Below, one piece after another: positions 1-58,164 of a stretch of DNA of 58,164 nt. This DNA comes from Rozella allomycis CSF55. Lineage: Eukaryota. The translations under genes were made by a program, and so were the position numbers. The notes beneath the pieces are model-generated. The model was not told where the DNA came from. It was given only the letters and a program-made list of their open reading frames with translations, and did no database searches. Every line of letters begins with the position of its first letter. The stretch's first letter is position 1. The DNA is taken from positions 1 through 58,164 of the forward strand of contig KE560993.1 in the NCBI GenBank assembly GCA_000442015.1, written 5' to 3'.

Positions 1-1070
1 TTGATAGCAGGCGGACTTAAATTTTCAACGCCAGCCAACTTTTGCTGGAACTGCTGCACAGTTATCTTTTTCTGTAACAGCTCGTCGATAGCACCGTCAT
101 ACACAGACTCTTTCAAGATCTTATCGATTCCGGCAACATAGCGTTGATCATTGAGCAAATTTGACTTTTGACTCCAAACAGCCAATCTATTGAGTGCCAA
201 TCTCGAGCTATCGTCCACGCCGCTATATTTTGCCAGTTCAGTAACATAGCTTTTAAATGCTTCCGGCGATATCCTCTTTTCGAGTGGTGCGGACCCCAGT
301 TTTCCAGAATACAGGGCCTCGTTTATATCAGCTTTCTCAATAACCGGCTTCACTTGACCATAATACGTAGCTGCCTGATCAGGAATCCTATTCTGCACCC
401 ATTTCGACAGTTCAGAAATTCCCCTATACCTGTCCAGCCCATCAGCGGTGTATAGTTTCATTATGGCTTCCTGGAACCCGCGTGGCGAAATTTGAGGAAT
501 CTTGCGTACCTCTGTAGCAAACTGATCAACGCTGATTTGCCTGTTCCGCAGCATGTCCGTAAAATACGCCAGCTTCTTATCGCGCAGCTGGTCCATTGCC
601 TGTTGTTTAGCATCGGGCGCGAGTGGCAATTCCGACATCCGTTTCCTGATTGTTTCAAACTGCTCCGGAGTAAGAGTGCCAACCTCGCCCATCCTACTCT
701 GCAGCATATCAGGGCTGACTCCCTTGATATCAATGTATGCCATTAGCTTGCCGAATGCGAGTTCATTAACCAGCATGTCTTTGGACGCCAGCTGATGTGA
801 CTTTGCCCAGTTTGATAGATTATTCAGAGCGCGTAATTTGAGTTCCGGGTCTGATGTAGCTTGGATCGAGGCTGCGAGTTTTCTGAATGATTCTGGCTCC
901 ATGGAACTGAACTGGTTCAGGTACCCGCCGAGCATCTTGTATTTGACGTACCGCTCGATCTGTGGTTGGGTGAGGGTTTTGATCTCGTTGGGATCGACGT
1001 AGACTGATTCCGCGGATGTTATAGATAGTATTGTAAAAACGAAGAGAATAGACAGTAGTGTATTGTGCAT
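1..1070 (-). CDS. Intronless secreted alpha-helical repeat protein, 3'-truncated by the window edge (candidate effector)
   Basis: ATG at 1070; frame open to position 1, so absent from the ORF track. Begins MHNTLLSILFVFTILSITSA|ES (signal-peptide-like); GC higher than neighbours. Confidence 0.8.
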   Translation of the reverse strand, partial: MHNTLLSILFVFTILSITSAESVYVDPNEIKTLTQPQIERYVKYKMLGGYLNQFSSMEPESFRKLAASIQATSDPELKLRALNNLSNWAKSHQLASKDMLVNELAFGKLMAYIDIKGVSPDMLQSRMGEVGTLTPEQFETIRKRMSELPLAPDAKQQAMDQLRDKKLAYFTDMLRNRQISVDQFATEVRKIPQISPRGFQEAIMKLYTADGLDRYRGISELSKWVQNRIPDQAATYYGQVKPVIEKADINEALYSGKLGSAPLEKRISPEAFKSYVTELAKYSGVDDSSRLALNRLAVWSQKSNLLNDQRYVAGIDKILKESVYDGAIDELLQKKITVQQFQQKLAGVENLSPPAI

Positions 1071-1288
1071 TTTTTGTGACATTTGTTACACATTATGGGG
1101 GATGAAACGCTTTAAAGTATTAATAGCAACTGTGAATAAAAATGGCAAACATGTCTCTAAAATAAATAAAATAATCATTCAAAACTATTTATTTCGTTAA
1201 TAATTATTTCACATAAAATAAAACGAACGCTCTTATTTACTCTACAAAAATATTTTCCATTTCTTTTAGACCCTTGCAAAGATAAAAG

Positions 1289-1858
1289 ATGTCTGACGAA
1301 GAGAACAAGCCAACGAGCGGTAAGCAACATTTACAGAGAAATATAGAAAATGTGTCTGTAGAAGCAATTGAAACTGCAGAAGAGGTGACCGAGGAGCCGG
1401 AAGTAGTGACCGGAGAGAATACAGAGGAGGCTGTTACTGAGGAGCCAGCTGGAGAGGAGAATAGTGAGCCAGATAACAGTGAGCCTGTTGAGGGAAATAG
1501 TGAAGAGCCAGCTGAAGAGCCAGCTGAAGAGCAAGAGGAAAATAGTGAAGAGAATGAAGAACCTGTTGAAGAGGAGCAAGAAGACAACGCCGAAGAACCT
1601 GTTGAAGAAGCAGAAGAAGAACAAGTAGAAAAAACTACTAGAACACCCCGCAAAAGAAAGGTAATAATTTAATAATGTTTGAGATAGAAAAAGGTTGATA
1701 GTGATGAAGAGGACTATGCACAGGGTGCGCCAAGTGATGATGAGTTGGCAACATTAGATTCAAGAAATATAATTCCAGGAGGCAGAAGGACCAGAGGAAA
1801 GAAGATAGATTTTAAAAAGCTGGTGGGAGATGATGATGAGGATGAAGATGATGAATAA
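1289..1858 (+). CDS. CHZ1: Chz1-like H2A.Z-H2B histone chaperone (acidic, CHZ motif), 2 introns
   Basis: After the intron starting at 1661 the frame reads DDELATLDSRNIIPGGRRTRGKKIDF, the CHZ-domain signature; Glu-rich N-terminus; TAA at 1856-1858. Confidence 0.8.
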
Positions 1859-1934
1859 AGTGTAACTAACCAAATAAACATAGTTAATTTTAAAGAGATA
1901 CAGAATTGAAATAATGATACATAATGATACTATA

Positions 1935-2025
1935 CAACTTTTTAAATTTTCAACTTTTAATATTTTTAAATTTTCAACTTTTAATATTTTCAAATACTCA
2001 ACTTTAAAATATTCAATTTTAAAAT
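1935..2025. repeat. Degenerate ~24-bp AT-rich tandem repeat between the convergent CHZ1 and SPT16 genes
   Basis: aaattttcaacttttaatattttt-like unit repeated about 3 times. Confidence 0.7.
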
Positions 2026-2029
2026 TTAT

Positions 2030-5000
2030 TTATTTCTTGACCTTTTTTGGAACACTAGTTTTACCTAGCTAAAAGAAATTCAAATTAATTACCTTCCAAT
2101 AAAATTCTCTTCTTTTCTTTTTCCTTTTCTTCTCTTCTAGTTTGTTCTTCTAGATCATCCCAATCCAATCCATCTTCATCTTCCTCATCCTCATCTTCTT
2201 CCGCATCGTCATCTTCATCAAACTCTTCATCATCGTCAAAATCTGATTCATTTGATTCAGACTCGTTGAACTGCTCATCGTTGAATTCAGAGCCAGATTC
2301 AGAAGACACGTGCTCTTCATCTTGCTGCTCAACATCATCGCCTCTAGCGAAATTCCAGCCGCCCATTTCATAGAAACCAATTGGATCTTCTTTGACTACT
2401 TTTAAGAGATTGTTCCAGTTAAAGTTGACGGGTGCTTCAGCATAGGCGACATCCATGGAATCTAGCCAATCTTTGATGTGTTCTAGACTATTCATTGGGA
2501 TTGAATTGATGTGCACTGGTTGAAGATTGTGATTCTTAAAGACAAACACTAGATCAAAGTTCTTTAATCCAAACTAGAATTTGAATAGAGTTGAATTGTT
2601 ACAGAAACTCTTTCTAACAATGCTAATTCAACATCAGGCAAAGTAACAACGAGAAAAGGAGTGTCTGTTAAATGAACGAGACATTCAGTTGTTGGTTGCA
2701 TTAAAACATTTTGTCTAAAAGGAACTCCATTAAAACCTTATTTTTAATTGAAAGTGTGTGATTACCTAATTATTAAATGATCATCTTTCAATTACCTATT
2801 CTTAAATCATCACCTTTTCAATTACCTATTCTTAAATTATCACCTTTTCAATTACCTAATTCTCTGAATGGAATGTCAACTTCAATGTTGGATTGCTCCA
2901 TAACCTTTTCAGCAAATTGCTTAAATTCAGAATTGATTCTCGCTCTTCTTTTTCTTTCTTCTTGTTCTTGAATCAATTCATCTTCATCAGCGTAATTGTT
3001 TCTTCTCTTTCCTCTACCGCCAGTTTCATCATAACTCAAATCAGTCACTTCTCTATAAAACTGTACATCCTTTTTTCAACATTAAAACTAGTTAATTACC
3101 TTTGTCTTCTTTTTACCAATTAGAATTGGATTCTTTAAATGAATATGAAGAATAGCAATCAATTCATTATCACACGGCTGAAAGAATAAATGTTTAATAT
3201 TAGAAAAGATTAAATCCAACTTGAAATCTCTCTTAACAAACGAAGTAAATCTCAACCCATTCGAATGAATTTCAATAGACCCCTCTGATCTCTTTCCATC
3301 AATTGGTCTCACATAAACATCTTTTAACACCAACAATTTATTTTTAGATTCAATTAGTTTCTCTTGCTCTACTAGATCAGCCATTTCCTTCTTTTCTGTT
3401 GCCTTCTTTGTTATCATTTTTCTCAACTCGTTGATATCTTTAAACACTTCTGTTAATCTAATAACATCACTAGACTTGAATGATATCGTTCTAATGTATT
3501 GCAACACAAACTCTTCAACGGAATTCTCATTCACTTCCTTTTTCACGGGAGTATTAAAATTTATTCTCAACAAAATCCCATCGCCTTCATCTGACTTTGT
3601 CGCATTCTTGATCGTTGAAATATGAAATGGAACTGCCAACCCATAAATTGGCAACACTACACTCTCTGCTCTCTTATCTACAAAGATCTTCAAATTAGAA
3701 ACTTCTCGAGGCAACAATGCTTCTCTCTTGTAACTCTCAAAATTATTCATCTCTTCAACAACCTTGTTATTCTCTGAATTATTCTTCTTGTACAAACTCA
3801 ACATCTCCTTGTTCAATCTCTCATGCAACTCATGCTGATGCTCCCTCCTCTTGTTCTCATTCAACTCCTCCTTTTCTTCAGTCCTCAACTTACTCCTCAA
3901 CACCTTCGTCTTTGACACTTGCTGCTTCTCTTCTTGCTCCCCAATCTCAAACGTTATCTCTTTCAGTCTCTTTGGTGCATCAGTCAATATTATAGGCTCA
4001 GTTGATGTCACCTTGATCGTATCAGCTACAAACAACGAATAATCTTTCTAATCCAAAACTAAATTCATTACTTTCTCCTTGAATCTCTAAATCTTGAAAT
4101 CCAATCGCTAAATTCAAAGTCATTCCACTAACAATTTCATTCTCATTCTTTCCATTAATCGTAAAATCTCCTTCTTTAAATTCTAAGCCAATCCCAAACC
4201 CAAAATTCTTCACCAATTTACTCTTCAATTCTGGTCTATTCTTTTCCACAAACTCAACCCCCTTCATGTAAACATCTTTAATTAAAACCCCATCTCTTAT
4301 CAACCCCAACACATATCGTTGCAATTCAATCAGAAATTCATAATTCTCTTCTTGCTCCTTTTTCGGATCAACAAAAAATGTTCTGCCCAAATTACTACAA
4401 TAACTTTTATAGCGAACTCCCATAAAACATATTATCGTCCCAAACTTCATTATATCAGAATTAGAAACCGCACTAGGCTTCAAATTATACTTGCCCCCAC
4501 TCTGTATAACTGGCGTATAGCAAATATCCAAATAGTTCTCATCAACCTCCTTGTTCAACCGCAACTTTTTCCTCTTCTTCTCATCCACAAAATACCCCTC
4601 AATGTTCCCACTAAAATCTTCATGCTTCACATTCCTCTCCTCATCAATTATTCTCATCAAATCATTCACAACATTATTCTTCATCGCTTCACTAACAACC
4701 TTGGCTGCTATACGCGTATTATTCTACTCTCATCTCTGCAACCACATTACCAATCCCTCTTCATCCTTCACTGCCAACACAGTCGATATCCCAAACGTCA
4801 CATCAACCCGTTCAAACTCTTTCATCTTCTCAACACACTTGCCATACACACGTCCACTAAACACATCCTTATTCAACATCCCAACTACCCTCTCTCACAT
4901 CACCCCTAGCATCTTACCCCATTCCTGCTCTTCTTCACATACCCAACAAACTCTTCAAATATCTCCTCCTCATTGCTCCCATCCTTGGCCCGCTTCAACA

Positions 5001-5401
5001 ACACAACCGGTATCTGCTTCTCACTCATCTTCACTACCAACGGCTCCAAATAACTCGCTACAAATCCCCAAAAAATATCACATACCCTTCTTCTGACTAG
5101 TCAAAACAACAAACACATCGCCAGTCAAACACATAACTGTCTCGGGAAACTCGGCTCCAAACAGCCACGTCTACCTCCAACAATCAAAAATCATTTACCT
5201 GCAAACAAGTCGTCTTTTGGTATGGGAGCTCCTCATTACTCTCCCCTGAAGCTACAACCAGCGCATCCGCGTGGTGGAAATACACATCTTCAGACTCGCG
5301 ACTCGCATTCTTTGCTTAGTCAAACGCAGAATTACCTTGAAATGAGTATGCAACAGGCGCAGCCGGCGGTGGAACAGTTTTTGGTCGATTTGGAACGACA
5401 T
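2030..5401 (-). CDS. SPT16: FACT complex subunit Spt16 (multi-exon)
   Basis: Motifs [73 protein letters not shown] and an acidic tail; ATG at 5401 ([14 protein letters not shown]). Confidence 0.95.
2737..2855 (-). other. Composite 119-nt intron made of four abutting GTAAT...AG units (30/30/30/29 nt)
   Basis: Minus strand: G|GTAATTGAAAAGGTGATAATTTAAGAATAG|GTAATTGAAAAGGTGATGATTTAAGAATAG|GTAATTGAAAGATGATCATTTAATAATTAG|GTAATCACACACTTTCAATTAAAAATAAG|GT. Removal restores RELG-FNGVP. Confidence 0.9.
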
Positions 5402-5576
5402 TTTTAACAAGGGTTTTTGGAAATTGGAGAAATAGGAGCTACAGAGTGTAATGAAATTAAGGCTTTTAGAGGCTTTAAATTCTTAATGACATTAATTTTA
5501 ACTGTTAAATTTAATACAAAATAAAAAGAAACTAATACTTTGAATATTCAAATTTAATAAAATTCCTTCAAAATTC

Positions 5577-6191
5577 CTACCCGACCAAACCCATTGTGAA
5601 GGTAGAATCTACTCTGGAATCTGCAAGCAAAAGTTTAACAACATCTGCATGACCTTTACTAGAAGCCCACTGAATAGCATAATTGCCGTTTGCACTTGGG
5701 TCTACTCTTGGATCTGTTAAAAGGTACTTCACAATCTCAGTGTGACCATTTCTTGCCGCTAGTCTTATCGCATAATTTCCGTCTGCTGAAGGATCTGTCT
5801 GAACACCTTTCTTAAATCTAAAGTCACGGTCTTGAAAAAATTGTAAAAGATCACATAGGCACGCAAACTGAAATGCGTAGTTAACGGCTTTTTGAGAAAT
5901 GTCATGTTGTTTTAGGAAGTTTAAGAAATGCACAAACCTTTTCCTGTGCTCACTGTCTTTAAGGATATCCTCACAGATATTTTTCGTGAGCGAAATACCG
6001 CACATTTGTTTAATTCTATATTGAATTACGTATGGGCATTTCCATGAAATAATCATTTCAGGATCTTGATGAAGAATATAGTCCAAGATGAGTAAACGAA
6101 TGCAGCGCGATGTTCTAAACATTTGTTTCATATCATTTAGGCTTAAGTGCGATAAAATTACAAGCCAAACCTCATGCGGGAAATAATCCAT
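5577..6191 (-). CDS. Intronless F-box plus ankyrin-repeat protein
   Basis: N-terminal FPHEVWLVILSHLSLNDM (F-box-like); two C-terminal DPSAxGNYAIxxAxxxGHxxxVKxLL ankyrin repeats. Confidence 0.8.
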   Translation of the reverse strand: MDYFPHEVWLVILSHLSLNDMKQMFRTSRCIRLLILDYILHQDPEMIISWKCPYVIQYRIKQMCGISLTKNICEDILKDSEHRKRFVHFLNFLKQHDISQKAVNYAFQFACLCDLLQFFQDRDFRFKKGVQTDPSADGNYAIRLAARNGHTEIVKYLLTDPRVDPSANGNYAIQWASSKGHADVVKLLLADSRVDSTFTMGLVG

Positions 6192-6230
6192 TTTCAAATG
6201 TGGCTGAAAAGGTTTTTCAAATATTTAGAA

Positions 6231-6418
6231 GGTACTCCGGTGGTCTACACCACGATGCTTACAGGTGCATGGTTCGAACCCCACCCTTGTTTCCGAATTT
6301 TCTGGGGTTTTTAGGTTGAAGCAGGGTTCGACTCCTTGGTGATTTTGACGATGTGGATCCCTCATCCTTAATAAATACGATTATTGAATTAATTGTATAT
6401 ATTTAAAATATAAAAAAA
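6231..6418 (+). mobile_element. tRNA-derived SINE-like element, copy 1
   Basis: A-box-like GGTGGTCTA, B-box GGTTCGAACCC at 6271, second B-box-like GGTTCGACTCC, A-rich tail; homologous to 37433-37570 on the minus strand. Confidence 0.65.
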
Positions 6419-7475
6419 CAATAAACTTTCTTCGTCTAAAGCTGAAGTTGAAACTCTTTCCATTCAAATTAACGGCATTAGAATAAATGATGAAACAACC
6501 AAAGGAATATCAGCCCTCGTCTCATTTAAGAAATCTACAAGACTTAGACTAGAAATATTTGTACAGAATCATGATATTGAAGCAGTGGTTTATTATTTGA
6601 GTATATTATTTATAGAACTAACAACTTATCTACTAGTAGAGTACAATTTAGATGAGTAGGCGGTTTGCAGCGGAGTCAAAGAAGTGACAGAGTAAGATCT
6701 GGGACATAATCAGACTCCGTTGCTAAATACCCTATTATATGTTTATTGCGGGAAATTGTGCTTTTCGAATGTGACGGAGGCCAAGGTTTAGGTACTGAAA
6801 TCCTATCAGTTTAACTATTCGTATAGCGCATAATCATATTCCCAATTTCCTATGTTTTTAAATCAATAATTAGGAAAGTTATTCAATAATGATATTGTCC
6901 TATTGTTAAGTTTCCAACGCAAAGAAATGCAGTGCGAATATCTATTTCATCTCCACGTAAGGTTAGTTAAGGCTTAAAACTCCTCAAGCCAGACTTGTTA
7001 AAGGAATGTAAAGTTGTACAAAACATTCTTAAAAGGTATACAGATCACTTCCACCTCTAAGCACTTAATTTAAACAGATACATAATATCAATGAGAACTT
7101 TGATCACTTCGAGTTCTTGGAGAAGCTTGTTTTCTTAGTCCTGACACCTAAACGGACTTAAGTATTCATATTTTAATTTGCGGTGAAGGGTATAACTTTG
7201 GAATTAACGTTTTCGCAAAGGCCACCAGATATTGCTATAGCCTATAGTAAAGTAATTTGATTTTTCTAAAGCCTTAGTTTCTAGCTCTTTTAAAATTATT
7301 GCTACTCTCTCACAAATCCCTTCGATTTGCTCTTCCCAGTCTATTTATAGACCAATTAATTATGAATATTTGATATATTATTATTATGTAAAAAAATATT
7401 TATATTAGCCGTTGGCTTTAAGCTTTTTTTTCGTGTAACTCAATCTCCGTTGGAAAGTAAAAATTGAAGGTAGTT

Positions 7476-7781
7476 TTATTGATAAAAGAATTTGTCTGAA
7501 TCTTCATCAAATATCTCCTTTGGATAGTAATTCTTGCCATAGTCAAAAAAGTCTTTGCGGTTGGCTATGTTGCCATAAAAATTCTTCCCGTAATTGAACA
7601 TGTCGTCTGTCGGAAACCACAGACTATACTCCTTTGATTCGTATAAATTAGTGTTTCTGGATCTGCTTTCTGTACTGCGCTTTGAAAATTTATTGCGCCG
7701 AAGGCTCTCAAGGGGGATTTTTGATGAGTTAACGGACATAATTATGGATATAAGGATACAAAAAAACCTATTTAGGTGCAT
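7476..7781 (-). CDS. Small secreted protein or peptide precursor with an internal repeat
   Basis: Signal-like MHLNRFFCILISIIMSVNS, dibasic RR/KR/RK sites, repeat DMFNYGKNFY / DFFDYGKNYY. Confidence 0.6.
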   Translation of the reverse strand: MHLNRFFCILISIIMSVNSSKIPLESLRRNKFSKRSTESRSRNTNLYESKEYSLWFPTDDMFNYGKNFYGNIANRKDFFDYGKNYYPKEIFDEDSDKFFYQ

Positions 7782-7991
7782 GTTTTTGGGGGCATTAAAG
7801 GGTCTTTAATAACTTTGATGACAGAGGGATTGACAGTTTTCAATTATTCGTTGATCGATCATGTTTCCAGTCAGCTTCTTTTTGAAATGGGAAATTGGGA
7901 ATACATTACTGTCAAAGTTATCGCCTAAATTAACACCACGAAAATTTAATTTAAAGAATGAGTCAAAGTTCATGGCTTGGCTTTGGTCGCT

Positions 7992-9310
7992 ATGCAATTC
8001 CGACCCTTCCAAAGTTCCGTGAAATTATTTCAATCCACTTTATCAGTAAACTCAACCCATTCATATATCCAGGCAAAGCAAATCTTAATTGCTAAAACAT
8101 CCAATCCGAAATCCAAGCTCCCAAACCACCAATTAGTTTTTGGCCACACATTCACCGATCACATGCTGGAGATAGATTGGTCCCAAAAATCAGGATGGGA
8201 AAAACCTACAATCCACGAGTTTGCAAACCTGAATCTGAGTCCCGCTTCAGTGGTGTTCCACTATGGCTCAGAGGTGCGCTTATTGTTGTGTGTTGATACA
8301 GTGCTTTGAAGGATTAAAAGCATATAAAGACAAGAATGGAGAAATTCGAATGTTCCGACCGATGAAAAATATGGACCGGCTGTACTTGTCCGCCGAAAGA
8401 CTCGCGCTACCAGTAATCATTGAATGTTTGGAATACAGACCTTTGACAAGAATGAAGTGTTGGAATGCATGAAAAAGTTGGTCAAGATTGATTCATCTTG
8501 GATTCCAAGGGAAAGGGGATACTCATTATATATAAGGCCTACTTTAATTGCCACTCAGGTAAGTTGCCCAATCGAGAATTTCAAGGACACGTTAGGGGTT
8601 GGACCGTCAGCGAAAGCCAAGTTTTTTACAATAATGAGCCCAGTGGGGCCATATTTTAAGAGTGGATTTGCGCCAGTTTCTTTAGTTGCTGATAACAGGT
8701 ACGCCAGGGCATGGCCTGGTGGAGTTGGGTCATTTAAAGTGGGCGGGTAGCTAAATAGTGTAAAAGTTATAGAAATTATGCACCATGTATCAAGCCGCAG
8801 TTAGAAGCGGCAACTAAAGGGTACCACCAAAACTTGTGGCTGTTTGGCGAGGAACTAACGGAGGTGGGAACTATGAATTGTTTTGTGTTTTGGAAAAATG
8901 AAAACGGCGGTAAGTTTTTAGTATTTGAATGAAAGAACGTGAATTGATTACACCACATTTGGATGGAACTATTTTGCCAGGAGTCACTCGAGACAGTATT
9001 TTGACGTTGACGCGAGAATGGAAGGAGTTTAAAGTTACTGAAGGCAGAATAACTATGAGCCAGTTAATTCGAGCAATTAAAGAGAATCGAGTAACGATTT
9101 GGCGGTTAGATGGATTAGTTAATTGAGATGTTTGGTGCAGGAACTGCATGTATTGTATGCCCTATCGAGCGAATTAACTATAAAGGCATTGATTATAAGA
9201 TTCCGATTGACGAAAATCTAAAGGCTGGAAAACTGACAAAACGATTGATGGATACGATTCTTGCCATTCAGTATGGCGAAGTTGATCATGAATGGTCTAT
9301 AAAATTGTAG
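7992..9310 (+). CDS. BAT1: Branched-chain amino-acid aminotransferase, probably mitochondrial, 6 introns
   Basis: [65 protein letters not shown]. Confidence 0.95.
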
Positions 9311-9548
9311 AGTTTCGGGGCTAGATTTTAAACGAAATAAACAGCTTAAACAAATAGTTAGTCGAGTAGATATTTGTAATTTTTACTAAATTGGTTTTAA
9401 ATTGATATTATAATCAATTTGATTCCTACTTTCACTCTTTACTTTAAATTTCCCGCTATATCATATGCTATAATATGCTAAATTATTTGTTGATATTATA
9501 TCGTGTATATTCTTCGAATTGTTTCCATCTAATTTAGTAAATTTCCAA

Positions 9549-12500
9549 ATGCAGGCACTACAAATCCTCCAATCGGATTTGCTAGCCCTATCAAATGAAT
9601 CTCGGAAAAAGAACATTGAAATAAAACAGGTACTTTAAATCTGCATGCTGAACTAGGCGATAGAAAAGCTGCTGGTGCACCTGAAATCGGACGATCCGCA
9701 ATCAGGTAACAAACGCAGTCTATCTAAACAGACCTGTACGATGGATTTTTCAAGTGTTTGGAGAGCAAGAACGGCAAGCTTGTGTCTATTGCGATAACGT
9801 GCCTGTACAAGATATTTTCGAATGACCTATTTCCGCGGATTTTGGTAGGCTTGTGTTGTTGGTTGGAGGTAGGTTGATTTTGAGCGGTTGTTTGAGCTGC
9901 TTGAGATGAATTTGGGTGGGACTAGTGGGGAGGTTCAGTTGAAGGTTTTGCAGATCTTGTCGTCGATTGTAGCGGCGTGTGAGATTACGAGTGAGGAGAT
10001 GTTTGATTCTATGAGGCTTGTGATGGTGCTGCATGAGCAGAAGAATGCTGTGGTGAGCAATACGGCCAAGGCGTCGTTGAACCAGATGGTTATATCGTCG
10101 TTTATGCGGTATAAGAAGGATGGGGTTAATCGGGAGTTTGTGTTGATGTTTTACCAGGTAGAGATATGATTATGGGGTGAAAGGATTTGTGTGGGATGCA
10201 GGGGGATAAGGAGGCCAAGTATTTGAAGAATGTGAATATACCGAAAGAGCTGGGGTATGAGTTGATAGAGTCGATATTTTTGAATTTTAATGAATTGTTT
10301 GAGCAGGTAGAAATGTTTGTGGATGATGATAGAATGAGGAGATGGTTGAGTGTACGAGGAGCAAGTTGTGCCCATTGTTGGTTAAGGGGTTGAATGATAA
10401 GCAAGAATTTGGGATATTTTTGAGGATTATTAGATTGATAAAATTGTTTATTTTGTATTTTTCGAAACTGTTGGAGACTGAGAGTGAAATGTTTTTGAAT
10501 TTGTTGTTAAAAGCGAGTGGGAATGCAACGCAGCCGATGATGCAAATTTTAGCGATTGAAGCTTTGAGGGATATTTTCAAGTCTGTTTCATTGTAAGAAG
10601 GAGGAGAATAAATAATTGTAGAATGTTGTTCAAGTTGTTTGATTCAAAGAAAGAAAAGGTGCAAGTGTATTCGATATTTATGAAGAATGTGATAAAGAGT
10701 GAGAATGAGAGTGTTACATTGACATTTGAGAATAGATCTATTAATTTGTAAATAGATTTGGAATGGTTTATTCTAGTATAGATTTACTTGACAAGACAGA
10801 AGAGCCGATTGTGGGAGAAAAGGAGATAATATTTGCTTCTATTCAAGCAGTGATGGGGTTTGTTGATGTATATTATCAAGAAATAAAAACAGAGGAGGAA
10901 ATGAAGAGGGATGAATTGATAAAGATTTGTGGATTTAAATTGAAAAATAAAAGAGAAGAAATTTTGGAATTTTCAGAAAAGAAGAAATTAATTTCCAAAG
11001 TGGCTGAAGATTTAATTTTATTTTTAGAAAAGATTTGTAAAAATGAAATGGAATTGGGATTGTATAAAGATTTATTAGATTGTATTTATAAATTATTTTG
11101 TTTATTGATTTTCTATAAAGAAGAAGAATTTGGCATGAAAATATTAAACTTTTTGATTCCAACGATTGTAATACCTAATGAAGAATATAAAGTATTGGAT
11201 TGTTTGAGTTTGAAAAGTTTGTTGAATGTTAGATTGATTGTTTATATTGGATATACCCTTGCAGATAGATTAGAGGATGAGTTTGAAGTAATTTTTAGAG
11301 TTTTGTTTAAGATTGAAATATTATTTAATTCTAAAAATTGTAGAAAACAAACAAATGAAATTTTGAATGAAAATAGTTTTATTGAAGAAATTTCAAATCT
11401 AATTTTAGAATCATTTTCTGTAAATTTCGTTAAAATATTTTCAATTTTTACAAATTTTATTAAAAATGTTTTATTTTCAGAGAATGAATTTTCAGTTGTA
11501 AGAAATAATCAAAAGCGAGAAAATGTGACATTGTTGGAATGGTTGAAGATAATTTCATTAAAATTTTCATTTAAATTTTTGGATGTTAAATATGAACAAT
11601 CATGGAAAGATTTAATAAATTTGTTGAGAGAATTAGTTGAACATTTTGATTTGAATGTGAGAGAACAAAGTTATTTAATATTTCATGAATTGATATTTGA
11701 TATTATTGAGCAGATTAATATAGAAGGTGAGACTGTAGCACAAGAGAGTATTTTGATTGCAATGGATAAATTTAGTGATGTTGAATTGTTTGATGTTAGT
11801 AGACTAGTTGTTGATTCTTATAATAAACTACTTCAAACGTCTGGTCAATTTCTGTCTGTTGGATGGGATTATGTTTTATCTATTCTCTACAAACTATCTG
11901 ATGGTTCAAAAAGAGTTGTTAAATCTAATAAACAAAGTATAATAAAAACATCATTCCCCTGTCTTCAATTGATATGTACAGATTACTTGTCAAATCTGAG
12001 TAATGAAAGTCTTTCTAAATGTATTGAAATAATAGAAAGATTTTGTTCTAGTAATGATGATTTGAATATTAGTTTAACTTCAATTGGTTTACTTTGGAAT
12101 GTTTCTGATTGTTTAAAAGAAAAACCTTCAACTGAAATTTGGAAGAAATTAATTTTAAAAGTTTCAAATCTTTGTTTAGATTTAAGACCAGAAGTCAGAA
12201 ACAGCGCAATTCAAACTCTTTTAAGATCAATTTCATTTTCTTCTTCTCTTTTAACATCTGAATTATGGAATTTTGTTTTTCAAGATATTTTGATTTCAAC
12301 TTTAAATAAAATTCTAGTTTTAAAAAATGAAAATCCAATTCAAGATGAAAATTCAGAAATTAAATTTCATCATTCTAGATCTACTTTTGAAAAACAATTA
12401 GATGAAACAAAAAGTATTTTTCTACAGGGGTTGGGTAAATCTATTTCTGAAAATTTAATTCATTTAAATGATAAACAATTTGATTCTTTTTGGATTTCTT

Positions 12501-14064
12501 TTTTTAATATTTGGAAACATTGTTGCAAATCTGAAAATTCAGAAGTTGCCATTGCTTCATTTAAATCTGTTAAATTTATTATTTCAGTTAAAGAAAATTA
12601 TGATTTCATGCAGCCTCATTGGATTTCTTTTTATGAATGTTGGTTGGACATTTTATCGCACATTGCTAATACCCCCACCTACTCTCAAGATGTTGCTCTA
12701 CACGCTACAAGTCTTCTAGCTGACATTGCAAACAAATCTTCATCTTTTACATCAAATCAACTCGAATCTATTTTCAATCTAATCTACAAAATTCTATTGT
12801 TTCCTTTCGCTAATGAAATGGTCCTGGATGTAGAAATTCTATCTCCTCTCCAATCAACCCTAGTAGATCAATTGGAGAAATTAGAATCAAAATTCACTAC
12901 AATCATCACATCTTTTTATGTAAAATTGGGAGAATTAACATTTCTAAATTTAAACAAGGAACGTGGGAAATCTTCATTCATTTCTCTTTCTAGAAGAATG
13001 TTTACTAAATGTTTAACCCTGGTTTCTGAAAAATCAGATATCATTCATGATCAAATTCCATCAATTGTTCAGGTAATTTATTTCACTNTTTAATATTCTT
13101 TTTTAAAAGATGTATGAAATTGCTATCAAGTTGCATCATCAGTGTCCTACTGGGGCTGGGAAGACTCCTTTTTGGAAACATGCCATTGAATGCATTCAAA
13201 GCATTTTCAAGTCTTTATCAAATCCAAATGACAAAGGTTTATCTAATGAGAAAGTTTCATCTAATGATAAAGGGTTACCAAATGCAAATGACAACTTTGC
13301 TTGGCTGGCCATTGGAAAATGCATCAAATCAATCTATGAATCTCAATCTTCATTCAAAGAAAATACCTCCATCGACGACATTGAAAAAGACGAAGATTTC
13401 CTAGTTGATTTCACTGCAAATGTCATCAACACTATTCTTTCAATCAACCTACCAAAAGACTCTTTAGAACTAATAATCCAAGGCATTTACAAGGGTTCTC
13501 TCTTGTACAATGATCTATTCGTCATCAATCCAGCCTCCAATCAGCTAATCGGTCCAAAGCAGCCAGACTCTGTCTTGCCATGCGCCTGTCTGCGTGAAAA
13601 ATTAGCGTCTGTTTGTCTAGCAAATCTATTCACTCTCTGCTGCACCAAAACCTCTTTAACAAACCAAATCACCATCCCATTCCTCTTAAAACGATCAGAA
13701 TTCGTCTTAAAGTCCTTCATTGAACGGAAATCAGTTCTCAACCGGCATCCATTCGAAAGGTTTCCAAATAATTTCTTTTTTAGTAGGATCAGTCATGACG
13801 AGTTTTTATTTATTTTGAATGGACTGGCCAGGCTGGATTTGGAAGTGGGAATCATGCAGCCTGTGTCGCAAGGTAAGGTTGGTGGTTGATATTGATTTAG
13901 ATCCGGTGAAATTGAAGTTGCTGTCTGGAAGCAAGGCACATTTGTTTTATTTATACCCGCTGCTGTGCCAGTGTCTGAGATGCGATGATCATGCTATTAC
14001 CGAGGCGGTGCAAAAGTGTCTCGTTTTGTTGGGAAATGAAATGGGATTGGAAGATGCCATTTAG
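9549..14064 (+). CDS. MON2: Mon2 (Arf-GEF-like endosome/Golgi trafficking protein)
   Basis: LQSDLLALSNESRKK start, EVQLKVLQ, SFPCLQLICTDYL, LNISLTSIGLLWNVSD, RPEVRNSAIQTL, HHSRSTFEKQ, HLFYLYP. Confidence 0.93.
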
Positions 14065-14216
14065 AGATTTAAAGATTTATATCAAACTAAATAAATAAAT
14101 TATTTTGCTTTTATTTTTTAATTTTACTAGTTAATCAGCGGAGGTTCTTTGCAGTTTTCTACTCTTTTTGTTTTCTACTCTTCTTGTTTTTAAAGAGCGA
14201 AAATTCCTAGTTTGAA

Positions 14217-16366
14217 ATGGACGAAATTCCTGTCAAGGCAGTGCCCACTATTGACTTGTCAATCCAAGAGCCTGCTCTTTCCAGTCCCCTATCTTCAAAA
14301 ATATCCAGACTGGACGTGTCGAAAGATTCGCCAGCCGCTGTATTGTCCGCTGGAATGGCGCAAATCGATGTCAAAGCAAAGAAACTAGTATACTCTGAAA
14401 AGAAACTAAAACTGGATATTCTGCCGTTTACTATTGCACGTAATATTTCACAAAATTTGTGTTTAGAATTGTGCTCGTTTCATTCGTGGTTGCAGGAACA
14501 CTTGGCACGGGATGGAGGAAGTGCTTTTTCGGGGTTTAGTGGGGAGCATGAAGCGCTGCTGATTTGCTTGTTTCAGGAAAGGTATGTTGTTGGTTTTGAT
14601 GTGAAAGTGAATTGGAGATGACAAAGTTGTGTTTGAAGATTTATGATAGTTTGTTTCCTAATACGCCTGAAGAAAGTAATCATGTTTGTGGGTTTAGAGT
14701 ACTAGAAAAGATGGAATATGTGTCGGTTATTCAGAAAACTATAAAGAGTCTCGGTGAAAGGGTTAATTATGGAGTACAGGAAAGTGGTTTTCCGCCGGTA
14801 TGACTTTATTTGTTCTTTAATGTAGTCGTTTAATATTTGGAGATGGGAAGCTAAAGGTTTAGATAAATTACCTCAGGATATGAGGGAAATGTTGATTGCT
14901 CGAAGGGAGTCTAGGAAGCAAGTAAGCTCTAATCTATGAATTGATAGACTCGTGAAGAAATATCAAGCTTGCTCGATAAATTGGATCCAGAAACTAAATC
15001 CTCTCTAAAAACATCAAAGTCATTGAAAAGAAAGCTGATTGACGATGAAGAAAAGCAAAGAGTATCATTTATACAATATTTCTTAATAGGTTTCTGAAGA
15101 AAAGAAGAAGCAAAAAGAAATGGAAAGAAAATTAGAAAAAGAAAAGAAAAAGTTGGAAAAGGAACAAGAGAAAATAGAAAAGAAGCAAAAAGAATTGGAG
15201 AAAAAGTTGGAAAAAGATAAAAAGCAAGGAAATATTTTAAATTTCTTTAAGAAAACTACCCCGCCTCCAAAAGAGTCTAAAGATGAGTCGATTGTTCTGG
15301 ATTCCTTTGATGAACTGTTTAGACCATTTCATTTAAAGCCTAACGCTGTTTTAGCACCGTGTAATCATTTTAAAACGATGGCCGCTCCACAGGGAGAAAT
15401 ACTTGATGATATAAAGTCTAGAGGACCTCTTTTAGCGCATAAAAGCTCAAACAGAGTTAAATTGACAAAAGTGAACGGTTTCACTGAACCATTTTACGTT
15501 GTTATGAAATTGCTAAAATTCGATGAGGATATTCGCCCTGCGTATTTTGGTAAATTCATAATTTTTTGTGGATAGGATCCTTTAGGAAAGAATTAAAAGG
15601 AGTTGGTTTTAGAAGGCCATTCGTTAAAGATACAAATGTCTTTGATTATGAAGTCGACAGTGGTGATGAATGGGAAGATGAAGGGGATGGCGAATCGTTG
15701 ACATCGTCTGAAGGAGAAGAACATGATCTTTCAGATGCTGAGGTAGATAGCGAGGCGGTAACTGTTAAATAGAGATTTCATTTAGGAAGACTGGTTGGTT
15801 CCAACAGGGTATCTATCAGAGGATGAAGGAATGGAGGGCAATGAAGCGGCTGAAACAAAGAAAATTACGAAAAAATTAGAAAAGTCTTCTAAAAAGGTAA
15901 ACAGGAATTTCACATCTGAATAGTTAAAACTTTCACAATTGGTTCCAACTGTCATTGGTCCGATATTGAAAACAGAAGACCAGAATGAAACTTTGAAATC
16001 TTTTCAAGCAATATTTTTGGATCAGCTGGAGCCTTTCGATCCTTTCGAGGTCCCTGTTGTAGAAGAGAAAGAGAATAAACCACCTGTTGATCCCTTCACA
16101 CCCGATTTATTAACCGTATTAGCCAAATTAGTAGATGACAATCCAACTTCGATTAACATATTAGTGGATGATTTCTTTACGCAGTAAATTCTAATACATA
16201 TCTTATAGTTAGAACTAAAGCATCAATTTCAAGGAAGAAATTGGAAAATAAGATTAATGAAATCGGGTTTAAAAAGAAACTTGACGGAGAAGTAAGCTGG
16301 TTTTTGTTTCAGTTATAGGCATTATGTTGGCACTTGAGAGAAGAATTCGAATGTTTGCTAGATTAA
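14217..16366 (+). CDS. RLF2: Chromatin assembly factor-1 large subunit (Cac1/Rlf2/CHAF1A), about 11 introns
   Basis: KER coiled coil, QGNILNFFKK PIP-like box, KLLKFDEDIRPAYFG, DYEVDSGDEWEDE, WLVPTGYLSEDE. Confidence 0.9.
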
Positions 16367-16464
16367 AATAATTATTAAAACAATTTTTATTACTTAAACT
16401 TTTTAAACAATTTCTTGCTCATTGTATACTCACAGTCTTAAACCCTTGCAATCAATTAATTGTT

Positions 16465-17061
16465 ATGTTGTTTCGAGCAAATTTGAATCGCTCCAAGGGC
16501 ATCTTGACTCAATCAATTTTTAGCAGAAATGTGTTTGTTAAACCCGAGAATCGCTTCCTTGAATTGGAAAAGATTATCGATGAGCATTTCTTCATGACTC
16601 CATCCCAAAAGCAATTGGATAGATTGTACGCTGATAAAATCATTCCTAAAACTATGTATGATGTATTGACTGAAGAACTAAATGAAAAACAGCATTATCG
16701 CCGTAAATCTTAACTTGAATTTTTCATAAAGGCAGTCAATTGAACTGGGAACGCTTTGCATACTACTTTTGCATTCCCATGGCATTTGTTGGTGGTCTTT
16801 CGGCTTATTACGAGATGAGTCACAGAATTGAACATAGCAAAGAACATTATCGCAACTATAAGCCTTACCATTTCTTGCGTAATCGCGTCAAGGTAAGACA
16901 TATGACTTTTTTGCCTGTAGCCATTTATGTTTGGTGATGGAGACACAACCTTGTTCTGCAACAAGGAATTTGAATACATTCCTGGCTATGTTCCAGAATG
17001 GTACCAAAAGGAGCTTGAAGCTGCTGAAAGAGGTGAAGCCCCAGAAAAGGAGCATCATTAA
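16465..17061 (+). CDS. COX13: Cytochrome c oxidase subunit 6A (Cox13) with an extended N-terminus
   Basis: Spliced frame WERFAYYFCIP-TM...YHFLRNRVK|PFMFGDGDTTLFCN matches the COX6A YxxLRxRxKPFPWGDGxxTLF motif. Confidence 0.85.
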
Positions 17062-17087
17062 TAAAATGAAGTTGATGCAATTTAAAT

Positions 17088-18216
17088 TTATTCAGTGTTT
17101 GATGGAAACAGACAATACTGATTTGACAATTGGAGGTCATTCTTTTCAACGTTGAGCGTGTAAACATACATGTATCCATCCATCGATGCCACATATAAAT
17201 GTGAAGAATCGCTAATTACTCGTTTTAAAATTTGTTACGGCGAAAACGCGCATATACTATACGCTTTCTTTGGGAGTTTGATGCTAACAAAATCTCTGAT
17301 CGGCTCCAAGGCGTCTACAACTACACTGGGAATATAGAGACCCAGATTTCTTTCTTCAAAGCGAATTTAGTTTACCTTTTTTCCATCTTGTATAGATGAA
17401 TAGTTGTCTCACTAGTCGCAGCCAAAATGTTCGATTGTTGATTGAATGTCAGATATTGTATGTTCGTTGGAACTGCCCCTCGTCTAAATTGAAATAGTTT
17501 TTCTCCGCCAGGTAAGGAAAATACTCTGATAATTGTTCCCTACATATAATTGATCATCTTATCACACCTTTTCACTGCTTGTGGCGACAAAAGTTCCATC
17601 GATATTGAAAGATATATTGCAAATTCTATTTTTATGGGCATTTATTACATTCATGGATACAAGGTTGCCGGCTTCATAGATAATAACATCACCACTTGTT
17701 GAGTTGCAAGGGAAGGCAAGAAAACACGGAGAATCACAAGGAGATAGTGAAATGATACCTTTTCTTCCAATTTTAACATCGAGGTTCTGAAGAAGGGTCA
17801 TGCTATTTAGATCGTAAATTTGTATGCTGTCATCAAATGATAAAACCAATCTTTTTCTATTAAGCTTGACGGATAATATTGCCCTTGGAAATTGAAGCTC
17901 ACAAATCACGGTTTTTCTCTATAATGAATATTAAGGTATCTTACTTTGGTGTTGTACAAGACAAGCTTTCTTGGACTTTGATTAATTGATTCGCCTGAAC
18001 CAACAAGGGCTAAAAGGCTGGAGCTAAAAAGCATTTCGACTATGCCGTAATGTCCTTCTTGTATAACAGTATCTACATTGTTGTACCGTGTTGACAAATT
18101 AAACAGAATGGAATTAAGGAATATACATAACATGAATGGTTCGCTGAAAAACAAAGGCAAGTGTAATCTTGATTAAATGTTAACCATTGGATTTGATTTT
18201 CGTCCACAATTCTCAT
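17088..18216 (-). CDS. ATG18: PROPPIN WD40 autophagy protein Atg18/WIPI
   Basis: [51 protein letters not shown] lipid-binding motif. Confidence 0.92.
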
Positions 18217-18323
18217 ATGCGCAGCCTCTGAAATTTCTTAAATATTAAAGCCAAGTTCACAGGTGTTTGGTGGTTGGAATGAAAACTTATAATATAACTG
18301 CATACCGTATATGTATCGTTTAT

Positions 18324-19727
18324 TTATGCTGAATTGAATAAATTATTGAAACTTGACTTTAATGCTCTTGGTAAAGTCATAGATGCTCGGACATTTTGAA
18401 TATCTTGTACAATTTTCTCTATTTTATTACATGGCTCTTCTTCTTGTAGTTTTTTGAGAATCTTAGCAGTATAATCTACAGCAAAGTAGTCACTACTTGC
18501 TTGAACAACTTTCAAAAAACCTGGTAGGCCAACAATAACTTGCCAGTATTTGTATTTTTTATTGTTGGGAATTATTTTAACAATCGCTACTATGTTTTTC
18601 AAAGATATCTTGTCTAATGAATATTTCATCAGTATTTCGAAGATCTTCTCATTATCTTGCATTGAAACAATCTTAACTGATTCTCGTAGGAATTTTAAAT
18701 ATGTAGACAATGATGAGTTGGAAAAAGGATCTTTTCTGGAAAGAAAATGGTCAACAATTTTTGGGCGCTCAAAATACACGGCAAGCTTAAGACTATCATA
18801 TTCAAGATCAAACAATCTTTCCGTCCAAAATAAACTTTGGCAGTACACTTTTGGAGAATCATTAAAGAATGCCACTATCGGTATGAGCTTTCGGACTACA
18901 AATTGTTTCATTGGCGCTTCTTCGCTTAATGCTGCCCAGTCTTCTTCAATGGCAGTTAAAATCTTAGTTAATAAAGTTTCAACAGTATAATTTTGATTCA
19001 AGTATGGATTATTCCTAACAAAAGCCAATATTTTCTTTGATTCTTCAGGATCACTTGTTAGCCTCAAAACGAGTGTAATAACCTCTAAATAGAAAGATGA
19101 ATCATGAATATATAATTCTCTATACTTTATGTACACTTTAACCGAGTCATGTTTTATAATTTCACCCAGAACCGCTAACGGCCATCGATTCTTTTCAACG
19201 ACCAATGAAAATATCATCCCCAAATCATTCTTAATAATAAAGGGCACATGATCAATATTTACGAAGGATTTGGCCATATTCAACAAAATTTTGAACTCGG
19301 ATTCTACGGAGTTGCCTGAATGCACTTTAACAATGTGTTTTTCGTTGAATTGTTTTAAAAAATTTGTATGTTCAAATATTTCATTGAAGCATTCTTGGTA
19401 GCTTATATATAATTTACATTGAGAAAGAAAGTAATGCAAAGTTGTATAATTGGGTTTTAATGAAGTTAAATACTCAATCCTAGCATTTTTGTATTGAAAT
19501 ATTGACAATTGTAAATCATTCTGCGCCAGTTTAGATGATTCTATTTTCTCGTAGTCCAGTGTCGATCCCATTTCTCCACTTACACTTACGCCCGAGCAAG
19601 TGGAATGACCTAGATCTTTGCTTTCGCAAAAATGAGAACCTTCGTTGTTGCCTCTGGGCTTCAAATTTGTTGCATAGACTTGATGAAGGAAAATATAGAG
19701 TGAAAGTAACAGTCGCGTCAGATCCAT
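18324..19727 (-). CDS. Intronless secreted protein with degenerate ankyrin-like helices, function unknown
   Basis: Long ORF; likely start MDLTRLLLSLYIFLHQVYA (signal peptide); LKLAVYFERPKIVDHFLS resembles an ankyrin repeat. Confidence 0.65.
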   Translation of the reverse strand: MDLTRLLLSLYIFLHQVYATNLKPRGNNEGSHFCESKDLGHSTCSGVSVSGEMGSTLDYEKIESSKLAQNDLQLSIFQYKNARIEYLTSLKPNYTTLHYFLSQCKLYISYQECFNEIFEHTNFLKQFNEKHIVKVHSGNSVESEFKILLNMAKSFVNIDHVPFIIKNDLGMIFSLVVEKNRWPLAVLGEIIKHDSVKVYIKYRELYIHDSSFYLEVITLVLRLTSDPEESKKILAFVRNNPYLNQNYTVETLLTKILTAIEEDWAALSEEAPMKQFVVRKLIPIVAFFNDSPKVYCQSLFWTERLFDLEYDSLKLAVYFERPKIVDHFLSRKDPFSNSSLSTYLKFLRESVKIVSMQDNEKIFEILMKYSLDKISLKNIVAIVKIIPNNKKYKYWQVIVGLPGFLKVVQASSDYFAVDYTAKILKKLQEEEPCNKIEKIVQDIQNVRASMTLPRALKSSFNNLFNSA

Positions 19728-20316
19728 GTGTGGCGCAGTTGAAATTGCAACGTGGTGGAAAAAAATCATGCAAAACTATTCTCATAGCAATTTTACTGCT
19801 GCGAAAATCATTATGGTATGTCAAAAATTTATAAATGGCGATAATTATAATTTATTGACATTGCCCTTTGTAGTCTGTGAATGCAAGTCTCCGCAGAATC
19901 ATTAATGTGTTATGTGATACTTAGTTTTAGTCTTAACTATTCTTTTCGACATTACGAACAATTGAATAAGGAAATTCCTCCTTAATTCCATACAGAATGG
20001 GAAAAGTAAACAAGCTACATAAATTAATTATCAACGACATCTTTCGTCATAATTTGCCAAAAAATATTCGTAACCATTAATTAGTTCCTTCAGTTGACCT
20101 ATTTGTAAGGCAGTTAAGACGAAATAGAAGTTATAGAACAGATTTCGCCATTTCTTTAGGTCCTCCTAAACATCATATTCGCAACAATGAACGTGGGAAT
20201 ATACAATAATAAAAGAAAGATAGGTAAGACGCTGCGTAATTCTTGGGCTCTCTAGTCCTTGACCAGGTAGGAATTAAAAAACAAATTTGTGATTTTTCTG
20301 GAACCTGGCCGGGAGA

Positions 20317-21484
20317 ATGGAGATCCATTTCGACACTCAAGATATCCCCCACCATCATTTTTTAAGGTATTTTTTGAAAGCCAAAAGAATTGTGGTAATA
20401 ACTGGCGCCGGGATATCTGTCTCTAGTGGAATACCTGTAAGCAATATTGGTGTATTTTTCTAGGATTTTAGATCATCAGGAGGTCTTTACGATGCGGCCA
20501 AAAGTACTAAGAAATCCCAAGGAAAATCTTTATTTGATGCCCAGGTATTTTTATGTGCGATTTTTAATAGGTTTTTAGAGATACTGAAAAGATGTCAGAA
20601 TTTTTTCAGTTTATGGCAAAACTAAAAAAGAAGTGTGATGAAGCAAAACCATCAAAGACACATAACTTCCTAAATTTGTTGGCTGAGAATAAAAAGATGA
20701 TAAGATTGTACACTCAAAATATAGATTGCTTAGAAGACCGCCTTAGTTTTGAAAATGTAAAGAAAGACATTGTTATAAAACTGCATGGGTCTTTAGACCA
20801 AGTTCGTTGCATGACATGTTCAAACACATTTGAAATTGAAGATTCTCATGTCGAAAGTTTTGAAGAAGGGTTTGCACCAGAATGTATTTCATGTGTTGAA
20901 TATCAAAAGAAAAGAATAGAAAGAGGAAGAAGAGCTCCGCCTGTAGGATTTTTGAGGCCCAACGTTGTCTTGTACAATGAAAACCATCCTTCTGGAGATA
21001 TAATAAGTTCAATGGTAGATAAAGACATAAAGTAATCATTAAAAGAGTCATTTTTAGACGAAAACCTGATTTGCTTATCGTGATGGGAACTTCTTTGAAG
21101 GTTCATGGATTAAGGCAACTTGTAAAGCAATTCGCTAAGACTGTGCATTCAATTGAAGAAGGAAGAGTATTTTTTATAAACAAGACGCCTTTGTCTTCTG
21201 AATGGATTGATATTTTTGATTTTCAGTTGCTTGGTTTATGCGATGTTGTTACCACCTATATTCAAACTGCCCTAGAAAAGCACTGGAAAATATCGAGAAA
21301 ATCAATTGTTCTCTCCCCTGTTTCTCAAAAAACAATTAAAGATTATTTCAAGACTGTCAAATCTACATCTTTGTCGAATTCACCAATCTCTGTGAGAATT
21401 GCAGAAAAGGAAAACATTATTGAAAACTCTAATTTTGATGATAAATTAAAAAGAGCAACTAGAAAAAAATCTCCAAATAAATAG
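20317..21484 (+). CDS. Sirtuin NAD-dependent deacetylase, Hst3/Hst4 class
   Basis: VITGAGISVSSGIP|DFRS, RLYTQNIDCLE, LHGSL, CxxC..CxxC, LRPNVVLYNE, VMGTSLKVHG. Confidence 0.9.
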
Positions 21485-21507
21485 ATGCTGTTAATCTTTC
21501 ATTTTAT

Positions 21508-23203
21508 TTAAGACTCTTGCACAGTCCATGGCAATTTTAGAATCTCCTTTGCTGTTGGGCGTGAGTTTGGTTCCCTTTTTTGCTAAAGGAGAAATTTAAT
21601 ACTTTTCAAAACATAAATTCATTATTTGCTTTAAGCTATCTGAAGCATTGTCTGGTATATCAGGGTGAACATGTTTCCCTAGCTTGAACATCACAGCCTC
21701 TTGTATACAGCCTGTCCATGGATGGTTAGCAGTAAGCATTTCTATCAATACACAACCAAAACTCCAAATGTCAGTCTTTGTGGTTATTGATCCTCTTAGA
21801 ACTTCCGGGGCCATCCAAAAAACAGTCCCTTGGATGGAATGTCTGGCTTTGGAGCTTGCACCCAATTGAAGACTTAGCCCAAAGTCGGATATTTTAACTT
21901 GGCCGTACTCATTCAATAGAAAATTGCCGCCTTTAATGTTTGAAGTTAAACTTCACAATAATACAGTAATTCCAATAAAACAAAAAGGATATCTCTATGA
22001 ATAATATTTTGTTCGTGTAGATAAGATAGACCTGAGAGCATTTGTCTTGCGAAATTCTTCATTAATAATTCTTCAAAGGGCCCGCAAGTATTCAACAAAC
22101 TAGCGATTGAACCACCGGGAACATATTCTAACAGAATATTCAGTTTAGTTTCATCTCTTGTGGCCCCTATACTATTAAAGATTATAAACTACCTAAATAT
22201 CTGACAATATTGTCATGTTTCAATGTTTTCAAAACCTCGATTTCTTTCTCCAATGACTCAACCTAAAATTTTAGAGACATTTATAAAGTACTGTCTTAGT
22301 CTTTTGAATACAAGAGTCATTGGATAAATCTACCGTCTTAACTGCCATGAGGGTTCCATTTTCTGCATTAAGACCCAAGTATACGTCTCCAAACGATCCT
22401 TTTCCGATTTGTTTGCCCATTATCCATTTTATTGGTTTACCTACGTTCTTTAGTTTGTCTGAATCAATGACGACGCCTGGGAAATAACTGTCTAGCTGGG
22501 AATTTATTAACTTTGATGGCGGCCGATTAACTGGTCTTAATTTTGAATCGATCATAAAATCATCATCTGCTTTGTTATATTTGGAAGCGGTTAAGTAAAT
22601 ATCCAACTTTATAGAGTCATTAGAAAAAATTAACATGTGTTTCCAATCTCTTTCTCTTAAGTTATGTATCACTACGCTAAGAAACTAATTGATGTTACTG
22701 CCATCCTTTCTCATTATAAAGAATTGAAATTCTTTTGGGAAACTCTGTTTCTCAAGCACTTTGTTTAACGTTTCGTGCAGGTCAGAGTAATGGTTTCGTT
22801 CATACTCAAGTTCAAAGGAACTCGAAAGGATTGGCTGCTTGGAATGCCTATAAAAATTGACATTTATCAACAATAATTATACCAAATAAGAATTACTTTT
22901 TCTTTTTCTAAAGGGTTTCGAGCTTACTTGGCCGTGAGTGTTCCAACTTTTGTATTTTTGATTTCACAATATTATCAGCCATTAAGTGTTTTATCTCACC
23001 CAAAATTCTAGCGCAATGACCAATTTTCGAGACACCTATTTCTTTCAAATAATCGTAATCTAGGTAAGGCAATACATCTCCATCAATCATGTGATCTACG
23101 ACAAAAATGCTTACTTAGGCATACTTTTAAAGCTGTTAATGTGCATTTCCATACCAATTGATGAAATCCAATCAGCGACTTGAGAGCAAGTCCAATTTCG
23201 CAT
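21508..23203 (-). CDS. STE11: Ste11/Byr2-like MAPKKK with an N-terminal SAM domain
   Basis: SAM ([10 protein letters not shown]...IDGDVL...[11 protein letters not shown]); kinase [43 protein letters not shown]. Confidence 0.88.
21940..21992 (-). other. Probable U12-type (minor) intron, 53 nt, AT-AA termini
   Basis: CAT AGA G|ATATCCTTTTT...GTTTAACTTCAA|AC ATT AAA restores HRDIK; no single GT-AG intron does. Confidence 0.75.
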
Positions 23204-23228
23204 AACAAATCCAAGCCACGTTTTCGCA

Positions 23229-24013
23229 ATGAGTAAAGATGATGAATACGATTTTCTGTTCAAAGGTAGTACTACACGTGAAATAAAAACTAGTGGTTCT
23301 GATTGGAGACTCTGGAGTAGGTAAAAGTAACCTCCTATCGCGTTTCACCAAAAATGAATTTAATCTAGAATCCAAGTCTACTATCGGCGTAGAATTTGCT
23401 ACTAGAAGTATTCAAATTGATGGAAAAACTATAAAAACTCAGATTTGGGATACTGGTAATAAGGTTATGTGAAGGTAATGTAGCTGGCCAGGAACGTTTT
23501 CGAGCTATTACCAGTGCGTAAATTTAATGTATTACTTTTGAATATTAGGTATTACCGTGGTGCAGTCGGTGCATTTTTAGTTTATGATATTGCCAAACAA
23601 GTGACATTTGAAAGTATTAGCCGATGGCTTAAAGAACTCCGTGATCATGCAGACAGCAATATTGTCATAATGATGGTTGGTAACAAGAGTGACTTGAGAC
23701 ATTTACGTGCTGTTTCTACAGATGAAGCCAAAAGCTTTGCGGGTAAGGCTAATTCTGCACATTTATGAAAGCTGAAAATGGACTTTTGTTTATCGAAACC
23801 TCTGCCTTAGATGCCAGTAATGTAGATTTGGCTTTTCAACAAATTCTTTCTGGTAAGTGAATTAAACTGTAGAGAAAAGAAATATTGAAGATATATTTGA
23901 AGAAATCTTTAGAAAATGGAGGTGCTAGTTCTGCAGCTCCAAGCTCTGGGCAAAAAATATCAATCTCTGTTGTCCCTCAAAATCAAGAAAAAACTGGTGG
24001 AAAATGCTGCTAA
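23229..24013 (+). CDS. RAB11: Rab11/Ypt31 GTPase, 5 introns
   Basis: [67 protein letters not shown]-terminal CC. Confidence 0.96.
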
Positions 24014-24032
24014 TAAAAAGATTATTACTTTA

Positions 24033-25619
24033 TTATGTCGTTAATTTATTTAATAAAATGCTTAATGAGTCTTCAATTGATGAAACCTCTAAACATTTTG
24101 CCTTCACAGTGTTTACAATTTCCTTTTGACATTCATGCAATATAAATTACTCGGAAAAGTCTATCATTGTTTTCAAAGTACTCTGTGAACTCTTGAATGT
24201 AATTTAATACATTATGTCTATATGTAACTTCGTTAGGCCAAAAAGCTTTAAGCCAAAGTTGAAACCAGGGTATAACATATTTCCTAATACAAATTGGAAT
24301 CAAAGTTTGTTCGTAATCATCGCTAGAGGATGAACAAAATTGAAATAAATGAGAATACCATGCCATTGAATCAATTGGTTTATAGGTCTAGTTAATTAAG
24401 GCAGGAAAATTATACCATTAGAGGATTCAACGACAATAGTTCGTATTTGATGTAAAACTCCATTAGACCTGGAATATTATGAGAAAAATAAGCCGATTCG
24501 TATTTTTTGGGGTAATTAGTCTTGAATTCTTTCAGCAATTTAAGAAAACCAGTTGGAGATGAAAATTGTTCATCAACATTTTTAACGATTGAAGAGATAA
24601 ATTCAGGCTGAATTTTCTATTTGAATGATAAACTAAAATTACCAGAGTTGAATTTGTTTCTTCAATGCTGCTGGGGGAAATATTGTTCATTAAACTATTC
24701 AATGACGAAAATGCTTTTTCTATTTTAAAGCTCTATAATCTCTTTAATAGAATCTAATCACCTTTTCTTCAAAAAAGTCACACAAAGTGATAAAATAATT
24801 CCGCAGTTTTTGCATGAATTCGTATTCTTCAGCTTCTTGTGTAACTTGTTTTTGAAGATTTAAAGAATAGTCATTAATGAATTTAATCGAATCTTCCAAG
24901 TTGTTCAACTTGATCTTCTCTTCCTTTAGCTCTCGCCTGAAAGATTGAATATTCAATTCAGTTTCTTTTATGAAATCATCAAAATTGGCAATTTCATCAA
25001 ATTGCAACGAGATTTCTTCTCTTTTGCTCTTTATTAATTCTTCTGCATTGATTTTAGTGTTATCAACGCCTTTTCTGATTTGACTTAATTCCCATTCCTC
25101 TCGTGTCTCATCCTCGCTCATCCTTTCAATTGCAAATAATACCGTTACTCTTCATCATAAAATTCATTCTCTTCATATGCATTTAATGTGTTATCTTGCA
25201 CTCCATACTGAACATCTCCATTCAGAGAAATAAATTCTTCGTTCAAAGATCTCTTAAATTCCCGATTTTTCTTTGCCATTAAAATATCTTGGGAGTCTGG
25301 TATCGATGATTTGGTTTTCATGGTGGCATTCTGTTTTCTTTGAAGCAATATTTCCTTATAATATTCGCTTGTTTTATCGTCTTTGCTGTCATCTCTGTCA
25401 GTCTCTGGGAGGTTAACTATTTCATTGCGCTTCATTTTGAAAGAGGTCGTCGGTATCTCGTCCTGCTTCACATCAAAGAGAATTTCTTACTTGAACATCA
25501 AAGCTCACCTTCATCTTTTGTTGTCCAGTACCTGCTCTAGAATTTACAACAACTTCTTCTTCATCATCTGACACATTCTTTTTCCTTATATTTCCTCTCT
25601 TTGACCGTTTTGTGAACAT
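24033..25619 (-). CDS. GCFC2/PAXBP1/Ntr2-family spliceosome-disassembly factor
   Basis: MFTKRSKRGNIRKK start, IPDSQDILMAKKNRE, EFISL, EWELSQIRKG, FMQKLRNYFITLCDFFEEK, YESAY...P, MAWY. Confidence 0.8.
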
Positions 25620-25632
25620 AGAAATATCTCAA

Positions 25633-27087
25633 ATGTTTAATCTCTCATTTCGATGCAAAAAGGTCCAGTTTTTAAAATCTCCTGGCGATTTTTATAATTT
25701 TTTAATAGTATTGCTTTCTATTTTATATCAGGAAGGATTCCATTCGTAATTCAAAGGATAGAATACATCTTGCAAGTTTATACCTGGGTGATGGCAACAT
25801 GGAAGAGAAACTAGTAATCAAAATAATCCGCTGAGAAAGGTGTTTGAATTGCACAAAAAGTTAGAGGAGGGTGTCCCTGTATCAGTCATATTGGATGGAT
25901 TAAGAGGTACTCGCAGATCGATCAATCGAAGGAGTTCGTATGACATGTTGCTCCCATTAAGCCAAAAGTTTGATCATTTCAAAGCATCTTTCCTTAAATG
26001 TCCTAAAATGGATGCTAGAGGTGCTAGATGGATCCCTGAAAGATTCAATGAAGTGTTTGGCATAATGCATATGAAGGCATGCATTTTTGATGACACTCTA
26101 GTTCTTACGGGGTACAATTTATAGCTTTTAAATACTAGAGCAAATTTAAGTTCTATATATTTCCAGAACAGAGTTGACAGATACGCAGTTTTTCAAAACT
26201 CCACGCCCCTTGCCGATTTCTATGCTGAATTACTAGATGAAATGTCCGAAATTGGAAACTGTGTAAGCTCTTCAGGAAGCATGACTCCAACATTATGGAA
26301 ATCAAATCATTCTCACAACTACAGATTGGCCGTTAAGAATAAGATTTCAGAATTTATCAACAAGGAACGAACTGATTTAGGAACTGGAGAACTACTTGTG
26401 AGTCCTACAATCCAGCTTCCCCCTTTTGGAATCNAATCCAGCTGCCCCCTTTTGGAATCGATCAATACCATCAAACAATTTTGCAATGTCTTGCCAATAT
26501 AAACGAAAACCAAAAAGTGTTACTCTCTGCGGGTTATTTTAATTTAATTGAAGAATATACAAAAGCTCTATTGAATTCGGGAGCAAGAGTAGATTTGCTA
26601 GTTGCGTCACCATCAGTAATTTACCGGGGTTGTTCATACAGGCAAATGGATTTTACAATGCATCTGGGTTATCCAAGCACATTCCGTCAGTGTATAGTTT
26701 GCTCGAAAGAAAATTTATGAAGACGATACGCAGGGCTAAATGTGATGATAGGATTAGATTGTATGAGTTTGACAAGCAAGGGTATTCATTTCATGCGAAA
26801 GGATTGTGGATTTTTGATAAGGATGGAAAGCCAGTTTTGTCGACTATTGGATCACCAAATCTTGGTACGATTTATTAATGATGAATATAGGGTATCGGTC
26901 TGCATATAGAGATATGGAGAGCCAGGTATTTTTAAAAAGTGATAATGATGAAATTAACGCGGCGATTGTTGAGGATGCAAGGAGAATCCTGGAAGACTCT
27001 TATGTATTAACAGAAGAAGATTTAAAGAGTCGGCATATTCCAGCAATTTTGAAGTGTGTAACACCTTTAATAAAAACAATGCTTTAA
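25633..27087 (+). CDS. PGS1: Phosphatidylglycerophosphate synthase (PLD superfamily)
   Basis: SPGDFY, RIHLASLYLG, DGLRGTR, MHMKACIFDD..TGANLS, ANGFY, FHAKGLW, GSPNLGYRSAYRDME. An N-linked duplication near 26434 breaks the frame. Confidence 0.92.
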
Positions 27088-27099
27088 GTAAATTTATTT

Positions 27100-29103
27100 T
27101 TAATCAAAATGTACAAAAACAAACCCTTGTCCCCCAACAATGCTAATGTCATTGATGCACGAAAGTGATGATAGTCTAATTGGCAAACCTTTGGCTATAT
27201 TTTTAGGCGAAACAGTAATCTTTGAATCTTTAAATGCAAAATTCATTTTAAGAAAAGTCTAAATTGTATAAAATAAATTGATTACGTCCTTTGCGCGTTT
27301 CAACGAAGTCTTGTGCATGAATTCACCAGAGTCAGTCACATATTTAGTACTTTTAGATAACAGAAAAGCATCCTGAATTTCAAAGAGTGATTCTAGTTAC
27401 CAAAATGAAAGAATCTTTAGAAACAATGGCATTGTAACTCCTGTCAAAAGCAGCTTCGATGACTCTAACAACTTTATCTTCAGAGACCAGAAATGGTTTC
27501 ATTAAAGATTCAGAGAATCTCAACTTGTGAGAAATAACTGTTTTAAAAAGCTTGAAAAGTTTTACCGCCAGATCTAAAGATAGTTGTTGGTTGCAAGCCA
27601 AGATTAAAATTGTATTCATAAATGTTCCCCGAGTGATTTGCTACAAACAAGGAATAATTGTTCGACGTGGATTCAATACTCTTGATTACGCCTGTCCATT
27701 TTACTGAAGTAATCAAACTATTAGAGACTGGGAAACAATGCATTGGTTCATTTGATTCATTCAGCATGTCATAAATTAGTACAAATCCTTTTAATATTTA
27801 AAGTGTGAATGTACCTTCATTTGTTCCAACAGCCACATAGCTATTGCAAATATTGTTTAAAGAAAGATTGGGAATCCAATCAAAGGAATGAAATTGAAAT
27901 TTATGATTAATTTTTAAATGTTGTCTTGGCCACATTAAATACTTTCTTTCATCGTTTAAATTTAAGATTGCCAGTCGAATTTGATTTCCGAAAATTCCAA
28001 TTAATCCAATTTTGTCTTTTCCAATTCTCTTTAACTGAAGATCTTTCAATGATTCATGTTCATAGCAAATTAGTTTAAACAATTCAATCTTTTTCTTTTT
28101 TATTGAATAGATTAAAATGCATTCTTTGGAAACGTTCAGAATTGAAATTGTTGTGTGAACAGTTTTAGGATCTTTGTAGCCGCCAACAGCAAACAAAACT
28201 TGATCATCTCTTAAACTCAAACAATTCCCTTTACCTAATTTTAAAACATCTGTTGAAATAATTGCCCCTCCAGTGTTAATCAACGTAAAGTTTTTAAAAT
28301 CCTGCAACGATAAATGAGGAATTTCATAATCTTTATTCACATGAAAATTATTTGTCAATGGCTGAAGAGCGAACTCTAAAACTTTATCAAATGGAATTTC
28401 ATCAAAATCTGAATAATTCAAGTTTTCATGTTCTAAATATCCCAAATCTACAATTTCATAATCTTTCAGTGGTTTTCTATCAGATCTCTTTTTCTTCTTT
28501 TGAGTTTCATTTGATTCGTCAATCTCAAATTCCATTTCACACAAATCATTTCTAACACACGCACTCCAAAGTAGATGAAATGAATCAATATCTATCGCAT
28601 AAACAAAATCTCTTAAACTAACAACTTTGGGTATTTCCCTCACAACATCTTAATGTTATTTCAAACATTCACTCCTTACCTTCAGCGATAACCTTTCCTG
28701 CTGCCATTGTTATCTTTTTCAATGAATGTTGGTAGTTGATAACGTGATATTTTATTCCTGATATAGTCGTAAACTCTTCAGAACAGCCAGGAAAGGGACA
28801 CAAATACTTGTCCGTTTCCTTTACTATTTGCAATATCCCCTTTGACATTACAGGAGACAAACATTCCATCAATGCAGGATTATCTTTTAATGATCTAACA
28901 CTCATCAACTCTGGTGTGGGATTATCAACACTCACACACTTNTTACCATTAAAGCTGTTAAATTCTTCATCACAACAATGATACTTTTCATAATCATAAA
29001 AAGAAGCATGATCGTAAACTTGAAAATGTTTCGCCAAATACTTTTGCTGCAAAAACCTGAACGGACATCCCACAAAAGGACAGTCCAGAGTTTCAACCTC
29101 CAT
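27100..29103 (-). CDS. C2H2 zinc-finger plus WD40-like protein, possibly TFIIIC subunit Tfc6/GTF3C2-like
   Basis: CPFVGC...H and CPFPGC...H fingers; LINTGGAIIS, FAVGGY, FDW, VAVGTNEG beta-propeller-like motifs. Confidence 0.55.
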
Positions 29104-29143
29104 ATCAAAGATTCAAACCTGGAATTTCAGAAAATTTCCTCGA

Positions 29144-32100
29144 ATGGGCTGGCTAAAGTTTAACCTGCCTCCACCGAACCAAGATGCATTTCAAACACCG
29201 CAAAACGCTAGAAAGACAATAAAGGCCACTTCGGGAGCAATTTTATTATCGGTAGATTCGAATATTGGAAGCTTGAACACAGCCCTGAAATCGGTTTTGC
29301 AAAAAGATGAGGCAACGCCGGAGAAGACTCATAATCCATTTTTTGCTACACCGTCGCAGCAAAATACACAGCTTTTGGTAAAGGATACGCCGCAGGGGTC
29401 GTTGGAATTGATTCGGCAAGTGAAAGGAGACTGTGAAACTAAAGGAAAAGAAGAGTTGAATAAAATTGAAACAATGAAAGAAATTGATTTGAATAAAGAT
29501 GATATTGAAGTTGATAATAAAGATTCAAAAGTAGAAAGTAAAGGAAACGAAGAAGAATTGGATGAAGCTGAAAAAGATTTGAATGAAATTCACGCCACCT
29601 TAGAATTGATAACAACACCAGTTATTCTTAAATATGACACAATTGAAGCAACACCTCTGATTTCTGCTGAAACTCCAAAAGCAATCATGGATGAAGATGT
29701 TATAAAAAGCCCATCAGAAAGAAAACTAAAACAAAAAGAAGATGAAAAATTGAAAGCTGATCAAATTCCTTCTACTATTCAAGAGAATGTAAACGCAGAT
29801 GACGAATGCACGAAAGATGAAATTTCAATCACAGAAAATTTGGTTGTTGAAAATGCCAAGATTGAAAATTTGGCGTCTCAAGGTACTTTTAATTGTTTAC
29901 TTGGAAGTTAGTTTTGTTAATGACGCCAGATGCATGCAAAGTTGCCACACAATTAACAGATAAACCAAGTGAAGAAAGTGTCTCAGAAACTAAAACAACT
30001 GAAACTATTTCAAATATAGAAAAAGATCAAAAACATTTAATAGAGAATGAAAATATTCCAGTTGCCGTCAGTGGATCATTTTATGAGCCATTAATCCAAT
30101 CACAAATGACGCCTGACGTTATTGAAAAAAGTCAACCTTCAAGCGCATTGAAGATTATAAACACAGCGAAAACACCATCCAAAGTAACCGTCATGGGTAA
30201 TTCATTAATTTTTCTATTAAATAGTGAAAGAAACGCCTTTTAAAAAGCAAACAATAATTGTTCCATCTTCAAATCCTTATTCAACAAAGAGTATGAAATA
30301 TTATGTCTTGTGATAGAGCCCATTGAAATAATGTCCCAGGAAGCTACCCAGCCAATTGCCCGCCATGACCAACCGAACATTTCTGGAATCTTTAAATCTT
30401 ATCCAAACATTTTAGATATTCTGGTTGAAAAAAGAAAATTATCTGAAACTGGGAAAGAACCAAAGAAGCCTAAATGGGATGACCACAATGAGAGTGAGAT
30501 TGAGGAAAGGCCAATTGTGATAGAGGAAAAGGAAAATACAAAGCCACCGTCAATTGTATTAAATCAAGAATTCAATAGCAGCTATGAAAATCAAACTCCT
30601 AGACTAGGTGAAATACCCGAGTTAACTTGGAAACCTTCAGAGTTTACTGAGACAGAGAAACTTTCAGGGTTAACTGAGACGGAGAAACCTTCAGCGTTGA
30701 CGGAAGGCGGCAATCAAATTGAGAAATTTCCCATTGTTGATAAAAAGAAGTTTTTAGATAAATTTGTTCAATCTTGTGTCTATCCATCATCATCATTAAA
30801 AATAAATTCTCTAATTTGGGCTAAATGGAGGGATGGAATATATTATCCAGCAAAGATTCTCAAACGTGCTGCTCCGAGATCCAAGACTATTGAAGTTATT
30901 TTCAGTGATGGAACTAAATACAAGGCGCCTAAAGGTGCTTGCCATATCTTTCAGCTTTCTGTTAATACTCTAGTTAAAATATCATCGTCCAAGGAAGGGC
31001 ATAATGGCATTGTAGTAGAGTTTGAGAGTTTGTCTAATATAAAGATTGATGTGGACAATGTGATGCAAATATTTACGATTCAGGATATTGCAATGGATGA
31101 AGAAATGTTCCAAAAGGCAAACATGCCTAAAACCCCTAAAAGGCCACACAGTAGACTAAAACAGTTGAGAGGTGTTGAGACGCTCTCTTCTAGTGTTCGA
31201 TCACCGTTTTCTTCAAAGTTTAATGTAGGCGATGTTGTGTGGGCGCCTTGGTCTGACAATTATTTCTATTCAGCAACAGTCACAAATGTGAAACCTCTTG
31301 AATTAGTTTACAATGATGGAGATTCGTGTAATGTTCGTGCAGAGAATCAAATATTTTTAGCAACTTTAAATGAAGGCGACACTGTTCTAGTCAAGAAGAA
31401 TGATTGTTTTGAAAAGGCGAAAATTAGACAACGAATAAATTCAATGATTTTCTTACTTTCAATTAATGGGACAATTGTTAAAGAGTCTCTAGTCGGTATG
31501 GCCATGACCAAAGACTTGATTGACAAATGCTACACCAGCAAACGGCAAAGCAAAGCAGAAATTATAGATTCGCCTGAAAAAATGGCTACTGACACTCACA
31601 GGATGAGGCAACTCAAAGGAAGAATCTTGTTTCCCTCAGATTCATCGTTTGACATATTCAAAGGTCTGTTTTTCTACATTACGCTTTCATCAAAAGAAAG
31701 TAAATTCAATTCACATTTAATAAAGATATTTATTCTGTCAACAAGCAAGAATTGTGTAAAAACATTAAAAAGTACAGCGGCTCAATTTTGGAGAATTTTG
31801 ATAACGTTCCATTTGCATCAAAGAGTCACATTCTTTTATCCAACATGCCTTGCAGAACTATAAAATATTTAAAAGCTTTGGCTTTGAATCTGCAAATTAT
31901 TTCGGTAGATTGGATCCAAAAATCAATAGAAAGAGTAATACATGTTCTTGTTATCAACAGAGGACAGTTTTGCCGTTTGATCAGTTCTATCTTCCTACTG
32001 GATTTTCAAAGCAAGAAAATAACTATGTTAACCCTTTAACAATGCCAAGCCCTGTGTTTGACTCTTTAAATATGTCCGTTTATGGCGAATCTGGTTTCCA

Positions 32101-32357
32101 TGTAACTAATTTAATCGAAATTCAAGTAGGAAGAATGGACAGATTTATGTCAACTGGCGGGCGCTACAATGTATGTTAATCTACCCGATGAATGTATGGG
32201 TGTCATGTATGTAGTGTTTCCTGGCTCCCCGCCTGATGATTGGAAGGATGAAATCACACGATTTAATTATCACATTGAATCTGTAAATACAGAGTGGATT
32301 ATTCAGTCTCTCATTCATAGGCAAATTTTGGATATACAAGAATGTTACATGGCATAG
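29144..32357 (+). CDS. 53BP1/Crb2/Rad9-like DNA-damage mediator (Tudor plus tandem BRCT)
   Basis: Disordered N-terminus rich in SQ/TP sites; Tudor IWAKWRDGIYYPA and VWAPWSDNYFYSA; BRCT IFKGLFF, CRTIKYLKALA..ISVDWI, VNTEWIIQSLI. Confidence 0.85.
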
Positions 32358-32569
32358 ATTTTGGCACAAATAATTCACATTATATAAATAAAGTAAAATT
32401 TACAACCATAAACCATATTAAGTTTTGTCATATCTACTGAATGAAGATGATAAGTTAAGAATAATTATCGCTTAATATCTTTATAGCAATCCGTTACTAA
32501 TCCATACACTAAAAGTCTTGAATTAAATTGAAATTCCACTAAAAATATTTATGCAATCTAAAGACGTTT

Positions 32570-35123
32570 TTATTCTTTTGATAATAATGAGAGAACTTTT
32601 TCAAAATCGCCAAAACTAAAATTCCATGAATCTTCAATCTGATTGTTTAAATAACCGCATTTCCTAAGATGATGTAGTTGCCTTTTAACAAGAGTTTGTA
32701 ACTGGTGATTCTTTAGTTTAGATATGACATTTTGATTCAACTTTAGCATTTTTGTCGTATCTACCGACTTTAATGGAATTGTGAATCCAGCTGAAATGGG
32801 TCTATGGTCGCTTGTTTGTACTTGATATCTCTTGTAAAATTTACTCAAGCATTTGCTACGAAACAAAATTCTGTCACACCATGCAGGCACTCGTTGCTTG
32901 TCACTGGTATCATAATTGTCACTACCGATGTCGTATTTATACGTAGGTTTAAATGTTATTAGTGGTTCTTCAAATATCCTTAAAGAAAATTGACTGTTTT
33001 CTTTCAATTCAGTTTTTAACTGATCAAATTTCAAAAGATCGTCAATCAAATTATTAGAAATCATTTCTTCTGCTTTTCTTTTGTCAAGATTTATGCGGTA
33101 ATTCAAATCGCCAAAAAAGAAAACATGATCGTGATCCAGAGCTTGAGATCCATCCCCACCTTGTGTAAACAAGTGATATTCGTCTGTTAGAGATTGAAAT
33201 TCTATATTTTTTAGAATAGAATTGGCATGATGATTGCGTTCACGGGTTTTTGAATGTCCAGCTGCTAGATGTGCATTGAGAAAGGCAAGGGAAGCGTCAT
33301 CGATAATAACTCTAAATCCAATAGCACCTTTATTTCCATAATAACCTTTAAATCCAGTTTTTGCTTTACCAAAGTTAACATGTTTTATTCTATGCAATTC
33401 AGAGTCTTTAATAAACACACAGAGCATTAATCCAACCATTTGTTCCCCACCAACAAAGGAATACGAAACATCGGGTTTTATTTGTTTAATTAATTTTGAA
33501 AAGAATTCTTGCCATAATTTTAATCTACTTTGATCATCATCGGTGCTATTTTTAGAATTGGAAAACATTTCTACATTTTCATATTCAAACCCTTTTACTT
33601 TTTTGCACTTTATCTAAATTTTCTACTTCTTGAAATCCAATAACCATTAGATCAGGTTTATCCATTTCATTTAAATATTTCCGAATAAAAATTGAACCTT
33701 CATGATACGCTTCTAGATCCTGCGGTGTTTGTGCGCCAACATTCCATGATCCAATAAAAACATCAAATGGCTTATATGAACAAAAATCTTCTTCAATCTT
33801 TTTCATTTCTCTTGCAGTAAAATCATTTGGCAGCAAGGCGTTCCATGCAACAAATGTAGAATTGCCACTACAACTAAAAACTATTGATTCATCTGGCGAC
33901 ATCACGCAACTGCGATCGGCGATTAACATTTCAACTGATGATTCGTGTGCCTTCCATTTCTTTACTAAATTACATTCATTAACTGAGAGCATTTCATAAA
34001 TCAATATTCTTCCGTTGTTTGTTCCTAGCAAAAGATAGTGATCCAAGAAACAATACATACACGTTATTCCATAAGATTCAGCATTAATCTGCTGCACACA
34101 GTCCAAAGTCATAAGAGACCATACCAAAAGCACACCGTTGTTGTGTGAAGTTAAAATCATTTCCCTATTTCCAGGAAACTCGCATATATCAGTCATCAAT
34201 GAGTTGAAATTAGTAGCATCAGACCACGTCTCATAATTTATTTTATAAAGAGTCTTTTGGGTGAGGGGATCAAAAAACTCAATAACCTTCCCATTGAACG
34301 CGACTAGTCTTCCGTTGCATTCCTTGACAATCTTTAATTTAGTTGATAAATTGGCTGTTGCTATTTTCTGCTCAAAAGTTAAATAGTTTTTTCCTTTTCT
34401 TTGAAATACATTCAAAGTTCCCGCGTCATCAATACTGCATAGACAATTTTGCACTAGTATCAAGAAATTAACAGGAGAAGAATGATATGCAGAACGTTGA
34501 TCTATTGATTTTCCAAGTTTCATGTCATGCACCTGTAGACTTCCATCAACATGACCAGTCCAAACATACCGACTATCATCTTCATAAACTAAGGACGGCT
34601 GAAAAGCCATCGATGTTATGGCGGCGGAACAATTTATTAAAGATTTAACCTCCCCTGTTTTTACATAGATTACTCTTATCACATTCAATAGGCTGGCACA
34701 CAAAATCGAGCCACTAAAGGCAGCTTTGGCAGCCTTACACTTAATTTTAGGCAGACCGTCAATTGTAGGTGGTATCCTTGATGCTTGCACCAAATTTAGG
34801 CCTGCAACTGGGATCTGTAATGCTGGTTTCCCCTGGTTTGTTTTCACATCAACTCGCGAGTCAGATTTTCTAGCTAAACTTGTTTCGCATTTGTTGTTTG
34901 CCTTTGAAGCTTCATATTCACTCTCACTGGAATCGCTTAGGTTTCTATATTTCTTATTTTTCCCTTTTGTTTTTGTCTTATCTATCTGGCTCAATGATGC
35001 GGATCGCTCCTTTCCTTTGGATGCCTTTGTCATGAAACTAAAAACCGAGTTTTTATTGTAATTATTGAACTTTGAATCATCGCTTGACTAGTCAATTCGA
35101 ATAAGTTTCTTTACTGAAGACAT
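32570..35123 (-). CDS. WD40-containing inositol polyphosphate 5-phosphatase
   Basis: WD40-like region (VWTGHVDG, WKAHESSV); GSWNVGA, IGFQE, GNKGA, NAHLAAG, FFGDLNYRI, PTYKYD, PAWCDRIL, SDHRPI. ATG at 35123 followed by a 27-nt intron. Confidence 0.92.
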
Positions 35124-35245
35124 TTTGAAAGATTTGTTTATAAAAAATGGCAAGTCTATCAATTAGCAGGTCTCAACCTCTGGAAATTGCTACTTAATTA
35201 TTCGTGACATTGAGCGCCACCTCTTAGCCACCACGCATTTTTATC

Positions 35246-36498
35246 ATGTACCTTTTCGAAAATACTAGGCCTTCATCTATTGATTTTTCTAAATATTTGA
35301 AAAAAAATTACGCTGATACCATGTCCTTGCAAAATTTACGAGATCAACTTCGTGTTTGTTTAAAAGCCAATCTGGATTCATCTAACATTGTTCATGTCTA
35401 TTTGCCCCTGATTATTAAACTAATGTCAGTATATGATAGAGAAGGGGTAAAGATGCTTGATAACATGTGGTCGTTTTCGTGGAAAGGTGTCCTTTGTGTG
35501 GAAAGATTAAGAGCGGTTGTAACACATTTTTCAAATTCTTATATTTAGACATTCATGGGCAAATTTAGGCCTAAATTTAGTTGCGATAACATTGCTTACG
35601 AAGTCTCTTACACTTTTTTGGTAATTGTTTCATTTCTGCGTAATAGTCCGAAGCTTTTAGATTATTCAATTTAGCGACACAAAAATTAAATGAAAATGGA
35701 GTAGATGAAACCATCCTAAATCAAACAGCTGACTTGTATTGCCAGTCTGCCGGTATATATTAAGAATGATCAAAAGAAGGTATATTTGAGCTAGTAGGAC
35801 AAAAAATCATTCCTAGAATTATCAATATGCCTAGTGAAAGAAGTCCTGAAATATTGAAAGAAACAAATTTCGCATTATCAGAGTAATTGACATGATAAAA
35901 ACTGTTGAAGAATATGCATAGGCCTTGCTCATTATGTGGCATTTATTAAAGCCAAGAATCGGCAAATGTCCAATAAGAACTTGTGCAAGTTATTGATGAT
36001 ATCATTCGATAATTTTAAGAAAGCGCAAGAGTTACTAAAGTCACTCAAATATGATTACCTAGACATAGAGTAATATCCTTCCACTTTTAATAATAGTCCA
36101 AACTTTCGGGATTTTGTGGAATACGGAGGAATGGGATTCAAAGCCATGGCCTGTCTTTTTTATGGAGACGCATGCTTTGAAGAAAAGTAATTTGATTAAC
36201 ATTATTTAACAAGAAAGTACGGTTTGGCTTCTGGGCTTCTATCAGAATCATCGAGAGTTATAAATGAATGTAAAAGAAACACGAAAGAGACGAACGTGAT
36301 AAAAATGGTTTGTGCATACGCTGACGAAGTTGAACAAAAATATTCATCCTATCATAAGGTCAATGTAAGGTTTTGATATAAAATGATAACAAGAATAACG
36401 TGTCATACGAAGATGAACCAACTTTACTTGAAATAGATCTGCTACTCCCCAAAGGTGTGCCGTTTATGATTGCCAAGAAGCCCAATTTTGAGGTTTGA
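35246..36498 (+). CDS. BRO1-domain protein (BROX/PalC-like), about 7 introns
   Basis: FSWKGVL, IAYE, ADLYCQSAG|IFE, RSPE, KYGLA, VN|NNVSYEDEP. Confidence 0.75.
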
Positions 36499-36535
36499 TC
36501 TAAAATAAACAATAAACCCTTAAAAAGTATTTAGT

Positions 36536-37366
36536 TTATTTTTTACATGTTGGGGAACGATTCCTATGTTCTGGTACAGCACAGTGATCATTCCATCCTT
36601 GTTCAATTGAAAGAGCCATTTGTGGACAAGCCGCTTTACTCTCAGAAGAACCATCTTTGGCACCAAACTCAGTGGCGAGAACTTGTGCCAATTTCAATCT
36701 GTATGGTGGTGCAAATTGATAGTATGTCTGATAATCCTTAAAATTCGTCTTATCAGATGCTTTGCACTCTGGAGGGTTTACAATCATCAGAGCTTGTCCA
36801 CAATTAGTTGCTTTACTTCTCGCATTTCCTTTCTTCCAAAACTGAATGGCAGATACCCAGGCATACTTTTCACTTGCCACCAAACTTGGATTGGTCATGA
36901 TATTCGGATCTTTTACAGCGTCAGAAAAGGATTTGTAATTGTCTTTGGTTGTCACTTGAATATAACCACGACCCCAGTACTTCTTGTTGTATTCAGGTTG
37001 AGCTTCACATCCTTTTGGATCGTGGCGGCAACGAATCTCTTCCTTTTGAGTAAGACACCAGGATTCATAGAGAACATTGGAAAGAAATGCCACAAATTCT
37101 TCCTTGGAGGTGAAAACGTCTTCACTGCCGATTGCAGATTTCAAACCTAATGCCTTGTCTTTAAGCTCATTGTCCGTAGGAAGTCTAAACTGAAGTTCTG
37201 GCGCTATCTTTTTCAACTCAAGAATGTGATCTTGTCCGAGTCTTTCATTTGGGCCAAATATTTTGCAAGCCTTTTGAACTGCAGACACAAATTGTTTGAC
37301 AGTAATGCCAAGTTTTGCAGCGATAGAAAAAGAGACAAAGATACAGAAAACTACTGGAACTTTCAT
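36536..37366 (-). CDS. Secreted glycoside hydrolase family 19 chitinase, intronless
   Basis: Signal peptide; AFLSNVLYES..L..KEE, YWGRGYIQVT..NY, P.LVA, SAIQFW. Confidence 0.85.
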   Translation of the reverse strand: MKVPVVFCIFVSFSIAAKLGITVKQFVSAVQKACKIFGPNERLGQDHILELKKIAPELQFRLPTDNELKDKALGLKSAIGSEDVFTSKEEFVAFLSNVLYESWCLTQKEEIRCRHDPKGCEAQPEYNKKYWGRGYIQVTTKDNYKSFSDAVKDPNIMTNPSLVASEKYAWVSAIQFWKKGNARSKATNCGQALMIVNPPECKASDKTNFKDYQTYYQFAPPYRLKLAQVLATEFGAKDGSSESKAACPQMALSIEQGWNDHCAVPEHRNRSPTCKK

Positions 37367-37432
37367 GTTCTGTTACATTCCCCTAGGAGGAGGTCGTTTT
37401 TATAGGTCACAGTTATTTTTAGAAATTTTTCT

Positions 37433-37570
37433 TTAAATATATACAATTAATTCAATAATCGATGAGGCTGCCTCAACCTGAAAACCACAGAAAATTCGGA
37501 AACATGGATGAGGCTCGAACCATGTACCTAGACGTCCAGAAGCATCATGGTTAGTCAATAATGCCAACTA
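37433..37570 (-). mobile_element. tRNA-derived SINE-like element, copy 2 (internally deleted)
   Basis: Reverse complement catggttcgagcctcatccatgtttccgaattttctgtggttttcaggttgaggcag aligns to about 6268-6324; the 30-nt tail cgattattgaattaattgtatatatttaaa is identical to copy 1. Confidence 0.7.
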
Positions 37571-37703
37571 TTTTAAGACATCTAGTTTTTCTTTTTAAGA
37601 TAGTAATTTTTAAATAAATTTTTTTAAATATAAAAAAGACATCTCTTTCAAGAAATCATAACAAGAAAAGTAAATGTTACTCTTTTCGTGATTTAGGTGC
37701 GTG

Positions 37704-37776
37704 GCGATCATAGCGCAGCCGGCAGCGCGTAAGTCTCATAATCTTAAGGTCGTGAGTTCGAGTCTCACTGATCGCA
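37704..37776 (+). tRNA. tRNA-Met(CAT), elongator type
   Basis: Acceptor GCGATCA/TGATCGC plus A, D-arm GCGC/GCGC, anticodon loop CT-CAT-AA, T-arm GTGAG-TTCGAGT-CTCAC; T-runs downstream. Confidence 0.95.
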
Positions 37777-37798
37777 CATAATTTTAATTCTTTTTGAA

Positions 37799-37863
37799 AA
37801 AGGGACCTTTCGTTCAAGGCTAGAATTAAGTCGTTCTTCTAGCCTTGAACGACAGGACCCTTT
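37799..37863. repeat. 27-bp inverted repeat (25/27 match, 11-nt loop)
   Basis: aaagggacctttcgttcaaggctagaa ... ttctagccttgaacgacaggacccttt. Confidence 0.85.
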
Positions 37864-37954
37864 GATTTTGCGAGAAGGAATGAACAAGCAATATTGAATA
37901 AGACTAAAAATATTGTATAGTGTTTATTTGTATTTTTTGTACAGAAATTGAACT

Positions 37955-39413
37955 TTATTTTGTCGAAGGCTGAGAGTTTTGATTGCCTGCAAGTACTCGG
38001 TTTCGAAGAAATGAAAAAATGTGAACGTTATCGTCGTTAATGTTATTAATATTTGTTCTATTTAACATCTTTAAGTTCAATGAAATGTTTGAAGATCCTA
38101 TTTGTGAATTTACATATTTCAGTGCCTTAGAAACATGACCCTCTTCATATGGTACGGCCAAAGATGCTTTCTTTAATCGAAATTTATGACCTCTCCACTC
38201 TATTGTGTCCTTTGATATGCCTAAAAAGTACAAGGGAAAAAATAGAAGTTCTCGAGCGGTCCAAATTAATGGGAATAATGAAAGTGACGTGAAAGTGACT
38301 TTTTCAGAGTTGTAAGAAAAGTATGACACCATGTCACATGCAAACCAAAGAAAAAAATGGAAAACTAATAAATTCGATGTAGAGACTCGGAATATGGTTC
38401 CCATTGTAAAAAGACCTAGCAGTAGAGATCCAATGAATTCAGTCACTGGCTCAAATAAAGTAATGATGCCTGACAAAGAGTAGCGTAATCTGGTCCATCT
38501 GATTTTTCTCGAAGCAAAAGCGTGGAAAGACATGTTGTTTAGATTTTGATAAGCCGTTTCAGTAGAAATAGCGCATTCCCAGCCTTGTAATGTTAGTGCA
38601 CATGATAATGCGTTATCTTCTGCCATGTATTGGGCGAATTTAGCTAGCCCTCCGAGTTTTTCAATACATGACTTTCTGGTTATGGTTGATTTTCCAATTA
38701 CACATACAATGTTTGTTCCGAGTGGATTCAAGTATTCAGCTAAGCGATTAATAAACAGGTAAGTCCTCATGTGCGACAGTGACAGATACATCGCCTCAAA
38801 TTTGGCCGCTATTGAATTAAAATTTGTTCCAAGAATTCTGTGATGAACCATTGCCACTTTTGGTGACTCAAATTGAAAAACAGACTTTTTCAGGCAATCC
38901 TTTGGTACTATAACATTGCTATCCATTATCCAAATTAATTCATGTTTAGCACATTCATATCCTCTAATTAAATTATTGATTTTGGGATTAACACCCACTT
39001 TTTTGTCGCCTTGACATATACAAATAATGTTTTTACCTATCAACAGAGTAGCATTTACATTTGGATACTCTGATATTATTTTTCGCGCAACTTCAACAGC
39101 CTCGTCTTCTTCAGAATCAACGCATAAAATTATTTCAAGATTTTCGTATTCCTGCTTAAAAGTACTGCGAAGATTTTCCTCCAAACAACTATCTACACCT
39201 CTTAGGGGCCTGATAAGTGTAACGGGCGGGTATGCACCATTTATATTTTTTCTTCTACGTTCGTTGTATCCACATATACTATTTACCAACAAAAATATCA
39301 AATTACCTCCAAAATGTAACTAAAACTTGCATAAAGATAACAAGCACATAATGTATAATGCCGATGTATGAGCCTACTATTACAAAGCAGGTGGAAAACG
39401 GAATCTGTGGCAT
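37955..39413 (-). CDS. GCS1: Ceramide glucosyltransferase (GT21)
   Basis: N-terminal TM exon from ATG 39413; VTLIRPLRGVD, VGVNPKINNL, IWIMDSN, GKS, YMAED, RKIRWTRLR, FEP. Confidence 0.9.
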
Positions 39414-39480
39414 AACGCCAATTGTGGCTGAGAGTGAAGAAAAAGGCGCGAAAATGTTTTAAGCCAATTTATTTTTGATT

Positions 39481-40771
39481 CTATATCGCGATGCTCTCAG
39501 TTTTAATACTATCGATCTATTTTACTTGAGTTAAAAACTTACGTCAAAATCACAATGATTACAAGGGTTACTGGCAAAGCAATCAAAAGTGATGAATTGG
39601 TAGAATTAGATAACGATCTATTTTTCAAAGGCATGTTAAATTCAAAATCATTTACATCTAAATAAAATTTATCAAACTCGAATCCTTGGAGGCCGCTAAT
39701 ACTATTGAAACCCGTTATGACTTACATTCAACAATAAAAAATTTCTTACAAGTCTCAATATACAGCCTTCCAGTGCCACCTGAAAAATATTCTTTCATCG
39801 CATCATTGAGGTATAATTCAGTTAGATTTAAAGTAAAACGTACAACCTCTGTTCCATTTAACAAACCACTGCTTATCGTTCTATACTGTGCAAATGTATC
39901 ATCAAATAATCTATGAAAGTTAAAAACTTTGAATTTTAAACTTTGATATAGAGGAAAAGTGGAAACGAACTTGTTGGAACTACCGGAAATGAATTTACCT
40001 TAGGAACATTTTTAACAAAATATGATATTCCTGTATCATTTTTCGATAAATCATATGCTTTCAATGTTTCACAATTTAATCGATACGTGAACGTTATGAC
40101 ACTGCTTCTATTGAATATTTCGCACGTCGACATTGATTGAATAGATTGTATTTGTTTATATACATCTCCACATTTCAAATTTGGACTTTCTCTTATTACT
40201 TTGCACTTGTATGGAATCACACTATTACAATTGCTTCCTACCGTATTGATTGGGCACCGGCAATAGTTCTTTCAATAAGTGGAAAACAATATTACAACTT
40301 CTATTTCTGTGCAACAATTTGATAAGCATGTTGAATTATTTGACGCACAGTTTTGGCATAACAGAAAATTGCTATTACTGAAAGAATCGAAATCTATCCT
40401 CCCATCAGGACATTGGTATCTAAAAAAGAAGTTGCGTATTTCTACTCATTAGTTTCATGTTCGTTGTACAAAATTCCACCATTTCTACAACTGCTGATCG
40501 AGCTTGCAAAAATAGCGCGTAAATATGGCTTACTTAAAAATGAATTTACATTAACCGCCTTAAGAAGACGGGTAGAAATTGGCATAGGTTTCTGGGACCG
40601 TGACATCTTCTTGACGCTATTTTTGACGACAGTAAAATATGCGTTAATCAGGTCATTTAATGAGGTTATTTCATTAACCCATGTGAAATAATCCATAGAG
40701 TTTAGAAAATGACTTGACGTTATCAAATTCAAGGTTAATAATGTTATTGTACTGGAAGGCCAAGGTTTCAT
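39481..40771 (-). CDS. Hypothetical Cys-rich, EGF-like single-pass membrane protein (multi-exon)
   Basis: Spliced CRNGG...YQCPDG, YCRCPINTVGSNC; C-terminal hydrophobic LLIALPVTLVIIVILT. Confidence 0.55.
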
Positions 40772-41032
40772 ATAAAATTATGATTTCTGAAATTTGGCGC
40801 TCAATTATAGACCTTTTTGCGCTTTTGCAATGAAGAGGTAAGTTCAAATGTGTTTGTTCTTTATATTTAAATATAGGTATTTCAATTTGCTGTTTAATTT
40901 CCCAATTAGGAACTAGAGTCTGGGTTTGCTGGCAGTTTCAATCGATGTAGTCTAGATATTTATAAAAATGTATATAATGAAAAAAAGAAGTCATGTTAAA
41001 TAATGAAGTTCAAAATATATTGGACAAATCAT

Positions 41033-42794
41033 TTAGCCTAGATGAACATTTTCCGGGTTGAACGTGAACCCTTGAAACTTTTTCTGCAACGTTTCGCTTA
41101 GATGAGATTGATTTACAAAGCTATCGGCTGGAACTTCTTTTGTAAACTCCTCGTCGAAATTGCTAGTGTCTTTATCAGAAACCTACGTTGATCCTAGAAA
41201 TGTGCATTACGACTTTAGGTTTGAAAGGAGGTTGATACTTCTTTTCATTCAACTTGTTCCAATCAATGTCTTTGAAAAATTCATGTTCCTTAATTTCATT
41301 TGCTCCATTCGCACCTAATCGCTGAAGAGGGTCTCGGCAAAGCAACTTTAATGAGTAAAACAAAGATATACCTTAGTTAATAATGATTTAGCACAAGAAC
41401 TGACGTTATCGGGAAATTCCAAAGGGCTTTTGAGAATTCGTTGGTACATTTCATTTGTATTCTCAGAATAGAATGGAGGAAGGCCTACTAACATTTCGTA
41501 CAAGAGTATGCCCAATGTCCACCAGTCAACCTTTTTTCATACATTACGTAAAATTACTGCCATTGTATATCCTTCTCCTTTCAAAACTTCAGGGGCTAAA
41601 TATTCTGGAGTGCCACAAAAAGTATTTGTTTTCTCACCCTTTTCCAAATTCAATTTGCATAATCCAAAATCGCAAAGAGCAATATGACCAGTGTAATCAA
41701 GAAGTATATTTTCTGGTTTCAAATCTATTTACATAACGGTAATGACTTACCCCTATGATATATAGAAGACCAATTTACCGGTATATTATGTTAAATCCGT
41801 GCAAGTGCTCTAATGCTGAAAGCAGTTCCGCGGTATAAAATTTTGCTCTGTCTTCACTGAACTGACCTTCATTTTGAAGATGATGAAATAACTCCCCACC
41901 ATTAATGAAAGCGAGAACAAGATACAATTTCTCTGGTGTTTGGAAAGAAAACTTTAAATTCACTACAAAGGGATTGTCGATTTTGGCGAGTACATTTCTT
42001 TCGGCCAATGTGTGTTCAACCTCATCCCTTTTTACAATATCAGCTTTTTTGATAATCTTCATGGCATATATACGACCGGTGTCCTTCTTGCGGACTTGCA
42101 TAACCTAGTATGAAATAACGGAAGTGCTACTTTCCCAAATGAACCTTTTCCTATGACTTTTAATAAATCAAACTGATCAATATTCAAAGTTTTTGTCTAT
42201 TTTTAATTTTTTCTTATTTTACTGAGGGTATTTGATAGTCTATTTGGATGTGCATTTCAATGGTCGTTGGCTCAGCATTGTTTCCACTCAACTTACACCA
42301 TTTATTCATTTTTAATTTCTAATTCATTTTAAAATCATATTAATACTTTTTCGTCCACATCAGGAATGAATGTTGTCGAGCCCAAAAAGAAGTCCCTGCC
42401 TTCACTATTTGGCGCATACAAAGAAATAACAATCTCTGTTAATCTACTTATATCGCTATAAATAAAAAACATGATGATTACAATGATGCCTTTTGGTTCC
42501 ATAGGGGGCAGTTGCTTGCCCAAGATGTAGCGTCTATAACAATATCATTCTTGTCAAAATCAATGACAGCATAAGGAATGCGATTTAAGTGCTCTTTCGG
42601 ATAATTTTTTACTTCAAGTATATGAATTATAATGACCCCGCCTTCGTGCACAGACTTTTCAAAGCGCATTCATATATTTACTTGAGGCCGCTTATTGAAA
42701 GGCGGAACTACATTTTCTTTATTTGGTGATTGTAATGAGTTCTTCTTTGCTATATTATTTCATCTTTGAACTCTTTACATTTGAAAAAGTTCAT
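41033..42794 (-). CDS. YPK1: Ypk1/Gad8-like AGC kinase with a C2-like N-terminus
   Basis: [87 protein letters not shown] hydrophobic motif. Confidence 0.95.
41751..41752 (-). other. 2-nt microexon (GG) between two 26-nt introns
   Basis: TAC CG|gtaaat..atcatag|GG|gtaagt..aaatag|AT TTG gives Y-R-D-L. Confidence 0.85.
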
Positions 42795-42921
42795 CGTTGC
42801 CAAGATAATAATGATTAGTCAAACTATTGAATTCAAGAAAACTTAAAACATTTATTAATTCAATTTTATTTAATTATTGTTTGAGGCTATTTTTTTCCTG
42901 AAATTTCTAGGACTGGTTGCG

Positions 42922-44126
42922 ATGGGCCATACATTATCAGAACCTATTACGGAAAAACATTCTACAAGTACTGACGGTTCCAGACTATTATATGGTGCGT
43001 CTTCAATGCAGGGATGGCGTGTGAGTAACACATTTATTTTGTCTTAATAAAAGCAATGGAGGACGCGCATACAACATTATTAGAAATGAAGGGATATGAA
43101 AACATGGCATTTTTCGCAGTTTTCGATGGACACGGAGGTAAAACTTACTTCATTCATTATTCAGGCGCAAATGTCGCAAAATTTTGCGGCGAACGATTGC
43201 ACACGATTTTGGCAGAACAAGAGTCTTTTAAAACTGGAAATTTTCGTCAATCATTAATAGATACATTCCTAAAGGCGGATGCCACTTTAAGAATACGTAA
43301 AAAAGATCTTCAGAATGAATTTTAGTGCCCGAATTTAAGGATGAGCAAGCTGGTTGTACTGCAGTTGTGACATTAATATCGAATGATCGTATAATATGTG
43401 TAAAAAATAAACGTATGCGTTTTCCAGGGAAATGCGGGAGATTCTCGAGCAGTTTTATGCTCCAAAGGAGAAGCAATACCATTGTCACATGACCATAAGC
43501 CAATGGACCCGGGTATGCATTGTAAATTTATTTTAGTAGATGAAAGCGCCAGAATTGTTAACGCCGGTGGTTTTGTTGAAGCTGGAAGGGTGAATGGAGC
43601 GCTGGCACTTTCAAGAGCTATAGGGGATTTCAATTATAAAAATCCTGAATTAGCTGTTGATAAGCAATTAGTTATTTGTAAAAAATATTCATTCCTGGTA
43701 TATAGCATATCCGGATGTAATCGAGCAAGAAATGGGGCCGGACGATGAATTTATTGTAATGGCATGTGATGGCATTTGGGATTGTTTTACAAATCAACAA
43801 GTGGTTAATTTTGTTAGAGAGAAAATAGCTGCAGGCGTGGAATTGGATAAGATCTGTGAACAACTTATGGATCGCTGTTTAGCTCCAAAGTCTATGATGA
43901 CTGGGATCGGGTGTGACAATATGACGATTGTTATTGTGGGTTTGCTTCAAGGAGACACAAAGGAAAAATGGATTCAGAAATGCTCAAGACCTTCAAACTT
44001 TCATGCTGAACCTCATCTGTAAATTTTTTCGTTAAGAGTCTAACTAGGATTCACGATCGGCCGGTAATGACTGAATTTCTCACCGAAAATTCAATATCTG
44101 TTGTACAAGATACAAAAATAAACTAA
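42922..44126 (+). CDS. PTC2: PP2C phosphatase, Ptc2/Ptc3 type
   Basis: [63 protein letters not shown]. Confidence 0.95.
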
Positions 44127-44170
44127 ATATTCGCCCTTTTATTTACCCTGGAATTTCACAAAATTCTTTA

Positions 44171-44874
44171 ATGTCTTCGTACGATAAAATGATTGTTTAG
44201 AGGTAGAACTGTACAAAAATTAGATAACTCGTGGACTTTTTGGTTTATGCACCGAAGTCCAACCGCTAAAAATTTAACATCTAGTTATGGGGACAATATT
44301 AAAAAAATTGCTTCTTTCGACACGGTATTAATAGTCTCTTGCTTTGAATTCAGGTAGAAGGGTTTTGGGGTGTATATTCACATTTAAAGAGAGCTACTGA
44401 AGTGCCCAACATTACCGAATACAATTTGTTTAAGTCGGGCATTAAACCCATGTGGGAGGTACAGCATTATTAATTTATTTAAAAAGGTAATAACTTTTTT
44501 TATTATTTATATAAAGGATACCGAAAACCAGAATGGTGGGAAGATTATGCTTCGGCTTCGAAAAGGTGTTGTCACGAGATTGTGGGAAAAGCTGGTATCA
44601 TTATAATTGCATGAAAACTAGATACTTGTTGTTATTGGTAGTCAAGACCATTTTGCTTCTGATATTTGTGGTTTAGTACTCTCTATTCGACAATTTGAAG
44701 ATATTATATCGGTGTGGAATAAGACATCTTCAGATAAAGATCTTATCCAAGATTTAAAGTAAATACTCTATAATAGCCTTAACAAGAAATAAATTAGCTG
44801 AGTTATTAGAGTTGCCCAGTGGGACAATTGTTGATTACAAAGTTCACAATTCTCACCACAAAGATCAAACATAA
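44171..44874 (+). CDS. EIF4E2: eIF4E family member, class II (4EHP/eIF4E2-like); absent from the ORF track
   Basis: Spliced LDNSWTFWF, SYGDNIKKIASFDT|VEGFWGVYSHL, FKSGIKPMWE|DTENQNGGK, RLRKG..RLWE, ICGLVLSIRQFEDIISVWNK, YKVH. Confidence 0.88.
44459..44516 (+). other. Composite 58-nt intron of two abutting GT..AG units (28+30 nt)
   Basis: TGG GAG|GTACAGCATTATTAATTTATTTAAAAAG|GTAATAACTTTTTTTATTATTTATATAAAG|GAT restores WE-D. Confidence 0.85.
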
Positions 44875-44941
44875 AATTATTATAAAGTAACTAAATAATT
44901 CACTTACTACACACCGAACACGTTTATGATTAATATTTGTT

Positions 44942-45546
44942 TTATTGAGGGAATATTGCCTCTACTTTATGCAGCCAAAAATTTATGCAATTTGCATGAT
45001 AAGTGGAACCGGCCCATTTTACTTTGCTGGATGGCGAGTCTTTGTCATAGAGGTTGCTTTGACATAAAACGCATATTTCATATTCAACTGTGTTAACTTT
45101 GGCATTTATACTGCATTGCAATGTTGCACTGAGCTTCGCCCCAATATTCTCCAAAGTCGTCAAAGTATCTTGTATTTGTTCGTTCTGCACAGTTGCTAAT
45201 GAATTCTTTGTTCGAGAATATACACTTATTAGGCTTTTAAGACCTATAAACAAAAATACCTCGATTTTTTACTATTCTCATATGTTGTATCTGTATAGCC
45301 ATTTTCAAAATACCGTAGACCTTCAGTCATACATGATTCTATCGCCTTTAAAAACCTTAGCGATGATAAAACTTTGGATTCTTTCAATTCCGAAGTTTCT
45401 CGAAAGCCCTTATTTTCACAGACAGTTATTGGCTGGAGTGAAATGCTTTGAAAATCACCAAACGAATCTTCCTCTTCAAAACAGTTTTTTAAATCGTTTT
45501 TGAACGAAACAAAATCTCCAAATTCATCGTCTTCCATCTGGACCAT
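44942..45546 (-). CDS. Short synergin-gamma-like AP-1 accessory protein
   Basis: DDEFGDF and DSFGDFQS gamma-ear-binding motifs; C-terminal CVLC...YHANCINFW resembles the synergin-gamma C-terminus. Start uncertain. Confidence 0.6.
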
Positions 45547-45634
45547 CTCAATAAAGTCAGGGGTTAGTGTGTCAGACTCACAATTATTAATAGAAAAGTC
45601 AAAACTGACATTGGAATTCACTTTACACTTAGCT

Positions 45635-45740
45635 AATGTGGAATAACAGGCTCAGATTTAAGTTAAGTTTCACATTAGCAAAACGGAATGCATCAATGAT
45701 TCTGAGAAGACTGGGTCACTGGCATAAATATTTAAATAAA
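45635..45740 (+). mobile_element. 3'-end remnant of the CRE-type non-LTR element
   Basis: Encodes NRLRFKLSFTLAKRNASMILRR; DNA aligns to the reverse complement of about 56214-56305 (caggctcagatt.aag.taagttt.acattagc ... caatgattctgag ... ctggcataaata). Confidence 0.75.
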
Positions 45741-45776
45741 GTATGTTTGAGATTTTTTCAACAGCAAAATGGACCT

Positions 45777-46861
45777 TTATTCTTCGAAATCATCAAAACC
45801 ATTTTCGACAGGCTGTTCGTCATCATCTAAAAATGCTGATGAATTATCTGTTTTGACATTGTCTATAGAATTAGTGTCGTTGCTTTGTTGATGGTCTATG
45901 TCACTGTTCTCACTGAATGAGCCAAAACCAAATCCATAAAATGGGAATGGAAAGAACGATTGACCTCCCTCCCTATTTAACACTTCTAAATTTTAAATAC
46001 CTGGTGAAATAATCAAGATCTATTGCAGTTGAACATCCCAGAGTGACTGCCTTTTCTTCAAAGGTCAGTTCTCGACTTTGCCCGGGAATGTTTTTAAATT
46101 GAACAACATATTTTCCAGCATCTGTAAACAACTGATATATTTTTCTGAAAGTTTTTACTTCTTGTGCCAAATTTGTCCAATTTCTAGTGATATATGACAA
46201 TGGTTTTCCAACCTCATCTCTTAAAGTAAAGTCCCAGGCTAAAAAGCCTTCATTAATAGATGCGAATTGGTTATTCCTTTATTTAACCTTGCCAATTACC
46301 ATACTTGCGAAATAGTTCATATTTTCTCCTTATCAAGTGCCACTTCTGATGTATCAATCCAAAAATATTTCCATTAGTCCCATCTGTTACTGTAAGTTTA
46401 GAATTAATTAGAGTAAAAGGTCTGTTAATTTTCATAATAACATTTGAATTTAAATCCAGTACAAACGCTTCGAAAGGTCTATGGGTCCCTGCGATTTGTC
46501 TTGTAAACATTCTCCCAATAGTGTTTGACTCGATTATGTACCCCAACATCAAAAAATTACGGACAAATCAATTTACCTTGGCGTTTTGATCGTAAATTAC
46601 ATATTGATTGGCTTGATCAAACCCTGTAACGATTCTCATCCATTCAATTTGGCGACAAATCACCAGGACATCATTAGACAATATATCTGTTAAATTTGGA
46701 ACAGATTTAATTATATCCGTTTTTTTCTTTTCAGCAATATCCCTCGTCATTTTATTTCTCGCAATCCTTCTCACTCCTTGTATTGTTCGATCATCTTTTG
46801 TTTATTCATATATCGTGTAAGTACTTGATAAGTATCTACAGAAGATTTTGACAAACGTCAT
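45777..46861 (-). CDS. Scramblase-family protein (Aim25/PLSCR-like)
   Basis: RQIEW...GFDQANQY, LGYIIE, RQIAGTHRPF, RPFTLINS, WHLIRRKYELF, LAWDF, FTDAGKY, IDLDYFTR. Confidence 0.85.
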
Positions 46862-46958
46862 CGGCCAATAAATTATTATGTTTCAACCAGAAAATTACCA
46901 ATTCTTTTGGTCTCAAATCAGAAAAAGAAATTGTAGGCGACGATAAGCGCTACTTTAT

Positions 46959-47862
46959 TTAAATTTTTTGATAAACCCAGATAGGCCTTTTGAAGCCTTT
47001 AGTTTGCAAAGAGCCTTCTGGAACTTGAATTGTTTTAATTAAGCGAAAGCCATTAGATAGTAAATATTCTTTAAATTGCTCTGGCTTAAACTGAATTGAT
47101 CGATAGATATCTTTTGTTAACTTATTATATATATTAAAAATTGGTACTTGGGTTATTCTCGCTTTGCTTTGGTAACTACTAAAAGGTTGTGCTTCTAAAA
47201 TAAAATGCCCATTGGGATTAAGGCAATTATAAACTCTTTTAAAGAGTTCAATTATTCCCCTGTCACCCCAGTTAAGGTGAATCCATTTTGTCAGACTTAA
47301 ACTAATCATATCCCAATTGATAGACTTACCACAATATAACATCAAAAGGCTCCTTTAAAAGATCATGACTATCATTTAAGAAATCGACCGTGATAAACTT
47401 GGTGTTGAAAGGATACTCAGACTTTTGAGCTTTCACAATAGGTTTTGTAAGTGGTAAAGATCCGTATTTTATGACACAACTCATAGGAAAATAGTGTTCA
47501 AAATCTTCTTCATCACTATAATCTTCTAAATTTTCCTTCAATACAGGTCTTTGCAAAGAATAATCCATTTTTAGGGATTTTGTTGCCTTTACAATTAGAC
47601 TTTCATCAATATCAACTCCCACGACTAGAGAACTTTCCAGATGTTTTCCAATATTTAAGGTAGCAAATCCTGAGTTGCAACCAATGTCAAGTACCCTTTT
47701 ACCTTGAAAAGGAACTACATCTTTCAGCCATTTAATTCTCTCGTCCATTTCGAAATTATTAAAGGCATTCCTGTATCCATAATAATTTGGATAATTTCCA
47801 AACTGATATACTTTCTTCTCGGGTTGCTCTTCTAATATTTCACTTTCTCGATCGATGTCCAT
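46959..47862 (-). CDS. MEPCE: Methylphosphate capping enzyme, Bin3/MEPCE/Bmc1 family
   Basis: YQFGNYPNYYGYR, VLDIGCNSG, GVDID, CLSLTKWIHLNWGD, ILEAQPFSSY, GFKRPI. Confidence 0.9.
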
Positions 47863-48028
47863 TCGATTCAAAGCCACGAAACCATTTTTGAGTTTCCATT
47901 TGTTCAAAATTTAATTTCTACTAGTGTTTATTCGTTATTTTAATAAGAAATATGAATTGGTGGACGGCTAAGCAACTAAATATATTAGGGAAAATGAATT
48001 ACTCCCAAAACCCACGTGGCTTTGGAAA

Positions 48029-48520
48029 ATGTGGTTACTCTTTCTCTTGGCGTTAGGTGGTATATTTTCAAAAAGCATAGATTTATACTCCACTGTTTCG
48101 TATTCTAGGCGTAATTGTGATGGTCCAGCAATCAGAATAAGTACTTTGAGAATAGACAGCAATGTCAACAACACTTTGTCTTTTTCAATTGCAAACCGAT
48201 GTGTCAATTATAGAAATTTCTCGTTTATTCAATATAAAGGGTTTCCGGATCAACTTGTAACTCCAGGCTATGAATATTTATGTGGTAAAAACGAGAGCGG
48301 AAGCTTTTGTTTGCTTATGAATCATTGTTTTTCATTCATGAGTTGGTCAGATAGAAATAGTATTTTACCAGAGATAAAGAAAGGCAGGGTCATTTTTGGC
48401 GGGGGTATACCGTTTTATGAATCGTATGAGCCAAGCGACGATGAATGCGAAGACATTCCAAGTTTGAGAGACCTTTCGTTAGAGTACACCGATATTACTA
48501 CAGTTTTCCGTGACAAATAA
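48029..48520 (+). CDS. Secreted Cys-rich protein, family member 1
   Basis: Signal MWLLFLLALGG; intronless; close paralog of 48873-49361. Confidence 0.8.
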   Translation: MWLLFLLALGGIFSKSIDLYSTVSYSRRNCDGPAIRISTLRIDSNVNNTLSFSIANRCVNYRNFSFIQYKGFPDQLVTPGYEYLCGKNESGSFCLLMNHCFSFMSWSDRNSILPEIKKGRVIFGGGIPFYESYEPSDDECEDIPSLRDLSLEYTDITTVFRDK

Positions 48521-48872
48521 AATACTAGTTCTTGCACGTTTTGATACTTCAACCATTAATTGATTCATTGATGAATGATGTACCTGTCCTTGATGGCAGT
48601 GTCCTTCTTGTATCTTTTTTAGGCTTTTCAGATTTCTTATTGTCTTCACTAACTGAGCATTCGTTGGCATAGCCTTTGGTAGAAATCTTCTGTACATTTT
48701 CCCTTCGGCCCCTTCCCCTTTTCTGGTTTAGGACTAGACCGAAGCTCTAAAGAAGGAGGTAAAAGCTAAAGCAACGAAGATTTCTGAATAACAATAAAAA
48801 GTTGATTTGATTTTTGCTACTCTGGACTCTTGGTTGGGGCTGTGGGAAAGCACCACGTGACTACTTTCAAAA

Positions 48873-49361
48873 ATGTGGTTACTCTTCTTATTGGTGTTAG
48901 GTAGTATTGTTTCAAAAAGCGTAGATGTATATTCCAAACTTGCTTTTGCACGAAGTAATTGTCATGGTCCAGCGGTCAGAATAAATGCAAGAATAGCAAG
49001 TCAAAATCTCAATGGAAACAACACTTTTACAGAGGTTAATCGATGTATTAGTTACAGAAATTTCTCTTTTATTCAAAACAAAGGGTTTCCAGAACATCTT
49101 GTTACTCCTGGCTATGAATATTTATGTGCGAAAAATAGCACTGGAAGCTTTTGCTGGATTATGGATCATTGCTTTTCTTTCATGACTCGTTCTAATGGTA
49201 GCATCTTTCCAGATATCCAGATAGGCAAAGTTGTTGTTGGGGGCGGTATTCCATTTTATGAATTGTATGAGCCAGATGACCAAAATTGCGAGGGCATTCC
49301 AAAGTTGAGAGATTTGTCCTTAGATTATAATGAGTTCACTAGAGTTTATCGTGAAAAATAA
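48873..49361 (+). CDS. Secreted Cys-rich protein, family member 2
   Basis: Shares NC.GPA, NRC..YRNFSFIQ.KGFP, TPGYEYLC and GGGIPFYE with member 1. Confidence 0.8.
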   Translation: MWLLFLLVLGSIVSKSVDVYSKLAFARSNCHGPAVRINARIASQNLNGNNTFTEVNRCISYRNFSFIQNKGFPEHLVTPGYEYLCAKNSTGSFCWIMDHCFSFMTRSNGSIFPDIQIGKVVVGGGIPFYELYEPDDQNCEGIPKLRDLSLDYNEFTRVYREK

Positions 49362-49568
49362 AGTGTTATTTAGCTTTGATTGTAAACCTTTTGTCTTACC
49401 GTGTGATGGCATGAAGGTGTAACTGCAGCCTGAAATTGTCGGCAAAATCTATTTATGGCCTACTTAAAACCTGTTACTTATTATTTTCCAATAGGTAAAC
49501 GACTACATTTACGATATTATGAGGTAACATCTATAACTTAATACGTTCAAAAAATAACAAAATGTTAT

Positions 49569-50814
49569 TTATTCAAGTGGTGGTACCTCTGACTCGTCCG
49601 TCGTACTACTAAACGGAATTTCCACATTCACTTTTTCCATAATGTTTACAACAATGTTTTCTTTCTCTACTGCATTTGTTTTTGAAATTTTTGATTTGAT
49701 GTTTTTAATTTGGTGTAATTTGGGCATTTTTAACACGAGGTGACCAGTTGTTTGTGATCTTTGTGCAACTGCTTCCAATTCATTCACCTTTTCTGGTAGT
49801 AATAATTGGAGCATTTTCCCTTTTACTTCAACTCGTATAAATTCTGACTGGATTTCAACTTTAATCAATGATGAATCAAGAAACTTTGATAGAGCCAAAT
49901 CAAGAATCAAAAAATTATCTTCGTCGATGAGATTAAAGTCATATTTGCCTTCGTTCATTTGTAAAATTTTCCCATTCTTTTCTAAAATCCTATCCTTTCT
50001 TTTCACAGCACTCAATTCACTTAAAGATCCTAACTGTCTGACTTTGTCTTTTTCAGCCCTTAGCTTCGCTGTTTCTCTAGCCGTGGCTAATCTCGTCTCA
50101 GGAGTATATGGCAGAGAGTCATTTTTCATATCCGCGTGTAACGCTTGGTCTAGCAGTTTTTCGTCAATCTTGACATCTGCATTTGTATTTTTTGGGAAAT
50201 CAGGCAATATTCGAAAATCCTGATGACTCTTTATTCTTTCGCTTTTTTCAATTAAAATACCATCTAAGTGCTTTTAACTATATTTTGATGCATTTACTGT
50301 TAACTGGGACAATGTTTCAATGACAAAGTGCCGGTAATTTTCTATCGAAGTACATGGATTGCCTGTCAAGTGCCTTTAGTAAAATTGAGGTATCCATTTA
50401 CAGTTCTTTTAAGTTTTCATTATGTCGCAAGTTTGGTATAGAATTCAGAGCTTCAATAAAATTCACTGTAAGATCAAGCTTCTTCAAACTTTCACAACCT
50501 TGTAAACCATCAATAACTTGAATATTGTTCAATGCTAAATTAAGGTATTCTAATCTCTTCAGTTTCCCTAAACCCTCTATGTTTGAAAGAAATCCTGGAA
50601 ACCCTACCAATCTTAAGAATTTGATTGCTTTGCAGATATAGAATTTTTAAATTGCGGCAATACACGTCAAGCAATTCAATCTTTTCTATATCGTATTGAT
50701 GCAGCGTTATTTCTTCTAGATTAGAAAGCTCGCCGTCATTATGCTCCGCTCGTTTTCGGAGCAATTCTCTAGTGACTTAGTACTTTAATTAGGTTAATTT
50801 TTACTTGGAGGCAT
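49569..50814 (-). CDS. LRRC6: Axonemal dynein assembly factor LRRC6/DNAAF11 (tilB)
   Basis: [73 protein letters not shown]. Confidence 0.95.
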
Positions 50815-50980
50815 CCTATCAATTTCGTAATTTTACGATTATCATAATTCATAATTGATAGAGATTTAGCAGTGTTTGGAATTATAATTGTTCATCATTA
50901 CTAATATATTTTGACGTATATAAATTAATAGTAGAATGTCATTCATGGCTATAAATACGAACAATAAAGTCAACCTACTG

Positions 50981-51442
50981 ATGCTTAGAATACTGCTTTT
51001 ATTGAATATATGTCTTGAAGCAAGTAACGTGCATTGTAAATTTCTTGACCTTTTATCACGATATCATTACAATTCCAGTTCCTGCGATGGTGTGATACTG
51101 ACCAGTGCTATAAATTCAAACCAAAGAATAGTACCTAGTGTTCTTGAACAATGTTTGGAGGTTGGATTTCATGAGAATCCACGATCAGAAAAGATCATGA
51201 TTGGATTTCCCAATGATAACCTCACTCCTGGATTCACTTACATTTGTAATGATTCTCAATGCTACATATTTGACGAGTGTTTTGTTGAATACCCTTGGGT
51301 TTACGGCGAATATAAGAAGTTTGTGATGCAATATGGAAACCTTTATCGGCTAAAATTTGATAGTTATGATAGCAATTGTTCTGGGCTTCCATCGGATAGA
51401 CTGCAGTATAGGCATTCTGAATGGAAAATAGTAAAGACTTAA
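50981..51442 (+). CDS. Secreted Cys-rich protein, divergent family member 3
   Basis: Likely start MLRILLLLNICLEA; Y....CDG, GFP...TPGFTYIC, C.IFDEC, DSNCSGLP pattern. Confidence 0.7.
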   Translation: MLRILLLLNICLEASNVHCKFLDLLSRYHYNSSSCDGVILTSAINSNQRIVPSVLEQCLEVGFHENPRSEKIMIGFPNDNLTPGFTYICNDSQCYIFDECFVEYPWVYGEYKKFVMQYGNLYRLKFDSYDSNCSGLPSDRLQYRHSEWKIVKT

Positions 51443-51627
51443 ATTCTGATCTCAATAAATTTATGTAGTCTAGCTGAAAACAACATTGAAGAGATTAGAG
51501 ATCTCTAATTTCAGTTGAAAAAATGACCGTAGCTTAATAATTATGATGATGTTTACTCATCCTGTTGGACCTGTCATGTTTGTTTAAACGTAAGCAAAGA
51601 CCACGTGACCACCCACGGATTTTCAAA

Positions 51628-52377
51628 ATGAGGAACACTCTTTCATTTCTTTTACTTCTTAGGTTTTGTCATGCCATGCTAGAATTTTCTTTCCCGTTTA
51701 AAGCTACAGTAGTTTATGACCAGAAAAACTGTGCGGGGAGAGTTCTAAGTGCGATCCAAATACCTACAAGTAAAAATAGCTACAGTCTGGTGAATATGTG
51801 CAACTCCATCACTGAAACTGCAAAATCTTATCGTAATACAACGGGGAACATTTTGGAACTAGTTGATCTGAATGTTCCCTACTTTTGCGAAACGAACAAA
51901 TGGTATGCCTGCTCAAGATTAAACGAGTGCTTAACAATCAAATATGAATCTGAATTTATAAACAGACGTATTATTTATGATGTTTTTTCGAAAAAGTACG
52001 TGGAACAACTTTACGATCCCGATGACTTTGAATGCCTTCATCCGTTGTCAAGAAAGATACTCGATGAAACTAGTGAAAGCGCGATTTACGTAAGACAAAC
52101 CCCACAAGATCGCGCAATAACGAGGGCAAGAGCTTTGAGAGAAATAAATGAACGTATTGCAGCAGAAGGACTGAACGTAGAAAGAGGCGTACTTGGCGCG
52201 GATGGTTTATATGCTTTCAGAGGTGTGCCTTTATATGAAACTAATGTTGAAATTAAAGAAGAAAAAGAAGAAATTAAAGAAATTAAAGAAATAAGCATTT
52301 CTAACCGCCAAGAGAGTGAAGAAAGTGACACATCTACAGACCAAGTCACAGGCGGTCACACCTTTTACATGGAATGA
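51628..52377 (+). CDS. Secreted Cys-rich protein, divergent family member 4, with a charged C-terminal extension
   Basis: Likely start MRNTLSFLLLLRFCHA; YDQKNCAG, NMC, YFC, CSRLNEC, LYDPDDFEC. Confidence 0.7.
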   Translation: MRNTLSFLLLLRFCHAMLEFSFPFKATVVYDQKNCAGRVLSAIQIPTSKNSYSLVNMCNSITETAKSYRNTTGNILELVDLNVPYFCETNKWYACSRLNECLTIKYESEFINRRIIYDVFSKKYVEQLYDPDDFECLHPLSRKILDETSESAIYVRQTPQDRAITRARALREINERIAAEGLNVERGVLGADGLYAFRGVPLYETNVEIKEEKEEIKEIKEISISNRQESEESDTSTDQVTGGHTFYME

Positions 52378-52892
52378 TTTCGAATGAATAAATATATTTA
52401 ACTAAATATTAATTTTTAACAAAATTATGTCATTTAATCATCGTCAGAAAACATGTCACAGTATTTTATTATCATTTCCACGAAGTAAACTCTCGCTGTA
52501 TCTTGTCATTCATACTTTTGAAAAATTTAAAGTAGACGTAACTGGTAGAAGTGCGCAATTGAGACCAATATTTAATGATTAATCTTCAAGAAGAAATAGT
52601 TTTATCCACCAAACATTAATTATCACAAGTTGGTAGTTTGCAGTTTAATTAAGATTCTAACGTCGGTTATGATTCGAAGATAGTATCTGTAATACTAATA
52701 ACAAAGGTGCAATAGCAATAGCCTGTGAATCGAATGCATTTCTTACGTTTGGTTGACCCAACTCAAGAATTTACAGATACTTATGAGGTATGAGAGCTTT
52801 AGTGAAGCATTCGTTAATTACGCTAGGTACCACTAAAGATTAGGATAAATTTCAAATATTTTTATTGACCGATTTAGAATGACCAAATATAT

Positions 52893-53822
52893 CTAATTGA
52901 ATAACTAATAGTAGATTTATAAAAATAGATACTTTTTGTAATATTTTTTGAGCACTTTCTGTTGATTCTTGTTCTAATTCTTCTTTCCTTTTTCGTTGTC
53001 TCATGAAACCTCTGCTAGTCGTTTTATCTTCCTCTCCTCGCAATTTTCTTTTTTCTTTAATTTTCTCTATCGACTTTGCAATTTCAACTTGCTGCATGAA
53101 TTGACTTGCTTCTCTCTTTGCCTGCATCATTTGCATTCTAAGAAGGTTCTCCTTTTTTACTTTTTCATAGGCTATAAATAATTGGAAAATACATTTACCA
53201 AGTTGCTCAGTCAAGTTTTGCCATTTAAATTTTGGCAAATACTTTAGCGTCCAAATGTCGTCATAATAGAAACTTCGTTTCTTTCCACCTTTTAATAATT
53301 AATTTCTCACTTTACCAATTTTGGTATTATTTAAATATTCCACAGTGCGTTTAGCGACTCTTTTGTCCAAAAATTCAACCCATCCTTCTATGTAATTTTT
53401 TCTTTTATTGTTCTTGAACCTTTTCCTTTTATTTGTAATAGATGAGTCTGAAAGAAAAGTATGAAGAAGTTATTACCTTCTGGTACCAGATATACTCTCC
53501 CGATTTCACCATACTCTGACAATAGATTCTTCAACTTTTGGGGTTTCATAAAAGGTGGTATTCTACTAAGATAAACGACGCCAGTTCTTTTTATTTGTTT
53601 CTGAAACTTTTTTAGTTCTTCTGGATCTAACTTTAAGTGTCCATCATCGTCATTTTCTTCATCCGAACCGCTTTCGGATTCTGTTTCACAGTCATGGAAG
53701 ACTTGCTCTGTGTTATTACTACTTGGGACACAGCCTGCATCGTTTTCTATATTATCGCCGTTCAAAACCTGATTTTCACCTATCTCACTCTCAAATCCAT
53801 GAAATTCTTCAGCGTCCGACAT
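52893..53822 (-). CDS. ESF2: Pre-rRNA processing protein Esf2/ABT1
   Basis: TGVVYLSRIPPFMKP, GEIGRVYL, EGWVEF, G|GKKR..YYDDIWTLKYLPKFKW. Confidence 0.93.
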
Positions 53823-53985
53823 TTCAAAAGTCAAAGTGGCTAGGTCAAAACTCTTCAATTGAATTGATCGTAAATAAGTCTAAATTGAAATGTATTGTAA
53901 TGGAGCTAAATATATTCAATTTCATCAAATAGTATCGGTATAATGATATTTGGAATCCTAGGTGGCTTGAAACTGAAAGTCTTGC

Positions 53986-54308
53986 ATGTCAAACGACAGG
54001 GTTCCGCCCGCTGATTTTTTATCTCCTTTGCTAAACTGTGTTCAATATATCCTGGATAATGATAAATCCTCTGCATCCACAGCCGTAATAATCATATAGA
54101 ATGTTGAAAGAGTTACAAAGCGTCAAATGTAATAAAACAAATAGAGCGTTACATTGAATCGAATGCTTATTTGGAAATGACCAAAGAAGAATTATTTGAG
54201 CGGCGCGATGAAACTGAAAGAGCTGTGCAAAAAGAAATACAGGAAACAGAAGCTTTTATTAAGAACTCACTGGAAGGCAAAGGCTTTGTAAAAATGGATT
54301 TGGATTAA
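53986..54308 (+). CDS. Small coiled-coil protein, possibly Mediator Med9-like (1 intron); absent from the ORF track
   Basis: MSNDRVPPADFLSPLLNCVQYILDND...|...IERYIESNAYLEMTKEELFERR; the helical pattern resembles Med9. Confidence 0.5.
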
Positions 54309-54352
54309 ATAAACTAATAAAAATAATCTAAATCTATTGTTTATTTAGTATA

Positions 54353-56167
54353 TTAGTCCTCATTTCCATCGTTTTCTGCAAATTGGTTTTTGTCACTTAA
54401 AGCAAACAGTTTATTCTTACAGTTGTGAATTTTAATGAGAATTGAATTTTCCAAAGAATAATGTTTATAATTTTTCTTTGCTAGTTTTAAATGTTCTGCA
54501 GCCAACTCGAATTGCCCTTTACTCATGCAAAATTTGGCGAATTCCATGTGTGCCACAGGAGCCATCCAATGATCAAATTTTATTGCGCTTTCTTGGTCGA
54601 AAAACTGTTGAAATAATTTGCCGGCATCTTCTTGTGGTGTTTTAATGAACCTTGCGATAATTGCCTTTACCAATACAGATAGGCAAATGTCATCATAAGT
54701 TAACTGAACCCCGGATGTTATCTCATTATTAATCATATCCCAACATTGTTGTAATTTCTCTTGCGACATCCTCGAGAAACCATTCCAAAGGACTAAGAAT
54801 TCAAAAACAGGAAAGAATAGGCGATTACATTGAGCAGAAAATGTTCTTGCTTTTCTTGCGACAAATTTCTCTATTGGAATTGACTTTCCTGCTATTTTTC
54901 TTGTTAAATTTGCAATCGAGCCCATGAGTTCTTTTATTTTGTCCATTTGGCCGGAATCGTTTTGCATGTATTTAGAAATGGCGAGAAAATAAGTATAGCT
55001 TGCTTTCGACCATTTATTATCTCGTACAAGTAACGCAAAGTATTTTTCCGCTTCTGAAAATTCCAATTCATGAAATGAACAAACTGCCATTTCCCAATAA
55101 CATATATGATGCAGTTGAATCCATTCAGACTGAGATGCAATTGATTTTTCATACTCACGTTTGGCATGTTTAAAGCATCCTTTAGAAAAGGATAACCTTC
55201 CGCTGAAAAATAGAAAAAGGGAGCTGTTAGGATATAAAGTTAATGATTTGTTTAGAATAGCTTGAGCTGTATTCAAATCGTAATCATGCAATTGTAAGTG
55301 AGGTCCAATAACGGTATGAAACAACAGCAATCCCAAGGAACAAAATTCGGCCCGAAGACCACCTTTTTCGCTCGCTGACTCTAACAAAGACAGTCCATAT
55401 TTTCTGTCGCCTGAAAATCCAATTATTTCAAAAATTTTCAAAACTTTAGAGGGTAACAAAGATAACATCACGTTGAACATTCCCAATCCAAAGGACACCC
55501 CTGAAATAAAATGTATATCAAATTGTTCAATTAAGCCTTTGGATTTTGCCAAACTTAATAATTCATTTGAAGCTTTGTACGTAAAATAACTGTTCCTAAT
55601 ATTAACACCTTCCTTCACAAATGTCATTAAACCATTCCCATCGTCGGCCAACAATGTCAACATTGCCCTCACGATAAATATTTCTGAATGTATCAGCTCT
55701 GCATGTCTTTGCATTGTGCTCATCTTTTTCATATTGTGAACACTTTGCCCCATGACTTGCCTAGTGAGTCCTCCAATAAACCCGCCCTTGTATCTTTCGT
55801 TTTCTGCTTGGTCAACAGTAGTTTTCATCACCTGCAGTGCTTTTTGAATGTCCTTTGGATCAAATGTCATCAGAGATTTTATAAACAGGATAACCGAATA
55901 TCCTATCGAATGAAACAATGAATTAGCGAAATTCTTCTCTAGTATTTCTTCTCCTTCATTGAAACGTGAGTTTAGAAACAATTTGACACATTCTTCAACC
56001 TGTAAAATTGCAAGTTCAGTCAAACTCCAGTCAGCTTCAAAAGTATTAACATAAATTGGAGAGCTTAAGGTTGACGACAATTCAGTCTCAACAGCGTCTT
56101 GGAATTCATCATTGCTTTCGTCGGCATCACTAGACATATTAAGGAATTTTCCGATTAGCGTTTTCAT
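54353..56167 (-). CDS. IML2: Iml2/TTC39-family TPR protein, intronless
   Basis: LFLNSRF, HAELIHSE, SGVSFGLGMFNVMLSLLP...GFSGDR, YPNSSLFLFF, HICYWE, WSKASY, GKSIPIEKF, YSLEN. Confidence 0.9.
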   Translation of the reverse strand: MKTLIGKFLNMSSDADESNDEFQDAVETELSSTLSSPIYVNTFEADWSLTELAILQVEECVKLFLNSRFNEGEEILEKNFANSLFHSIGYSVILFIKSLMTFDPKDIQKALQVMKTTVDQAENERYKGGFIGGLTRQVMGQSVHNMKKMSTMQRHAELIHSEIFIVRAMLTLLADDGNGLMTFVKEGVNIRNSYFTYKASNELLSLAKSKGLIEQFDIHFISGVSFGLGMFNVMLSLLPSKVLKIFEIIGFSGDRKYGLSLLESASEKGGLRAEFCSLGLLLFHTVIGPHLQLHDYDLNTAQAILNKSLTLYPNSSLFLFFSGRLSFSKGCFKHAKREYEKSIASQSEWIQLHHICYWEMAVCSFHELEFSEAEKYFALLVRDNKWSKASYTYFLAISKYMQNDSGQMDKIKELMGSIANLTRKIAGKSIPIEKFVARKARTFSAQCNRLFFPVFEFLVLWNGFSRMSQEKLQQCWDMINNEITSGVQLTYDDICLSVLVKAIIARFIKTPQEDAGKLFQQFFDQESAIKFDHWMAPVAHMEFAKFCMSKGQFELAAEHLKLAKKNYKHYSLENSILIKIHNCKNKLFALSDKNQFAENDGNED

Positions 56168-56213
56168 TCGTTTAGACGAGAAATTACTATTTTACGAAAG
56201 AAATCAAAAACTA

Positions 56214-56905
56214 ATTATATTTAAGTATTTATGCCAGTCGTCTCAGAATCATTGAGCTAATGTAAAACTTATCTTTAATCTGAGCCTGTGGTACACCACA
56301 TTTGTTTCGATATTTTGCACATTGGACACTGCATGCGCGATACTTTTAAGGAAAGCTAAAGAATCTACGACCATTCCTCCAGTTGATTCCATACAGAAAG
56401 GGAAAAATATCAAACCTTTGGCCTCACACTTGTCAAAATATTTCTTCATTTTTTGATCCCGAGACCTCATGAGCGCCGCACCTCCTTTTTCCACTGTTTT
56501 ATTGAAGACGTGTTCAACATAAGGAGAACCAATGGTCACATCTATACAAACATTATGGCTATTTTCTAAGACTGGAATAGAAATATCAGCTGGTTTAAGG
56601 ATTCATTGTCCAACAGCTCTTGAACTTCTTTTTGCGGTGCTAACCCACCTTGAGATGGCACATGGAAAATTTCATCACGAATTGCGTTATGTCTGTTAGC
56701 CAAATCATGTTTTCCTTGACAAATGGTAGTGTGATCACCATATCAGTCTGATTGACCTTTTGCACATTCAAGACATGAACCATGATGATTAAAGAAATTT
56801 AGCCCAAGTCTACGCTATAAAAGCACTCGGTAAGATCTTGAGTCCATTGTCAAACCAAGGCCACTAACAGGTAAGCCAATCACCGCTTCCCTTTACACAT
56901 TGCGA
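56214..56905 (-). mobile_element. 5'-truncated, pseudogenised non-LTR retrotransposon (CRE/NeSL-type restriction-like endonuclease end)
   Basis: GDWL..PVSGLGLTM..RRLGL, CxxC..GDH..C, RHNAIRD, KPADI, CIDVT, KMKKY, PFCMESTGG, RLKISFTL, with stops and frameshifts. Confidence 0.85.
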
Positions 56906-57101
56906 ATTTAAAACTGCAATGTTTCTATTAATATTAATTTTTTACTTCTTAAAAAACAAAAATATTAACATAATCAATTGAATTTTGAATCATTTTCTTA
57001 TACTCAAGATTAAAGATCAAATGGAGGGTTTCTTTAACTGTTATTTAGCACAACTTGAAAGCAAAGGTTTAATGCGATAAATTTATGATTTAAAAATGCA
57101 T

Positions 57102-58061
57102 TTATTTTGCCCTTGTTCTGGGACGAATCTGTCGTTGTGCAAACTTTTTGTCGTTCCTCTGGTTCTTAAAAGAAGCCTTTTTGTTGGAAATTGGAAAATA
57201 ACGATCTCGAAACGCAGTAACCTTTTGCTTTATATTCTGGATTAGCCCTTTTGGACGTGAGGTTTTTGGTATATTAGTTTTTGGTGGATGGAAAGGGACA
57301 CCAGCATTCTGCGGTTGAAAGAAATGGTTTTGCTTCAAGTCCCAAGCTTTTTCTGCTTGATTTCCTGCTGGATTTGAAGTGGGCTGGAAATTTTTGGTGT
57401 AATATTCTAAAGGTGAGACGTAATCAGCTAACGGATTCTTTGGTGGGTTGTTTTGAAACTTCGGCGGAGGATAGGAATGCGGAGGAGTTTGGGTAGCACC
57501 TGGGTTTTTTGTTTGTCCATATTTTGGTGGGTTGTTTTGAAAGTTTGGTGGAGGATAGGAATGCGGAGGAGCTTGGGTAGCACCTGGGTTTTTTGTTTCT
57601 CCATAGTTTGGTGGGGTATTTTGAAATTTGTTTGAATTTGGGTGATTATTCGAACTTGGAAATGGTGTTTGACTACCGTCGGGAGTTGTACTTTGGTGAC
57701 CATTTTGTTGAGTTGGGGCTATTTTTATAGGGTTTTCCTGATATTTTATCATTTCATCGAACTTGTTATTCGCGATTTTATAGTATTCAGTTGCAATTGC
57801 GTGATCCTTATCCCAATTATTCCCTTCGTATGTTGCTCTCATTTTATCCGGATGATACTTTAATCCGTAGAATTTGCTCAGTCTCATTAATCCTTTTTTA
57901 TCATTAGGATCTATTCCAAAAAATTTAAAAGCCGATTCCATATCCATTTTTGGCATATTTTTGATGAGTTCCTGTCTCTCTTCAAAGGAAATTGTGTCTT
58001 CGCAAAGGCACATGCTAAGAATCAGTGTCGCACTTAGAGTTATCTTCCAGGAGATCCACAT
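57102..58061 (-). CDS. Secreted J-domain protein with Pro-rich repeats and a basic C-terminus, intronless
   Basis: Signal MWISWKITLSATLILSMCLC; AFKFFGI...LKYHPDK...YYKIA J-domain. Confidence 0.8.
   Translation of the reverse strand: MWISWKITLSATLILSMCLCEDTISFEERQELIKNMPKMDMESAFKFFGIDPNDKKGLMRLSKFYGLKYHPDKMRATYEGNNWDKDHAIATEYYKIANNKFDEMIKYQENPIKIAPTQQNGHQSTTPDGSQTPFPSSNNHPNSNKFQNTPPNYGETKNPGATQAPPHSYPPPNFQNNPPKYGQTKNPGATQTPPHSYPPPKFQNNPPKNPLADYVSPLEYYTKNFQPTSNPAGNQAEKAWDLKQNHFFQPQNAGVPFHPPKTNIPKTSRPKGLIQNIKQKVTAFRDRYFPISNKKASFKNQRNDKKFAQRQIRPRTRAK
57438..57626 (-). repeat. 84-bp (28-aa) tandem repeat, about 2.3 copies, in the J-domain gene
   Basis: FQN[TN]PP.YG.TKNPGATQ.PPHSYPPP unit; ttgaaa recurs at 57453, 57537 and 57621. 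Confidence 0.9.
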
Positions 58062-58164
58062 TATGAAACTAGGGGTAGCAAAAAGAGTTATTTATAAGGA
58101 GAAAATTCTAAAAATAGATTGAACATAAGAAAACTTGGTTTTATTTCAATAGAAGATGTTGCGG

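What the first reader, a model, noticed from the sequence alone, without database searches (positions are those of the whole stretch)
2737..2855. Four mini-introns stacked with zero-length exons in SPT16: candidate recursive splicing born by intron tandem duplication
Seen: the conserved RELG|FNGVP junction of an essential gene is split by 119 nt. That stretch resolves exactly into four units (2855-2826, 2825-2796, 2795-2766, 2765-2737), each GTAAT...AG and each of the genome's normal intron size. Units 1 and 2 differ by one base, unit 3 is diverged and unit 4 is unrelated beyond its ends, which looks like an age series. Every internal AG|GT junction is kept while the interiors diverge. Inference: a spliceosome limited to about 30 nt removes the intron stepwise. 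Established: recursive AG|GT sites are described mainly in very long animal introns, and fungal stwintrons are nested rather than abutting.
Basis: partly seen in the sequence, partly recalled or inferred. Interest (0 to 1): 0.92.

Follow-up and report, generated by a model that had tools for sequence, protein, structure and literature searches.

The report
Stacked mini-introns in Rozella SPT16
In the parasitic fungus Rozella allomycis, whose introns are almost all 26-29 bases long, a 119-base interruption of the SPT16 gene is built from four complete mini-introns placed end to end, which suggests that this organism removes longer interruptions one mini-intron at a time.

Summary
The window is a contig of Rozella allomycis CSF55. 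On the minus strand, SPT16 is split at RELG|FNGVP by 119 nt (2737-2855). That stretch parses exactly into 30+30+30+29-nt units, each GTAAT...AG.

My census of the window gives 103 single introns, 94 of them 26-29 nt and none over 35 nt. One rule predicts 100 of 103 acceptors: the first AG at least 26 nt after the GTA donor. Applied to the array, this rule returns exactly the four unit borders.

A second stack of 28+30 nt, with unrelated units, splits eIF4E at PMWE|D (44459-44516). Pfam profile positions 67|68 are contiguous across it.

The only other long or odd introns I found are a 53-nt ATATCC...AC, U12-like intron and a 27-nt GT..TG intron.

No RNA data could be obtained, so stepwise removal is inferred and not shown. 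Units 1-3 are tandem copies (29/30 and 26/31 identical). Kinship of unit 4 is not demonstrable.

Verdict: a real feature. It is most likely zero-length-exon, unit-by-unit splicing imposed by a ruler-like spliceosome, and a new variant of recursive splicing. My literature searches found nothing like it.

The parts
2737..2855 (-). The 119-nt intervening sequence in SPT16 (phase 1, between RELG and FNGVP). It is a stack of four abutting mini-introns with three internal TAG|GTAAT junctions (zero-length exons).
2826..2855 (-). Unit 1, 30 nt, GTAAT...TAG. Splice-signal score is at the 94th percentile of the window's introns. AGs lie 12, 25 and 30 nt from its GTA, so the first AG at >=26 nt is the unit border.
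2796..2825 (-). Unit 2, 30 nt, differs from unit 1 at one interior base (29/30). Score at the 94th percentile.
2766..2795 (-). Unit 3, 30 nt, diverged copy (26/31 to units 1 and 2). Score at the 84th percentile. Runs X1 and X2 show a base change at 2779 and a 1-nt insertion at 2785 here, but short contigs on a repeat may be mislaid.
2737..2765 (-). Unit 4, 29 nt, GTAAT...AAG, not demonstrably related to units 1-3. Score at the 54th percentile. It carries TTTCAATTA, the reverse complement of the TAATTGAAA that begins units 1-3.
2030..5401 (-). SPT16 (FACT subunit) coding region. ATG at 5401. The other introns are 26, 28, 28, 26, 27, 28, 30, 29 and 28 nt. The annotation adds a doubtful 40-nt GTC intron and ends at 1992.
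44459..44516 (+). Second stack in the same window: 58 nt = 28 + 30 nt (44459-44486, 44487-44516) in eIF4E, between PMWE and DTENQ. The two units are unrelated in sequence. Scores are at the 51st and 96th percentiles.

Best explanation
The 119 nt are a concatemer of four autonomous mini-introns (30+30+30+29 nt), not one long intron. Three of the units arose by tandem duplication of a whole 30-nt intron, splice sites included.

In Rozella allomycis the major spliceosome appears to work like a ruler. The donor is little more than GTA. The acceptor is the first AG at least 26 nt downstream.

On this transcript, each GTAAT therefore pairs with the AG 29-30 nt away. Each excision joins the upstream exon (...TTAG) to the next GTAAT and so recreates a 5' splice site: a zero-length exon, or ratchet point. 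Four small lariats are made instead of one. Any order of removal gives the same mRNA.

Because each added copy is self-sufficient, duplicating an intron is nearly neutral here, whereas ordinary lengthening of an intron would not be tolerated.

Shown: the anatomy, the narrow length distribution, the first-AG rule, and a second stack. Inferred: unit-by-unit excision, the ruler mechanism, and neutrality.
For: 1. The anatomy is exact, and the whole 119 nt must go.
2. Census: 103 single introns, 94 of them 26-29 nt and none above 35 nt, although the predictor allowed 20-36 nt per unit with no length term. An earlier run allowing 18-45 nt gave the same peak.
3. 'First AG at >=26 nt from the GTA' is the acceptor in 100 of 103 introns. 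AGs at 24 nt (8 cases) and 25 nt (5 cases) are skipped. From unit 1's GTA the AGs lie at 12, 25, 30, 42, 55, 60, 71, 90 and 119 nt. The rule picks 30, and likewise 30, 30 and 29 for the next units.
4. All four units have splice-signal scores at or above the census median, at the 54th-94th percentile.
5. A second stack of 28+30 nt in eIF4E has unrelated units. Its flanking exons match Pfam IF4E profile positions 33-67 and 68-94, so nothing is missing between them. Homologues P0122 and P0123 read ...VWED... without an insert. A random 58-mer is tileable in only 0.41% of trials.
6. When long introns were allowed, the predictor proposed 11 of >=46 nt. One, of 59 nt, was a partial parse of the array itself. 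None of the other 10 was supported:
   - four have demonstrated alternatives, each a canonical mini-intron of 27-30 nt;
   - six (157, 177, 281, 282, 303 and 349 nt) I judged spurious without a homology test.
7. The one clear longer intron (53 nt) starts ATATCCTTT and ends AC after a TTTAAC box. It looks like a minor-spliceosome intron, not a long major one.
8. All 15 partial-retention products of the array carry a premature stop, 14 of them within 2 codons. Errors would therefore be visible to surveillance.
Against: - There is no RNA evidence of any kind. No RNA holder was listed, and the four laid runs behave as DNA.
- The census comes from my own predictor on 58 kb, not from transcripts. 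It sees long introns poorly, so their absence is weaker evidence than the sharpness of the peak.
- The stack's units are long for this genome. In the census only 2 of 103 introns are 30 nt, yet 4 of the 6 stack units are 30 nt.
- The 119-nt RNA can form a 9-bp helix between nt 2-10 and nt 102-110 (z = -2.46; 5 of 200 shuffles fold as well). This could instead bring the outer sites together for one-step removal.
- Both public annotations treat these places differently. SPT16 is annotated with one 119-nt intron. In eIF4E, unit 2 is read as coding (VITFFIIYIK) or partly coding (YIK).
- Crowding at a zero-length exon (3' site and 5' site on the same 5 bases) might hinder assembly.
Confidence: 0.6

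Rival explanations
1. It is one ordinary 119-nt intron that happens to contain a 30-nt minisatellite. It is removed in a single step from the first GTAAT to the last AG, and the internal AG|GT sites are unused decoys.
For: The public annotation models it so. A long-range 9-bp helix (nt 2-10 with 102-110, z -2.46) could shorten the effective distance. A tandem duplication that spans an exon-intron border creates AG|GT at every repeat joint automatically, so the internal sites need no selection to exist. A 53-nt intron shows that longer introns are tolerated in this cell.
Against: No GT-AG intron above 35 nt was found among 103, other than the two stacks. One-step removal would have to skip six AGs that qualify under a rule obeyed by 100 of 103 introns. 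The helix would bury the very 5' splice site it is meant to present. The eIF4E stack has no such structure (z 0.14) and is not a repeat, yet it is also exactly tileable (p about 0.004). The 53-nt intron has minor-spliceosome signals.
Confidence: 0.27
2. It is an assembly artefact: the repeat copy number is wrong and the true locus holds a single 29-30-nt intron.
For: Units 1 and 2 differ by one base, and 30-nt repeats are hard for short-read assemblers. Contigs of runs X1 and X2 break inside the array, with differences listed 41 nt from contig ends.
Against: A 4174-nt contig of another run (X5, record 17) spans 1-3181. It has 41 mismatches, so it comes from a different haplotype or strain. It has only 8 gap letters, so it does not lack a 30-nt unit. 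No 30-, 60- or 90-nt skipping joint was listed, though 40 indel rows were not shown. The eIF4E stack is not repetitive at all.
Confidence: 0.03
3. It is a regulated or leaky stack: the units are spliced independently but inefficiently. The array then acts as a dosage brake on SPT16 through premature stops and mRNA decay, rather than being neutral.
For: All 15 partial products carry premature stops. Four sequential reactions multiply any inefficiency.
Against: There are no expression data. SPT16 is a housekeeping chromatin factor (established knowledge). The eIF4E stack's unit 2 has no in-frame stop, so the logic does not carry over.
Confidence: 0.1

Closest known systems
Zero-nucleotide-exon recursive splicing at ratchet points in long Drosophila and vertebrate introns (bioRxiv 10.1101/006163 and PMC8605326: search listing and abstracts only)
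   Same: A 3' splice site directly abuts a 5' splice site (AG|GT). Use of the 3' site regenerates a 5' site, so the intron leaves in pieces.
   Different: Animal cases lie in introns of tens of kilobases, and their segments are far longer than a minimal intron. Here the whole structure is 119 nt and every segment is itself a minimal intron. The presumed cause is an upper length limit, not the difficulty of pairing distant sites. Intermediates have been shown in animals and not here.
Zero-length exons in Schizosaccharomyces pombe found by spliceosome profiling (bioRxiv 10.1101/226894, passages read)
   Same: A fungus. An internal 3' site lies immediately beside a 5' site, and the removal is recursive.
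   Different: That work reports two instances, the one described lying in a 336-nt intron of a snoRNA host transcript, in a species whose introns vary widely in length. There is no tandem duplication and no link to an intron size ceiling.
Stwintrons, the spliceosomal twin introns of filamentous fungi and Lipomyces (PMC7138796 abstract read; PMC9024468 and PMC8469720 abstracts in listing)
   Same: Complex intervening sequences removed by consecutive standard splicing reactions. Duplication of a donor element is proposed as their origin.
   Different: In a stwintron an internal intron interrupts the donor, acceptor or branch element of an external intron, so the order is obligatory. Here the units abut and none interrupts another's signals, so any order works.
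Organisms with uniformly tiny introns: Paramecium, about 25 nt (bioRxiv 10.1101/2021.08.05.455221, abstract in listing) and myxozoans (PMC13644364, passages read)
   Same: A very narrow length distribution, with splice signals reduced to about GTA...AG.
   Different: In the passages I searched in two papers on tiny introns (PMC13644364 and a ciliate comparison, PMC13685798), the word 'recursive' does not occur. 'Tandem' either does not occur or refers to gene or genomic duplication. Stacks of mini-introns are not described there.
Intron gain by tandem genomic duplication (listed as a mechanism in the introduction of PMC13685798; the classical AGGT-duplication model is recalled, not read)
   Same: A tandem duplication creates new, functional splice-site pairs.
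   Different: The classical model duplicates an exonic AGGT segment and makes one new intron from exon sequence. Here an existing intron is duplicated whole, and the number of introns grows with no exon between them.

Membership tests
Recursive splicing through zero-length exons (ratchet points) | A 3' splice site juxtaposed to a 5' splice site (AG|GT) inside the intervening sequence | tested here: met
   Three internal TAG|GTAAT junctions at 2826/2825, 2796/2795 and 2766/2765. One AAG|GTAAT junction at 44486/44487.
Recursive splicing through zero-length exons (ratchet points) | After the first reaction, the upstream exon joined to the internal site forms a usable 5' splice site | tested here: met
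   Met at sequence level only. The exon end TTAG plus GTAAT gives the same context as the original site. Donor scores of all units are 5.3-6.1, within the census range.
Recursive splicing through zero-length exons (ratchet points) | Partial products or segment lariats observed in RNA | not testable with these tools
   No RNA holder was listed. The four laid runs behave as DNA, and the single read-laying run is spent.
Recursive splicing through zero-length exons (ratchet points) | Host intron very long (kilobases), as in the animal cases | tested here: not met
   The host is 119 nt, and 58 nt in eIF4E.
Stwintron | An internal intron interrupts the donor, acceptor or branch element of an external intron, whose signal is only completed after the first excision | tested here: not met
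   Each unit has its own complete GTA and AG. The units abut without overlap.
Introner-like or dispersed intron family | Many near-identical copies of the intron at unrelated sites | tested here: inconclusive
   In 58 kb there is no copy of unit 1 with 9 or fewer mismatches outside the array, except a low-complexity 9-mismatch hit at 1960-1989. The rest of the genome was not available.
Intron-borne minisatellite (ordinary) | Tandem repeat wholly inside an intron, with no bearing on splice-site choice | tested here: inconclusive
   The repeat is real. Its register coincides with complete intron units that satisfy the genome's acceptor rule. Whether the internal sites are used is untested.
U2-type mini-intron of Rozella allomycis (each unit taken singly) | GTA donor, AG acceptor, and an acceptor that is the first AG at least 26 nt from the donor | tested here: met
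   All six stack units obey the rule (30, 30, 30, 29; 28, 30), as do 100 of 103 census introns.

The most novel reading that the evidence does not exclude
In Rozella allomycis the major spliceosome is a molecular ruler that can only excise about 26-31 nt at a time. Every longer GT-AG intervening sequence in the genome is therefore a concatemer of autonomous mini-introns separated by zero-length exons. Tandem duplication of a whole intron, or insertion of a new intron at an existing AG|GT border, is a near-neutral route by which intron number grows. Two stacks among about 110 introns in 58 kb would mean some hundreds genome-wide. Published gene models would be wrong at those whose units lack in-frame stops, as at eIF4E.
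Probability: 0.45. Interest if true: 0.88.

Novelty: new variant of a known kind. Interest (0 to 1): 0.77.

Why it matters
Three reasons, if the reading is true.

1. It would show that a spliceosome can have an upper limit on intron length, not only a lower one, and that genomes get around the limit by concatenating minimal introns. That makes a long-standing question testable in a natural system: how very short introns with almost no sequence signal are recognised.

2. It gives a concrete, datable example of intron-number gain by tandem duplication of an intron. The intron position is absent from the 33 other SPT16 loci that cover it.

3. It has a practical side. Gene finders and read mappers with default minimum and maximum intron sizes will mis-model such loci. 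The public eIF4E model of this contig carries a 10-residue insert, VITFFIIYIK, directly after the Trp-Glu of PMWE. From recalled knowledge, these residues contact the mRNA cap. The insert is most likely an unspliced mini-intron.

Tried and rejected
- RNA evidence: no RNA holder was listed. The four best holders laid on 1-20000 cover introns and intergenic DNA and show no intron-skipping joints, so they are DNA. This says nothing about expression.
- My first gene finder, with free retraining, ran away to 1701 'introns' and was discarded. An ORF-bridging scan was too noisy to use.
- Allowing introns up to 500 nt gave a flat spread of long 'introns' that fuse neighbouring genes. I examined those of 32 nt or more.
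  - 102 nt at 35447 is a 30-nt intron plus coding sequence.
  - 269 nt at 26112 is a 27-nt intron plus coding sequence, in a region with an N and a 26-nt repeat.
  - 188 nt at 44019 fuses PP2C to eIF4E. A stand-alone eIF4E with a canonical 28-nt first intron exists.
  - 48 nt at 46576 is rejected because the Scramblase profile is contiguous only with a 27-nt intron.
  - The 40, 42, 42, 38 and 34 (47329) nt proposals have better solutions of 31, 0, 27, 26 and 28 nt.
  - I could not settle 34 v 28 nt at 30197, the 35-nt intron at 22882, or the 37-nt intron at 13073, which contains an N.
- Candidate stacks rejected or left open.
  - 39068-39010: the first 'unit' is coding (UGCG-like ...YPNVNATLLIG), so only the 27-nt second unit is an intron.
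  - 38732-38785 lies antisense to that gene.
  - 9845-9896 (MON2-like, 24+28 or 28+24) is undecided. The DCB profile leaves about 14 positions for either 9 or 17 residues.
  - 2092-2036 (SPT16 3' end, 28+29) lies in an unconserved tail.
- Metagenome scan for close relatives: 38 SPT16 loci, best segment identity 66%, none a close Rozella relative. There was therefore no orthologous array to compare.
- Rfam and tRNA scans found only tRNA-Met at 37704-37777. Nothing explains the high-copy stretch at 6004-6670.
- The variants at 2779 and 2785 in X1 and X2 may be short contigs of one unit laid on another, so I draw nothing from them.
- James et al. 2013 (the genome paper) is not held. Supplementary Table S7 of PMC8042348, which should give Rozella's intron statistics, could not be opened.
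- Literature searches for stacked, abutting, tandem or recursive mini-introns and for Rozella splicing found no description of this.
Full report
**What and where.**
The best protein match of the large exon at 3091-4047 (minus strand) is the FACT subunit Spt16 of Rozella allomycis CSF55. It is 99% identical and sits on a contig of 58164 nt, the length of this window. The standard genetic code fits, since long ORFs appear under table 11. GC content is about 0.34. No whole genome is held for this window, so everything below rests on these 58 kb.

**The observation.**
On the minus strand the exon ends ...AGAGAATTAG. Four abutting units follow: 2855-2826, 2825-2796, 2795-2766 (30 nt each) and 2765-2737 (29 nt). 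Each begins GTAAT and ends AG. The exon then resumes at GTTTTAATGGAGTTCC.
- Tandem Repeats Finder reports a period-30 array, 3.4 copies, 90% matches.
- Threading the annotated 1000-aa protein P0001 onto the DNA gives introns of 26, 28, 28, 26, 27, 28, 30, 119, 29, 28 and 40 nt. The 119-nt one is exactly 2855-2737. The public annotation therefore removes it as a single intron.
- The junction ...RELG|FNGVP... is uninterrupted in three named fungal homologues.
- It is also uninterrupted in 33 of 38 SPT16 loci fetched from metagenomes. The other five do not cover it cleanly. Several of these loci show introns elsewhere. The intron position therefore looks peculiar to this lineage.
- Unit identities are 29/30 (1 v 2), 26/31 (1 v 3), 19/31 (1 v 4) and 20/30 (3 v 4). 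Five of 103 unrelated introns align to unit 3 as well as unit 4 does, so unit 4's kinship is not demonstrable.
- No other copy of the unit occurs in the window.

**Is the array real DNA?**
No RNA run held the locus. The four holders I laid behave as genomic DNA.
- A 4174-nt contig of run X5 spans 1-3181 with 41 mismatches and 8 gap letters. A diverged haplotype or strain therefore carries an array of the same length.
- Contigs of X1 and X2 break inside the array. They show a base change at 2779 and a 1-nt insertion at 2785, but short contigs on a repeat may be mislaid, so I do not interpret these.

**The genome's normal introns.**
I wrote a small dynamic-programming gene finder. It uses codon log-odds and donor and acceptor matrices, with no length term.
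- Allowing 18-45 nt, it returned a sharp peak at 26-29 nt.
- The final run allowed 20-36 nt per unit and allowed units to abut. In gene models scoring 12 or more it gives 103 single introns: 24:1, 26:27, 27:22, 28:29, 29:16, 30:2, 31:3, 34:2, 35:1.
- One of the two 34-nt calls is really 28 nt, which restores ...ILCLSLTKWIHLN in a Bin3-type methyltransferase.
- Signals are minimal. GTA is the donor in 102 of 103, A follows at +4 in 72, T or A sits at -3, and there is no evident branch motif.
- The literature agrees as far as it goes. It describes putative introns of about 30 nt in the Rozella S23 gene (PMC6349667, passage). It gives a lowest fungal intron median of 29 nt in a study that included Rozella (PMC8042348, passage; its Table S7 could not be opened).

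**A ruler-like rule.**
Taking each donor and asking which AG is used gives one simple rule: the acceptor is the first AG at least 26 nt from the GTA. It holds for 100 of 103 introns.
- With a threshold of 25 it predicts 95, and with 27 only 73.
- AGs at 24 nt (8 cases) and 25 nt (5 cases) are skipped.
- The finder can only accept an AG that keeps the reading frame. A false rule would therefore succeed about one time in three, so the rule is not built into the method.

Applied to the array, unit 1's GTA sees AGs at 12, 25, 30, 42, 55, 60, 71, 90 and 119 nt. The rule selects 30. The next three GTAs give 30, 30 and 29. One-step removal would have to skip six qualifying AGs. All four units have splice-signal scores between the 54th and 94th percentile of the census.

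**A second stack.**
I scanned the window for abutting intron-like units (GTA..AG, 24-32 nt, score 8 or more). This found two chains: the SPT16 array and 44459-44516 on the plus strand. First-order Markov shuffles give 0.05 on average. At a looser threshold there were six chains against 0.43 expected.
- The second chain is 28+30 nt, and its two units are unrelated in sequence. It lies in eIF4E between ...GIKPMWE and DTENQNGGK...
- The upstream exon matches Pfam IF4E profile positions 33-67 and the downstream exon 68-94, so no residue is missing or extra. Homologues P0122 and P0123 read ...VWED... with no insert.
- A random intron-like 58-mer can be tiled in 820 of 200000 trials.
- Both units obey the first-AG rule, at 28 and 30 nt.
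- The public models disagree with each other here. The protein annotated on this contig (P0125) reads PMWE-VITFFIIYIK-DTENQ: unit 1 is spliced and unit 2, which is 3n and has no stop, is read as coding. A second assembly's protein (P0121) reads PMWE-YIK-DTENQ.
- Both models also fuse the neighbouring PP2C gene to eIF4E through an intron of roughly 180 nt. A stand-alone eIF4E starts at ATG 44171. Its introns are 28, 29, 28+30, 27 and 28 nt, and it gives 176 aa.
- Of the other chains, one is false because its first unit is coding (UGCG-like gene, 39068-39010). One is antisense. Two stay open: 9845-9896 in a MON2-like gene and 2092-2036 at the SPT16 3' end.

**Are there long introns that are not stacks?**
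When I allowed introns up to 500 nt, the finder produced a flat scatter of long 'introns' that join neighbouring genes. With an extra penalty of -3 on long introns, it proposed 11 of 46 nt or more. I looked at each.
- One, of 59 nt, was a partial parse of the SPT16 array itself.
- Four have demonstrated alternatives, each a canonical mini-intron of 27-30 nt.
- Six (157, 177, 281, 282, 303 and 349 nt) I judged spurious joins without a homology test.

Two real oddities emerged.
- In a STE11-like kinase, the ...HRD|IKGGN... junction is interrupted by 53 nt (about 21992-21940, minus strand). The stretch begins ATATCCTTT, carries TTTAAC a few bases before its end, and ends AC or AA. No GT-AG solution restores the motif. 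It looks like a minor-spliceosome intron.
- In a scramblase gene, the Pfam profile is contiguous only if a 27-nt intron ending TG is removed (46576-46550). The upstream piece reaches profile position 52 at residue 74, and the downstream piece starts position 57 at residue 10. The 48-nt GT-AG alternative would delete seven profile positions. This may be a base error, or a case where distance overrides the AG.

Within the limits of my method, every GT-AG interruption longer than 35-37 nt that I could verify is therefore an exact stack.

**Mechanism proposed.**
Each GTAAT pairs with the AG 29-30 nt downstream. Excision of a unit joins ...TTAG to the next GTAAT and recreates a 5' site, which is a zero-length exon. 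Four small lariats result, and any order gives the same mRNA.
- All 15 possible partial products of the array contain a premature stop, 14 of them within two codons.
- In eIF4E, retention of unit 2 alone would add ten residues without a stop. That is exactly the error in the public model.
- Units 1-3 arose by tandem duplication of a complete intron.
- The stack persists because each copy is self-sufficient, whereas an insertion that merely lengthened an intron beyond the ruler's reach would be lethal in an essential gene.
- The anatomy, the census, the rule and the second stack are shown. Unit-wise excision, the ruler and neutrality are inferred.

**Points against.**
- There is no RNA evidence.
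- The census is my own prediction on 58 kb.
- Four of the six stack units are 30 nt, a length that only 2 of 103 ordinary introns have.
- The 119-nt RNA can form a 9-bp helix between nt 2-10 (TAATTGAAA) and nt 102-110 in unit 4 (MFE -17.8 kcal/mol, z -2.46, 5 of 200 shuffles as good). This might serve one-step removal, although it would bury the outer 5' site. The eIF4E stack has nothing comparable (z 0.14).
About six differences would miss the five essential bases by chance one time in three.

**Comparison with what is known.**
- Zero-nucleotide-exon recursive splicing is established in long Drosophila and vertebrate introns (abstracts only).
- It was also reported in S. pombe, where a 336-nt intron of a snoRNA host holds a zero-length exon (10.1101/226894, passages).
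- Stwintrons are nested, with an obligatory order (PMC7138796, abstract). The present units abut, and none interrupts another's signals.
- In the passages I searched in two papers on tiny-intron organisms, recursion is not mentioned and stacks are not described (PMC13644364 and PMC13685798).
- My searches for Rozella splicing and for abutting, tandem, contiguous or recursive mini-introns found nothing of this kind.

I therefore class the finding as a new variant of recursive splicing. It is distinguished by minimal-intron segments, by birth through whole-intron tandem duplication, and by a probable upper length limit of the spliceosome.

**Verdict.**
It is strengthened by the census, the first-AG rule and a second, independent stack.
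- It still lacks the decisive RNA evidence.
- Confidence that the units are removed one at a time is about 0.6.
- Interest is 0.77.

Noticed in passing
window 44459-44516 (+), gene 44171-44874: A second stacked intron (28+30 nt, unrelated units) in eIF4E at PMWE|DTENQ. Pfam IF4E profile positions 67|68 are contiguous across it.
   Followed up: yes
window 42922-44874 (+): The public proteins P0125 (this contig) and P0121 (another assembly, 9154-nt contig) fuse PP2C to eIF4E. They read the second mini-intron as VITFFIIYIK or YIK. A stand-alone 176-aa eIF4E with canonical 27-29-nt introns is available, so these are probably mis-annotations.
   Followed up: yes
window about 21940-21992 (-): A 53-nt interruption of the HRD|IKGGN motif of a STE11-like kinase. 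It starts ATATCCTTT, has TTTAAC near its 3' end and ends AC (or AA in the other register). It is a candidate U12-type (minor spliceosome) intron, and no GT-AG solution exists.
   Followed up: partly
window 46550-46576 (-): Scramblase gene: profile continuity requires a 27-nt intron that starts GTAAAT and ends TG, not AG. The only GT-AG alternative (48 nt) deletes seven profile positions. This is either a base error or distance-driven choice of the 3' site.
   Followed up: partly
whole window, 103 introns: A simple rule: the acceptor is the first AG at least 26 nt downstream of the GTA donor. It holds for 100 of 103 predicted introns, and AGs at 24-25 nt are skipped.
   Followed up: yes
window 39010-39036 (-): A 27-nt intron in a UGCG-like glycosyltransferase is 3n and has no in-frame stop. 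My stricter gene finder read it as coding (KNIICICQ).
   Followed up: partly
window 9845-9896 (+) and 2036-2092 (-): Two further possible two-unit stacks: 24+28 or 28+24 nt in a MON2-like gene, and 28+29 nt at the SPT16 3' end. Homology could not decide whether the second unit is intron or coding.
   Followed up: partly
window 6004-6670: Summed contig depth in DNA runs X1 and X2 is about 50 times that of the flanks (13875 and 23769, against a few hundred in neighbouring bins). Many loose ends lie at 5607-5654 and 6263-6408. This looks like a dispersed repeat next to an ankyrin-repeat ORF (5580-6224, minus strand). Rfam and ARAGORN find nothing there.
   Followed up: partly
window 47972-48517, 48861-49358, 50924-51439 (+): Three paralogous intron-less ORFs of about 170 aa with a hydrophobic N-terminus and shared Cys-rich motifs (...FSFIQ.KGFP..LVTPGYEYLC...). 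This may be a small secreted-protein family.
   Followed up: no
window 26408-26463 (+): A 26-nt tandem repeat with an N at 26434 breaks the reading frame of a PGS1-like (PLD-type) gene, probably an assembly problem. Single Ns also lie at 13088 and 28942.
   Followed up: no
window 2737-2855 (-): Unit 4 contains the exact reverse complement (9 nt) of the sequence that follows the G at the start of units 1-3. The 119-nt RNA folds with z = -2.46. This could be chance, a splicing aid, or a trace of how the units arose.
   Followed up: partly

What the first reader, a model, noticed from the sequence alone, without database searches (positions are those of the whole stretch)
2737..2855. Four mini-introns stacked with zero-length exons in SPT16: candidate recursive splicing born by intron tandem duplication
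Seen: the conserved RELG|FNGVP junction of an essential gene is split by 119 nt. That stretch resolves exactly into four units (2855-2826, 2825-2796, 2795-2766, 2765-2737), each GTAAT...AG and each of the genome's normal intron size. Units 1 and 2 differ by one base, unit 3 is diverged and unit 4 is unrelated beyond its ends, which looks like an age series. Every internal AG|GT junction is kept while the interiors diverge. Inference: a spliceosome limited to about 30 nt removes the intron stepwise. Established: recursive AG|GT sites are described mainly in very long animal introns, and fungal stwintrons are nested rather than abutting.
Basis: partly seen in the sequence, partly recalled or inferred. 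Interest (0 to 1): 0.92.

Follow-up and report, generated by a model that had tools for sequence, protein, structure and literature searches.

The report
Four abutting mini-introns in SPT16
In the fungus-related parasite Rozella an essential chromatin gene is interrupted by four normal-sized 30-base introns lying end to end, probably made by tandem duplication and probably cut out one at a time, though this could not be checked on RNA.

Summary
The window is a whole contig of Rozella allomycis CSF55, not a ciliate. On the minus strand SPT16 is split at the conserved RELG|FNGVP junction by 119 nt. These 119 nt divide exactly into four GTAAT..AG units of 30, 30, 30 and 29 nt.

Forty-six of 47 homology-flanked introns in the window are 26-31 nt, and each unit scores like an ordinary intron. 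Three units form a 30-nt tandem repeat that runs 8 nt into the upstream exon, which fits duplication across the exon/5' splice-site boundary. None of 80 other SPT16 loci has an intron at this position.

I found two more composite loci in the window:
- eIF4E has 28 + 30 nt abutting units that are unrelated in sequence.
- An AGC kinase has 26 nt + a 2-nt exon + 26 nt. This is the only canonical GT-AG solution that restores YRDLKPEN.

Together these make unit-by-unit (recursive) splicing the best reading, but it is inferred, not observed.

Two cautions apply. Contigs from two deep DNA runs break at the repeat and do not confirm the letters that distinguish the units. The public annotation has a mean intron length of 46 nt, so a hard 30-nt limit on the spliceosome is unproven.

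Verdict: a new variant of recursive splicing and of intron gain by duplication. Interest 0.74.

The parts
2040..5401 (-). SPT16 (FACT subunit) gene; start ATG at 5401-5399; the 3' end is uncertain
   Evidence: P0001 (1000 aa, 100% identity, named Spt16 of Rozella allomycis CSF55) maps by tblastn to 5401..2091. Introns were read, plus the P0001 reading.
2856..3069 (-). Upstream exon, ending ...AGAGAATTAG (codes ...DIPFRELG, phase 1)
2826..2855 (-). Unit 1, a 30-nt mini-intron GTAATT..AATAG
   Evidence: Donor 6.1 bits and acceptor 7.3 bits, against window introns at 6.9±1.6 and 5.9±2.2.
2796..2825 (-). Unit 2, 30 nt, one base different from unit 1 (position 2808)
2766..2795 (-). Unit 3, 30 nt, a diverged copy (3 substitutions and 2 indels against units 1 and 2)
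2737..2765 (-). Unit 4, 29 nt, GTAATC..ATAAG; shares only its ends and its 3' 15 nt with unit 3
2761..2863 (.). 30-nt tandem repeat array (3.4 copies, 90% matches). It includes 8 nt of the exon and the first 5 nt of unit 4.
2603..2736 (-). Downstream exon, starting GTTTTAATGG (codes FNGVPFRQ...)
44459..44486 (+). eIF4E gene, first of two abutting mini-introns (28 nt)
   Evidence: The exon before it aligns to residues 46-80 of PDB chain 5nvk_A.
44487..44516 (+). eIF4E gene, second abutting mini-intron (30 nt), unrelated in sequence to the first
   Evidence: The exon after it aligns to residues 81-106 of 5nvk_A.
41753..41778 (-). AGC kinase gene, 26-nt intron before a 2-nt exon
41751..41752 (-). 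2-nt exon (GG) needed to restore ..IIYR|DLKPEN..
41725..41750 (-). AGC kinase gene, 26-nt intron after the 2-nt exon

Best explanation
The 119 nt are a chain of four complete, normal-sized Rozella mini-introns with no exon between them.

Origin (inferred from the sequence): a 30-nt segment spanning the exon end (..AATTAG) and the start of an intron (GTAATTGAAA..) was duplicated in tandem at least twice. Each copy carries its own AG|GT, so each duplication added one more self-contained intron without changing the mRNA.

Removal (inferred, not observed): splice sites are paired across each 26-31-nt unit (intron definition). Each excision joins ..TAG to the next GTAAT and so rebuilds the same 5' splice site. 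This continues until the exon that starts GTT is reached. The process is recursive splicing with zero-length exons, but on a 30-nt scale. A unit's 3' AG sits inside the neighbouring 5' splice-site window, so adjacent units probably cannot be engaged at the same time and are taken in turn (inference). Any retained unit puts a stop codon in frame.
For: Shown:
- The units tile the gap exactly.
- The whole 119 nt must go. 116 of 120 Spt16 proteins cover the junction, with the G and F columns adjacent.
- The tandem array 2761-2863 crosses the exon/intron boundary.
- 80 of 80 metagenomic SPT16 loci read continuously across this junction, so the intron position is lineage-specific.
- Unit sizes of 29-30 nt lie inside the window's intron range. 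Of 47 homology-flanked GT-AG units, 46 are 26-31 nt and one (37 nt) holds an N; median 28 (with two SPT16 entries corrected to 26 nt from the P0001 reading).
- Unit splice-site scores are 6.1-6.7 bits (donor) and 5.4-7.3 bits (acceptor), against training means of 6.9 and 5.9.
- Open-reading-frame-bridging GT..AG candidates peak only at 25-29 nt.

Independent composite loci in the same window:
- eIF4E has 28 + 30 nt abutting units. The flanking exons align to residues 46-80 and 81-106 of one PDB chain. Only 15 of 20000 interior shuffles are decomposable.
- The AGC kinase has 26 + GG + 26, the only GT-AG solution giving IIYRDLKPEN. 112 of 120 homologues have this motif, and the two tblastn alignment segments abut at residues 335/336 of P0132.
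Against: - Stepwise removal was not observed; it rests on anatomy.
- SPT16 and eIF4E each also have a single GT-AG solution, of 119 and 58 nt. The public annotation reads the 119 nt as one intron.
- The AGC kinase also has single-deletion solutions, though with non-canonical ends: GT..AT and TA..TA.
- Annotated introns of this genome average 46 nt, so longer introns are annotated.
- A 53-nt AT-type intron and a 48-nt GT-AG candidate show that not everything is about 28 nt.
- The splice-site scoring matrices were trained on 44 window introns chosen to start GTA, which is partly circular.
- In two deep DNA runs the long contigs stop at 2768 and at 2847 or 2866. Every contig laid there reads the unit-1 letter at 2779 and 2808. 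The number and individuality of the units are therefore not independently confirmed.
Confidence: 0.55

Rival explanations
1. There is one 119-nt intron that merely contains a 30-nt minisatellite. It is removed in a single step from the outer GT (2855) to the outer AG (2737). The internal AG|GT sites are passive by-products of the duplication.
For: - A single GT-AG solution exists, and the public model uses it.
- The annotated mean intron length is 46 nt.
- A 53-nt AT-type intron and a 48-nt candidate exist in the window.
- Conservation of the internal junctions is not significant (p about 0.24, my calculation).
Against: - 46 of 47 homology-flanked GT-AG units are 26-31 nt.
- All four units have full-strength sites.
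- The unrelated eIF4E pair also has a strong internal AG|GT (15 of 20000 shuffles).
- The AGC kinase needs two separate 26-nt excisions for any canonical solution.
Confidence: 0.27
2. The copy number or the unit differences are assembly artefacts or polymorphic. The real locus in most nuclei has fewer or identical units, behaving like a variable-number repeat.
For: - All 31-mers of the window across 2691-2900 are unique, so a k=31 contig should run straight through. Yet the long contigs of X1 and X2 stop at 2768 and at 2847 or 2866.
- All contigs laid at 2779 and 2808 read the unit-1 letter: X1 272.6 of 272.6 and 408.4 of 408.4 depth; X2 835.8 of 835.8 and 1334 of 1334.
- The 1643-nt X4 contig shows 4 indels within unit 1.
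- The runs also differ from the window elsewhere, at 3077-3091, 3952, 5078 and 5080.
Against: - X10 record 12 (157 nt, depth 2.1) lies on 2754-2910 with 0 differences. It bridges exon|U1, U1|U2 and U2|U3 with more than 31 letters on each side. It may come from the sample the window was assembled from.
- X4 keeps the window's letter at 2808 in one contig.
- Short unit-1-type contigs may simply have been laid on the wrong unit at 90% likeness.
- Even with fewer units, an abutting pair would remain.
Confidence: 0.25
3. The chain is a regulatory device. Each unit carries an in-frame stop, so slow or incomplete recursive splicing would tune SPT16 output through nonsense-mediated decay.
For: Reading from the exon, GGT AAT TGA appears at the start of units 1-3. 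Retaining unit 4 alone shifts the frame to a stop. This is sequence logic only.
Against: There is no evidence of regulation. In-frame stops are expected in any retained AT-rich intron. The recent, near-identical copies look neutral.
Confidence: 0.05

Closest known systems
Zero-nucleotide-exon recursive splicing (ratchet points) in Drosophila and vertebrate long introns
   Same: A 3' splice site directly abuts a 5' splice site (AG|GT), and splicing to it rebuilds a 5' splice site. (Listing and abstract of bioRxiv 10.1101/006163 and other abstracts; Hatton 1998 and Burnette 2005 are recalled.)
   Different: The known cases subdivide introns of tens of kilobases, with one or a few sites and a polypyrimidine tract. 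Here the whole intervening sequence is 119 nt, every segment is a complete 29-30-nt intron, and the segments are tandem copies. No intermediates have been shown here.
Fungal stwintrons (spliceosomal twin introns, e.g. [D1,2], [D6,7])
   Same: These are complex intervening sequences in a fungal lineage, removed by consecutive standard splicing reactions. Small tandem duplications of donor sequence are proposed as their origin (PMC7138796 passages; abstracts).
   Different: In a stwintron the inner intron interrupts a splice signal of the outer one, so the order is obligatory. Here the units abut without interrupting any signal, any order is formally possible, and no 'outer' intron exists.
Intron gain by tandem duplication of an AGGT-containing segment
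   Same: A tandem direct repeat carries AG|GT in each copy, the mRNA is unchanged, and the position is absent in other lineages. The model itself (Rogers 1989; Hellsten 2011) is recalled. PMC7138796 lists tandem duplication among proposed mechanisms.
   Different: The classic model duplicates exon sequence to make a first intron. Here the duplicated segment spans an existing exon/intron boundary and adds further introns next to the old one, repeatedly.
Ultra-short micro-exons (1-nt exons in Arabidopsis and Fusarium)
   Same: The AGC kinase locus needs a 2-nt exon between two introns to keep a conserved motif in frame. This is the same logic as the 1-nt exons (abstracts of PMC4674806 and PMC12940212).
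   Different: Those cases have RNA support and ordinary-sized introns. Here the flanking introns are 26 nt, and the SPT16 and eIF4E cases take the exon length to zero.
Tiny-intron genomes with a narrow length window (Paramecium, Nyctotherus and others)
   Same: Introns of roughly 20-30 nt with a sharp length distribution (titles and abstracts). About 30-nt introns in Rozella S23 are mentioned in PMC6349667 (passage).
   Different: My searches found no report of end-to-end chains of such introns in any of these organisms.

Membership tests
Recursive splicing at zero-length exons | An internal 3' splice site directly abuts a 5' splice site (AG|GT) | tested here: met
   Three internal AG|GTAAT junctions, at 2826/2825, 2796/2795 and 2766/2765. 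Acceptor 5.4-7.3 bits and donor 6.1-6.7 bits.
Recursive splicing at zero-length exons | The 5' splice site is regenerated after each step | tested here: met
   The exon ends ..TAG and each unit ends ..TAG or ..AAG. Each join therefore rebuilds a TAG|GTAAT-type donor with the same -3..+7 context (context column). This rests on sequence logic only.
Recursive splicing at zero-length exons | Intermediates or segment lariats are observed in RNA | not testable with these tools
   Only DNA-like contigs could be laid.
Recursive splicing at zero-length exons | It serves very long introns (kilobases) | tested here: not met
   The total is 119 nt.
Stwintron | An inner intron interrupts the donor, branch or acceptor element of an outer intron | tested here: not met
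   The units tile end to end. Each has its own intact GTAAT and AG.
Intron gain by tandem duplication across AG|GT | A tandem direct repeat whose copies each contain AG|GT and which includes flanking exon sequence | tested here: met
   Period 30, 3.4 copies, 2761-2863, including 8 exon nucleotides; alignments.
Intron gain by tandem duplication across AG|GT | The intron is absent at the same position in relatives | tested here: met
   80 of 80 metagenomic SPT16 loci are continuous across the junction. They are only 36-58% identical, and no close relative was available.
Major-spliceosome (GT-AG) mini-intron of Rozella | Length and splice-site scores within the range of homology-supported introns | tested here: met
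   Units are 29-30 nt against 26-31 nt in 46 of 47 introns; scores.
Minisatellite / variable-number repeat | Copy number or unit sequence varies between read sets | tested here: inconclusive
   Contigs break at the repeat, and unit-1 letters appear at 2779 and 2808 in X1 and X2. An exact match exists in X10.

The most novel reading that the evidence does not exclude
Rozella's major spliceosome measures introns with a ruler of about 26-31 nt. Any longer intervening sequence can therefore exist only as a chain of mini-introns separated by exons of 0-2 nt and removed one unit at a time. Such chains grow and shrink by tandem duplication, making a variable-number repeat whose unit is a whole intron. 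The tail of 'long' annotated introns in this genome (mean 46 nt) would then largely be unrecognised chains.
Probability: 0.35. Interest if true: 0.87.

Novelty: new variant of a known kind. Interest (0 to 1): 0.74.

Why it matters
If the units are spliced one by one, this would be obligate recursive splicing at the smallest scale yet described, and in a lineage next to Microsporidia. It would show an intron-length ruler at work. It would also be a clean, recent example of introns multiplying by tandem duplication of their own boundary.

It gives a directly testable genome-wide prediction: long introns should be multiples of about 28 nt with internal AG|GTA.

It has a practical side too. Gene predictors that forbid 0-2-nt exons will mis-annotate loci such as the AGC kinase. 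The window's own protein for that exon was not among the 120 listed hits.

Tried and rejected
- **Whole genome:** none is held, so the genome-wide periodicity test could not be run.
- **James et al. 2013 genome paper:** not held.
- **Sequencing runs:** no RNA holder listed.
- **Read laying:** used on X1, X2, X10 and X4. All four behaved as DNA contigs, with no intron-sized joints in SPT16, so nothing can be said about RNA. The U3|U4 junction is not bridged by any listed record with 31 letters on both sides. 662 records were not shown.
- **My own Viterbi gene finder:** it chained genes through spurious long introns or merged small ones depending on the penalties, so I rejected it as a source of intron lengths. 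The pairwise linker also chose false long introns of 109, 110, 59 and 70 nt. Pfam alignment ends overrule these in favour of 28-, 53- (AT-type), 29- and 28-nt introns.
- **Other 'stack' candidates from the pattern scan:** all rejected as exon or coding sequence after inspection or by position. They lie at 999, 1625, 19398, 23233, 26865, 31905, 39068, 5198 and 4917. The candidate at 2092 (3' end of SPT16) stays undecided.
- **RNA fold of the 139 nt around the chain:** z = -1.48, with 16 of 200 shuffles folding as well, so there is no convincing bridging structure. A 9-bp pairing between the unit 5' regions and unit 4 is noted only.
- **Rfam on the window:** one tRNA and no snRNA.
- **Literature searches for end-to-end or tandem introns, 0-2-nt exons, and Rozella introns or spliceosome:** no description of this arrangement was found. 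Only listings and abstracts were seen, except for the passages named elsewhere in this report.
- it did not return the window's own AGC kinase protein, so the public model of that locus could not be inspected.
Full report
**What is there.** Read on the minus strand, the window shows ...AGAGAATTAG followed by four stretches, then GTTTTAATGG. The stretches are 2855-2826, 2825-2796, 2795-2766 and 2765-2737, of 30, 30, 30 and 29 nt. Each begins GTAAT and ends AG. The coordinates and the tiling in the finding are exact. Tandem Repeats Finder calls a period-30 array of 3.4 copies (90% matches) at 2761-2863. The repeat therefore begins 8 nt inside the upstream exon and ends with the GTAAT of unit 4.

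**Whose gene.** The 309-residue exon 4026-3100 finds a 1000-residue protein that is 100% identical. Its sources name it the FACT subunit Spt16 of Rozella allomycis CSF55, on a contig of 58164 bases, which is the window's length. The organism is thus a fungus-related parasite with standard stop codons, not a ciliate.

That protein maps to 5401..2091 and reads ...[16 protein letters not shown]..., so the public model removes all 119 nt. In a MAFFT alignment of 120 Spt16 proteins the G and F columns are adjacent; 116 of 120 cover the region and 4 lack it. Any retained unit gives a stop: GGT AAT TGA at units 1-3, and a frameshift to a stop for unit 4.

**Normal intron size.** I could not use the whole genome, so I worked within the 58 kb.
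- GT..AG candidates that bridge two open frames peak only at 25-29 nt, over a flat background.
- I scanned 263 open-frame pieces against Pfam and linked neighbouring pieces of the same family, correcting by the Pfam alignment ends.
- This gave 47 homology-flanked GT-AG units in 19 genes.
- After correcting two SPT16 entries to 26 nt from the P0001 reading, 46 of 47 are 26-31 nt (median 28). The one exception, 37 nt, contains an N.
- The four SPT16 units (29-30 nt) are among the 47.
- Their donor scores (6.1-6.7 bits) and acceptor scores (5.4-7.3 bits) sit within the training set's 6.9±1.6 and 5.9±2.2. The matrices came from 44 window introns selected to start GTA, which is partly circular.

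**Two more composite loci.** This is the result that most changes the picture.

In the eIF4E gene, 44459-44486 (28 nt) abuts 44487-44516 (30 nt). The exon before aligns to residues 46-80, and the exon after to residues 81-106, of the same solved eIF4E-type-2 chain, 5nvk_A. So exactly these 58 nt are removed. The two units are unrelated in sequence, and only 15 of 20000 interior shuffles can be split into units with adequate sites.

In an AGC kinase on the minus strand, a 26-nt intron (41778-41753), the two bases GG (41752-41751) and a second 26-nt intron (41750-41725) separate ..NIIYR from DLKPEN...
- Homologue P0132 aligns up to residue 335 at 41778 and from residue 336 at 41725.
- 112 of 120 homologues carry the contiguous [YH]RD[LI]KPEN motif.
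- A brute-force search shows that this is the only pair of GT-AG introns restoring the motif.
- No single GT-AG intron does. The only single deletions that work end GT..AT or TA..TA.

So in this organism two mini-introns separated by 2 nt are, on canonical rules, necessarily removed as two events. This is the best available support for unit-wise removal where the separation is 0 nt.

**Origin.**
- Units 1 and 2 differ at one base. Unit 3 differs from them by three substitutions and two single-base indels.
- The exon end (AGAATTAG) belongs to the repeat. The duplicated segment therefore spanned the exon/5' splice-site boundary, and each new copy brought its own AG|GT.
- Unit 4 shares GTAAT and 12 of its last 15 nt with unit 3.
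- Its reverse complement resembles the 5' two-thirds of units 1-3: 17 of 20 positions for unit 2. Only 30 of 5000 (unit 3) and 73 of 5000 (unit 1) shuffles score as well. An older copy or a templated repair event are both possible.
- Of 80 SPT16 loci fetched from metagenomes (36-58% identical), 80 read continuously across the junction. The intron position is not an old shared one.
Five differences missing 7 of 30 positions has p about 0.24.

**DNA read sets.** All 31-mers of the window from 2691 to 2900 are unique, so k=31 contigs should run through the region. They do not in the two deep runs.
- X1's long contigs end at 2768 and 2847. X2's end at 2768 and 2866.
- Every contig laid at 2779 and 2808, the columns that distinguish units 3 and 2 from unit 1, carries the unit-1 letter. 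In X1 this is 272.6 of 272.6 and 408.4 of 408.4 depth; in X2 it is 835.8 of 835.8 and 1334 of 1334.
- X4 has a 1643-nt contig from 2785 into the gene. It keeps the window's letter at 2808 but shows four indels inside unit 1.
- A shallow contig of X10 (157 nt, depth 2.1) lies on 2754-2910 without a single difference. It bridges exon|U1, U1|U2 and U2|U3. It may come from the sample the window was built from.

I conclude that abutting units are real, but that the exact number and the distinguishing letters are not independently confirmed. Variation in the repeat is possible. The runs also differ from the window at 3077-3091, 3952, 5078, 5080 and other places.

**How it most likely works.**

Shown:
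- Four complete intron-like units tile the gap.
- All must be removed.
- The size and signals of each unit are normal.
- The repeat crosses the boundary.
- An analogous locus needs two excisions.

Inferred:
- Splice sites are paired across each unit.
- The AG of one unit lies inside the -3..+6 donor window of the next, so neighbours are engaged in turn.
- Each excision joins ..TAG to GTAAT and recreates the donor.
- The series stops at the exon, which begins GTT.
- 5'-to-3' order during transcription is the simplest course, but any order gives the same mRNA.

**Rivals.**
- A single 119-nt excision remains possible. It is favoured by the public model and by the annotated mean intron length of 46 nt for this genome: 950194 nt in 20623 introns (Table S1 of PMC8476143, found in its supplement).
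- The window also holds a 53-nt intervening sequence in a second kinase. It has no GT-AG solution and starts ATATCCTTT (registers 21992-21940 or 21990-21938). From recalled knowledge this resembles the minor-spliceosome 5' site.
- There is also a 48-nt GT-AG candidate in a scramblase gene that conflicts with the Pfam alignment.
- A hard 30-nt ceiling is therefore unproven.
- The fold of the region gives no support for a bridging structure (z = -1.48).

**Comparison with what is known.**
- The arrangement works like zero-nucleotide-exon recursive splicing, but it lacks that system's defining long intron and any observed intermediates.
- It is not a stwintron, because no splice signal is interrupted. 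The stwintron definition is from the abstract of PMC9024468 (listing); the abutting-donor [D6,7] case is from passages of PMC7138796.
- It fits intron gain by tandem duplication of an AGGT segment (model recalled), applied to an existing boundary.
- The 2-nt exon joins the 1-nt exons of Arabidopsis and Fusarium (abstracts).
- Short (about 30-nt) Rozella introns are mentioned in passing in PMC6349667 (passage).
- Searches for end-to-end or tandem introns and for Rozella introns found no description of such chains. Supplements of preprints and papers not held may bear on this.

**Verdict.** This is a new variant of known kinds, with interest 0.74.

Noticed in passing
window 44459-44516 (+): The eIF4E gene has two abutting mini-introns (28 + 30 nt) that are unrelated in sequence. 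The flanking exons align to residues 46-80 and 81-106 of one PDB chain.
   Followed up: yes
window 41725-41778 (-): The AGC kinase has two 26-nt introns separated by a 2-nt exon (GG). This is the only canonical solution restoring IIYR|DLKPEN. The window's own protein for this exon was not among the 120 hits listed by the protein search.
   Followed up: yes
window 21938-21992 (-): A second kinase has its HRD|IKGGN catalytic loop split by 53 nt with no GT-AG solution. The stretch starts ATATCCTTT and has TTTAAC near its 3' end (AT-AA or AT-AC registers). This is a candidate minor-spliceosome intron.
   Followed up: partly
window 46529-46576 (-): The scramblase gene's only GT-AG link is 48 nt, but the Pfam alignment suggests the downstream exon starts earlier, where no AG exists. 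Unresolved; it could be an assembly error or an odd 3' site.
   Followed up: partly
window 3400-5100 and 9900-12100: There is strong C depletion of the sense strand over kilobase stretches. In the SPT16 5' part the sense strand is 7.8% C and 30% G. In Mon2 it is 7.2% C and 22.9% G. The SPT16 3' part is ordinary.
   Followed up: partly
window 5472-5738 and 6273-6539: Summed contig depth in the DNA runs jumps to 8000-48000 against about 250-900 nearby, with many loose ends at 5607, 5654, 6263 and 6408. This looks like a multi-copy element next to or inside an ankyrin-repeat gene.
   Followed up: no
window 3070-3099, 3952, 5078, 5080, 7897, 7902: Contigs of three DNA runs agree with each other and differ from the window at these places. 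This could be assembly errors or allelic differences.
   Followed up: no
window 2002-2092 (-): The 3' end of SPT16 is uncertain. The public model uses a 28-nt intron, a 23-nt exon and a 40-nt intron. A 24-nt intron followed by an early stop, or a 28+23+40 chain, are also possible.
   Followed up: partly
window 57439-57630: An 84-nt tandem repeat of 2.3 copies, 91% matches.
   Followed up: no
window 37704-37776 (+): One tRNA gene, the only Rfam match in the window.
   Followed up: no

Follow-up and report, generated by a model that had tools for sequence, protein, structure and literature searches.

An apparent interruption within the catalytic-loop HRD motif of a protein kinase gene of Rozella allomycis CSF55 raises the question of what is removed from this transcript, and by which spliceosome. 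The window analysed here is a stretch of 58,164 nt (contig KE560993.1, positions 1 to 58,164), for which a preliminary description had proposed a minor-spliceosome-type intron with AT-AA ends. We find that this is still the best reading: the interruption is a 53-nt AT...AA intron on the minus strand (21992..21940), which is genuine by every available sequence test and, by the features that can be tested, of the U12 type. Its excision by the minor spliceosome, giving an intact STE11-type kinase, is highly probable.

The kinase gene and its public model

The gene is assigned to the STE11/Byr2 type because a SAM domain lies upstream of the kinase part and the nearest matches of the latter are fungal MAPKKK/Byr2 proteins (Table 1); for a Ras-binding domain between SAM and kinase, two exon pieces were searched and gave no Pfam match. 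Directly upstream, on the same strand (~23250-23500, minus), lies a piece of what we take, from its G1 and switch motifs, to be a Rab11-like small GTPase. The public model (P0001; gene at 21511-23197, minus strand) is a 100% match, named a Rozella allomycis kinase by its source. It starts at 22420, the SAM region being absent from it, and reads HR-FC-GN, with the catalytic D and K missing; it is a false pseudokinase produced by mis-modelling.

Table 1. Features of the STE11-type kinase gene and of the intron in its HRD motif (window coordinates)
Feature	Position	Strand	Remarks
SAM domain, two pieces	22983..23197	-	Pfam SAM_1 matches
Ordinary GT-AG intron, 29 nt	22263..22291	-	
Ordinary GT-AG intron, 26 nt	22167..22192	-	
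Upstream kinase exon	21993..22166	-	ends ...IIHR+G
Predicted U12-type intron, AT...AA, phase 1	21940..21992	-	splits Asp codon of HRD (G/AC)
Invariant 13-nt donor ATATCCTTTTTGT	21980..21992	-	23 exact genomic matches
Nested 31-nt GT..AG of the preliminary description	21951..21981	-	present, judged incidental
G at -10 from branch A, start of GTG	21954..21956	-	presumed extended U12 pairing
Possible competing GT-AG intron, 26 nt	21931..21956	-	from GT/GC..NG enumeration; in frame, catalytic-loop Lys lost
Branch site TTTAACT, predicted branch A 21946	21944..21950	-	6 nt from intron end; 19-branch-site alignment
AA acceptor	21940..21941	-	sole frame-compatible AA/AC end 3-14 nt past branch A
Downstream kinase exon	21603..21939	-	starts AC ATT AAA (D-I-K-G-G-N ... 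DFG ... APE)
Ordinary GT-AG intron, 28 nt	21575..21602	-	

Extent, frame and splice registers of the STE11 intron

Unspliced, the kinase frame leaves register after IIHRD, and HRDIKGGN is regained once 53 nt are taken out, just as the preliminary description had claimed. The junction is anchored by the Pfam profile, the upstream residue corresponding to Pkinase position 122 and the Ile to position 124, with one codon between them, and HRDIKG[GA]N is present in 68 of 76 homologues. Since the other introns in the kinase part measure 26, 28 and 29 nt, the intron is about double the usual length, again as first described.

Six registers (shift 0 to +5) encode the identical protein. Two had been counted earlier, and the shifted AT-AC register proposed there does restore the frame; the span then given (21938-21992) contains the intron but merges two models. 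Among the six, the U12 donor ATATCCTT opens only shift 0 (21992..21940). The donor ATATCCTTT is located at 21992 on the minus strand and TTTAAC at 21950-21945, both as originally reported, and the 3' end of the intron is TTTAACTTCAA, its terminal AA lying at 21941-21940. The earlier statement that an AC acceptor leads to a stop also holds: the consensus donor joined to the AC situated 2 nt downstream of the AA yields HRD followed by a stop codon. The cuts would thus be G/ATATCC... and ...TTCAA/AC, giving GAC ATT AAA (D-I-K). The Asp codon of the cDNA, proposed at the outset as the means of telling the models apart, would indeed tell the shifted AT-AC register apart; shifts 0 and +1, however, yield identical mRNA and the codon alone therefore cannot place the cut. 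Run X1, aligned on positions 12000-31900, contributed 46 short, mostly divergent pieces, with a depth of zero across 21960-23287.

A small class of introns in the Rozella genome

The donor ATATCCTTTTTGT has 23 exact sites in the genome, corresponding to 19 distinct introns, one duplicate and three chance matches. The 19 introns are 43-59 nt long, are in phase 1 in 14 cases, and end in AA (13) or AC (6); the AT-AA ends initially called unusual are indeed found at STE11, but AA is the majority end in this set. Genome matches to RTATCCTTTTTG number 35, versus 4 for the reversed control. The branch motif followed by AA or AC at 6-9 nt is present at 19/22 distinct exact-donor sites versus 6/70 one-mismatch sites, and only the latter figure is an independent rate because the motif was derived from the 19 introns themselves. 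The one-mismatch donors examined were 70 of 91; none was accepted as an intron, and all 6 positive sites sit inside open frames of at least 96 aa.

With the consensus donor, the chosen frame leads to an AA or AC end in 19/19 introns, against 11 of 38 wrong frames. In 8 introns (6 AA, 2 AC) the junction is fixed by homologues irrespective of the end bases, through Pfam profiles for STE11, TGDS, XPG and GBE1 (AA) and STX6 (AC), and through homologues for MTG1 and CHMP1 (AA) and PPCS (AC). The 11 introns without such a junction are less sure, their frames having been picked, with the sequence visible, by the length of the open frame, by a match on one side or by a familiar motif. Comparison with homologues did not set the register in UBE2O and did so from one side only in BUD20. 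Five introns (L014, L026, L053, L063, L073) lie in genes without a clear family, one LRR protein among them, where the ends follow from open frames.

Three exact-donor sites were dropped, two of them (L041, L065) for want of a branch site and with open or reverse frames, and the third (L070, initially read as AT-AC) for lying inside a long reverse-strand frame, which we take to resemble a PH domain. The duplicate (L069) was likewise removed from the intron count: the genome has two copies of a STX6/TLG1-like gene piece that includes the AT-AC intron (L068:1501 and L069; G000:C861:545001 and 550701), 5.7 kb apart and identical over at least 1.6 kb, as expected of either a tandem duplicate or an assembly repeat. 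The CHMP1 gene (L019:1445-1547, minus strand) opens with a 5-codon exon, followed by the AT-AA intron, a 7-codon exon and a short ordinary GT-AG intron.

No convincing GT-type minor intron was recognised among 6 GTATCCTTTTTG sites and 29 GTATCCT..branch..AG matches (17 in the control), and weaker or longer G-type introns may be present in Rozella. A pattern scan of metagenomes for relatives returned 62 stretches, none of them eukaryotic-intron-like on the frame screen; 9 of the 62 were read in three frames and set aside as prokaryote-like or non-coding, the HRD of one (L174) being a chance occurrence. From their shared architecture, the ~19 Rozella introns appear to be one small A-type minor class.

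Splice signals and their complementarity to snRNAs

The donor matches RTATCCTT, the 5' splice site of U12-type introns. The U12 consensus had been correctly recognised at STE11, but the conserved donor extends over 13 nt and not 9. Its positions +4 to +13 form predicted 10-bp duplexes with both U11 (through ACAAAAAGGG) and U6atac (through GCAGGAAGGA), at -10.3 and -11.7 kcal/mol, respectively. This complementarity accounts for the invariance of the GT at +12/+13; position +14 is free. The Rfam U11 match opens with AAAAAGGG, and the genome carries immediately before it the AC, 2 nt ahead of the match, which would take part in the pairing; we infer a U11 5' end that includes these two bases.

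The predicted branch sites are complementary to U12, strongly so across the 19-intron set; the STE11 site (-3.2 kcal/mol with the U12 box) is among the weakest. From the branch A to the intron end there are 6 nt in 11 introns, 7 in one, 8 in three and 9 in four; the distance near 11-13 nt that is typical of U12-type introns, without defining them, is seen in none of the 19. Counting from the fourth nucleotide beyond the branch A, the chosen end is the first AA or AC encountered in 16/19. Further upstream, position -10 relative to the branch A is a G in 12/19 introns (interior G amounts to 7.5%), and this G matches the CACU just beyond the U12 box. The mean U12 duplex reaches -8.1 kcal/mol, versus -5.8 +/- 0.4 kcal/mol with the upstream bases shuffled (0/300 shuffles).

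These signals suggest a scheme in which U11 first, and U6atac next, would occupy donor positions +4 to +13 through 10 bp, while U12 would sit on the branch site with a helix extended upstream. The 3' end would be chosen by the short fixed branch distance (6-9 nt) together with an invariant penultimate A, followed by A or C.

Minor-spliceosome machinery in the genome

The preliminary description had held that a lack of minor snRNAs would count against the intron, and this objection fails, since U11, U12 and U6atac were all found in the 11.86-Mb genome. The U11 gene scores 78.1 bits, above the Rfam cut-off; the candidates for U12 (36.4 bits) and U6atac (26.8 bits) fall under theirs, with the AGUAAGGA box of the former and the AAGGAGAGA box of the latter intact. 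The U6atac candidate carries GGC in place of the Rfam-consensus AGC triad, and the positions at which U12 and U6atac (loci L002:1501-1607 and L001:1501-1633) depart from consensus still pair mutually, in a predicted 8-bp duplex. U4atac gave no Rfam match in the genome, and two U6atac-complement patterns yielded a single candidate (L136), rejected as the antisense of the RPL15 start. A hybrid pairing of U4 with U6atac was also rejected, being no better than shuffles (47/300). The major U4 snRNA gene itself (L230:1501-1642, G000:C796; 71.9 bits, one N) shows an apparent short internal duplication, perhaps an assembly slip.

Among proteins, a CRIPT gene is present. No minor-specific gene emerged from profile searches for 25K, 48K, 35K, 20K, PDCD7, SCNM1, CENATAC and a second DIM1. 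These negatives are weak because each exon was scored separately once a permissive prefilter had been applied, a procedure that is insensitive to intron-split genes. Matches to zf-U11-48K (L166), Ubiquitin_4 (L167, ubiquilin-like) and U1snRNP70_N (U1-70K) belong to other genes, and the zf-U1 matches are presumably U1C-, WBP4- and ZMAT2-like genes, not minor-specific.

It is tempting to see in this inventory a stripped-down minor spliceosome, with AT-only introns, AA as main acceptor 6-9 nt from the branch point and a longer RNA pairing replacing lost protein factors, a picture that we offer tentatively, as less likely than not, and that is less probable than its parts at the intron level. The latter (AT-only introns, an AA majority, a long donor) are likely correct; the uncertain step is the compensation for lost factors by longer RNA pairing, through which the loss of U4atac would perhaps be offset as well.

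Intron positions shared with human genes

In the accessible part of the published human table (PMC8280824), the minor introns of MTG1 and STX6 (AT-AC) and of LSM12 (GT-AG) read as lying at the same codon and in the same phase as those of Rozella, so that a shared position was read in 3 of the 14 genes that were looked up, STE11 not being among the three. MTG1 is thus AT-AC in human and AT-AA in Rozella. Human minor introns of GBE1, ERCC5, CUL4A/B and CUL1 were rejected as counterparts, the exon flanks listed there being, on our reading, unlike those of Rozella. The exact 13-nt donor occurs twice in the portion of the table available, in the AT-AC introns of human GBE1 and SLC9A7, the GBE1 one being sited elsewhere than that of Rozella (PMC8280824).

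Alternative explanations

A cut displaced by 2 nt, removing an AT-AC intron at 21990-21938 (ATCCTT...AAC) by either spliceosome and leaving GAT ATT AAA, would give the identical protein while possessing canonical AT-AC ends. It does so at the price of a broken U12 donor register, and the same +2 shift applied to the 19 introns spreads their ends across seven dinucleotides, with AC in only 3; human MTG1, moreover, is cut at the unshifted position. We consider this cut very unlikely. No better placed is a product of the major spliceosome (the 26-nt GT-AG intron 21956-21931, tandem mini-introns or a microexon), which would leave the kinase inactive or the gene decaying. The 26-nt stretch is normal-sized, restores the frame and overlaps the STE11 branch site, and the public model likewise arrives at HR-FC-GN. 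None of the 8 frame-restoring GT/GC..NG solutions, however, keeps HRDxKxxN, although the DNA encodes an undamaged I-K-G-G-N, in agreement with 68/76 homologues, and the 13-nt donor common to 18 other introns is left unexplained. Such an outcome is very unlikely as the main one, and the 26-nt product may arise as a minor side product.

The nested 31-nt GT..AG that the preliminary description pointed out (21981-21951) does exist. It could be taken for one half of a twin intron, in which the major spliceosome removes GT(+12)..AG and a 22-27-nt AT-AA intron remains for the minor one; the invariance of the GT at +12/+13 and the enrichment of G ~10 nt upstream of the branch A both fit this idea. Yet an AG at 26-33 nt from that GT is found in only 4/19 introns, and position +14 is T in 10/19 and A in 5/19, while GTA opens each of the three ordinary STE11 introns. 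Both bases of the GT have counterparts in U11 and U6atac, and the upstream G has one in U12. The GT is part of the invariant donor, the internal GT-AG is not conserved, and a nested arrangement seems most improbable. A last possibility is that the bases around the acceptor are wrong, through faulty sequencing or assembly, or that the signals are relics no longer used in splicing. The locus is known from a single assembly; against this, 19 genes, scattered over many contigs and including several of essential type, show the same architecture, and the duplicate copies L068 and L069 are identical. The probability of such an artefact or relic is close to negligible. Excision of the unshifted AT-AA intron by the minor spliceosome remains the reading that we retain.

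Novelty and implications

Taken alone, the STE11 intron is a further case of the known rare AT-AA subtype. What appears new lies at the genome level: a set that is A-type only as far as searched and was missed throughout by annotation, with an AA majority, a very short predicted branch distance and a donor fixed over 13 nt, to which two snRNAs are complementary. A survey, in the part of it available, had credited Rozella allomycis with putative U11, U12 and U6atac, without a U4atac, and with a minor-intron count of 0 (PMC11347168); the zero score despite the three snRNAs arises because gene models step around AT-AA introns. Such bypassing damages core proteins, as with STE11 turned into a false pseudokinase, and the other genes with AT-AA or AT-AC introns are probably mis-modelled too. 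Further genomes credited with minor snRNAs but no introns may conceal similar ones.

With AA exceeding AC, the G-type seemingly gone and the branch distance halved, the Rozella system makes it possible to test directly how the minor spliceosome chooses a 3' end and how it pairs the terminal bases. Its ~19 targets and three matching snRNAs would allow a simple design of compensatory-mutation tests. This fungus-like parasite, a neighbour of Microsporidia, would further show minor splicing far along in its decay.

Comparison with other minor-splicing systems

Our literature search, for which most subscription papers were out of reach, found no paper on minor introns in Rozella; the comparisons below draw on the accessible parts of the sources cited, with further background in PMC8476143 and PMC5378181. 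AT-AA accounts there for 8 of 66 non-canonical cases (PMC1557818) and is the commonest combination among the ~4% of minor introns that are non-canonical (PMC10639083), GT-AG being the commoner minor subtype, with a best branch distance of 11-13 nt (PMC3584512). The A-type AT-AA introns of animals and plants resemble those of Rozella in their ATATCCTT donor, TCCTTAAC-like branch site, AT-AA ends and phase 1 bias, as well as in the three shared positions. Non-canonical ends amount to ~4% in animals and plants, whereas 13/19 Rozella introns are AT-AA; the G-type is the commoner one in the former (441 vs 179), whereas all 19 Rozella introns are A-type. Unlike those of animals and plants, as far as the sources extend, the Rozella donor is invariant over 13 nt and the predicted branch A lies 6-9 nt from the end.

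Early-diverging fungi are reported to retain minor splicing, with 205 minor introns in Rhizophagus, 237 in Basidiobolus, 129 in Neocallimastix and ~4 in Rhizopus (PMC10639083, PMC11347168, PMC2846911). Like Rozella, these lineages outside Dikarya keep U11, U12 and U6atac, U4atac often going undetected in the accounts available; the signals of Rhizophagus reportedly follow the animal and plant consensus, unlike those of Rozella. In Physarum polycephalum, for which co-change of snRNA and intron and many non-canonical ends have been described (bioRxiv 2020.10.12.336362), the available portion of the report shows several likenesses to Rozella: numerous non-canonical ends (AT-AA making up 27% of those of Physarum), a short branch distance (9-12 nt in Physarum), and an intron signal and snRNA altered together. 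Physarum, however, has thousands of minor introns, mostly with canonical ends and with a changed branch motif, against the ~19 of Rozella, in which no G-type introns were found, AA is the main end and the predicted pairing is lengthened rather than altered.

Follow-up and report, generated by a model that had tools for sequence, protein, structure and literature searches.

Can two nucleotides serve as an exon? The question is raised by a protein kinase gene of Rozella allomycis CSF55, in which two very short GT–AG introns appear to be separated by nothing but the dinucleotide GG, within the codons of the catalytic loop. Here, we analyse this junction in a stretch of 58,164 nucleotides (contig KE560993.1 of assembly GCA_000442015.1, positions 1 to 58,164; hereafter the window), and weigh a 2-nt exon against the other ways in which the same letters could be spliced.

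The kinase gene and its catalytic-loop junction

The gene is carried on the minus strand, and its features are as follows.

41033 to 42669, minus strand: coding region of an AGC protein kinase, with 10 exons and 9 introns of 26–28 nt; start codon ATG at 42669, stop codon TAA at 41033
42105 to 42130, minus strand: intron 4, 26 nt, which splits the glycine-rich loop (GKGSFGK|V)
41779 to 42104, minus strand: exon 5, 326 nt, encoding VMQVRKK...HGFNIIY and ending with CG of the Arg codon; protein kinase (Pkinase) profile positions 15–122
41753 to 41778, minus strand: intron 5, 26 nt, GTAAAT...CATAG, in phase 2 inside the Arg codon of YRD
41751 to 41752, minus strand: the predicted 2-nt exon GG, which completes the Arg codon CGG and opens the catalytic Asp codon GAT
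41725 to 41750, minus strand: intron 6, 26 nt, GTAAGT...AAATAG, in phase 1 inside the Asp codon
41558 to 41724, minus strand: exon 7, 167 nt, beginning with AT of the Asp codon and ending ...GYTMA; Pkinase profile positions 124–175
42456 to 42481, 42319 to 42346, 42197 to 42222, 41531 to 41557, 41346 to 41371 and 41183 to 41210, minus strand: the other introns of the kinase gene

When the nine introns are removed, the reading frame runs uninterrupted from ATG to TAA over 1398 nt (465 aa), and the terminal TAA fits the standard genetic code. The translation contains the motifs GKGSFGK, YRDLKPEN, DFG and PEYLAPE and a C-terminal FQGFTF. Matches to Pfam PF00069 are found on three exons (E = 2e-25 for profile positions 15–122, 2e-16 for 124–175 and 5e-08 for 178–241), and Pfam, the translation and the alignment together establish that a protein kinase domain with a catalytic loop, a DFG motif and an APE motif is present. 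The C-terminus reads ...TSNFDEEFT...FQGFTF..., which may represent the turn and hydrophobic motifs of an AGC tail; the short C-terminal exon that was submitted to Pfam gave no match there. Compared with 11 selected homologues, the protein is 59–73% identical to 10 and 52% identical to the eleventh (P0005), which is a truncated open reading frame (ORF) ending just after IIYR. The catalytic-loop region aligns without a gap to the 10 others.

The initial annotation called this kinase Ypk1. The protein appears to be an AGC kinase of the Ypk1/Gad8/SGK type, and the name Ypk1 is approximate: among named sequences, exon 5 finds its best matches in kinases of chytrids, aphelids and other early-diverging fungi, named as Gad8, AGC/AKT and SGK, at no more than 85% identity. 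'Ypk1-like AGC kinase' is a fair label for the sequence as read. In other fungi, kinases of the Ypk1/Gad8/SGK type take their signal from TOR complex 2, which acts upstream of them. Among public proteins of 59–2000 aa, none matched exon 5 at more than 91% identity in a search whose method cannot prove absence, and because of this the kinase may be absent from, mis-modelled in or unannotated in the public Rozella gene sets. A central growth-control kinase may thus be lost to comparative studies of microsporidian origins that use these gene sets. Elsewhere in the window, an intronless ORF of the Iml2/TTC39 family (54353–56167) matches a named Rozella allomycis CSF55 protein with 100% identity across 98% of the ORF. 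One metatranscriptome bearing the same species label gave six short fragments with 90–95% identity at 41588–41630; these come from other organisms and cover a conserved stretch about 100 nt from the junction.

Read on the minus strand from 41800 to 41700, the junction consists of an exon end (...ATA TAC CG), a 26-nt GT...AG segment, GG, a second 26-nt GT...AG segment, and then ATTTGAAACCAGAA. The initial annotation had proposed two 26-nt GT–AG introns at 41778–41753 and 41750–41725 flanking GG, and both the coordinates and the lengths are exact. If GG is kept, the message reads TAC CGG GAT TTG AAA CCA GAA (Y R D L K P E), the first four codons of which (YRDL) had also been proposed; this follows directly from the letters, and the product is gap-free against homologues across the junction. 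Each alternative GT–AG outcome disrupts the frame. Excision of all 54 nt as a single GT–AG intron gives TAC CGA TTT GAA, with a stop a few codons later, which agrees with the frameshift (CGA TTT) that had been predicted; retention of intron 5 gives CGG TAA, and retention of intron 6 brings in the TAG at its end. The Pfam profile leads to the same place: between exons 5 and 7, the sole Pkinase position left uncovered is 123, the catalytic Asp. Since exon 5 ends at profile position 122 and exon 7 starts at 124, exactly one residue, this Asp, is left for the split codon to supply. At the junction itself lies a run of four G (41750–41753), and no other number of G would preserve the frame. The GG thus has the features of an ultra-short microexon, with canonical GT...AG introns on both sides and, under GT–AG rules, a need for it both in keeping the frame and in supplying a conserved residue.

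Splice routes and intron sizes

The splice routes open to the junction were enumerated in full: every single removal with any terminal dinucleotides, and every two-step removal of GT–AG introns of at least 15 nt each, that yields TAC CGN GAT TTG. Only one two-step solution exists, namely the two side-by-side 26-nt GT–AG introns, taken in either order. The one-step solutions are two, a 52-nt GT..AT removal (giving CGA) and a 52-nt TA..TA removal (giving CGG); the single GT–AG intron across both halves is not among the removals that restore the frame. The earlier description of the GG as apparently obligatory is therefore upheld under the GT–AG rule and has to be relaxed beyond it, as the 52-nt GT..AT excision gives the same protein with CGA in place of CGG. 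No nested GT–AG route occurs among the two-step removals, and neither intron interrupts a splice element of the other, which is the arrangement that defines a stwintron.

To score the two introns, we used a leave-one-out weight matrix derived from the remaining 110 introns inferred in the window. Intron 5 scores 13.89 bits, above 85% of these, and intron 6 scores 15.86 bits, above 95%. Both exceed 13.10 bits, the 95th percentile of 258 GTA..AG decoys of 26–29 nt from the same window. By our own arithmetic, the chance that a decoy this good would lie within 0–5 nt of a real intron is about 7 in 10,000. The pairing of intron, GG and intron is more than chance and, as the letters stand and under normal splice-site rules, a 2-nt exon is the only workable reading.

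The scores were placed against the intron population of the window, which was described from gene models consisting of the longest stop-free path on each strand of the 58 kb, with fixed-cost jumps over GTA...AG segments of 22–34 nt. This yielded 42 fragments with 112 introns, all of 22–31 nt, 99 of them between 26 and 29 nt. By length, there are three of 22–24 nt, two of 25 nt, 34 of 26 nt, 18 of 27 nt, 31 of 28 nt, 16 of 29 nt, five of 30 nt and three of 31 nt; lengths of 32–34 nt were allowed and none was used. These figures describe ad hoc models of a single 58-kb window and GTA-start introns of 22–34 nt with AG ends. A model-free count points the same way, as GTA...TAG pairs number 31, 30 and 38 at spacings of 26, 27 and 28 nt, against about 16 at other spacings. 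Among the artefacts of the census, one 'intron' overlaps the start codon of the kinase, and introns starting with GTG are missed. The 17 short gaps between neighbouring fragments on the same strand were also inspected, and none clearly required a longer intron: two hold GTG-start mini-introns, two are related to N positions (one of them a 37-nt stretch with an N) and the rest look intergenic.

The two GTG-start mini-introns, at 24733–24761 (29 nt) and 21931–21956 (26 nt), both on the minus strand, broke the GTA-only models at those points. The 37-nt stretch is an apparent intron of a Mon2-like gene on the plus strand (13073–13109), and would be the longest in the window if its length is real. 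The window as a whole is very compact, with many neighbouring gene models only about 50–250 nt apart, and intron density in the gene models is roughly 2.8 per kb of coding sequence; a density of 2.5 per kb appears in the portion of a published account that we consulted (PMC8476143). In the part consulted of another, two Rozella S23 introns are called 'short (~30 nt)' (PMC6349667), and in Quandt et al. 2017, searched for Rozella intron length, the word 'intron' is absent. Two other designs for the census were discarded. A design in which each intron had to be flanked by 35 open codons on either side proved too noisy and produced nested false candidates, and a path search that allowed any GT–AG segment of 15–150 nt ran through the whole window, so that the restricted GTA model was used instead. 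In-frame stops are found in all 24 introns of 3n length, a count that was set aside as evidence because it follows from how the models were built.

Taken with these data, the junction is best explained by a real, constitutive 2-nt exon between two independent spliceosomal mini-introns of 26 nt, and on the sequence we hold this reading to be probable. Each mini-intron would be recognized across itself (intron definition), in the same manner as the other introns of about 26–29 nt in this genome. No more than about 15 nt separate the donor of intron 6 from the acceptor of intron 5 and its probable branch region; given this proximity, the two could not be handled at once, and we infer that they are spliced out one after the other, in either order, with the unspliced intron acting as the flanking 'exon' for its neighbour. 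Whichever intron went first, what is left would be a normal substrate for the second splicing event. Only the removal of both would give TAC CGG GAT TTG and an active catalytic loop.

Three other readings have to be weighed against this one. The first is that two routes coexist, such that splicing occasionally links the outer GT at 41778 to the outer AG at 41725, skips the GG and yields a frameshifted mRNA that is quickly degraded; under this reading, the intron pair would serve as a leak, or regulatory valve, on expression of the kinase. The outer sites are good (8.70 bits for the donor of intron 5 and 7.33 bits for the acceptor of intron 6) and microexons in other organisms are described as prone to skipping in the text available to us (PMC4674806), but the resulting 54-nt intron would be about twice the length of any inferred in the window, and we regard such coexistence as unlikely.

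The second reading is a single non-canonical intron of 52 nt (41778–41727) with GT..AT ends, which would give TAC CGA GAT TTG and make the internal AG-GG-GT irrelevant. Protein conservation cannot discriminate here, because this excision yields the same protein; apart from it, the TA..TA removal is the sole single-step route that brings back both the frame and YRD, and the GT..AT intron starts from the same good 5' site (8.70 bits). Its 3' end, however, scores −2.95 bits, against +5.2 at the AG of intron 5 and +7.3 at that of intron 6, and its 52 nt are far beyond the 22–31 nt of all 112 inferred introns, every one of which ends in AG, albeit in a search that required AG. It also offers no account of the two sites in its interior, a 3' site of top rank and a 5' site with a perfect GTAAGT, placed exactly 26 nt from either end. 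The other one-step removal, TA..TA, has ends scoring −8.0 and −9.6 bits. We therefore consider a GT..AT intron quite improbable, more so than occasional skipping of the GG.

The third and weakest reading, that the locus is a decaying copy or carries an assembly error in its G run and that the microexon is accidental, could appeal to the four-G homopolymer at the junction and to the want of any public annotated protein more than 91% identical to exon 5 in the lengths searched, but is hardly credible for a gene in which ten open exons join in frame into 465 aa with every kinase motif intact, the identity to homologues is as high as noted above (59–73% for 10 of the 11 selected, 52% for the truncated P0005), the four G are the exact count needed for the frame and both pairs of splice sites are of top quality.

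Origin of the two introns

Related loci bear on which of the two introns is the older. We compared 80 related metagenome loci with 72–77% identity, a set in which the best locus is 77% identical and which includes no close relative. The junction is intronless in 70, and the remaining 10 each have a single intron of 57–95 nt, placed as CG|GT...AG|N-GAY, exactly where Rozella has intron 5. In none of the 80 is the Asp codon split after its G, as it is by Rozella intron 6.

Homologous ORFs show the same break point. Among 120 longer ORFs listed, four end at ...YR, and in P0005 and P0011 the translation turns non-homologous right after YR. Among 120 short ORFs listed, 30 end at ...YR, 65 lack a contiguous YRDLKP and 25 carry it contiguously; of the 65, the 56 that were listed lose their homology immediately after YR, where their residues decode as G-T-N-N. 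One of the short ORFs, P0241, has 108 aa and is 91% identical, which makes it a candidate for the same locus in another Rozella or rozellid genome. The 57–95-nt GT...AG intron after CG of the Arg codon of YRD is thus shared by diverse fungal-like metagenome contigs, namely 10 of the 11 loci L001–L011. The upstream exon boundary at GK|V is apparently shared too, as eight ORFs of the 108-aa type start with MQVR.

The position of intron 5 is, on this comparison of loci, old. Because that position is shared with relatives and the position of intron 6 is not, we infer that the 2-nt exon was most likely born when the Rozella lineage gained mini-intron 6, 2 nt downstream of intron 5. Two sources within the gene were tried for the new intron and rejected. 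A duplication of the upstream exon together with intron 5 gave a similarity that is not significant (1414 of 2000 shuffles reach the score), and the same is true of an origin from the downstream exon (225 of 2000 shuffles). Intron 6 has no significant similarity to the other introns, and Tandem Repeats Finder (TRF) reported no repeat at 41600–41900.

Tandem introns and other microexons

The kind of exon proposed here is already known, as exons of a single nucleotide have been published for Arabidopsis and Fusarium; the comparisons that follow draw on those parts of the cited papers that were available to us. In Arabidopsis, APC11 has a constitutive single-nucleotide exon, which was shown by reporter constructs and RT-PCR (Guo and Liu 2015, PMC4674806). 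As in APC11, the Rozella exon is shorter than a codon, sits between two GT–AG introns, is needed if a conserved protein is to stay in frame and seems to have escaped annotation. It differs in being 2 nt rather than 1 nt, in being known from sequence rather than by experiment in a plant, and in having flanking introns of 26 nt. A fungal parallel is offered by the CYP621A P450 genes of Fusarium, in which a single-nucleotide exon has the backing of 20 orthologues and of RNA reads from public data (Nelson and Syed 2026, PMC12940212). In both cases the microexon contributes to a codon within a highly conserved motif, its omission breaks the phase and annotation is prone to miss it, but the Rozella case is read from genomic letters, in a genome with uniformly tiny introns.

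Uniformly tiny introns are found in several other lineages, including Paramecium and Nyctotherus, with introns of about 25 nt (PMC5014332, PMC2633312), and myxozoans (median 22–27 bp) and Dicyema (PMC13644364). The introns of the Rozella window resemble these in their narrow length range, a peak below 30 nt and weak internal signals, although the lineages differ. Microsporidia are also among the tiny-intron lineages. In the portions consulted of the accounts of Paramecium, Nyctotherus, myxozoans, Dicyema and Rozella S23, no microexon between tiny introns is described. What is new here is the setting: the predicted microexon has a minimal intron on each side, the genome seemingly uses introns of no other size, and zero-length exons occur beside it.

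The zero-length exons lie in a second gene of the window, identified as SPT16 by Pfam matches.

2737 to 2855, minus strand: SPT16 tandem array of four head-to-tail GT–AG units of 30, 30, 30 and 29 nt, with three zero-length exons

The exons on either side of the array abut in solved SPT16 chains, at residues 822/824 of 7xsx_j and 173/175 of 4kho_A, and so the whole 119 nt must be removed. The zero-length exons on which the initial annotation had drawn correspond to the junctions between these units. The first three units form a 30-nt tandem repeat (period 30, 3.4 copies, 90% matches by TRF), which suggests duplication of an intron in place. At each junction AG and GT are juxtaposed (AG|GT), and the mRNA would be alike whether one 119-nt segment or four small ones were excised. 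Given the narrow range of intron lengths in the window, a chain of mini-introns appears the more natural reading than a single intron of 119 nt.

Such junctions recall recursive splicing. Drosophila Ubx is an example of this process. Recursive splicing takes place at zero-length exons, where juxtaposed AG|GT 'ratchet' sites divide the long introns of animals (PMC5126111, PMC4482092). According to the portions of these papers available to us, the likeness lies in 3' and 5' sites that abut or nearly do so, exactly as AG|GT in SPT16 at 2737–2855; but recursive splicing subdivides very long introns, whereas the Rozella units are of about 26–30 nt, seemingly the only intron size in use. The kinase GG differs further from zero-length recursive exons, as its 2 nt would be retained in the predicted mRNA. 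The stwintrons of filamentous fungi likewise place two U2-type introns in one short region for consecutive removal (PMC8469720). In those, as described in the part consulted, one intron is nested in the other and breaks up one of its splice signals; the Rozella introns lie side by side.

The initial annotation had gone on to infer that intron definition is pure and that exons have no lower size limit. In its strong form, this would mean that the Rozella spliceosome accepts only introns of about 22–31 nt, that these are recognized purely by intron definition and that no exon is needed between them, a proposal that we regard as possible but doubtful. If it were true, any longer intervening sequence would have to be a chain of mini-introns, separated by exons that measure 0 nt in SPT16 and 2 nt in the kinase, and about 15 nt would have to hold a branch site together with a 3' site and the 5' site that follows it. 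Tandem duplication, or insertion of a mini-intron close to another, would be nearly neutral. Rozella would then be a natural system in which to study the birth of introns and the limits of spliceosome assembly.

Should transcripts confirm the kinase exon, it would be one of very few sub-codon exons and, as far as the literature searched shows, the first described between introns of minimal size. The unit of intron, exon and intron measures 54 nt, which makes it a compact natural substrate for questions of splice-site separation and order of use. This is less than the footprint usually ascribed to one spliceosome. Together, the kinase pair and the SPT16 array hint at how new introns arise in a genome of fixed intron size.

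The window was also scanned over its 58 kb for AG-N-GT tandems with exons of 0–12 nt, along the lines of a search that the initial annotation had put forward. The kinase pair emerged as the only candidate with two canonical halves; most of the 65 candidates of one scan, and of the 27 of the next, did not hold up as pairs, being explained by one ordinary intron with other boundaries. In the restricted gene models, exons shorter than 18 nt occur at just two loci, the kinase and SPT16, and the next smallest internal exons are of 18, 34 and 49 nt. The predicted 18-nt internal exon lies on the plus strand at 44354–44371.
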